Below, in pieces: positions 1-32,992 of a DNA stretch of 32,992 nt (positions are counted from its first letter, which is position 1; every line of letters begins with the position of its first letter). The stretch is taken from NCBI GenBank assembly GCA_900313345.1, contig OMQW01000053.1, positions 1-32,992 of the forward strand, given 5' to 3'. The position numbers and the translations under genes are program-made. The notes under the pieces were generated by a model. That model was not told where the DNA came from, made no database searches, and saw nothing but the letters and a program-made list of their open reading frames with translations. The stretch comes from an uncultured Eubacteriales bacterium (lineage in GTDB: Bacteria; Bacillota_I; Bacilli_A; RF39; UBA660).

Positions 1-803
1 ATAATTTAAGATGTCACTATTGTGGTTATGCAGCAAAATTAGATATTAATTGCCCTAAATGTCATGAAAGATCATTGAATGGAATAGGTACAGGAACAGA
101 AAAGATAGAAGAAGAGTTAAATAAATTATTTAAACAAGCTAAAGTATTAAGAATGGACTTTGATACAACAACTAAAAAAGGATCTCATGAAAAATTAATA
201 GAAAGCTTTAAAAAAAAAGAATATGATATTTTAATAGGAACACAAATAGTAGCAAAAGGTCTAGATTTTGATGATGTAACACTGGTAGGTATAATAAATG
301 CAGATACTTCTTTAAATATCCCTAATTATAGAAGTAGTGAAGAAACATTTGAACTTTTAAGTCAAACAGCAGGAAGAAGTGGAAGAAAAAAACATGGAAC
401 AGTAATTCTACAAACATATAATAAAGATCATTATGCTATTAGATATACTAAATCTCATGATTATTTAAATTTTTTTAAAGAAGAAATGAACATAAGAAGA
501 GAAATGAAATATCCTCCATATTATTATTTAATATATATAAAAATAAGTGGAAAAGATAATAATTATGTTTATAAAGAAGCCTTAAAAATAAAAAAATCTC
601 TAGATAAATATTTAACATCATCTATAATATTAGGACCTATTTCACAAGAAATATTAAAAGTAAATAATAAATATAATTATGGAATAATAATTAAATATAA
701 GAAAGAACCAAACTTAGATAATACATTAAATCTAATGATAGATGCATATAAAAGTCTTAATAAAATAAAAGTAGAAATAAACATAAATCCCATGCATTTT
801 TAA
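1..803 (+). CDS. priA: Primosomal replication protein N' (PriA helicase), C-terminal part; the 5' end lies outside the window
   Basis: The reading frame is open from base 3 (NLRCHYCGYAAKLDINCPKCHERSL...), giving the CxxC...CxxC zinc-binding insert. It continues into the helicase C-terminal motifs (GTQIVAKGLDF, QTAGRSGR). The TTG start at 75 in the track is an artefact of the window edge. It sits upstream of fmt, as in Bacillota. Confidence 0.85.
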   Translation, partial: NLRCHYCGYAAKLDINCPKCHERSLNGIGTGTEKIEEELNKLFKQAKVLRMDFDTTTKKGSHEKLIESFKKKEYDILIGTQIVAKGLDFDDVTLVGIINADTSLNIPNYRSSEETFELLSQTAGRSGRKKHGTVILQTYNKDHYAIRYTKSHDYLNFFKEEMNIRREMKYPPYYYLIYIKISGKDNNYVYKEALKIKKSLDKYLTSSIILGPISQEILKVNNKYNYGIIIKYKKEPNLDNTLNLMIDAYKSLNKIKVEININPMHF

Positions 804-839
804 AATATGATATAATCTTATTAAGATATAGGAGTTAAT

Positions 840-1778
840 ATGAATAATCTTTATAACTTATTAATGCAAGATAAAATAAAAAACATTTTAAAAAAATCAA
901 GAACTAAAGATGAATATATTTTATTAATAGATTATCTATATAAATATTATTTAATAATAGAAGATAATAAATATTTAGATAAATATTTAAATAAAATTAA
1001 GCATCTCTTAAATAAGAAATATGATTTAAGAAACTTAGAATTAAAATTAAATAATGAATTAGCAAAAATAATAATTAAAAAAGAAGAGTATAAGAAAAAA
1101 GAATCTCATGAAAAAGTCCTAAGATATATTTATAATAAATATGTTAAAGAAGGATATTTTTATATAAGTTATTCATCCAATTATTATAATTATTTAAATG
1201 AATATGGAATATCTAAATATGGTTTTAAACTAGACAATGAGTTAAATAATATAAATAATATATTTCATAAATATTTAAATAGAAATATTATTTATGAAAA
1301 ACTAGATCCGCTATCAGATAGTTTTAGATATATATTAGATAAATCGTTATTAGAACCATTCTTTATTAAAGAATTATTTGATTCTAATTTAATAACTAAA
1401 GAAACTCTATATAAAAAAGATATATATAGTGTAATAGAAGAAATTAATAAATTATCTATTAAATATAAAATAACTAATAGTGATAGATTATCTTTAATAA
1501 ATAGTTTTAAACTAGTATGGGATAGATATACAGTAAAAGAAAATGATATTATGTTAGCATGTATAAAAAGAAAATATTTAAAAAAAGATAAAATTAAAGA
1601 CTTAGAGGAAATAATAAAAGATGATAAAATAAAGATAGATGAATCTATAGATATATTATTTGAATCTCGCTACTTAGTCTATGAAATAGAAGAAGATATA
1701 AATAAAGAAAATATAGAATATATATTTATACCATATATTAATAAGATTATCGAAAAATATAGAAAAAATTATTTTTAG
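840..1778 (+). CDS. Hypothetical Lys/Asn/Tyr-rich soluble protein, 312 aa, no recognisable motif
   Basis: Long ORF preceded by the SD sequence TAGGAG 7 nt upstream. It has no TM segment and no catalytic signature. It occupies the slot between priA and fmt where def is usually found. Confidence 0.55.
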   Translation: MNNLYNLLMQDKIKNILKKSRTKDEYILLIDYLYKYYLIIEDNKYLDKYLNKIKHLLNKKYDLRNLELKLNNELAKIIIKKEEYKKKESHEKVLRYIYNKYVKEGYFYISYSSNYYNYLNEYGISKYGFKLDNELNNINNIFHKYLNRNIIYEKLDPLSDSFRYILDKSLLEPFFIKELFDSNLITKETLYKKDIYSVIEEINKLSIKYKITNSDRLSLINSFKLVWDRYTVKENDIMLACIKRKYLKKDKIKDLEEIIKDDKIKIDESIDILFESRYLVYEIEEDINKENIEYIFIPYINKIIEKYRKNYF

Positions 1779-1810
1779 TAGTATACTAATATAAGAATTA
1801 AGGAGTCAAT

Positions 1811-2743
1811 ATGATTAAAGTATTATTTATGGGTACACCATACTTTTCAACAAAAATACTAGAAAGTTTAATAAATAGTCAAGAAATAGAAGTAGTTGGT
1901 GTAGTAACAAAAAAAGATAGTGAACAAGGTAGAAAACGTATTTTAACAGAGTCTCCTGTTGCACTACTAGCAAAAGAAAATAATTTAAAAGTATTTAAAA
2001 TAGAAAAGTTTAAAGATGAAGTTGAAAATCTAAAAGCTTTAAATGCTGATTTAATAGTAACAGCAGCATATGGAAAAATACTTCCTGAATCAATTTTATC
2101 TATACCTAAATATGCATCAATTAATGTACATGCATCTTTATTACCGAAATATCGTGGAGCATCTCCAATAGAAGCATCTATAAAAAATGGTGATAAAGAA
2201 ACAGGTATAACTATTATGTATATGGATAAAGGAATGGATACAGGTAATATTATTAAAGAAGAAAAAGTAATAATAGAAGAAACAGATAATTTAACATCAC
2301 TTACAAAAAAATTAGCAGAACTTGGAAGTAACATGATAGTAGATAATATTAAAGAAATAGTAAATAATAAAAATGAAAGCATAAAACAAAATGATGAAGA
2401 AGCAACATATACTCATGTAATAACAAGAGAAGATGAACATCTTGATTTTAATAATAATGCTGAAGTAGTATTTAATAAAGTTAGAAGTCTAGCAGATGAA
2501 CCAGGAGCATATGTAAAACTAAATAATGAAATAGTAAAAATATATGAAGGCTATGTTTTAAAAGAAGAAAGTAATAAAAAAGTTGGAACTATTATAAAGC
2601 TTTTAAAGGATGGTATAGCAGTTAAAACAAAAGATTACTTATATGTAATAACTAAATTAAAGCCACAAGGCAAAAAAGTAATGGACGCAAAAAGTTATAT
2701 AAATGGTCTAAAAGAAGATATTGTAGGTGATATATATGAATAA
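1811..2743 (+). CDS. fmt: Methionyl-tRNA formyltransferase
   Basis: N-terminal FMGTP motif, HASLLPKYRGASPI formyltransferase motif and a C-terminal Fmt beta-barrel domain. The SD sequence AAGGAG is present and the synteny is conserved. Confidence 0.9.
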   Translation: MIKVLFMGTPYFSTKILESLINSQEIEVVGVVTKKDSEQGRKRILTESPVALLAKENNLKVFKIEKFKDEVENLKALNADLIVTAAYGKILPESILSIPKYASINVHASLLPKYRGASPIEASIKNGDKETGITIMYMDKGMDTGNIIKEEKVIIEETDNLTSLTKKLAELGSNMIVDNIKEIVNNKNESIKQNDEEATYTHVITREDEHLDFNNNAEVVFNKVRSLADEPGAYVKLNNEIVKIYEGYVLKEESNKKVGTIIKLLKDGIAVKTKDYLYVITKLKPQGKKVMDAKSYINGLKEDIVGDIYE

Positions 2744-3455
2744 AAAGGATAATATATTTAGTGTATTAGATGAAAACCCTGATTTAAAGAAGGTAGCATT
2801 CTTTATATTTTATCTAATATTTTTTATTGTAATGATACTAATGCTAAGAGGAACTAATAAAGCTCTTCCAAAAGAAAATACAAGATATAATACAGGATAT
2901 AATAATAGTTATACATTAGAAAGTATAAATACTAGAAATTATCACTTTAATATAATAGAAAATATTAATGGAAATGAAACTATTTATGATGGAGATAAAA
3001 ATGGTAATAAGATGTCTCTAATTAAAAGTGGAAATAAATCAGAAAATTATTATATAGAAAATAATGATTATTATTTAAGAGATGAAAATACACTTAGATA
3101 TAATAAAATAGATGGACAATTAGAATTTATTAAGTTTATAAATGAACAAGCTCTAAAAGAAATAATAACAAGATCTTCATATGAGTCATTTGAAGAATAT
3201 TTTGATAGCAAAAAGAATTCATATAAATATGAAATATCTACAACAACTCTAACAAAAACAATTGATGGAAGAAATATAGATCTGAGTGATTTACCAAATA
3301 AAATAGAAGTAACAGTAAAAGAAAATAAAATAGAAGAAATAGATTTAGATTTAACTAATTATTATAAGTTTAATGATAGTAATATAAATAAATATACTTT
3401 AAAAATAGTTTATTCTAAATATAATGAAATAGATGAAATAAAGGTAAATAAATAA
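2736..3455 (+). CDS. Hypothetical membrane-anchored protein with one N-terminal TM segment and an Asn/Tyr-rich extracytoplasmic domain
   Basis: TM segment VAFFIFYLIFFIVMILML. I prefer the ATG at 2736 (SD sequence GTAGGTGA 5 nt upstream, ATGAATAA overlap with the fmt stop) over the track GTG at 2727. It sits where rsmB normally lies. Confidence 0.55.
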   Translation: MNKKDNIFSVLDENPDLKKVAFFIFYLIFFIVMILMLRGTNKALPKENTRYNTGYNNSYTLESINTRNYHFNIIENINGNETIYDGDKNGNKMSLIKSGNKSENYYIENNDYYLRDENTLRYNKIDGQLEFIKFINEQALKEIITRSSYESFEEYFDSKKNSYKYEISTTTLTKTIDGRNIDLSDLPNKIEVTVKENKIEEIDLDLTNYYKFNDSNINKYTLKIVYSKYNEIDEIKVNK

Positions 3456-3507
3456 CTATTTATTTACTTTTTTTATTATGATAAAATATTGAAAGGGAGA
3501 TGTTACA

Positions 3508-4527
3508 ATGAATATATATGACTTAACATTAAAAGAATTAGAAGAAAAAATAATAGAAATGGGTGAAAAAAAATATAAAGCCCTTCAAATATATACTTGG
3601 TTATACAAAAAGAAAGTAAAATCATTTGATGAAATGACTGATATAAAAAAAGAATTTATAGAAAAATTAAAAGAAAACTTTGTAATCGGAACAATTAAAA
3701 TAGAACAAGTAGAAAGAGATAAAGATGTAAATAAATATTTATTTAGATTAAGTGATAATGAATTTATTGAAGCTGTTTTAATGAGACATGATTATGGTTT
3801 AAGTATATGTGTATCTAGTCAAATTGGTTGTAACATGGGTTGTAAATTTTGTGAATCTGGTAGAAGAAAAAAAGTAAGAAATCTAACAACTGGAGAAGTT
3901 GTAGAACAAATACTACTAGTAGAAGAAGATTTAAAAGAACGTATTAGTCATGTTGTAGTAATGGGTATAGGTGAACCATTTGATAATTATGAAAATATAA
4001 TTAGATTTATTAGAATAATAAATGATCCTAAAGGTTTAGAAATAGGTATTAGACATATAACAGTATCAACATGTGGACTAGTTATTAAAATAGATAGTTT
4101 TGCACATGACGCAGAAGGAGCAAACCTTGCAGTAAGTCTACATGCACCAACTAATGAAGTAAGAAATAAAATAATGCCTATTAATAAAGTTTATAAAGTA
4201 GAAGAAATAATCAGTGCAATTAAAAAGTATATAGAAAAAACTAATAGAAGAGTAACATTTGAGTACATTATGTTAAAAGATATTAATGATACAGATAAGT
4301 GTGCAGAAGATTTATCAAAACTATTAAAAGGAATTAATTGTTATGTAAATTTAATTCCATATAATGAAACAGCAAACATAGAGTTTAAAAGAAGTGATAT
4401 GTTTCAAATAATGAAATTTTATGATATACTAAAAAAGAATAATATAAATGTAACAATAAGAAGAGAATTTGGTTCTAAAATAAGTGCAGCATGTGGTCAA
4501 CTTAGAAGTAAAAAGGAGGAAGCATGA
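3508..4527 (+). CDS. rlmN: 23S rRNA / tRNA adenine-C2 methyltransferase, radical SAM enzyme
   Basis: The CNMGCKFCESG radical-SAM cysteine cluster, the C-terminal AACGQL catalytic Cys motif, the length and the synteny all fit RlmN. It ends in TGA within an ATGA overlap with the next gene. Confidence 0.9.
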   Translation: MNIYDLTLKELEEKIIEMGEKKYKALQIYTWLYKKKVKSFDEMTDIKKEFIEKLKENFVIGTIKIEQVERDKDVNKYLFRLSDNEFIEAVLMRHDYGLSICVSSQIGCNMGCKFCESGRRKKVRNLTTGEVVEQILLVEEDLKERISHVVVMGIGEPFDNYENIIRFIRIINDPKGLEIGIRHITVSTCGLVIKIDSFAHDAEGANLAVSLHAPTNEVRNKIMPINKVYKVEEIISAIKKYIEKTNRRVTFEYIMLKDINDTDKCAEDLSKLLKGINCYVNLIPYNETANIEFKRSDMFQIMKFYDILKKNNINVTIRREFGSKISAACGQLRSKKEEA

Positions 4528-5264
4528 AAACTTTTTATTTAACAGATGCGGGTAAAGTACGTGATCATAATGAAGATAGCCTAATAATATTAAAAAACAT
4601 TAATGATGAATACTTATTAGCAGTAGCAGATGGAATGGGTGGACATTCAGCAGGTGAAATAGCATCATCAATCGCTATAAACTATTTAGGGAAACATTTT
4701 AGAGAAACTTTTATAAATTTAGATAAAACTCATGCAGTATCATGGATAAGAGATAGTGTTAATGAAATTAATTCTTTAATATTTCAATATGAAAAAAATC
4801 ATGAAGAAAGTAAAGGTATGGGAAGTACTCTAGTAATGGCAATAGTTACAAATGATTATATACTTTTTGCAAATATTGGAGATAGTTCAGGATTTGTTAT
4901 GAAAGAAGGAAGACTTCATAAAGTAACATATGATCATACATTAGTTAATTTATTAGTATCCGCTGGAGAACTAACAAAAGAAGAAGCGAAAGATCATCCT
5001 AAAAAAAATGTTTTAATGAAAGCATTAGGAGCAAATGATCCAGTAGAAGCAGATATATTTGATTGTGATATGAATATTGAAAGTATTTTATTATCAAGTG
5101 ATGGTCTTACAAACATGCTTGATAAAGAACAAATAGAAAAAGTTTTACTAGAAGATATAACAGAAGAAGCAAAAGTAAATAAATTAATTCATAAAGCAAA
5201 TAATAGAGGCGGTACAGATAATATATCAGTATGCTTATTAACTAAAGAAGAAGGTGAAATGTAG
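4524..5264 (+). CDS. prpC: PP2C-family Ser/Thr protein phosphatase
   Basis: Metal-binding motifs of the PPM family are present (RDHNEDS, ADGMGGH, SDGL, GGTDNIS). It is translationally coupled to the kinase gene downstream. Confidence 0.9.
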   Translation: MKTFYLTDAGKVRDHNEDSLIILKNINDEYLLAVADGMGGHSAGEIASSIAINYLGKHFRETFINLDKTHAVSWIRDSVNEINSLIFQYEKNHEESKGMGSTLVMAIVTNDYILFANIGDSSGFVMKEGRLHKVTYDHTLVNLLVSAGELTKEEAKDHPKKNVLMKALGANDPVEADIFDCDMNIESILLSSDGLTNMLDKEQIEKVLLEDITEEAKVNKLIHKANNRGGTDNISVCLLTKEEGEM

Positions 5265-7039
5265 TGATAACAAAGGGGCAAAAAATAAATGATCGTTATG
5301 AAATAATTCGTTCAATCGGTGAAGGTGGTATGGCTAATGTATATTTAGGATATGATACTATTCTAGATAGAAATGTAGCAGTTAAAGTATTAAGAGGCGA
5401 TTTATCAAATGATGAGAAGTTTGTAAGACGTTTTCAAAGAGAAGCTTTATCAGCATCTTCTTTATCACATCCAAATATTGTTGAAATGTATGATGTAGGA
5501 GAAGATAATGGAATGTATTACATAGTTATGGAATACATTGAAGGAGAAACTTTAAAACAATTATTAAAAAGGCGTGGTAAATTAACTCTAAGTGAAGCAA
5601 TAGATATCATGTTACAGTTAACAGATGGTATGGCACATGCTCATGATTCATATATAATACACAGAGATTTAAAACCACAAAACATCATGATAGAAGATGA
5701 TGGACAAATAAAAATTACAGACTTCGGTATAGCAATGGCACTTAATTCAACACAATTAACACAAACTAATTCTGTAATGGGTAGTGTTCACTATTTACCA
5801 CCAGAACAAGCTGCAGGTAAAGGTTCAACAATAAGAAGTGATATTTATTCAATGGGTATTATTTTCTATGAACTATTAACAGGAGAATTACCATTTAGAG
5901 GCGATAATGCAGTAGAAATTGCTCTTAAACAAATGAAAGAACAAATACCAGATATACGTGAATCTAATAGTGAAATACCTATGTCAGTATATAATGTTAT
6001 TTTAAAGTCAACTGCAAAAAATCCCAAAAATAGATATACAGATGCTAGAGCAATGCATGATGATTTATTAACAGTATTAGATGATGATCGTTTAAGTGAA
6101 ACAAAACATGTATATAAATATCCAGAACACGAAGAAAATACAAAGGCCGTAGAAAAATTAAAAAATATTGAAAAAAGCGAAGAAGTAGTTGCAGAAAAGA
6201 TTGAAGAAAAAGAAGAAAAGCTAAGTAAACGTCTTATAATAATATTATCAGTTATAGCAACTATTATTATAATAGTACTTGTATTAATAGTCTTCGTTAT
6301 ACCAAAAGCAACTGCACCTAAATCAGTAAAGATACCAGATGTATCAAAAATGACAGTTAGTAAAGCAGAAAAATTATTAATTGGTAAAAAACTAACAGTT
6401 AATACTAAAATAGAAGAAGTATATGATAAAGATGTTAAAAAAGGCTATGTAGTAAAAACTGAACCAGCTAAAAATAGAACTGTAAAAGAAGGAGAAGAAA
6501 TAACTATATATAAATCTCTTGGTATAAAAAAATATCCATTAGAAGAATATGTAGGAGAATCTCTCTCAGGAGTTAAAGCCTCACTTGAAGCTAATGGCAT
6601 TAAAGTAACAGTTACAAAAGAAGATGCAAGTGAAGAAACATGTAAATATGTTGGAACTGATAAAGTAGTATGGCAAAGTCTAGCAAGTGGTTCTAAAGTT
6701 AAAAGTGGAGATGAAATAGAACTTAAAGTATTAAATAGTTTAGCATTCCCTAGCTTTAAAGGACAAACAGAAGATGAAGTATCTACTTGGGCTAATAAAA
6801 ACTGTGTAACACTAACAGTAGATTATCAAGAAACATCAGATGATACATATAAAGATAAAGAACAAGTAATATCACAATCAAGACCAGTAGGAGCAACAGT
6901 TAAAAATAATGATAGTGTAGAAATAGTAATTTCTAAATATAAAAAAGAGGAAGTAGCAAAAGAAGATAATACTGAAGAAAAAGAAGCAACTACTTCATCA
7001 ACAAAAACTCCAACTTCTGATCAAACTAAAAAACAATAA
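5264..7039 (+). CDS. prkC: Hanks-type Ser/Thr protein kinase with three extracellular PASTA repeats
   Basis: Kinase motifs GEGGMANVY, VAVK, HRDLKPQN and DFGIA are present, followed by a single TM segment (IIILSVIATIIIIVLVLIVFVI). Three ~65-aa PASTA-like units and a Thr/Ser/Lys-rich tail follow. The GTG start overlaps the prpC stop (TAGTG). Confidence 0.9.
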   Translation: MITKGQKINDRYEIIRSIGEGGMANVYLGYDTILDRNVAVKVLRGDLSNDEKFVRRFQREALSASSLSHPNIVEMYDVGEDNGMYYIVMEYIEGETLKQLLKRRGKLTLSEAIDIMLQLTDGMAHAHDSYIIHRDLKPQNIMIEDDGQIKITDFGIAMALNSTQLTQTNSVMGSVHYLPPEQAAGKGSTIRSDIYSMGIIFYELLTGELPFRGDNAVEIALKQMKEQIPDIRESNSEIPMSVYNVILKSTAKNPKNRYTDARAMHDDLLTVLDDDRLSETKHVYKYPEHEENTKAVEKLKNIEKSEEVVAEKIEEKEEKLSKRLIIILSVIATIIIIVLVLIVFVIPKATAPKSVKIPDVSKMTVSKAEKLLIGKKLTVNTKIEEVYDKDVKKGYVVKTEPAKNRTVKEGEEITIYKSLGIKKYPLEEYVGESLSGVKASLEANGIKVTVTKEDASEETCKYVGTDKVVWQSLASGSKVKSGDEIELKVLNSLAFPSFKGQTEDEVSTWANKNCVTLTVDYQETSDDTYKDKEQVISQSRPVGATVKNNDSVEIVISKYKKEEVAKEDNTEEKEATTSSTKTPTSDQTKKQ

Positions 7040-7052
7040 AAAAAGGAAAATT

Positions 7053-7883
7053 ATGCAAGGAAAAATAACAGAAATCAATAAAGATATATTTATAGTAGAT
7101 AGTAATGATACTAAATATAATTGTAAATGTAGAGGTCTATTAAGAAAAAGACATATAGAACCTGTTGTAGGGGATATATGCCTTTTTAACCCATCTAAAT
7201 TAATAATTGAAGATATCTTAGAAAGAAGAAATATTTTTGATAGACCTAAAGTAAGTAATATAGATATAGCATTTATAATAACAAGTCTAAAAGAACCAAA
7301 CTTTTCAACTGATCTATTAGATAAATTCTTAGTAACAATGGAAGTTAATAATGTAACACCAATTATTTGTACAACTAAAGAAGATTTATTAAATGTAAAT
7401 GAAAGAAAAGTAATAATGCCTATTTTAGAATATTATAAAAATATTGGTTATACTGTAATAAGTAATAATGATATTGATAAAATAAAGAATATTATAAAGA
7501 AAAACACTATAGTTTTTACAGGTCAAACAGGAGCAGGTAAATCTACATTATTAAATAAATTAAATAATAATTTAAAATTAAAAACAGGAAAAATAAGTAA
7601 AGCCTTAGGTCGTGGTAAACATACAACAAGATTAGTAACACTTTATAAAATAGATAATGGCTATATTTTAGATACTCCAGGTTTTTCTAATATAGATTTA
7701 TCAAAATATTCTAAAGAACAAATAAAAGAATCATTTATTGAATTTAATAATTATCCTTGTATATATAAAGATTGTACACATACCAAAGAAGAAGAATGTA
7801 AAATAAAAGAAGCAGTAAGAAATAATAATATCTTACAAGAAAGATATGAAGATTATTTAAAATTTATAGGAGGGAATAAGTAA
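7053..7883 (+). CDS. rsgA: Ribosome small-subunit biogenesis GTPase RsgA (circularly permuted GTPase)
   Basis: The G4 motif (TTKED) comes before the P-loop GQTGAGKSTLLN, which is the circularly permuted order. A C-terminal Cys/His zinc cluster (CIYKDCTHTKEEEC) is present. Synteny after prkC fits. Confidence 0.9.
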   Translation: MQGKITEINKDIFIVDSNDTKYNCKCRGLLRKRHIEPVVGDICLFNPSKLIIEDILERRNIFDRPKVSNIDIAFIITSLKEPNFSTDLLDKFLVTMEVNNVTPIICTTKEDLLNVNERKVIMPILEYYKNIGYTVISNNDIDKIKNIIKKNTIVFTGQTGAGKSTLLNKLNNNLKLKTGKISKALGRGKHTTRLVTLYKIDNGYILDTPGFSNIDLSKYSKEQIKESFIEFNNYPCIYKDCTHTKEEECKIKEAVRNNNILQERYEDYLKFIGGNK

Positions 7884-7884
7884 T

Positions 7885-8508
7885 ATGCTAGTATCAACAT
7901 CATTTCTAAGTAGTAATAATATACCTAAAGACTTACAAAAATTAGATGAAACTAAAACTGATTATATACATATTGATGTCATGGATGGTAAGTTTGTAAA
8001 TAATAAAACTATGCCATTTATAGAAATGAGTAAGATATATAAATATACAAGTAAAAGATTAGATGTTCACTTAATGTGTGAAGATACAAGTAAGTATATT
8101 AAGGATTATGCTAAATTAAATGCTGAGTTTATAACAATTCATGTAGAAAGTAATAATGTAAAAGAAAACTTAGAATTAATAAGAGATTATCATATAAAAA
8201 GTGGTATAGCACTTAACCCTGAAACAAAAGTAAGAGATATAATTCCATATTTACCATTAGTAGATTTAATATTAGTTATGAGTGTAGAGCCAGGTAAAGG
8301 TGGACAAGAATTTATCAAAGAAACTGAAAATAAAATAAAAGAAATAAAAATATTATTAAAAGAATATAAGCTAAATAAGATCATATCAGTAGATGGTGGA
8401 ATTAATAATGAAACTAGAAAATATGTAAAAGAATGTGATATGGTAGTAAGTGGAAGCTATATAATAAATAGTAATGATTTTGAAGAACAAATAGATAGTT
8501 TAAGATAG
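7885..8508 (+). CDS. rpe: Ribulose-phosphate 3-epimerase
   Basis: The motifs HIDVMDGKFVNN, DVHLM, VMSVEPGKGGQEF and VDGGIN match Rpe TIM-barrel signatures. The SD sequence GGAGGG is present. Confidence 0.85.
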   Translation: MLVSTSFLSSNNIPKDLQKLDETKTDYIHIDVMDGKFVNNKTMPFIEMSKIYKYTSKRLDVHLMCEDTSKYIKDYAKLNAEFITIHVESNNVKENLELIRDYHIKSGIALNPETKVRDIIPYLPLVDLILVMSVEPGKGGQEFIKETENKIKEIKILLKEYKLNKIISVDGGINNETRKYVKECDMVVSGSYIINSNDFEEQIDSLR

Positions 8509-8526
8509 AATAAAGAGGTAATAAAA

Positions 8527-9420
8527 ATGAATAATGAAAGAGAAAATAGTGTAATAGAACCTAATATTAATGTAGTGCAACAAGAACCAGTTGTTAACGT
8601 AATACAACAAACTCCTGTAGTTCCAGAGCCTACCATTAATGTAGTGCCAGAAACTCCTGTAATTTCAGAACCTACTGTTAATGTAGTGCAACAAAGACAA
8701 GTAAATCAAGAACCAGTTGTTAATGTAATGCCTCAAACACCAGTAGTTCCAGAGCCTACTGTTAATGTAGTAAAACCATCGCCAGTAGTAAATCCTGTTA
8801 TTAATAATACTGAAGTTCAAAATCCTAATGTTGGAATACCAAGCGAAGAAGTAAAAGTAGAACCTCCAAAGGAAAATAATAACAATAATAATGAAGGTAA
8901 AGGAAAAACAATACTTCTAATATTATTTATGCTATTCGCAATAGTATTTGTTTTATTCTTACCAGAAATATCAAACTTTATTAATAATAAGAAAAACTTT
9001 GAATTTAATAGTGAAGTTAGTGATGGTACACTAAAATGTTTAAGAACATATGATAGTGATGCTAAAGAAACAAATTATGAATACTTCTTTAAATTTATTA
9101 ATAAAGGTGTAACTACAGGAACATATACAACTACATATGAAGATGAAGACAAACAAAATGTAATTGAAAAAAATAATAAGTGTAATGAAATAAAAGCAAT
9201 TTCAGATTCAATATCAGGTGTTGATGTTTCATGTAATTATACAGAAAACATTCAAACAACAATTCAAGAAAATAATTTTATGCAAATAAAATCTGGTAAG
9301 ATGTCTGCCTTTACTGAAGCTGGTGGGATTTATCCAGAATATAAATATAAAGATAATATATATAATATAGAAGCTAATCTAGTAAAAGCAGGTTATGATT
9401 GTAAAATAACTGCCAACTAG
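8527..9420 (+). CDS. Bitopic membrane protein: N-terminal Pro/Val/Asn repeat region, one TM segment, and a C-terminal ~145-aa domain with four Cys
   Basis: The SD sequence AAGAGG is present. Residues 11-92 carry the repeats and residues ~128-146 form the TM segment ILLILFMLFAIVFVLFL. The C-terminal domain has Cys residues at LKCLR, NKCNE, VSCNY and YDCKI. I recognise no family. Confidence 0.6.
   Translation: MNNERENSVIEPNINVVQQEPVVNVIQQTPVVPEPTINVVPETPVISEPTVNVVQQRQVNQEPVVNVMPQTPVVPEPTVNVVKPSPVVNPVINNTEVQNPNVGIPSEEVKVEPPKENNNNNNEGKGKTILLILFMLFAIVFVLFLPEISNFINNKKNFEFNSEVSDGTLKCLRTYDSDAKETNYEYFFKFINKGVTTGTYTTTYEDEDKQNVIEKNNKCNEIKAISDSISGVDVSCNYTENIQTTIQENNFMQIKSGKMSAFTEAGGIYPEYKYKDNIYNIEANLVKAGYDCKITAN
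8557..8802 (+). repeat. In-frame tandem coding repeats (EP-x-[IV]-NV-[VIM]-x-Q / TPV[VI][PS] units), including a ~126-bp higher-order duplication (8581-8706 versus 8707 onward)
   Basis: CAAGAACCAGTTGTTAA(C/T)GTAAT recurs at 8581 and 8707. CCAGAGCCTAC(C/T)(A/G)TTAATGTAGT recurs as well. At the peptide level, QEPVVNVIQQTPVVPEPTINVV matches QEPVVNVMPQTPVVPEPTVNVV. Confidence 0.75.
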
Positions 9421-9448
9421 TTTACATTTCTTTACACTAAACTATAGT
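9421..9448 (+). promoter_or_regulatory. Candidate sigma-A-type promoter TTTACA-N16-TATAGT
   Basis: The hexamers were read directly (TTTACA 9421-9426, TATAGT 9443-9448). This would place the transcription start a few nt before the hairpin at 9461. Confidence 0.35.
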
Positions 9449-9460
9449 CAACAATATTGA

Positions 9461-9500
9461 TACCTCCTCATAATCATGCTAGTATGAAGATGAGGAGGTA
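9461..9500 (+). promoter_or_regulatory. Perfect 11-bp stem-loop that pairs an anti-SD sequence with the SD sequence of the downstream 3D-domain gene
   Basis: TACCTCCTCAT (9461-9471) is the exact reverse complement of ATGAGGAGGTA (9490-9500), with an 18-nt loop between them. The GAGGAGG in the 3' arm is the only SD sequence for the ATG at 9508. Confidence 0.55.
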
Positions 9501-9507
9501 TTTGTTT

Positions 9508-10446
9508 ATGAAGAAGTTTATTTATACTTTAATATTTCTTCTATTATTAGTTTCATCAGTAATTCTTGTAAGAAGTAATAAAACTGTAAGCTATAAAGCA
9601 GATACTTCTACAAAAGACAAGATGATTAACACAACCGTATTACTAGATAGGAGTAATAAGAAAAAAGAAGAAAAAGAGGCTGAAGAAAAGGCCAAAGAGG
9701 AAGCCGAGAAAGAAGCAAAAGCTAAAGAGGAAGCTAGACAAAAAGAAATAGCAAGACTCGAAAAAATAGAAGAAGAAAAGAGAAAAGCTGCTGCTAAAAC
9801 AACTCAGGTAGTAAGGGAAACTGAGGTTGTAGGATCTCGTGCTTCCGGTTTAATAACCGATAATAACGTAAATCAAAAAGAAGAAAGTGTAACTCCACAA
9901 ATAGAAACGCCTAAAGAAATAAAAGTAGTAGCAAACAGTGAAAAAAGAGTATTTGATGGAGCTAAATTCTATGACAGATTAATGAGTTCTTATGGAACTG
10001 ATTGTTGTCGAGCTAATAATTATACTGATGAAGAAAAAGAAAGAGGACTTGCAGTATTAGGTCTTGGATTAACTGCAAGTGGATATCAATTTAAATATAA
10101 AGACATATGGTTCAATGCTGGAAGTTATGGTAATGTAAGAATGGTTGCAGCAGATCATGCTGGCCAAATTGACTTCCCTCTAGGAACAATAGTTAAGATA
10201 ACAGAAAAGATGGATGATGGTTCATACCAATCAATGAATGCAATTGTAATAGATCGTGGTGATAACAATATAGGACTAGACCCTAAGGAAAATGGAAGAA
10301 AAAGAAGAATCTTCGACTTAGTATCTGAAAATATGCTCGCTGCAGAATCATTTGGAGTACATAATCAAATAGATGTAGAAGTACTTCATACTGGTACTAA
10401 AGAAGATTTATATAACATAAGACATTATGGCCGTTTGGTGGGATAA
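9508..10446 (+). CDS. Secreted or membrane-anchored 3D-domain (MltA/YuiC-like double-psi beta-barrel) cell-wall hydrolase with a Lys/Glu-rich coiled-coil linker
   Basis: I prefer the ATG at 9508 (MKKFIYTLIFLLLLVSSVILV signal/anchor, SD sequence GAGGAGG) over the track TTG at 9457. The C-terminus has the GTIVKI...AIVIDRGDNNIG...RRIFDL pattern typical of 3D domains. A KE-rich segment spans aa ~50-95. Confidence 0.65.
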   Translation: MKKFIYTLIFLLLLVSSVILVRSNKTVSYKADTSTKDKMINTTVLLDRSNKKKEEKEAEEKAKEEAEKEAKAKEEARQKEIARLEKIEEEKRKAAAKTTQVVRETEVVGSRASGLITDNNVNQKEESVTPQIETPKEIKVVANSEKRVFDGAKFYDRLMSSYGTDCCRANNYTDEEKERGLAVLGLGLTASGYQFKYKDIWFNAGSYGNVRMVAADHAGQIDFPLGTIVKITEKMDDGSYQSMNAIVIDRGDNNIGLDPKENGRKRRIFDLVSENMLAAESFGVHNQIDVEVLHTGTKEDLYNIRHYGRLVG

Positions 10447-10450
10447 TATT

Positions 10451-11605
10451 ATGAAGTCGCATATGAAAAGAAATAAATTAATAATTGTAGTACTATTCGC
10501 TGCTTTTATGATTATAACAGTTTCTTTTTCATATACGATTTTATTGTATACAATGAAAGGTTATATTACTAATATAGTTACAACAAATGCCATTAATTTT
10601 ACATATCTAGAAGGAAATAATAATTTAACTATAGAAAATGCTATTCCAGTAAGTATGAAGTAGGAATGATAAATAATGATAATGTATTTTTATTTCAAGT
10701 AACTTATAATACAAAATTAAATGTAAATAGAACATACGAAGTAACAGCAGAAAAAGATGGAACATGTACACTATCAGATAAAGATATTAAACTTTATTTA
10801 GAAAAATGCACTGATAATAAAAATTTTGAAAAAGTAAGTAATCATCCAAACTATACACCATTAAGTGAAGATGATAGTTTTGGAGCAAAACAAAGTGAGA
10901 TGGTATTAGATATTCAAACTGTAAATGAACAAATAACCTACTACTATAAACTACTTATGTATTTAGATAATGATTATAGTGATAATTTACATGAAAGAGA
11001 GTATTAAATAAAAATAAATACATATGCTAAGGATATTGGTATTAAAAAACAAGAGAAAACTTATAATATAGGTGATAAAGTAAAGATAGATTTTGGTGAT
11101 GGTAAAGAAAATATTTTCTATGTTTTAGAAGATAAAGGAAAAACTTTAGATTTATTATATTATAGAAATATAACCGAATTTGGTAGTAGAAAAAACTATG
11201 ACACATGGTGATGCATTATCATACTTTTCAACAAATGAATATTTAGAATTTGCTAAAAGTTGGCAAGATAAAATAAATGCTATAAGATTACCAAGAGTTT
11301 CTCAAATAGCAAGTGCAGGCGGATTTGACAATTGGGATAATCTAAGTGGTTGATATGAATTTAAAAACAAAGTAAATACTAACTATTTATATAATTATTT
11401 ATCATCTTGTTATGACTATGGCTGTAGTAAAGAATTAGAAGGAGATAATGCAGCTTGGGGTTATTGATTAGAAGATATAGTTTCATCAAATAGCAATTAT
11501 TATATATTAACAGGAGCAGGAGGTATATCAGAAAATCTAGAATATTATGGATCATCTAATGGAGTAAGACCATTTATTAATATAAATAAAGACTTGCTGA
11601 ATTAA
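10451..11605 (+). pseudogene. Decayed first member of the three-copy membrane-anchored family, fused to a C-terminal lectin-like (DUF1566/Lcl-C-like) domain
   Basis: The track ORFs 10427-10663 and 10666-11007 align consecutively to the intact paralogue 11659-12405. They are joined by a frameshift at ~10650-10660. An in-frame TAA lies at 11005-11007, within Y*IKINTYAK (compare YFTIKIDVYGK). A second frameshift lies at the A6 run 11190-11195. The last segment is open to the TAA at 11603-11605 except for TGA codons at 11351-11353 and 11465-11467. Confidence 0.7.
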
Positions 11606-11607
11606 TA

Positions 11608-11636
11608 TTTACAAGTATTTAAATAATTGATAAAAT
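11608..11636 (+). promoter_or_regulatory. Candidate promoter TTTACA-N17-TAAAAT for the two intact paralogues
   Basis: The hexamers were read directly. An alternative TATAAT lies at 11643-11648. AT-rich sequence makes chance matches common. Confidence 0.3.
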
Positions 11637-11658
11637 TATAACTATAATAGAGGTCGCT

Positions 11659-12405
11659 ATGGAAAAGAATGAAAAAAAGATTGAAGAAATAAATAGTAAA
11701 AATATATTTTTAGTAGTTATATTATTATTCTTATTAGTAGTATTAGTAATAGGTGTAACATACCAAATATATATGTATACAGATAAAGGAACAAATATAT
11801 TAAATAAAATATTTGGAGGAGATCAAGATATTTTTAAAAATGGATCTGTTACTATAGTTTATACTGAAGGAGAAAATAAAGTTAAAATAGAAAATGCTCT
11901 ACCTATGACAGATAGTGAAGGTATGAGTATTAGAGATAATAATGAAATCATGGATTTTAGTATAAGTGTTAATATAACAAAAAATAGTAATGTATCATAT
12001 CAGGTAGTAGCACAAAAAGATAAAGAATCAACTCTTCCAGATGAAGCAATAAAAATATATTTACAAAGAAGTATAGATAATACTAAATTTGATGAAGAAG
12101 TATTAAAACCAAAATTATTTAAAGGTGTTACTGAAGAAAATGATTATGGTGTTCCACTAGGAGACATGGTAATAGATGAAGTAACTACTAATAAATCAGT
12201 AACATATTATTATAGACTTCGTATGTGGTTAGATGAAAACTATTTAATAGATAATTCATATAAATATTTTACTATTAAAATAGATGTTTATGGTAAAGGT
12301 CAAAGAGTTAGAGATAATAATACTGAAAATACTAAAGAAGTAAAAGATGAAGCTAAAGAAGAAAAAGTAATACAAAGTGAAAATAAAGTAGAGGAAAGTA
12401 AATAA
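11659..12405 (+). CDS. Membrane-anchored beta-rich protein, paralogue 2 of an unrecognised family, with a Lys/Glu-rich tail
   Basis: The SD sequence AGAGGT is present, and the N-terminal TM segment is IFLVVILLFLLVVLVIGV. Blocks shared with its neighbours include Y-TEG-N-[KL]-I-N--P--D-EG, I[KN][IL]YL[QE][RK]..DN and TYYYRL[RK][MI]W. Confidence 0.65.
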   Translation: MEKNEKKIEEINSKNIFLVVILLFLLVVLVIGVTYQIYMYTDKGTNILNKIFGGDQDIFKNGSVTIVYTEGENKVKIENALPMTDSEGMSIRDNNEIMDFSISVNITKNSNVSYQVVAQKDKESTLPDEAIKIYLQRSIDNTKFDEEVLKPKLFKGVTEENDYGVPLGDMVIDEVTTNKSVTYYYRLRMWLDENYLIDNSYKYFTIKIDVYGKGQRVRDNNTENTKEVKDEAKEEKVIQSENKVEESK

Positions 12406-12995
12406 TGAAGCTAGAGAAATACGTAATTGTAGTTATTGAATTATTCTTACTAATTGTAATGACAATTAGTATTTCTTTTGCAGCCTTTGATAACATATTT
12501 TATAAAAGAAAAATAAATACAAAAGCAACTATAACGGAAATATATAATGAAGGTAGTAATAAATTAACTATAACAGACTCATATCCACTAAGTGATATAG
12601 AGGGAATAAATAGTAATAGAAGTGAAAATGTTTTAAACTTCACTCTGGATATTAATATGGATAAAAATCATTTTATAGAATACATCTTATATTTAACTAA
12701 AGGGTATAATTCTACTATAAATGATAAAGATGTAAATATTTATTTAGAAAAAAGCTTAGATAATATTAATTATTATAAAGTAATGGATATTAGTCCTTAT
12801 AAAACGAATAATATATTTGGGAACTTTAAGATAAATAAAAATAATATGATACTAGAAGATTCTAAAGAATATAGTAATAAAACTTATTATTATAGATTAA
12901 AGATATGGCCTAAATTAAATTCTTATAAAACAAATAAAATTAAATATTTTACTGTCTCAGTAAATATGAAAGCTAAAGATTATTTAAAATCATAA
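12405..12995 (+). CDS. Membrane-anchored beta-rich protein, paralogue 3 of the same family
   Basis: It is coupled to the previous gene by a TAATG overlap. The TM segment is YVIVVIELFLLIVMTISISF. The conserved blocks are the same (IYNEGSNKLTITDSYPLSDIEG, NIYLEKSLDN, TYYYRLKIW). Confidence 0.65.
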   Translation: MKLEKYVIVVIELFLLIVMTISISFAAFDNIFYKRKINTKATITEIYNEGSNKLTITDSYPLSDIEGINSNRSENVLNFTLDINMDKNHFIEYILYLTKGYNSTINDKDVNIYLEKSLDNINYYKVMDISPYKTNNIFGNFKINKNNMILEDSKEYSNKTYYYRLKIWPKLNSYKTNKIKYFTVSVNMKAKDYLKS

Positions 12996-13054
12996 TGTAA
13001 ATAATCTTTTTTTTTATAACTAAATATTTTATAATAAAATGGTGGAGGATAAAT

Positions 13055-15220
13055 ATGAATGAAGTATTAATAAATAAAGTAGCAAGCGATAATAATATCA
13101 CCGCAAAACAAGTAGAAGCAGTGCTAAACATGCTTAGTGAAGGTGCAACAGTTCCATTCATAGCAAGATATCGTAAAGAAGCAACAGGTGCTCTTAAAGA
13201 AGATGAAATAAGAAAAATAGAAGAAGTATATAAATATGAAGAAAATCTATTAAATAGAAAAGAAGATGTAATAAGATTAATAGATGAAAAAGGACTTCTA
13301 ACTGATTTATTAAAAGATAAAATCTTAAAAGCAGAAAAATTAGTAGATGTAGAAGATTTATATAGACCATTTAAAGAGAAGAAAAAAACTAAAGCAAGTG
13401 AAGCAATAAAAAATGGTTTAGAGCCTCTTGCAAAGATGATAATGAGTTATCCAGTAAAAGGTAATATAGAAGAATTATGTAAAAAGTTTATTAATGAAAA
13501 TGTTAAGGATAAAGATAAGGCAGTAGAAGGAGCATCATATATTATTGCAGAATGGATAAGTGATAATGCTTTTTATAGAAAGTCTATTAGAAAACATACT
13601 TATTTAAATGGATTAATAACAACTAAGTTAAAAAAAGATGGTGATAAACTAGATGAAAATAAAGTATATGAAATGTACTATGACTTTAGTGAACCTGTTA
13701 AAGAAATAAAACCACATAGAATATTAGCAATTAATCGTGGTGAAAAAGAAAAAGTATTAAATGTCTCTATAGAATTAGAAGAAGATAAAATAATAGATTA
13801 TTTAGAAACAAGATTAAAAGTTAATGAAACAAATAGTTATACAAAAGATATTGTAATTAATGCTATTAAAGATAGTTATAAAAGATTGATAAAAGGATCT
13901 ATTGAAAGAGAAATAAGAAGTGATCTAACTGAAAAAGCAAGTATTGAAGCAATAAATAATTTTTCAGTTAACTTAGAAGCATTATTATTAACACCACCAA
14001 TGAAAGAAAGAGTTGTATTAGCATTTGACCCAGGTTACGTTAATGGTTGTAAACTAGCAGTAATAGATAAAACAGGTAAATACCTAGATAGTATGGTAGT
14101 TAAACCATTCTTAAATGGCAATACTGAAGAAAGAATAAAAGATGCTAAAAAAATAGTAGCAAATTTAATAAAAAAATATAATGTAGATATAATATCAATA
14201 GGTAATGGAACAGCATCACGTGAAAGTGAAAAATTATGTGCTGAAATGATTAGTGAATATAATCTAAATTGTAAATATGTAATAGTTAGTGAAGCAGGTG
14301 CATCTATTTATTCAGCATCCCCTTTAGCAAAAGAAGAATTTCCTGATTTAGCAATAGAAAAAAGAAGTGCAGTATCAATTGGTAGAAGATTACAAGATCC
14401 ATTATCAGAACTTGTAAAAATCCCACCAGAAGGAATCGGAGTAGGAATGTATCAACATGATGTTCCAGAAAAAGATTTAAAAGAATCTTTAGACTTTGTA
14501 GTAGAAAAATGTGTTAATAGTGTAGGAGTAAATATTAATACAGCAGGTATAGCAATATTAAAATATGTATCAGGACTAACTAAAAAATCAATCGAAAAAA
14601 TAATAGACTATAGAAATAAAAATGGAAAGATTAATTCACGAGAAGAATTAAAGAAAGAAAAGATTCTAACACCAAAAGCATATGAACAAGCTATAGGATT
14701 TTTAAAAGTTCAAGAAAGTAAAAATCCACTTGATAGAACATCAATCCATCCTGAAAGTTATAAAGTAGCAGAAAATCTCTTAGATAAACTAGGCATGACT
14801 AAAGAAAGTATTGGAACAAAAGAATTAATAGAAAAGTTAGAAAAAGTAGATAAAGAAAACTTAAAAGACGAATTAAAAACAGATATATATACACTAGAAG
14901 ATATAATTGAAAGTCTAAAGAAACCAAATCTAGATCCAAGAGATAATTATCCACAACCTATATTAAAAAGTAATGTATTAGATTTAAAAGACTTACATAT
15001 AGGTGATAAATTAGAAGGAACAGTAAGAAATGTTGTAGACTTTGGATTATTTATTGATATAGGTTTACATGAAGATGGTCTAGCACATATATCAAAACTA
15101 TCACATAATTATATTAAAAACCCAAGAGACTTATATAGTGTTGGTGATATCGTAACATGTTATGTAGATAATATAAATATAGATAAAAAGAAAGTAGCAT
15201 TAAGATTATTTAATGATTAA
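13055..15220 (+). CDS. tex: Tex-like transcription accessory protein (YqgF/RuvC-like, HhH and C-terminal S1 domains)
   Basis: The N-terminal motif TVPFIARYRKEATG is present, as is a YqgF-like core (FDPGYVNGCK, GNGTASRES). The C-terminal S1 domain is recognisable (GTVRNVVDFGLFIDIG...GLAHISKLS). Length is 721 aa. Confidence 0.9.
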   Translation: MNEVLINKVASDNNITAKQVEAVLNMLSEGATVPFIARYRKEATGALKEDEIRKIEEVYKYEENLLNRKEDVIRLIDEKGLLTDLLKDKILKAEKLVDVEDLYRPFKEKKKTKASEAIKNGLEPLAKMIMSYPVKGNIEELCKKFINENVKDKDKAVEGASYIIAEWISDNAFYRKSIRKHTYLNGLITTKLKKDGDKLDENKVYEMYYDFSEPVKEIKPHRILAINRGEKEKVLNVSIELEEDKIIDYLETRLKVNETNSYTKDIVINAIKDSYKRLIKGSIEREIRSDLTEKASIEAINNFSVNLEALLLTPPMKERVVLAFDPGYVNGCKLAVIDKTGKYLDSMVVKPFLNGNTEERIKDAKKIVANLIKKYNVDIISIGNGTASRESEKLCAEMISEYNLNCKYVIVSEAGASIYSASPLAKEEFPDLAIEKRSAVSIGRRLQDPLSELVKIPPEGIGVGMYQHDVPEKDLKESLDFVVEKCVNSVGVNINTAGIAILKYVSGLTKKSIEKIIDYRNKNGKINSREELKKEKILTPKAYEQAIGFLKVQESKNPLDRTSIHPESYKVAENLLDKLGMTKESIGTKELIEKLEKVDKENLKDELKTDIYTLEDIIESLKKPNLDPRDNYPQPILKSNVLDLKDLHIGDKLEGTVRNVVDFGLFIDIGLHEDGLAHISKLSHNYIKNPRDLYSVGDIVTCYVDNINIDKKKVALRLFND

Positions 15221-15229
15221 GGAGTAGTT

Positions 15230-15676
15230 ATGAAAGAAAGAGGATTTGAAGTAGTTTCAAAATATAATGAAAAAGAAATTAATTTACCAGTTAGATCAAC
15301 AAAGTATGCAGCAGGATATGATATAGAATGTTGTGAAGATACTATTATAGAAAAGGGAAAAATAAAATTAGTACCAACAGGTATAAAAGCTTATTGTCAA
15401 GATGATGAATATATTATGCTTGTAAATAGAAGTAGTAGTCCAAAGAAAAAAGGAATAGTACTAGCAAATGGTATAGGAATAGTTGATAAAGATTATTATA
15501 ATAATGAAAATAATGAAGGAGAAATATTCTTCCAGTTTATTAATATAACTGATGAAGATGTTCTAATAAAAAAAGGAGATAGAATAGGACAAGCCCTTTT
15601 TCAAAAATATTATTTAAGTGATAATGATGAAGCAACAGGAGATAGAACTGGTGGATTTGGATCTACTGGAAAATAA
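15230..15676 (+). CDS. dut: dUTP diphosphatase (trimeric dUTPase)
   Basis: The motifs AAGYDI, GIVDKDY, GDRIGQ and the C-terminal RTGGFGSTG are present. The SD sequence AAGGAG is present. Confidence 0.9.
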   Translation: MKERGFEVVSKYNEKEINLPVRSTKYAAGYDIECCEDTIIEKGKIKLVPTGIKAYCQDDEYIMLVNRSSSPKKKGIVLANGIGIVDKDYYNNENNEGEIFFQFINITDEDVLIKKGDRIGQALFQKYYLSDNDEATGDRTGGFGSTGK

Positions 15677-15719
15677 TATAATCATTTAAATAAATTTATG
15701 TTATAATAAATTTAAGAGT

Positions 15720-15747
15720 AAAAAGGGTTACATTTGTGACCCTTTTT
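15720..15747 (+). terminator. Rho-independent terminator after dut
   Basis: AAAAGGGTTAC-ATTT-GTGACCCTTTT forms an ~11-bp stem (one G-U pair) that ends in a T run. Confidence 0.7.
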
Positions 15748-15769
15748 GTGTATTCTAAGGAGAATTAAA

Positions 15770-17281
15770 GTGAGTAAGAATTACGTAGTTATATTATATG
15801 AAATAATTAATTTTGATAAAAAAAGAGGAATATATATATATAAACCAACTAAATACCTAGATAATTGTGATGTAAATATGAAAAATGATATAGCAACATC
15901 ACTAGAAGGTAAAAAATATTTTTCTATGTATGATTCAAGCGTACAAAGTGCAAAAGAAAGAGTATGCTATGGATTTCCATTATTATTTGAAGATTTAAAA
16001 AAAATATATAAAAGTGAAGGATTAAGCGATAAAGAACTATTAGATAGATATTATACATCTTTAGACAGTGATGTAATATTTGGTGTATATGATCCAATAG
16101 ATGATGAAATGAAATGTGTTCTAGCAGAAAAAGATAGAATAATTAATCAAAATTCTGATACTTGGATATATGATTTTTTCTATGAAGAAAAAGAACCAGA
16201 AGAATTTGACTTAAATAATGAAGAAATATTAGAGTTTGAAGATGAACCTCAAGTATTTATGAGTCTAGATACTGTAAAGCAAATAGAAATAGCACTTGAA
16301 AGTAATAAGGTACAAAGAGCAAAAGATTTCTTTAATGCTGTAATAAGAAGTTCAGAACAATTACCAGGACAAACATTAAAAGCAGAAATGCAAGAACAAA
16401 AAGAAGCAAAAACTATAGATGAGAAATTAAATAGCGTTAAAGATTCTTTAGATAAATTAAATAATTTAGTAGGACTAGAAAATGTAAAAAATGAAGTAAA
16501 TGATTTAGTAAACTTTTTAACATATTTAAATAAAGTAAAGGATGTAACCGAAATAAATAAACCAAACTTACATATGTTTTTTACAGGTAATCCAGGAACT
16601 GGCAAAACAACAGTTGCAAGAATAATCGCTGATATACTATATCAATTAGGATATACAGAAAATAAAAAATTTAAAGAAATAACTACTAAAGATTTAATAG
16701 GCGGATATGTTGGTCAAACAGCCATCAAAACAGGTAAAGTATTAAAAGAAGCTAAAGGTGGAGTAGTATTTATTGATGAAGCTTATAGTTTTGCAAGTGA
16801 AGCCCAAGAATTTGGTGATGAAGCTTTAGTAGAAATTATAAAAGAAATGGAAAAGAATGAAACTATCTTTATCTTTGCAGGATATAAAGATGAAATGGAA
16901 AAATTCATGAATAAAAATCCAGGACTAGCATCAAGGACAGGATATTACATAGACTATAGAGATTATAAAGATGAAGAATTATTACAAATGTTTATAAATA
17001 AAATAAATAGTAGTAAATTAAAACTAAATGAAGATGCCTATATAAATGTATTAGAAATAATTAATGAAGCTAAAAGAAATAAACACTTTGGAAATGGTAG
17101 ATTTATAGATAAATTATTTAATAAAGTAATAATTAAACATGCAACTAATACAATAGATAGTAATGATAAAGAAAAATTAATAACTATAACAAAAGAAGAT
17201 TTTCCAGATTCTATAAAAAAAGAATTAATATATAAAAATAGTGATCATCAAGAAATAGGATTTTCATATATTAAAAAATAA
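15770..17281 (+). CDS. AAA+ ATPase of the CbxX/CfxQ/SpoVK subfamily with an unrecognised ~240-aa N-terminal domain
   Basis: I prefer the GTG at 15770 (SD sequence AAGGAG at 15757-15762). The track start at 15746 lies inside the dut terminator. Walker A is GNPGTGKTTVAR, Walker B is VVFIDEAYSF, and GYKDEM...NPGLASR is typical of this subfamily. Confidence 0.8.
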   Translation: MSKNYVVILYEIINFDKKRGIYIYKPTKYLDNCDVNMKNDIATSLEGKKYFSMYDSSVQSAKERVCYGFPLLFEDLKKIYKSEGLSDKELLDRYYTSLDSDVIFGVYDPIDDEMKCVLAEKDRIINQNSDTWIYDFFYEEKEPEEFDLNNEEILEFEDEPQVFMSLDTVKQIEIALESNKVQRAKDFFNAVIRSSEQLPGQTLKAEMQEQKEAKTIDEKLNSVKDSLDKLNNLVGLENVKNEVNDLVNFLTYLNKVKDVTEINKPNLHMFFTGNPGTGKTTVARIIADILYQLGYTENKKFKEITTKDLIGGYVGQTAIKTGKVLKEAKGGVVFIDEAYSFASEAQEFGDEALVEIIKEMEKNETIFIFAGYKDEMEKFMNKNPGLASRTGYYIDYRDYKDEELLQMFINKINSSKLKLNEDAYINVLEIINEAKRNKHFGNGRFIDKLFNKVIIKHATNTIDSNDKEKLITITKEDFPDSIKKELIYKNSDHQEIGFSYIKK

Positions 17282-17334
17282 ATAATTTATATTTATATAT
17301 ATAAATAAAAATAGTTTCTTTTTTTAATAATATG

Positions 17335-17343
17335 TGTTATAAT
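17335..17343 (+). promoter_or_regulatory. Extended -10 promoter element TGTTATAAT upstream of the rimP-nusA-infB operon
   Basis: TGnTATAAT was read at 17335-17343. There is no good -35 element. Confidence 0.4.
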
Positions 17344-17354
17344 TAAAACCAAGA

Positions 17355-17388
17355 AAGGAGTGGGAATGTATCCCACTCTTTATGTTTG
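17355..17388 (+). terminator. Terminator-like hairpin in the leader of the rimP-nusA-infB operon; it could be an attenuator or the terminator of the AAA+ gene
   Basis: GAGTGGGA (17358-17365), a 5-nt loop and TCCCACTC (17371-17378) form the stem, extended by A-T pairs. An interrupted T tract, TTTATGTTT, follows. It lies downstream of the candidate -10 element. Confidence 0.5.
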
Positions 17389-17398
17389 AATGTGAGGT

Positions 17399-17650
17399 AT
17401 GTATATGAAAGAAGAAATAATTAAAGAAATAGACCCTAGTCTAGAAAACTTAAACGTACATATAAGTGATGTTTATGTTGAAAATGATGAAGGAGTAGAT
17501 AACTTAAATATTGAAGTTGACTCTGATGAAATAATTGATGTTGAAAAAATTACTGAAGTATCAAGAATTATTAATAAGAAGATTGATACAATGAATATTC
17601 CACTAGAAGGATATATACTTGATGTACATTCAAAGGAAAAAGGAGAATAG
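17399..17650 (+). CDS. rimP: Short RimP-like ribosome maturation factor (N-terminal domain only)
   Basis: Its position directly upstream of nusA fits rimP. The acidic N-domain pattern ends in GYILDVHS, which corresponds to the Y-x-LEVSSPG region of RimP. It is only 83 aa (an alternative start lies at 17405), and the stop codon is 4 nt before the nusA start. Confidence 0.55.
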   Translation: MYMKEEIIKEIDPSLENLNVHISDVYVENDEGVDNLNIEVDSDEIIDVEKITEVSRIINKKIDTMNIPLEGYILDVHSKEKGE

Positions 17651-17654
17651 TAAA

Positions 17655-18890
17655 ATGAGAGCAAAGAAAGTAGATGCTGCTAAAGAATTTTTAAATGCAG
17701 TAGAAAATATTACAAAAGAAAAAGGAATTGATCCTGAAATAGTTTATAGTGCTATGGAACTTGCACTTCAATCAGCATATAAAAAGAATTTCAATTCTAA
17801 GACTAATGTTAAAGTTCAAATAGATAGAACAACTGGTGAAATAAAAGTATTCTCTTACTTAACAGTAGTAGAAGATGATAAGAAAACTAAAGAAGAATAT
17901 GAAGATGAATTATTTGAAAGATATGCTTTAGATGAAGATTTAGATACTGAAATACCTGAAGAAAAAAAAGAAGATGAAGAAGCAGGTGAAGAATCTGAAA
18001 CAGAAGAAAAAGAAGAAATGTCATTCTTTAATCCTAATTCAGAAATTAAATTATCTGATGCTAAGAAATTAGATAAAACATTAGAACTAGGAGATACTAT
18101 TGATACAGAAGTTACTCCACATGATTTTGGACGTGTTGCAGCTTCAACTGCTAAACAAGTAATTGTTCAAAAAATAAGAGAAGCTGAAAGAAATAGTATT
18201 ATGGAAGAGTTTGGTGATAAACAAGATGAAATGCTTGTTGGTACAGTTGCTCTAGAAGATGAAAATAACTACTATATTGATTTAGGTAGAACTAATGGTA
18301 TTCTTCCAAAAAGAGAAATTATCCCTGGTGAACATATTGAAATGGGTAGAAATATCAAAGTATATGTTACTAAAGTAGATAATAATGGAAAGAGTTTATT
18401 AATTCTTTTATCTCGTAAACATTATGGATTTGTTAAACGTTTATTTGAAAGTGAAATACCAGAACTAGAAGATGGGTCAGTACTTCTTTATTCAGTAGCT
18501 CGTGATCCAGGAGTTAGAAGTAAAGTAGCAGTTTATAGTGAAAACTTTAATATTGATCCGATTGGAGCATGTATTGGTGAAAAAGGTTCAAGAATTGCCA
18601 ATATCATTAATGAACTAAATGGTGAAAAAATTGATATTGTTAAATATGATAAAGATCCAAGCATATTTATAGCAAACGCATTACAACCAGCACAAGACTT
18701 AACAGTTATTATTACTGACCCTAAGAAAAATGAAGCAATGTGTATAGCAGATGGAAAAGACTTCGCTTTAGCAATTGGTAGAAATGGTATGAATGCTCGT
18801 TTAGCATCACGTTTAACAAGATATAAAATAGATATTAAAACACGTGAAGAAGCAGCAGCAAATGGTATTAGTATAAAAGTAGAGGATTAA
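17655..18890 (+). CDS. nusA: Transcription termination/antitermination factor NusA, carrying an acidic insertion
   Basis: I prefer the ATG at 17655 (SD sequence AAAGGAGAA) over the track start at 17619. The N-terminal domain, the S1 domain (FGRVAASTAKQVIVQKIREAER, GTVALEDENNYYIDLG) and the KH1/KH2 domains (GACIGEKGSRI, AIGRNGMNARLAS) are all recognisable. Confidence 0.92.
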   Translation: MRAKKVDAAKEFLNAVENITKEKGIDPEIVYSAMELALQSAYKKNFNSKTNVKVQIDRTTGEIKVFSYLTVVEDDKKTKEEYEDELFERYALDEDLDTEIPEEKKEDEEAGEESETEEKEEMSFFNPNSEIKLSDAKKLDKTLELGDTIDTEVTPHDFGRVAASTAKQVIVQKIREAERNSIMEEFGDKQDEMLVGTVALEDENNYYIDLGRTNGILPKREIIPGEHIEMGRNIKVYVTKVDNNGKSLLILLSRKHYGFVKRLFESEIPELEDGSVLLYSVARDPGVRSKVAVYSENFNIDPIGACIGEKGSRIANIINELNGEKIDIVKYDKDPSIFIANALQPAQDLTVIITDPKKNEAMCIADGKDFALAIGRNGMNARLASRLTRYKIDIKTREEAAANGISIKVED

Positions 18891-18893
18891 TCT

Positions 18894-19157
18894 ATGAAAG
18901 AAAAGAAAATCCCAATGAGAACCTGTGCAGTAACAGGAGAGTCTTTGCCAAAAAAAGAATTACTAAGAGTAGTTAAAACAAAAGAAGATGAAGTTTTTGT
19001 TGATGAAACAGGTAAAAAAAATGGTAGAGGTGCATATATTAAAAAAGATCTAGATGTTTTAGAAAAAGCTAAAAAGTCTAAAGCACTTGATAGAAAATTA
19101 GGTATTAAGATAACTGGAGAGATTTATGAAGAAATTAAAAATATAATAGAAAAATAG
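18894..19157 (+). CDS. ylxR: YlxR/RnpM-family (DUF448) RNA-binding protein
   Basis: The motifs MRTCAVTGESLPKKELLRVV and GRGAYI are present. Its position between nusA and infB is conserved. Confidence 0.85.
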   Translation: MKEKKIPMRTCAVTGESLPKKELLRVVKTKEDEVFVDETGKKNGRGAYIKKDLDVLEKAKKSKALDRKLGIKITGEIYEEIKNIIEK

Positions 19158-19169
19158 GAGGTGCTTAAC

Positions 19170-21290
19170 ATGATGAGTTTGTTAGATTATGCAAATGATG
19201 TAAATGTTGATGTAGAAAAAATAAAAGAATTATGTGATAAATTATCTATAAGCTATGGTGATGAAAACTATATGCTTAGTGATACTGAAATTACACTTCT
19301 AGATAATGCTGTAAATGAATTAGATACAGAAGAAGATGTAGTAGAAGTAGAAGATGAAGAAGTTTATTATATAGCAACTGAACTTGCAGAAAATACAAAC
19401 ATTGATTTAGATAATACTGAAAGTTTTACTAAAGTTAAATCTAAGTCTAAAAGACAAGCAGATGCTAAAAGTTCTAATTTTAAACAAGCAAGAAAAAAAA
19501 TTTATAAACATCGTGAAAAATTAGAAAGTAATGAAAAGAAACAAAACGAAGATGTAGTTATTTATAAAGAAGGAATGACTGTTGAAGAGTTAGCAGAAGC
19601 TTTAAATGATACAGCAGTTAATTTAATTAAAAAATTATTTGTATTAGGTATTATGGCAAATAAAAATCAAAGTGTTGATTATGATACAGCAGAATTATTA
19701 GTAACTGATTATAATAAAACGCTTAAAAAAGAAGAAACACAAGATATTTCAAATTTTGAAAACTTTGAAATAGAAGATGATCCAGATAGTCTAGAAGAAC
19801 GTCCACCAATAGTAACAATTATGGGACATGTTGACCATGGTAAAACAACACTTCTTGATTACATTAGAAATAGTCATATTGCTAATGGTGAAGCAGGTGG
19901 AATTACTCAAGCAATTGGTGCATATTCAGTAAACTATAAAGGTAAAGATATTACATTTATTGATACACCAGGACATGAAGCCTTTACAGAAATGCGTGCA
20001 AGAGGTGCAGCAGTAACAGATATAGTTATTATTATAGTAGCAGCAGATGATGGTGTAATGCCTCAAACACAAGAAGCAATTGACCATGCTAAAGCAGCAA
20101 AAGTACCAATAATAGTAGCAATCAATAAAATTGATAAACCTGATGCAAATCCTGATAAAGTATTAACACAACTTGCTGAAAATGATTTAACACCAGAAGA
20201 ATGGGGTGGAGATGTAATTGTTAATAAAATTTCCGCAAAAACTGGACTTGGAGTAGATGAATTATTAGATAGTATTTCCTTAGTTGCCGAAATGAATGAA
20301 TATAAAGCTAATAAAAAACGTTATGCAACAGGAGCAGTTATTGAATCTCGTCAAGATAAACATGTAGGTAGTGTAGTAAGTTTAATTATTCAAAATGGTA
20401 CACTACGTTTAGGAGATCCAATAGTAGTAGGTACTGTATTTGGTAAAGTAAGAACACTTAAAAATGATTTAGGCGAAAATATTGTAGAAGCAGGACCATC
20501 AACACCAGTTGAAGTAACAGGCTTAAATGCTGTTCCAAGTGCAGGAGATAAATTCATGGCATTTGAAACTGAAAAACAAGCTAAAGATATCGCTGAAGAA
20601 AGAAGCTTACGTGCTAAAGAAAAAGATTCAAATAAAAAAGGTATGACACTAGAAGAATTATTTGGAAACATTAAAGAAGGCTTAAAAAAAATTAATATTG
20701 TTTTAAAAGCTGATGTTAATGGTAGTGTAGAAGCATGTAAGAATTCGCTAGAAAAAATAAATGTTGAAGGTGTTAAACTTTCAGTTATTCGTGCAGGAGT
20801 TGGAGCAATCACTGAAAGTGATATTGTTTTAGCACAAGCATCTGATGCAATTGTAATTGGTTTTAATGTTAGAGCATCAGCAACTGTTGAAGCTTTTGCA
20901 AAAGAACATTCTGTTCAAATTAAAACATATGATATTATTTATAAACTAGTAGAAGCTATGGAAAGTGCTATGAAAGGTATGCTTGATAAAACATACTCAG
21001 AAAAAGTAACTGGTAAACTTGAAATTAGACAAATATTTAAATTCTCTAAAGTTGGTTTAATTGCAGGATGCCATGTTATAGAAGGAATAGTTAAATCTAA
21101 TTCTAATGCTAGATTAATTAGAGATAATATTGTTGTATATTATGGAAAGATTAAATCATTACAACATGAAAAAGATAGTGTTAAAGAAGTTAAGAAAGAT
21201 ATGGACTGTGGTTTAACACTAGAAGCATGCAATGATTATAAAGAAAATGATATCATTGAAGTATATGATTTAGTAGAAGACCAAATATAA
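19170..21290 (+). CDS. infB: Translation initiation factor IF-2
   Basis: I prefer the ATG at 19170 (SD sequence AGGAGG at 19156-19161). The GTPase motifs [20 protein letters not shown] and NKID are present, together with the C-terminal IF-2 domains. Confidence 0.95.
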
Positions 21291-21291
21291 G

Positions 21292-21320
21292 AGACTAATT
21301 TATAAAAATTAGTCTTTTTT
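21292..21320 (+). terminator. Rho-independent terminator after infB
   Basis: AGACTAATTT-ATAA-AAATTAGTCT forms a perfect 10-bp stem followed by TTTTTT. Confidence 0.8.
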
Positions 21321-21341
21321 GTAGTAATTTATGATAAATTA

Positions 21342-22001
21342 ATGATTAATAATGATTGTGATATTAATCAGTTTTATGACAATATAAGAGATCTAAAAAA
21401 ACTACTAAAAGAATTAAGAGATTTTAATAAATTTAGATATTTAATAGATGAAATAATAAAAAGATATAAAGATAATGGTAAAAATAAAGACTTATTTAAA
21501 AAATTATTAAAATTAGAAAATGAAAGAAATTCTCTAGAAAAAAATATAATGCCACATAAAACATTATTTGGAATTAAAGATAATACTTAAAATAAAGAAT
21601 TATTATTAAAACTAAATAATCATTTATTAAAAATGAATGATAAATATAATGAATTAATAAATGAATTATTTAATGACTATATATCAAAAATTTTAAATGA
21701 TACATCAACATACTTAGATGCAATTATAGCATTAGGATCAAATTATACATATCTAAATTTAGTATATAATTTAGTAGATAATGGAGATATTAAGATATGT
21801 GATTATAAATCTATAAGAAATTTAGCATATATAAATGAAGCTAATTTTACTAAAAATATAAATATGCTTTATGAAGGAAATATTAATGAATTAGAAAAGA
21901 ATGTTGATTTTATAATTACATGTAATAATTTTGAAAATAATAATATAAATTTTAAAAATTTAAAAACAGTTAATGATATAAATTCTATATTAAATAAATA
22001 G
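21342..22001 (+). pseudogene. Split, degenerate member of the SHOCT-like repeat family: track ORFs 21342-21590 and 21633-22001 are in one frame, separated only by the TAA at 21588-21590
   Basis: Both ORFs are in the same phase, with no other stop codon between them (…GIKDNT*NKELLLKLNNHLLKMNDKY…). The combined length of ~219 aa matches the neighbouring paralogues. NINMLYEGNINELEK and YLNLVYNLVDNGDIKICDY resemble the family repeat. Neither ATG has a convincing SD sequence. Confidence 0.4.
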
Positions 22002-22017
22002 AATATTAAGAGTGAAT

Positions 22018-22051
22018 AAGAAAAAACTACAAGTTTTTTCTTTTCTTTTTT
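22018..22051 (+). terminator. Rho-independent terminator
   Basis: AAGAAAAAAC-TACAA-GTTTTTTCTT forms the stem, followed by a T-rich run (TTCTTTTTT). Confidence 0.65.
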
Positions 22052-22060
22052 ATAAAATTA

Positions 22061-22069
22061 TGTTATAAT
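22061..22069 (+). promoter_or_regulatory. Extended -10 element TGTTATAAT for the three intact repeat-protein genes
   Basis: It was read directly and lies 27 nt upstream of the ATG at 22096. Confidence 0.45.
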
Positions 22070-22095
22070 ATGAAGTCCAACAAAGGAGAGATTAC

Positions 22096-22656
22096 ATGTA
22101 TACAAATATAGAAGATATATACTCATGTTATAGATTAGGACTAATATCTAAAGATAGTTTATTAAATAACAAAATAATAGAGAAAAAAACATTTATTGTA
22201 CAAGGCAAATTATATAGTCCTAAAGATGTTTTTGATATAAACGATATAAAACTAGAAGAATTAATAACACTTCATAATATGGGAAATATAAATAGAAAAG
22301 AATTAATAAAACTATATAATGATATAAAGAAAAATGATATATCTATTTATGAATATTATTTAGCAGCAGTTCAAGGTATTATCCCAATTGAAAAAGCATT
22401 AAAGAAAATTAATAAGAAATTAAAAGAAAAGAATAAATTATCTATAAAAGATACTCTTGCATTATCTAAATTAAGAATAATTGATATTAATAGACTTTTA
22501 TATAAATCTAAATTTTTAAGAAAAATTAATAGTGAAGATTTAACACCATCTGATTTAGTTTTCTTATCATCAAGTTTCATATTAAGTAATGAAGAAATAA
22601 ATGATAAAGTGCTAGTTTTAAAAAGTAACATGATTGACAAAAGAATAAAAAAGTAG
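22096..22656 (+). CDS. Soluble protein made of five SHOCT-like ~24-aa helical repeats (paralogue C)
   Basis: A strong SD sequence, AAAGGAGAG, is present. The repeats are NIEDIYSCYRLGLISKDSLL, KLEELITLHNMGNINRKELI, SIYEYYLAAVQGIIPIEKAL, SIKDTLALSKLRIIDINRLL and TPSDLVFLSSSFILSNEEI. Confidence 0.7.
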   Translation: MYTNIEDIYSCYRLGLISKDSLLNNKIIEKKTFIVQGKLYSPKDVFDINDIKLEELITLHNMGNINRKELIKLYNDIKKNDISIYEYYLAAVQGIIPIEKALKKINKKLKEKNKLSIKDTLALSKLRIIDINRLLYKSKFLRKINSEDLTPSDLVFLSSSFILSNEEINDKVLVLKSNMIDKRIKK

Positions 22657-22690
22657 TATAATATAGTGACTTTTAAGGGGGAACAAATAA

Positions 22691-23314
22691 ATGAATAATG
22701 GGAAGAATAAAAACGTCAAATATCCAGGTTATAATCTTTCAATATATGATTTACAATACTTACAAGGTAAAGGATTTTTAACAATACCTGAGTATATAAA
22801 TTATAAAACTATTACAAGAAAAGTAGAATGCGTTAATAATTTAAAGAAAGATCATTATTTTATAGGTAAAGATAAGAAATATAATGAAATAACTACATCT
22901 GATTTATGTGCATTATACAGATCAGGATTAGTTAGTAAAAATATGATAATAGAATATATGATAGCATTTAATACAACTAAGAATATTAGAGATATTGAAT
23001 ATGCATTTAATTATGGATTAATTAGTTCTAAAGATGTTTTTAATAAATTAGATTTATTTGCAGTAGAATATAAAAATGATATTAAAAAATTAACAGTAAA
23101 AGATTTAGTATCTTTATATAAACTAGAAATGATTGAAGAAGAAGATATTAAAGAAGCTAAAATAAAGAAAAATAGTTTAACTATAGAAGACTATATAGCA
23201 CTAAATAGAATAGGCTTATATTCTGATGAAGAATTATTATCAAAGGCATATGATAGTATTAAAGAAGTAGACGAAACATATAAAGATAGTAATATCTTAT
23301 TTAAATTAAAATAA
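22691..23314 (+). CDS. Soluble protein made of five SHOCT-like repeats (paralogue D)
   Basis: The SD sequence AAGGGGGA is present. The repeats are SIYDLQYLQGKGFLTIPEY, TTSDLCALYRSGLVSKNMI, NIRDIEYAFNYGLISSKDVF, TVKDLVSLYKLEMIEEEDI and TIEDYIALNRIGLYSDEELL. Confidence 0.7.
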   Translation: MNNGKNKNVKYPGYNLSIYDLQYLQGKGFLTIPEYINYKTITRKVECVNNLKKDHYFIGKDKKYNEITTSDLCALYRSGLVSKNMIIEYMIAFNTTKNIRDIEYAFNYGLISSKDVFNKLDLFAVEYKNDIKKLTVKDLVSLYKLEMIEEEDIKEAKIKKNSLTIEDYIALNRIGLYSDEELLSKAYDSIKEVDETYKDSNILFKLK

Positions 23315-23328
23315 CAAGGAGAATTATT

Positions 23329-24018
23329 ATGAATTTTTATGGAGTAAGAAACGAAGATAAAATATTTCCAACTGCAGTAGTTGATGAAAATAAGAAAAAA
23401 GTACTAAATTATAATTATTATGTAGGATTTGATATGCCTTTATATATATTAAATTATTTACATAAATCAGGTTTAATAAATGAATATGAGTTAAATGATA
23501 ATGCAACATTAAATAGAAAAATCTATGTAGTAAAAAATATGAAAAAAGATTTTTATGATTCGATTGAAAATACTAAGCATGTAAATACTACTTTAGGTGA
23601 TCTTGCAGTATTAAAAGAGTTAAACAAAATAACAATGGCAGATGCTAAAGAGTATGCAAAAAGACATGTTGACTTTACAAATATAACAGATTATTATGAA
23701 GCTTATAAAATGAATATAATAACTGAAGAAGAAGCATTACTAAATATTCAAAGTAAAATTAAAATTAATAAAAATAATTTAAACAACTTAAATATTAATG
23801 ATTTAGCAACTTTATGTGAAATGAAACTAATAGATAAAAAATCACTAATTAAAAAGACAAAAGTTAAAAATATTGAAATTAATGATTTAGAAGACGCTGT
23901 TGGTTATCATAGATTAGGTATTATATCAACAACTGAATTATTAAATCAATCACTAAGTACAATAACTGAAATGACAAGATATGAATATAGTGGAAAAAAC
24001 TTTACATTAAAAATTTAA
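23329..24018 (+). CDS. Soluble protein made of five SHOCT-like repeats (paralogue E)
   Basis: The SD sequence AAGGAG is present. The repeats are MPLYILNYLHKSGLINEYEL, TLGDLAVLKELNKITMADAKEY, NITDYYEAYKMNIITEEEAL, NINDLATLCEMKLIDKKSLI and EINDLEDAVGYHRLGIISTTELL. It shares the linker K[VI]..V.N[LM]KKD.Y with paralogue D. Confidence 0.7.
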   Translation: MNFYGVRNEDKIFPTAVVDENKKKVLNYNYYVGFDMPLYILNYLHKSGLINEYELNDNATLNRKIYVVKNMKKDFYDSIENTKHVNTTLGDLAVLKELNKITMADAKEYAKRHVDFTNITDYYEAYKMNIITEEEALLNIQSKIKINKNNLNNLNINDLATLCEMKLIDKKSLIKKTKVKNIEINDLEDAVGYHRLGIISTTELLNQSLSTITEMTRYEYSGKNFTLKI

Positions 24019-24043
24019 TTGATAGTCATCTATCAATTTTTTT
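24017..24043 (+). terminator. Weak AT-rich intrinsic terminator closing the repeat-protein cassette
   Basis: AATTGATAG-TCAT-CTATCAATT is followed by a T run. Confidence 0.45.
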
Positions 24044-24053
24044 ATTAATAGGG

Positions 24054-24059
24054 TATAAT
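24054..24059 (+). promoter_or_regulatory. Candidate -10 hexamer TATAAT for rbfA
   Basis: GGGTATAAT lies 18 nt upstream of the rbfA ATG. The -35 element is not convincing. Confidence 0.3.
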
Positions 24060-24076
24060 TATAAAGAGGTGTAATT

Positions 24077-24418
24077 ATGGCAAACAATATTAGAATTAAA
24101 AGATTAAATAACACATATATGGAAGAACTAAGCAGAATATTAATGGAAGAAGTAAAAGATCAAAAAGCTAAGGAAGCAATTATAACTGGAGTAGATGTAA
24201 CTAATGATTTAAGTTATGCAAAGGTATATTTTACTATTTATAATAGAGAAAATAAAAAAGAAGTTTTGGAAGCATTAAATACTGCAGAAGGTTTTATAAG
24301 AAGATGTCTTGCAGATAGAATAGAAATTAGAAATACACCAGAACTTAGATTTATTTATGATGAATCAGAAGAATATGGTAAACATATAGATGAAATAATA
24401 GAAAATCTAAATAAATAA
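24077..24418 (+). CDS. rbfA: Ribosome-binding factor A
   Basis: A KH-like RbfA pattern is present (ITGVDVTNDLSYAKVYF, IRNTPELRFIYDES). Length is 113 aa. Confidence 0.9.
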   Translation: MANNIRIKRLNNTYMEELSRILMEEVKDQKAKEAIITGVDVTNDLSYAKVYFTIYNRENKKEVLEALNTAEGFIRRCLADRIEIRNTPELRFIYDESEEYGKHIDEIIENLNK

Positions 24419-24439
24419 ACACTTTAAAGGTGTTTTTTT
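24417..24439 (+). terminator. Short intrinsic terminator after rbfA
   Basis: AAACACTT-TAA-AGGTGTTT is followed by TTTTT. Confidence 0.45.
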
Positions 24440-24509
24440 ATGTAAAGAATAGCCTAATTTATAGAATTATTTATCTAAATGGAATATAATTAAAGAAGTA
24501 GGTGATATT

Positions 24510-25244
24510 GTGCAAATTAAAATAAATGATGTAAATATCAATTATGTAAGATTTGGAAACAAAAAAGGTAAAGATATTATTCTCTTACATGGTTGGGGAC
24601 AAAATATAGAAATGATGATGCCACTTGGTAGACCATATGAAAAAAAATATTGTATTAATATTTTAGATCTTCCAGGTTTTGGAGAAAGTGAAGAGCCAAA
24701 ATTTCCTTGGACATTAAACGATTATGAAATAATGCTTGAAGAATATTGTAAAGCAAATAAGATCAAAAATCCTATTATAATGGGACATTCATTTGGTGGT
24801 AGACTTGCGATATTATATGCATCACGTAACAAAGTATCAAAATTAGTTTTATTTGGTAGTCCAGTAACAATAGAAAAAAGTTCTAATAGTTTAAAAGTTA
24901 GAATATTAAAAAGTATAAAGAAATTTCCATGTATGAAAAAAATAGCATTAAAAGCTAAAAAATATATCGGCTCTCGTGATTATAAAGCAGCAAGTGAAAT
25001 AATGAGAGGAGTTCTTGTTAATACAGTAAATAAAGATCTAAGCGAAGATTCAAAAAAAATAGCTGCACCAACACTAATAATTTGGGGTGACTATGATACT
25101 GAAGCAAGTATAGAAGATGCAAAATTATTAGAAAAAAATATAAAAGATGCAGGCTTAATTGTTTTAAATGGAACACATTATGCTTATTTAGAAAATTTAA
25201 ATAGAGTAATAACAATATTAAATAATTTTTTAGGAGGTAAATAA
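24510..25244 (+). CDS. Alpha/beta-fold hydrolase (esterase/lipase-like)
   Basis: A GTG start follows the SD sequence GTAGGTGA. The HGWGQN oxyanion region and the GHSFGG nucleophile elbow are present. The C-terminal part carries the Asp (GDYD) and His (GTHYAY) of the catalytic triad. Confidence 0.8.
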   Translation: MQIKINDVNINYVRFGNKKGKDIILLHGWGQNIEMMMPLGRPYEKKYCINILDLPGFGESEEPKFPWTLNDYEIMLEEYCKANKIKNPIIMGHSFGGRLAILYASRNKVSKLVLFGSPVTIEKSSNSLKVRILKSIKKFPCMKKIALKAKKYIGSRDYKAASEIMRGVLVNTVNKDLSEDSKKIAAPTLIIWGDYDTEASIEDAKLLEKNIKDAGLIVLNGTHYAYLENLNRVITILNNFLGGK

Positions 25245-25245
25245 A

Positions 25246-26865
25246 ATGATAATATTTACAGGAATAATAATAGGTTTATTGATGACTCTAGCATTATCAT
25301 ATAAAACAAAAAGATCGTTACATATGCTGCAACAAAATTTATATAATGAAAATAACCGTTATTTAAAATGGGTAGGAAGTACAATAGGAACATTTTTTAA
25401 TATAGAAATATTAGGAATAATTATATTACTTCTAGCATATACAGTATTTTATAATTTAGATGCTTATTTAATAGCACTTGAATTATTAACAATAGTAGTA
25501 TACATATCAGTAATTAAAAATTGGCAAGATTTCTTTAAAAATGAAAAAACAAAGAAACCTCTTGTCTATACAAAAAGAATTAAAAGACTGATAGTAACAA
25601 TAACTGTTTTATATTTATTACCATTATTATATTTATTGAATATTGATATTAAAACACTATGGATTATTTTATTAATAGAATCAGTAATGATTTACTTAAA
25701 TGAAATGATAGTTTTTATCGCATTAATAATAAATATGCCTATAGAAAAAATGGTATATAATCATTTTAAAAGAATGGCACAAGATAAACTTAAAAATATG
25801 AATAATTTAAAAATTGTTGGTATAACAGGAAGTTATGGAAAAACAAGCTCTAAAAATATATTGGCAGATATTTTAAATGTAAAATATAATGCTTTCCCAA
25901 CCCCTAAAAATTTAAATACCTATAATGGATTAATTATGTCTATTAATAATCATATGGATAAATTTACAGATGTTTTTATAGCAGAAATGGGTGCTTATGT
26001 AAAAGGTGAAATAGCAGGCCTATGTAAATTAGTAAAACCAAAATATGGAATATTAACAAGAATAGGAACAGCACATTTAGAATCATTTGGTAGCGAAAAG
26101 AACATAGAAGATGGTAAATTTGAATTAATAGAATCACTTCCAGCAGATGGAATAGGTGTATTAAATGCAGATGACCCTAAACAATTAAATCACAAATTAA
26201 AAAATAAAGTAAAAATTGTGTGGATAGGTATTGAAAATAAAAATGCTGATGTTAGAGCAACCAATATAAAATGTACATCAGAAGGTACAAAATTTGACGT
26301 AATATTTAAAGGTGATAAAAAAAATTATCCATTCGAAACTAAATTATTAGGAAGTCATAACGTATATAATATTTTAGCAGGTATCGCTTTAGGAAAAGAA
26401 TTTGGTATTGATATAGAAGATTTACAAAAATCAGTTAAATCTGTAAAACCAATAGAACATAGACTAGAATTAAAAAAAATAGGTAAGTTCTATATGATAG
26501 ATGATGCTTATAATTCAAATCCAGTAGGAGCAAAAAATGCTGTTGATGTTTTAAGCATGATGAATGGAACAAAAATTGTTGTAACACCAGGAATGATTGA
26601 ACTTGGCGAAAAAGAAGATGAACTAAATAAAGAATTTGGAAAACAAATAGGAAATAGTAAAACTGATTATGTTGTATTAATTGGAAAAGAAAAAACTAAA
26701 CCTATAAAAGAAGGTTTAGAAGAAACAGATTTTAATAAAGATAATATAATTGTTTATAATGATGTTAGAGAAGCATATAATTTTATTAATGGATTAACAG
26801 TTGGTAATAAAAAAGATGTTTATGCATTATTTGAAAACGATTTACCAGACATGTATAATGAATAA
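25246..26865 (+). CDS. murF: MurF-type Mur ligase (UDP-MurNAc-tripeptide--D-Ala-D-Ala ligase-like) with an N-terminal region of ~5 TM segments in place of the usual domain 1
   Basis: The P-loop GITGSYGKTSSKN, the motif HLESFGS and the MurF-type signature DDAYNSNP are present. Residues 1-165 form five hydrophobic segments. It lies adjacent to ddl. Confidence 0.7.
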   Translation: MIIFTGIIIGLLMTLALSYKTKRSLHMLQQNLYNENNRYLKWVGSTIGTFFNIEILGIIILLLAYTVFYNLDAYLIALELLTIVVYISVIKNWQDFFKNEKTKKPLVYTKRIKRLIVTITVLYLLPLLYLLNIDIKTLWIILLIESVMIYLNEMIVFIALIINMPIEKMVYNHFKRMAQDKLKNMNNLKIVGITGSYGKTSSKNILADILNVKYNAFPTPKNLNTYNGLIMSINNHMDKFTDVFIAEMGAYVKGEIAGLCKLVKPKYGILTRIGTAHLESFGSEKNIEDGKFELIESLPADGIGVLNADDPKQLNHKLKNKVKIVWIGIENKNADVRATNIKCTSEGTKFDVIFKGDKKNYPFETKLLGSHNVYNILAGIALGKEFGIDIEDLQKSVKSVKPIEHRLELKKIGKFYMIDDAYNSNPVGAKNAVDVLSMMNGTKIVVTPGMIELGEKEDELNKEFGKQIGNSKTDYVVLIGKEKTKPIKEGLEETDFNKDNIIVYNDVREAYNFINGLTVGNKKDVYALFENDLPDMYNE

Positions 26866-26877
26866 AGGAGGAACATT

Positions 26878-28095
26878 ATGAAAATAAAAGTTGGAGTTAT
26901 ATTTGGTGGAGAAAGTGTTGAACATGAAGTAAGTATTATTTCAGCACTACAAGCAATAAGCAAAATAGATGAAAGTAAATATGAAATAGTACCTATCTAT
27001 ATGACTAAGGATAGAGAATGGTACACTGGAAATATGTTAAAAGATATTGATTCTTATAGTGATTTAGAATTAATTAAAAAATATACAGATAATGTAGTAT
27101 TATGTTATGAAAAAGGAAAATATGTTCTAAAGAAAAAGGGTGGATTATTTAACAAAGTAGTTAATGATATAGATATTATATTCCCAATTACTCACGGAAC
27201 AAATGTAGAGGATGGTGCTCTACAAGGATATTTCCAAACAATAGGTATACCTTATGTAGGACCAAATGTTTATGCAGGTGTAGTAGGCCAAGATAAAGTT
27301 TATATGAAAAGAATATTTGATGGTGAAAAATTACCTATGGCTAAATATGACTGGTTCTATGATGCTGAATACAAAAACAGTCCTAAAGAAGTATTAAAGA
27401 AAGTAAGTAAATTAAAGTATCCATTAATAGTAAAACCTGCAACAACAGGAAGTAGTGTAGGTATTGGAACTGCTAAAGATGAAGAAGAATTAAAAGAATG
27501 TATCGAAGAAGCAATGAACTATGATAGTAAAATATTAGTTGAAGAAATGGTTCAAAATTTAAAAGAAGTAAATATTAGTGTTTTAGGAAATTATGAGAAT
27601 CAAAAACTAAGCGAAATTGAAGAAGTAATGTCTAGTGAAAAATTCTTAACATATGCTGAAAAATATTTAGGCAGTGCCAAAAGTAAAGGTAAGTCAGGAG
27701 TAAAAGTACCTGTTAAAGCTTCTAAAGGAATGGCTAGTGCTTCAAGAAAAATACCAGCAGATTTAACAAAAGAAGAAAGAAAAGATGTAGAAGAAATAGC
27801 AATAAAAGCATTTAAAGCATTAGGATCAGCTGGAGTATGTAGAATAGATTTCTTAGTTGATTCTAAAGCAAAGAAAGTATATATTAATGAAATAAACTCT
27901 ATTCCAGGATCTTTATCATTCTATTTATGGGAACCAAAAGGAAAGAGTTATTCAGAATTGTTAGATGATTTAATTAATATTGGTGTTAAAGAATATAAAA
28001 AGCGTACATCAAAAACTTATTCTTTTGAAACAAATATATTAGCAGGATATGCTGCAAATGGAACAAAAGGTGCTAAAGGTAAATTAGCTAAATAA
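26878..28095 (+). CDS. ddl: D-alanine--D-alanine ligase, long form (405 aa)
   Basis: The motifs VGVIFGGESVEHEVSIISA, IVKPATTGSSVGI, RIDFLVD and INEINSIPGS (ATP-grasp) are present. The segment after the conserved KY is enlarged, and there is a Lys/Gly-rich C-terminal tail. Confidence 0.88.
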   Translation: MKIKVGVIFGGESVEHEVSIISALQAISKIDESKYEIVPIYMTKDREWYTGNMLKDIDSYSDLELIKKYTDNVVLCYEKGKYVLKKKGGLFNKVVNDIDIIFPITHGTNVEDGALQGYFQTIGIPYVGPNVYAGVVGQDKVYMKRIFDGEKLPMAKYDWFYDAEYKNSPKEVLKKVSKLKYPLIVKPATTGSSVGIGTAKDEEELKECIEEAMNYDSKILVEEMVQNLKEVNISVLGNYENQKLSEIEEVMSSEKFLTYAEKYLGSAKSKGKSGVKVPVKASKGMASASRKIPADLTKEERKDVEEIAIKAFKALGSAGVCRIDFLVDSKAKKVYINEINSIPGSLSFYLWEPKGKSYSELLDDLINIGVKEYKKRTSKTYSFETNILAGYAANGTKGAKGKLAK

Positions 28096-28097
28096 AA

Positions 28098-28124
28098 ATA
28101 TGAACATAAATTCATATTTTTTTT
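28098..28124 (+). terminator. Rho-independent terminator after ddl
   Basis: ATATGAA-CATAAA-TTCATAT is followed by a T8 run. Confidence 0.65.
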
Positions 28125-28136
28125 GATTATTTTTAT

Positions 28137-28165
28137 AAAAAAAAGAAAGTTTTTTTGCTTTCTTT
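28137..28165 (-). terminator. Terminator for the minus-strand tRNA-Lys
   Basis: On the minus strand, AAAGAAAGC-AAAAAAA-CTTTCTTT is followed by a T run, which appears as the A run 28137-28141 on the + strand. Confidence 0.5.
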
Positions 28166-28175
28166 AATATCTAAA

Positions 28176-28251
28176 TGGTGTCCCCTTGCGGGCTCGAACC
28201 GCAGACCCACTGATTAAGAGTCAGTTGCTCTACCAACTGAGCTAAGGAGAC
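28176..28251 (-). tRNA. tRNA-Lys (anticodon CTT), CCA encoded
   Basis: The reverse complement reads GTCTCCTTAGCTCAGTTGGTAGAGCAACTGACTCTTAATCAGTGGGTCTGCGGTTCGAGCCCGCAAGGGGACACCA. Folded by hand, it forms a cloverleaf with anticodon loop CTCTTAA and the T-loop GGTTCGA. Confidence 0.9.
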
Positions 28252-28267
28252 ATGTCTAACAAAATAA

Positions 28268-28276
28268 ATTATATCA
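28268..28276 (-). promoter_or_regulatory. Extended -10 element (TGATATAAT on the minus strand) for tRNA-Lys
   Basis: The + strand reads ATTATATCA. It lies ~17 nt upstream of the mature tRNA 5' end. Confidence 0.35.
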
Positions 28277-28374
28277 TAAAAATAAAAAAAATAAACAAAA
28301 ATAGTTAAAAAAATGAAAATAATTAATAAAATAAAGCTATCTATGTTAAAATATTTAATGTAGAAGGTGAAAAA

Positions 28375-30720
28375 ATGACCAAAAATGATAAATATATAAC
28401 TAATTTAAACATTGGTTTAACTAATAAAGAAGTTGAAGAAAGAATATCAAAAGGACTAATTAATAAAGATAATCACAGCAAAACAAAAACGATAAAAGAA
28501 ATAATATTAGAAAATACTTTTACATTGTTTAATATAATAAATATTATTTTAGGAGTTGCAATTTTACTTGTTGGATCTTTTAAAAATCTTGTGTTTTTAT
28601 TAATTGTACTAGCTAATACTTTAATAAGTATTTATCAAGAAGTAAGAACAAAGAAAACATTAGATCAGTTAGAAATAGCAACTGAATCTAAAATATTAAC
28701 TATAAGAGATGGTAAGGAATTATTATTATTGGGTGATGAATTAGTAAAAGACGATTTAATTATTTTAAAACCAGGTAATAGTATAGTAGTAGATTCAATT
28801 TTACTAGATGGTGAATGTGAAGTTGATGAGTCTGCAATAACTGGAGAGAGTATAGCAGTAAATAAAAAAGTAGGGGATATGCTTATCTCAGGAAGTTTTA
28901 TTGTAAGTGGTACTGTTAAAGCACAAGTTAAAAATATAGGAAAAGAAAACTTTGTAAGTAAACTAGAAAGTGATACAAAATATATTAAACCCGTCTCTAG
29001 TGAAATAATGAAATCCTTAAATAAAATAATTGAAACGATTTCACTTATTATAATTCCTATAGGTATATTATTGTTCTATAGACAACTATACTTAGCTGAT
29101 AATAACATAACAAATGCGGTTGTTAATACATCTGCAGCAATTATAGGAATGATACCAGAAGGACTTGTATTATTAACTAGTACAGTTCTCGCAGTAAGCG
29201 TATATAATCTATCTAAAGAAAATGTATTAGTACAAGACCTTTATTGTATTGAGAGTTTAGCAAGAGTTGATGTTTTGTGCCTTGATAAAACTGGAACTAT
29301 AACAAAAGGTGAAATGGAAATAGTTGACGTAATTAATAAAGAAAAAGTAGATAGTGGTGAAATTGCAGCATTAATTGTAAAAAATACAAAAGATGAAAAT
29401 CCAACAGCATTAGCAATACGCAACAAATATAAAACTACAAATAAAATTCAAATTAGTAATGTATTTCCTTTTCAGTCAAAAACTAAAATGTCTGGAATTG
29501 AAATGGAAGATGGTAAAAAATATTATATAGGTGCACCAGAGTTTATATTACCGGAAAGCATATATGATAAGAATAAAAAAGAAATAGAAAAATATTCTAA
29601 TGAATATAGAATAATTTGCGTAATAGAAAAAAATAAAACGACTAAATTATTAGGCTACATTTTACTTCAAGATAAAATAAGAGAAAATGCTAAAGATGTT
29701 CTAGACTACTTTAAAAAGAATGAAGTAACATTAAAAATCATATCAGGTGATAATCCGTTAACAGTAAAAAATATTGCAGAAAGGGCAGGACTAACCAATC
29801 TAAAATACATAGATGCGACAAAATTAAAAACAGAAAAAGATGAAATAAAGGCAATACTAGAAAATGATATTATTGGACGAGTAACCCCACATCAAAAAAA
29901 AGATTTTGTGATAGCTCTTCAGAATGAAGGACACACTGTTGCAATGACAGGCGATGGAGTTAATGATGTACTTGCATTAAAAGAGGCAGATTGTTCAGTA
30001 GCAATGGCTAGTGGAGCTGACTGCACTAAAAATGTAAGCAATTTGGTACTTCTTGATTCCGATTTTAAGTCTATGCCAAAAATAGTTTCCGAAGGAAGAA
30101 GAACAATAAATAATATAGAAAGAAGTGCAAGTTTATTTCTTGCAAAAACAATTTATGCTTGCGTATTATCATTTCTTTTTATATTTATTAGAAGAAGCTA
30201 CCCATTTATTCCAATACAATTAACACTTGCAAGTATTTCAACAATTGGAATACCTTCATTTATGCTTTCATTTGAATCTAATAATGATAGAGTAAAAAAG
30301 GGATTTTTAAAAACAATATTAAGAAGATCATTTCCACCAGCATTAACTATTATTGTTGCAGTTTTAATAACAACTATAATAGGTTATTTAATGAATTTAT
30401 CTTACACTCAAATATCAACACTATCAGTATTGATAACAAGCATTATAAGTTTTATGTTACTATATAAAATTTCTGAGCCATTAAATAACTATAGAAAAAT
30501 CTTATTATTTACAATGATAACCTTATTTACTATAAATTATATAACAATGAAGGAAACATTTTCATTTGCAAAATTAGATATTAAAATAACAATTATTCTT
30601 ATTATATTAATTTTTATATCTTATATATTATATGAATTTTTAGATAAAGAATTATATGATACGAAACAAAATATAGTAAAACACGTTAATAAGTTCAAAA
30701 TAAATTTAAAAAATAATTAA
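28375..30720 (+). CDS. Cation-translocating P-type (E1-E2) ATPase, substrate not assignable
   Basis: The TGES actuator motif, the CLDKTGTIT phosphorylation site, the MTGDGVNDVLALKEAD hinge and ~8-10 TM segments are present. There are no CPC/HMA motifs, so it is not a heavy-metal P1B type. Confidence 0.9.
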   Translation: MTKNDKYITNLNIGLTNKEVEERISKGLINKDNHSKTKTIKEIILENTFTLFNIINIILGVAILLVGSFKNLVFLLIVLANTLISIYQEVRTKKTLDQLEIATESKILTIRDGKELLLLGDELVKDDLIILKPGNSIVVDSILLDGECEVDESAITGESIAVNKKVGDMLISGSFIVSGTVKAQVKNIGKENFVSKLESDTKYIKPVSSEIMKSLNKIIETISLIIIPIGILLFYRQLYLADNNITNAVVNTSAAIIGMIPEGLVLLTSTVLAVSVYNLSKENVLVQDLYCIESLARVDVLCLDKTGTITKGEMEIVDVINKEKVDSGEIAALIVKNTKDENPTALAIRNKYKTTNKIQISNVFPFQSKTKMSGIEMEDGKKYYIGAPEFILPESIYDKNKKEIEKYSNEYRIICVIEKNKTTKLLGYILLQDKIRENAKDVLDYFKKNEVTLKIISGDNPLTVKNIAERAGLTNLKYIDATKLKTEKDEIKAILENDIIGRVTPHQKKDFVIALQNEGHTVAMTGDGVNDVLALKEADCSVAMASGADCTKNVSNLVLLDSDFKSMPKIVSEGRRTINNIERSASLFLAKTIYACVLSFLFIFIRRSYPFIPIQLTLASISTIGIPSFMLSFESNNDRVKKGFLKTILRRSFPPALTIIVAVLITTIIGYLMNLSYTQISTLSVLITSIISFMLLYKISEPLNNYRKILLFTMITLFTINYITMKETFSFAKLDIKITIILIILIFISYILYEFLDKELYDTKQNIVKHVNKFKINLKNN

Positions 30721-30847
30721 AATAAATAAAAAATTATTGCTTTATTTAATTAAATTTGCTAATATATACATGTGCTTTGAAAAAAGTTAAAATTTCTTCT
30801 TGCAAAAAAGAAAAATATATAGTAAACTTAATAAGTAAAGCAAATTT

Positions 30848-30924
<77 letters not shown>

Positions 30925-30932
30925 ATTTTTTT

Positions 30933-31009
30933 GCCTCAATAGCTCAGTTGGTTAGAGCACTTGACTGTTAATCAAGGGGTCCTAGGTTCAAGTCCTAGTT
31001 GGGGCGCCA
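30933..31009 (+). tRNA. tRNA-Asn (anticodon GTT), CCA encoded
   Basis: GCCTCAATAGCTCAGTTGGTTAGAGC... has the anticodon arm CTTGA-CTGTTAA-TCAAG and the T-loop GGTTCAAGTCC. Confidence 0.9.
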
Positions 31010-31012
31010 TCT

Positions 31013-31089
31013 GGCCAGGTGGTGAAGCGGCTTAACACACTGCCCTTTCACGGCAGCATTCACGGATTCGAATTCCGTCCTGGTCACCA
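31013..31089 (+). tRNA. tRNA-Glu (anticodon TTC), CCA encoded
   Basis: GGCCAGGTGGTGAAGCGGCTTAACAC... has the anticodon arm CTGCC-CTTTCAC-GGCAG and the T arm ACGGA-TTCGAAT-TCCGT. It resembles Bacillus tRNA-Glu. Confidence 0.9.
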
Positions 31090-31100
31090 TATTAAAAATT

Positions 31101-31122
31101 AAACTCCAAAAGGAGTTTTTTT
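31101..31122 (+). terminator. Rho-independent terminator after the tRNA-Ile/Asn/Glu cluster
   Basis: AAACTCC-AAAA-GGAGTTT is followed by TTTT. Confidence 0.75.
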
Positions 31123-31135
31123 GTTGTCAAAATAG

Positions 31136-31164
31136 TTGACATTATAAATCTTTTAATGTAATAT
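31136..31164 (+). promoter_or_regulatory. Near-consensus promoter TTGACA-N17-TAATAT driving tRNA-Ser
   Basis: TTGACA lies at 31136-31141 and TAATAT at 31159-31164, preceded by TG. The spacer is exactly 17 bp. Confidence 0.55.
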
Positions 31165-31197
31165 TATATATGCGGACGCGTTAGAGTGAAGCTAAGT

Positions 31198-31288
31198 GGA
31201 GCAGTACTCAAGAGGCTGAAGAGGCGCCCCTGCTAAGGGTGTAGATCGGGTAACTGGTGCGAGAGTTCAAATCTCTCCTGCTCCGCCA
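31198..31288 (+). tRNA. tRNA-Ser (anticodon GCT), long variable arm, CCA encoded
   Basis: GGAGCAGTACTCAAGAGGCTGAAGAGG... has the anticodon loop CTGCTAA, a long extra arm (GTAGATCGGGTAACTGGTGC) and the T-loop GTTCAAATC. Length is 91 nt. Confidence 0.9.
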
Positions 31289-31298
31289 CTAAGAAATT

Positions 31299-31323
31299 AA
31301 ACTTCTGAACTTCAGAAGTTTTT
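31299..31323 (+). terminator. Rho-independent terminator after tRNA-Ser
   Basis: The near-perfect palindrome AAACTTCTGAA-C-TTCAGAAGTTT is followed by a T run. Confidence 0.7.
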
Positions 31324-31342
31324 ATTTTATAAAGGTGATTTT

Positions 31343-32131
31343 ATGTATAAGTATGTCGTAAGTGATTTTGATGGAACATTAATAGATGATGAATTAAGTA
31401 TACCTGTATCAACTATTATATCTATAGATTATTTAAGAAGGAATGGCATTAAGTTTATAGTTGTAACAGGTAGAAATGCATCTTTTGTAAAATATTACGT
31501 TAAAGATGTTGATTTTATTGATTATATTGTTTCATTAAATGGTAGTTACATATATGATGTTATAAATGAAAAAGTTATATATGAAAAGAGTATCTCAAAA
31601 AAGAAAATCAAAGAAATAGTTAATAAGTATAGAAAAGATAATGAAATATATTTATGTACAGATAATTCACGTTGCTTTTTAAATGATAAAAATAAAAAAA
31701 CAAATGAAATTATAATAAGAAATTTAAATGATTTTTTAGTTAATAATAAAGTATATAAAATAGAAATTCATACAAATAAAAAAGATATAGACGTAGTATA
31801 TAATGAATTGTTAATAGATAATACAATAAAGGTAAACACAAATACATATTATAATAATGATCATTTAGTAGAAATAACAAATAAGGGTATAAATAAACTA
31901 TTTGGAATATCTAAAATAATAAATGCACAACATGGCAAACTAGAAGAAATTATTGCATTTGGCGATAATGATAATGACGTAGATTTGTTAAGTAATGTTG
32001 GATTAGGAATTTGTATGAAAAACAGTTCGAAAAAGTTAAAATCAATAATAAAAAATAAAACATTATCTAACAATGAGAAAGGATTTGAAAAAAGTATTAA
32101 TAAAATATTTAAAATTAATTATAAAAAATGA
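31343..32131 (+). CDS. Cof-type HAD-IIB family phosphatase
   Basis: DFDGTL (motif I), VVTGR (motif II) and GDNDNDVDLL (motif IV) are present. The cap domain has the size expected for the Cof/YidA subfamily. Confidence 0.85.
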   Translation: MYKYVVSDFDGTLIDDELSIPVSTIISIDYLRRNGIKFIVVTGRNASFVKYYVKDVDFIDYIVSLNGSYIYDVINEKVIYEKSISKKKIKEIVNKYRKDNEIYLCTDNSRCFLNDKNKKTNEIIIRNLNDFLVNNKVYKIEIHTNKKDIDVVYNELLIDNTIKVNTNTYYNNDHLVEITNKGINKLFGISKIINAQHGKLEEIIAFGDNDNDVDLLSNVGLGICMKNSSKKLKSIIKNKTLSNNEKGFEKSINKIFKINYKK

Positions 32132-32155
32132 TATAATATAGCAAGGTGATAAATA

Positions 32156-32992
32156 ATGAAAATAATAGCTAAAAAAAATGATAAACTATTAAATTATCTT
32201 GAAAACAACACTGATATACCTAAAAAGAAACTTAAAGAGTATTTAAAATTTAAATCAATTTATGTGGATGGAGTAAATACTACAAAATTTGATTACGAAT
32301 TACATGAAAATTCAGAAATAATAATTGATACAAAAAGAAAAAACAGTTTTGCTTTACCATTTAAAATAATATATGAAGATGAAAAGATTATTGTAATTGA
32401 CAAACCGGCAGGATTATTAACTATTGGTTCGGAAAATGAAAAAGAAAATACAGCATTCCATATGATTTCAAAATATGTTAAAAGTAAAAATCATAATGCA
32501 AAAATATTTGTTGTACATAGACTTGATAAGGCAACAAGTGGTGTATTATTGTTTGCAAAAGATATGAAAACAAAAGATATGTACCAAGAAAATTGGAATG
32601 AAAATACTGAAAGAATGTATATAGCAATTACACATGGTACACCAAATAAAAAAGAAGCAAAATTAGTAAACAATATAAGTGAAACTACGACAAATCTATC
32701 ATATATTTCTAAGAATGGTAAAACAGCAATAACAAATTATAAAGTAATTGATGAAACTAAAAATTATAGTAAATTAGAAATATTAATTGAAACTGGAAGA
32801 AAAAATCAAATTAGATTACAACTTAATAATATTGGAAATCCAATAGTTGGAGATAATAAATATGGTATGAAAGATGGAGAAAGAAGATTATTCTTGCATG
32901 CATACAAATTAACTGTTTTAAATAAAATTGAAAACAAAAAATACACATATATAGCAAAAGTACCACAAGAATTTAATTACTTATTAAAGAAG
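32156..32992 (+). CDS. RluA-family pseudouridine synthase with an N-terminal S4-like domain; the 3' end runs off the window
   Basis: This frame is absent from the ORF track because it has no stop codon within the window. The ATG at 32156 follows the SD sequence AAGGTGA, and 279 codons are open. The catalytic motif HRLDKATSGVLLFAK, the motif GRKNQIRLQL and the LHAYKL motif are present. Confidence 0.85.
   Translation, partial: MKIIAKKNDKLLNYLENNTDIPKKKLKEYLKFKSIYVDGVNTTKFDYELHENSEIIIDTKRKNSFALPFKIIYEDEKIIVIDKPAGLLTIGSENEKENTAFHMISKYVKSKNHNAKIFVVHRLDKATSGVLLFAKDMKTKDMYQENWNENTERMYIAITHGTPNKKEAKLVNNISETTTNLSYISKNGKTAITNYKVIDETKNYSKLEILIETGRKNQIRLQLNNIGNPIVGDNKYGMKDGERRLFLHAYKLTVLNKIENKKYTYIAKVPQEFNYLLKK

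Follow-up and report, generated by a model that had tools for sequence, protein, structure and literature searches.

The stretch of DNA analysed here (the window, 32,992 nt of contig OMQW01000053.1, from an uncultured gut bacterium) carries a cassette of tandem genes between infB and rbfA, inside the rimP-nusA-ylxR-infB-rbfA cluster. Both boundary genes were identified by Pfam, and the distance from the infB stop codon (21290) to the rbfA start (24077) is 2786 nt. The initial annotation, which had seen the two genes separated by inserted DNA, is thus borne out, with about 2.8 kb between them. The infB gene shares 58-74% identity with its counterparts in RF39 MAGs. The features of the region are the following:

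19161..21290, + strand: infB (IF-2), upstream boundary gene (Pfam GTP_EFTU, IF-2, IF2_N)
21288..21322, + strand: intrinsic terminator after infB, 13-bp AT-rich stem followed by TTTTTT
21342..22001, + strand: frame of 219 codons with one TAA (21588-21590), by straight translation
22007..22052, + strand: terminator closing the interrupted ORF, hairpin and T-run (dG -12.6 kcal/mol, z -2.79)
22061..22069, + strand: putative extended -10 element TGtTATAAT upstream of gene C, by direct sequence reading
22096..22656, + strand: gene C, 186 aa, paralogue with five SHOCT-like hairpin repeats (BLASTP, repeat HMMs, AF2)
22634..22662, + strand: promoter-like perfect TTGACA-17-TATAAT, in the 3'-terminal part of gene C
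22691..23314, + strand: gene D, 207 aa, paralogue with five repeats (BLASTP, repeat HMMs)
23329..24018, + strand: gene E, 229 aa, paralogue with an N-terminal extension and five repeats (BLASTP, AF2)
24017..24045, + strand: terminator that overlaps the gene E stop codon, hairpin and T-run (RNA fold)
24054..24059, + strand: putative -10 element TATAAT upstream of rbfA, by direct sequence reading
24077..24418, + strand: rbfA, downstream boundary gene (Pfam RBFA, E 2.6e-33)

Three paralogous genes

Three intact genes with strong ribosome-binding sites had been called in the cassette, and this call stands. Each ORF has a Shine-Dalgarno site of the AGGAG type: AAAGGAGAG for gene C, AAGGGGGA for gene D, and AAGGAGA for gene E, 14 nt past the D stop codon. 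D and E share 27% identity (BLASTP E 1e-14 to 1e-24) and C matches D and E with E-values of 1e-5 to 1e-11; at the sequence level C, D and E are thereby shown to be true paralogues. The longest stop-free run in the cassette is 237 codons, compared with 76 +/- 15 (maximum 141) in shuffled sequences. Three long intact ORFs, their Shine-Dalgarno sites, host-like codon usage and a shared repeat layout speak for the genes being real.

The GC content of the cassette is 18-21%, versus 25-32% in the flanking genes; its codon usage and GC3 are host-like, with GC declining from codon position 1 to 3. Eleven contigs from metagenomes match the window at 99.9% identity, which marks the C/D/E locus as stable and chromosomal. 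The locus does not vary between metagenomes, and protein E recurs unchanged on at least 22 contigs of metagenomic origin. Within the species, 3 nonsynonymous and 1 synonymous polymorphisms were found in C and D, too few to demonstrate constraint because the contigs are 99.9% identical. As had been read from the translations, no transmembrane segment was found in the C, D or E proteins. Rfam and tRNA scans of the cassette revealed no RNA element.

Transcription signals

Terminators had been read at three places in this region, and all three sites are AT-rich hairpins with T-runs that fold as described. The one after infB reaches a dG of -12.7 kcal/mol and a z-score of -5.07, with 0 of 200 shuffles as good, and the hairpin at the end of gene E (24017-24038) a dG of -7.9 kcal/mol and a z-score of -3.08. 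A consensus terminator scanner missed all three because it needs at least three G-C pairs. Two further signals noticed beforehand, a TGnTATAAT at 22061 and an rbfA -10 element of its own, are also present; the -35 region of the candidate promoter before gene C is poor. The TTGACA-17-TATAAT site lies 29 nt upstream of gene D, and in the scan of 9 kb no other site matches 12/12. An extended -10 element precedes C, a consensus promoter-like site precedes D and a terminator follows E; on this arrangement the three genes appear to be transcribed independently, and the terminator after infB would insulate the cassette from the nusA-infB operon. The cassette genes are presumably expressed.

Repeat unit and predicted fold

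A helix-turn-helix hairpin occurs five times in each protein. In C the repeats begin at aa 3, 51, 82, 115 and 149 (nt 22102, 22246, 22339, 22438, 22540), in D at aa 16, 67, 97, 134 and 163 (nt 22736, 22889, 22979, 23090, 23177) and in E at aa 36, 87, 117, 154 and 182 (nt 23434, 23587, 23677, 23788, 23872), where they follow an N-terminal extension of ~35 aa modelled with low confidence. The spacing between starts is kept across the paralogues (48-51, 30-31, 33-37 and 28-34 aa) at ~27% identity, and a conserved non-repeat spacer of ~20 aa lies between repeats 1 and 2. The period is 28-37 aa around a core of ~22 aa, and not the 24 aa first proposed; the count of five motif copies per protein was upheld by HMM tests. 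HMMs built with one paralogue left out find 4-5 units in the third, and score the other proteins of the window (9 kb) at 4.3 bits or less. With one repeat position left out, 9 of the 15 units score 12-26 bits, compared with 1 +/- 3 bits for shuffles.

Among the 15 repeats, Gly is present in 9 and E/D at column 21 in 10, L8, L11, I17 and L22 are dominant, and a single repeat carries a 2-aa insertion. Structural residues are kept in 15/15 repeats despite ~73% sequence divergence. The conserved positions are those of helix caps, turn Gly and hydrophobic core, and the exposed positions vary. AF2 models, which rest on a 3-sequence alignment, were obtained for C (pLDDT 79, pTM 0.73, five helix-loop-helix units) and E (pLDDT 72, pTM 0.73), and both show a helix(9)-loop(5)-helix(10-14) unit repeated five times. 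In the predicted unit, helix 1 would open with a [ST]-x-x-D capping box, Gly would sit at the turn and helix 2 would open with [ST]-x-x-E. Packed together, the five hairpins would form a single soluble all-alpha repeat domain.

A family confined to one species

Neither a word-indexed search (5.8e9 proteins) nor an exhaustive HMMER profile search (1.84 billion representatives) returned anything but C, D and E themselves. Pfam, NCBIfam, PHROGs and PADLOC gave nothing above threshold for any of the five ORFs of the cassette, which agrees with the first impression that no described family was recognisable. The repeat profile found no match among PDB sequences and tblastn none in phages and plasmids; viral and metagenome contigs, when scanned, yielded no family member beyond C/D/E themselves. 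A Foldseek search of the two AF2 models against PDB and BFVD, which had been suggested at the outset together with the profile searches, yielded no hit with E <0.3 (best 0.35 and 0.32), so that neither approach places the proteins confidently in a characterised family. C, D and E are thus shown by these searches to form an orphan family restricted to one species of uncultured RF39-type Bacilli. Seven other ORFs of the window are also without a Pfam match.

The nearest structural neighbours are TPR and PPR proteins such as NlpI and designed PPRs, which are likewise arrays of antiparallel helix pairs. They differ from C/D/E by a period of 34-35 aa, compared with ~30 aa and another motif here, and the matches have E >=0.3 and TM 0.24-0.43. 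Membership of the TPR/PPR alpha-solenoids was rejected on these Foldseek values and on the lack of any Pfam TPR/PPR match. Also rejected were sigma-70 region 4 or LuxR-type HTH repeats, as in the insert of a related locus (L042; hhalign probability 4.3%), and homology to the repeat protein in the same slot of that locus, in which the repeat HMM finds nothing.

Relationship to the SHOCT domain

The SHOCT family (PF09851) is defined by a two-helix unit (PMC3581485). Its further marks are a Gly and a Glu, both strongly conserved, and five hydrophobic positions whose spacing is fixed. The C/D/E repeat resembles it in being a ~30-aa unit of two amphipathic helices (predicted by AF2 in the present case). 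Both have a Gly at the turn, open helix 2 with [ST]-x-x-E and place five hydrophobic residues in identical register, and neither has a Cys/His metal site; the proteins are cytosolic in both cases. The SHOCT invariants L8, L11, G15, L17, E21 and F22 align 1:1 with repeat columns, and the repeat residues L8, L11, G15, I/L17, S/T18, E21 and L22 coincide with SHOCT invariant positions.

We compared the repeat profile by hhalign with 16 bona fide SHOCT domains, a diverse, plasmid-borne set seeded from one peptide and forming a narrow alignment (Neff 3.3), which replaced a first SHOCT HMM of 42 near-identical matches that was too narrow. The two aligned with a probability of 88.4% (E 2.8e-6) in exact register, columns 4-26 falling on columns 4-26 with no indels, and the register was the same from each paralogue and each repeat position taken separately. 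None of 200 permutations that kept the hydrophobic/polar pattern reached the score of 22.9 (6.6 +/- 1.7, maximum 15.2); the reversed repeat profile scored 6.8, and an unrelated HTH-repeat profile used as a control gave a probability of 4.3%. For a synthetic consensus of five repeats, SHOCT came top among 24,736 Pfam models with 24.7 bits, just 0.8 bits above a spurious FeoB_N match.

Single sequences behaved otherwise. The Pfam SHOCT gathering threshold (27 bits) was reached by no natural sequence, the best being one E repeat with 10.5 bits (E 0.54), and 0 of the 15 repeats matched SHOCT when scanned alone. The SHOCT HMMs built here score C/D/E no better than background, and against the SHOCT profile the three proteins come 3rd, 8th and 39th out of 220 when taken as single sequences. 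The motif had initially been called SHOCT-like; profile comparison suggests that it is so at the profile level only (hhalign 88%), and at the sequence level the likeness fails, below the Pfam threshold.

It had also been remarked that SHOCT is normally a single C-terminal unit and not a protein built of repeats throughout. The contrast was overstated, since multi-copy proteins, rare as they are, have already been described, with 2, 3, 4 and 8 copies (PMC3581485). SHOCT nevertheless typically occurs once in a larger protein, no further than 50 aa from its C-terminus, whereas C, D and E consist almost entirely of five units, which are predicted to pack as one domain. A near-invariant Asp at column 7 is found only in the C/D/E family, K26 and the C-terminal LL of SHOCT are missing from the repeat, the C/D/E sequences score below the Pfam threshold, and the tandem set of three paralogues occurs in one species only.

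The junction in related genomes

In 22 of the 31 relatives with a readable junction, infB and rbfA are adjacent (gap <75 bp), and a C/D/E homologue was found in 0 of 35 related loci. This comparison of the junction, proposed in the initial annotation, supports its description of the cassette as an insertion with tandem paralogues of a repeat protein; the insertion is specific to the lineage. A conserved component of the nusA-infB-rbfA operon was rejected on the same counts. In other RF39 relatives the slot is filled by unrelated genes, namely LemA+DUF3137, a 1197-aa multi-HTH protein and orphans, and the junction is thus shown to be variable. The search found no closer relative than one with 74% infB identity, whose contig ends just past the junction. 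In Firmicutes, as in the B. subtilis operon, ylxP/DUF503 and other small genes sit between infB and rbfA. The C/D/E cassette shares this slot with ylxP/DUF503 but has no sequence relation to it and no Pfam DUF503 match, and is not conserved in its clade. The slot looks like a permissive insertion site and not like a functional link to ribosome biogenesis.

Origin and possible function

The explanation that we favour, with a probability of roughly 0.55, is a species-restricted chromosomal family of five-unit SHOCT-like proteins with a binding or scaffold role, housed in a permissive slot. An ancestral gene would have gained five internal copies of a ~30-aa two-helix unit, each a divergent SHOCT-like bihelical hairpin, and would then have been duplicated twice in tandem to give C, D and E. 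The conserved residues are structural and the exposed ones vary; the three proteins are therefore most likely non-enzymatic binding or scaffold modules. They may bind other proteins or the inner face of the membrane, in line with the proposal that SHOCT-like domains anchor or assemble sub-membrane complexes (PMC11237479). Their location would reflect an insertion slot used recurrently in the clade, not a role in translation. Three duplicated genes at this place are a real but modest curiosity.

The strongest competitor, although we consider it doubtful, is that the repeat is unrelated to SHOCT and arose independently, possibly de novo, as a helix hairpin amplified by internal duplication, the likeness being convergent. 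The empty searches of 5.8e9 and 1.84e9 proteins, the failure of the sequence-to-profile tests, the column-7 Asp absent from SHOCT and the K26 and LL absent from the repeat all fit such an origin, as do the orphan ORFs that are common in this genome (the seven others of the window among them); moreover, a capping box, a Gly turn and a second capping box are generic, and a short amphipathic hairpin could converge on them. What speaks for SHOCT instead is a profile match in exact register that survives pattern-preserving permutation and is reproduced by five independent repeat positions, together with the first rank of SHOCT among Pfam models for the consensus.

The position inside the rimP-nusA-ylxR-infB-rbfA cluster, and the RNA-binding PPR repeats among the top, non-significant Foldseek matches, could suggest accessory factors of translation initiation or 30S maturation, co-regulated with infB and rbfA. 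We regard this as improbable: terminators insulate the cassette on both sides, it is absent from 35/35 related loci, relatives hold unrelated genes in the slot, and the proteins have no nucleic-acid-binding signature and an unremarkable pI of 7.7-9.5, ordinary for this genome. The ribosome biogenesis module first envisaged finds no support in a junction that is closed in 22 of 31 relatives and otherwise filled with unrelated genes. Still less probable is a bolder version, in which C/D/E would be a lineage-born family of stand-alone SHOCT-like solenoids, the first self-contained folded SHOCT domain, placed here by no accident and binding IF2, RbfA or immature 30S particles as species-specific modulators of translation start-up.

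Slot occupants that differ between species, as in islets, and a slightly lower GC content (18-21% versus 25-32%) would suit a highly expressed locus that received mobile or selfish cargo, or else an island of defence or anti-defence genes. Such a cassette is nonetheless very unlikely here, and the early suggestion of a selfish gene family finds no support, given a locus that is invariant across metagenomes, codon usage and GC3 identical to those of host genes, and the absence of any integrase or transposase, flanking direct or inverted repeat, PADLOC or PHROG match, and phage, plasmid or viral-contig match. Least credible of all is that the ORFs are non-functional leftovers whose expression was lost, for although a neighbouring frame (82/122 aa) is already broken and the C/D nonsynonymous-to-synonymous ratio is not below neutral expectation, three long ORFs remain unbroken in DNA rich in stop codons, with Shine-Dalgarno sites and candidate promoters intact and the structural residues kept in all repeats across ~73% divergence.

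To our knowledge, SHOCT is widespread, functionally unexplained and absent from model organisms. If the favoured SHOCT relation is true, a small soluble protein of five units would be a convenient object for SHOCT structure, and C/D/E could be used to test hypotheses of binding, oligomerisation and membrane association. Independently of this, the comparison of junctions indicates that new genes have settled repeatedly between infB and rbfA in RF39 bacteria, which is of use to research on how genes are born in gut genomes that are reduced and AT-rich. Beyond these two points, no physiological or practical consequence is evident yet.

The interrupted frame

Upstream of gene C, the frame broken by a TAA comprises two ORFs in the same frame, of 82 aa (21342-21590) and 122 aa (21633-22001), without a Shine-Dalgarno site upstream of either ATG. 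They had been taken for a split fourth copy of the family. This assignment was abandoned: the two ORFs resemble neither C/D/E nor the repeat profile nor SHOCT, and hhalign against the C/D/E family and the repeat profile gave a probability of 0.3%. A search of 5.8e9 proteins found only the ORFs themselves. Their codon usage is native and their polymorphism amounts to 5 nonsynonymous versus 0 synonymous changes; the frame is probably an unrelated, decaying gene.

Genes between infB and rbfA

The initial annotation placed an insert, or cassette, of tandem paralogues between infB, which ends at 21290, and rbfA, which starts at 24077. Both this separation and the presence of three intact genes, here named C, D and E and each preceded by an AGGAG-type Shine-Dalgarno site, were confirmed.

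Genes of the cassette and their conserved spacer
22096-22656, plus strand: gene C, 186 aa
22691-23314, plus strand: gene D, 207 aa
23329-24018, plus strand: gene E, 229 aa
23512-23556, plus strand: spacer RKxxxVxNxKKDxY, residues 62-76 of E, with equivalent regions in C and D

Within the cassette, a run without stop codons reaches 237 codons, compared with 76 ± 15 in shuffled sequences (maximum 141). In-frame codon usage equals that of the host genes, and GC content drops from the first to the third codon position, with the same GC3 (10%) as in infB and rbfA. By these measures C, D and E are real genes, and the host-like codon usage and GC pattern indicate that the cassette DNA is native in composition rather than a recent foreign import.

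D and E are 27% identical (BLASTP E-values 1e-14 to 1e-24), and C matches both in several registers (1e-5 to 1e-11), so that their paralogy is well supported, as is the repetition within each protein, in which the five announced units could be delimited. Trained on two of the paralogues, a repeat HMM detected 4 or 5 units in the third, with up to 24 bits, whereas approximately 9000 residues of other proteins encoded in the window reached at most 4.3 bits. Since this design could merely mirror the paralogy, each repeat position was also left out in turn; on 9 of the 15 omitted units the four-position models reached 12-26 bits, compared with approximately 1 ± 3 bits for shuffled sequences. Judged by these models, the internal repetition is genuine. 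The unit-to-unit spacing is common to the three proteins (48-51, 30-31, 33-37 and 28-34 aa), and the five-unit array is therefore older than the gene duplications. The 15 units share the column profile [LI]-[TSN]-I-x-D-L-x-x-L-x-x-x-G-[LI]-I-[ST]-x-x-E-L-L. Units 1 and 2 are parted by the conserved non-repeat spacer. Of the family's 24 invariant columns, 4 fall within this spacer, which might serve as a functional loop.

Resemblance to the SHOCT domain

The proposed resemblance of the unit to SHOCT (Pfam PF09851) is partly vindicated: it appears in the comparison of profiles, and the direct tests on the natural sequences fail. The Pfam model matched only one repeat of E, with 10.5 bits (E-value 0.54), and none of the 15 repeats scanned singly. 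SHOCT domains were then sampled using the SHOCT peptide that Eberhardt et al. had expressed (PMC3581485, Table S1) as the starting query. A first database set was discarded as too uniform, and a second comprised 16 diverse domains taken from plasmid records whose annotation names SHOCT. With an HMM of these domains the natural proteins did not rise above background; as single sequences against the SHOCT profile they ranked 3rd, 8th and 39th of 220.

Aligned by hhalign, the 15-repeat profile and the 16-domain profile matched without gaps, columns 4-26 on 4-26, with a probability of 88.4% (E-value 2.8e-6, score 22.9). Column permutations scored 6.2 ± 1.4, a reversed profile 6.8, and permutations that left the hydrophobic/polar pattern intact 6.6 ± 1.7 (maximum 15.2; 0 of 200 reached 22.9). 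The register was unchanged in sub-profiles made from single paralogues (scores 18.5-25.6) or single repeat positions (15.4-24.4), and a control profile of sigma-70-region-4-like helix-turn-helix (HTH) repeats gave a probability of 4%. When the repeat consensus, concatenated five-fold as a synthetic query, was compared with all 24,736 Pfam models, SHOCT was the top match in the same register, with 24.7 bits (gathering threshold 27) and a lead of just 0.8 bits over a spurious FeoB_N match.

The positions named as conserved in SHOCT, i.e. Gly, Glu and hydrophobics (PMC3581485), are exactly those that coincide with the repeat, which differs by a family-specific Asp at column 7 and by the loss of K26 and the terminal LL of SHOCT. 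Convergence is a serious rival explanation of this likeness. We favour the reading that the repeat functions in the manner of a SHOCT-type bihelical unit and probably derives from one; formally, it stays below the Pfam threshold. An architecture made of repeats alone had been recognised in no described family; SHOCT proteins with 2, 3, 4 and 8 copies are already catalogued, and it is therefore rare, not unprecedented.

Predicted fold and possible function

AlphaFold2, supplied with an alignment of just three sequences (C, D and E), modelled E with a pLDDT of 72 and C with a pLDDT of 79, both at a pTM of 0.73; in either model the unit helix(9)-loop(5)-helix(10-14) occurs five times. Foldseek searches of PDB and BFVD returned no significant neighbour; the nearest matches were generic TPR/PPR arrays, whose likeness is non-significant (best E-values 0.32-0.66, TM 0.24-0.43). 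Neither profile nor structure searches thus placed the proteins confidently in a characterised family. As had been stated, they lack hydrophobic segments that could span a membrane, and their pI (7.7-9.5) is ordinary for the host genome. Each unit has two helix N-caps [ST]-x-x-[DE]; these, the Gly of the turn and the core hydrophobics are conserved in all 15 units and the exposed positions vary, a pattern that marks a repeat scaffold and not an enzyme.

SHOCT has been proposed to bind other proteins or nucleic acid, self-oligomerisation not being supported by experiments (PMC3581485), or to anchor or assemble complexes on the inner side of the membrane (PMC11237479). Together with the scaffold signature, these hypotheses lead us to propose that C, D and E may act as soluble binding or scaffold modules; the three diverged paralogues might bind different partners, or one another.

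Distribution

A word-indexed search of 5.8 billion proteins recovered only C, D and E themselves, and so did HMMER, run exhaustively with the three-paralogue profile over 1.84 billion representatives. No relative was found in Pfam, NCBIfam, PHROGs or PADLOC, in agreement with the initial annotation, nor among PDB sequences, phage and plasmid records, viral contigs or JGI metagenome contigs. Independent metagenomes contain the exact E protein on at least 22 contigs; the 11 contigs that were read match the window with 99.9% identity and an unchanged gene order. C, D and E are a family confined to one uncultured species, and their repeat is a highly divergent form of a known module type.

The infB-rbfA junction in related genomes

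We compared 35 related loci (L011-L045, infB identity at least 55%), 31 of which had a readable junction. In 22 of these 31, rbfA lies at most 75 bp from infB. Five others have a gap of approximately 400 bp with an orphan of about 120 aa, and further loci carry other occupants, including different orphans in L031 and L044.

Occupants of the infB-rbfA junction (coordinates of each locus)
L015 10091-10519, L016 10145-10522, L017 10148-10534, L037 4158-4514: orphans of about 120 aa
L022 10213-11676: DUF3137 and LemA pair
L042 (an RF39 MAG) 4104-7694, minus strand, antisense: 1197-aa protein with many Sigma70_r4/GerE-like HTH repeats, unrelated to the cassette family
L028 9566-9941 (closest relative, infB identity 74%): terminator and, in place of rbfA, a gene whose hydrophobic N-terminus is pilin-like

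Four of the five short orphans are mutually homologous (BLASTP E-values 1e-5 to 1e-19) and have no Pfam hit. With such differing occupants the junction is a recurrently occupied, permissive slot and, as read from these sequences, a hot spot where the RF39-type clade gains genes. None of the 35 loci encodes a relative of C, D or E, which are thus no clade-wide operon component. The suggested tie to ribosome biogenesis is unsupported, the slot of the relatives being empty or filled with unrelated genes, and its permissiveness argues against such a specific link. The idea of a selfish element fares no better: nothing marks the cassette as mobile, with neither recombinase nor flanking repeats, and it contains no RNA element.

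A probably inactivated gene upstream of C

Two ORFs, one of 82 aa at 21342-21590 and one of 122 aa at 21633-22001, share a reading frame that a single TAA (21588-21590) interrupts. About one codon in eight is expected to be a stop in this DNA; the span of 219 codons and the native codon usage therefore indicate that the frame was certainly once coding. It had been described as a split fourth copy of the family, which is not supported: BLASTP, the repeat HMMs, hhalign against the family or repeat profile (probability 0.3%) and the SHOCT profile all detected no similarity. Shine-Dalgarno sites are absent, and a protein database search returned self-matches only. Among metagenome contigs the frame carries 5 nonsynonymous and 0 synonymous SNPs, compared with 4 and 7 in the flanking housekeeping genes. 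We take the frame for a distinct gene in decay, closed by a terminator of its own; probably it was an orphan, without relation to the repeat family, whose inactivation is recent.

Terminators and promoter-like sites

Each of the three announced terminators consists of an AT-rich hairpin with a T-run behind it, and their folding is much more stable than that of shuffled sequence.

Terminator hairpins and promoter-like sites
21288-21322: hairpin, dG -12.7 kcal/mol, z-score -5.1
22007-22052: hairpin, dG -12.6 kcal/mol, z-score -2.8
24017-24038: hairpin, dG -7.9 kcal/mol, z-score -3.1
22061-22069: TGtTATAAT, as announced
24054-24059: TATAAT before rbfA, as announced
22634-22662: TTGACA-17-TATAAT, in the 3' end of C, 29 nt upstream of D

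A generic terminator scanner called none of the hairpins, solely because it demands at least 3 G-C pairs. The last site, absent from the initial annotation, came from a consensus scan and is the sole 12/12 match to the sigma-70 consensus in the 9 kb scanned, which suggests an internal promoter for D and E. Transcription of the three genes would be independent of infB.

Chromosomal setting

The window is chromosomal and filled with housekeeping genes, all on the plus strand, with a GC content ranging from 18 to 32%.

Gene order, plus strand
Upstream: priA C-terminus, fmt, rlmN, PP2C, PASTA kinase, rsgA, rpe, tex, dut, AAA protein
Then, before the cassette: rimP, nusA, ylxR, infB
After the cassette: rbfA, alpha/beta hydrolase, Mur ligase, ddl, P-type ATPase, tRNAs

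InfB is 58-74% identical to homologues from uncultured Bacilli and "Mycoplasma sp. CAG:877"-type MAGs; as the GTDB genus CAG-877 belongs to family CAG-611 of order RF39 (PMC8035907), the organism is an RF39-type gut bacterium. Its rimP ORF (17399-17650) encodes just 83 aa, matches only the RimP N-terminal domain, seemingly lacks the C-terminal domain and overlaps the listed nusA start. Genes that are orphans or evolve fast are common in the genome. Seven more ORFs of the window (840-1778, 2727-3455, 8527-9420, 9457-10446, 10666-11007, 11659-12405 and 12405-12995) have native codon usage and no Pfam match at E ≤ 1e-4.
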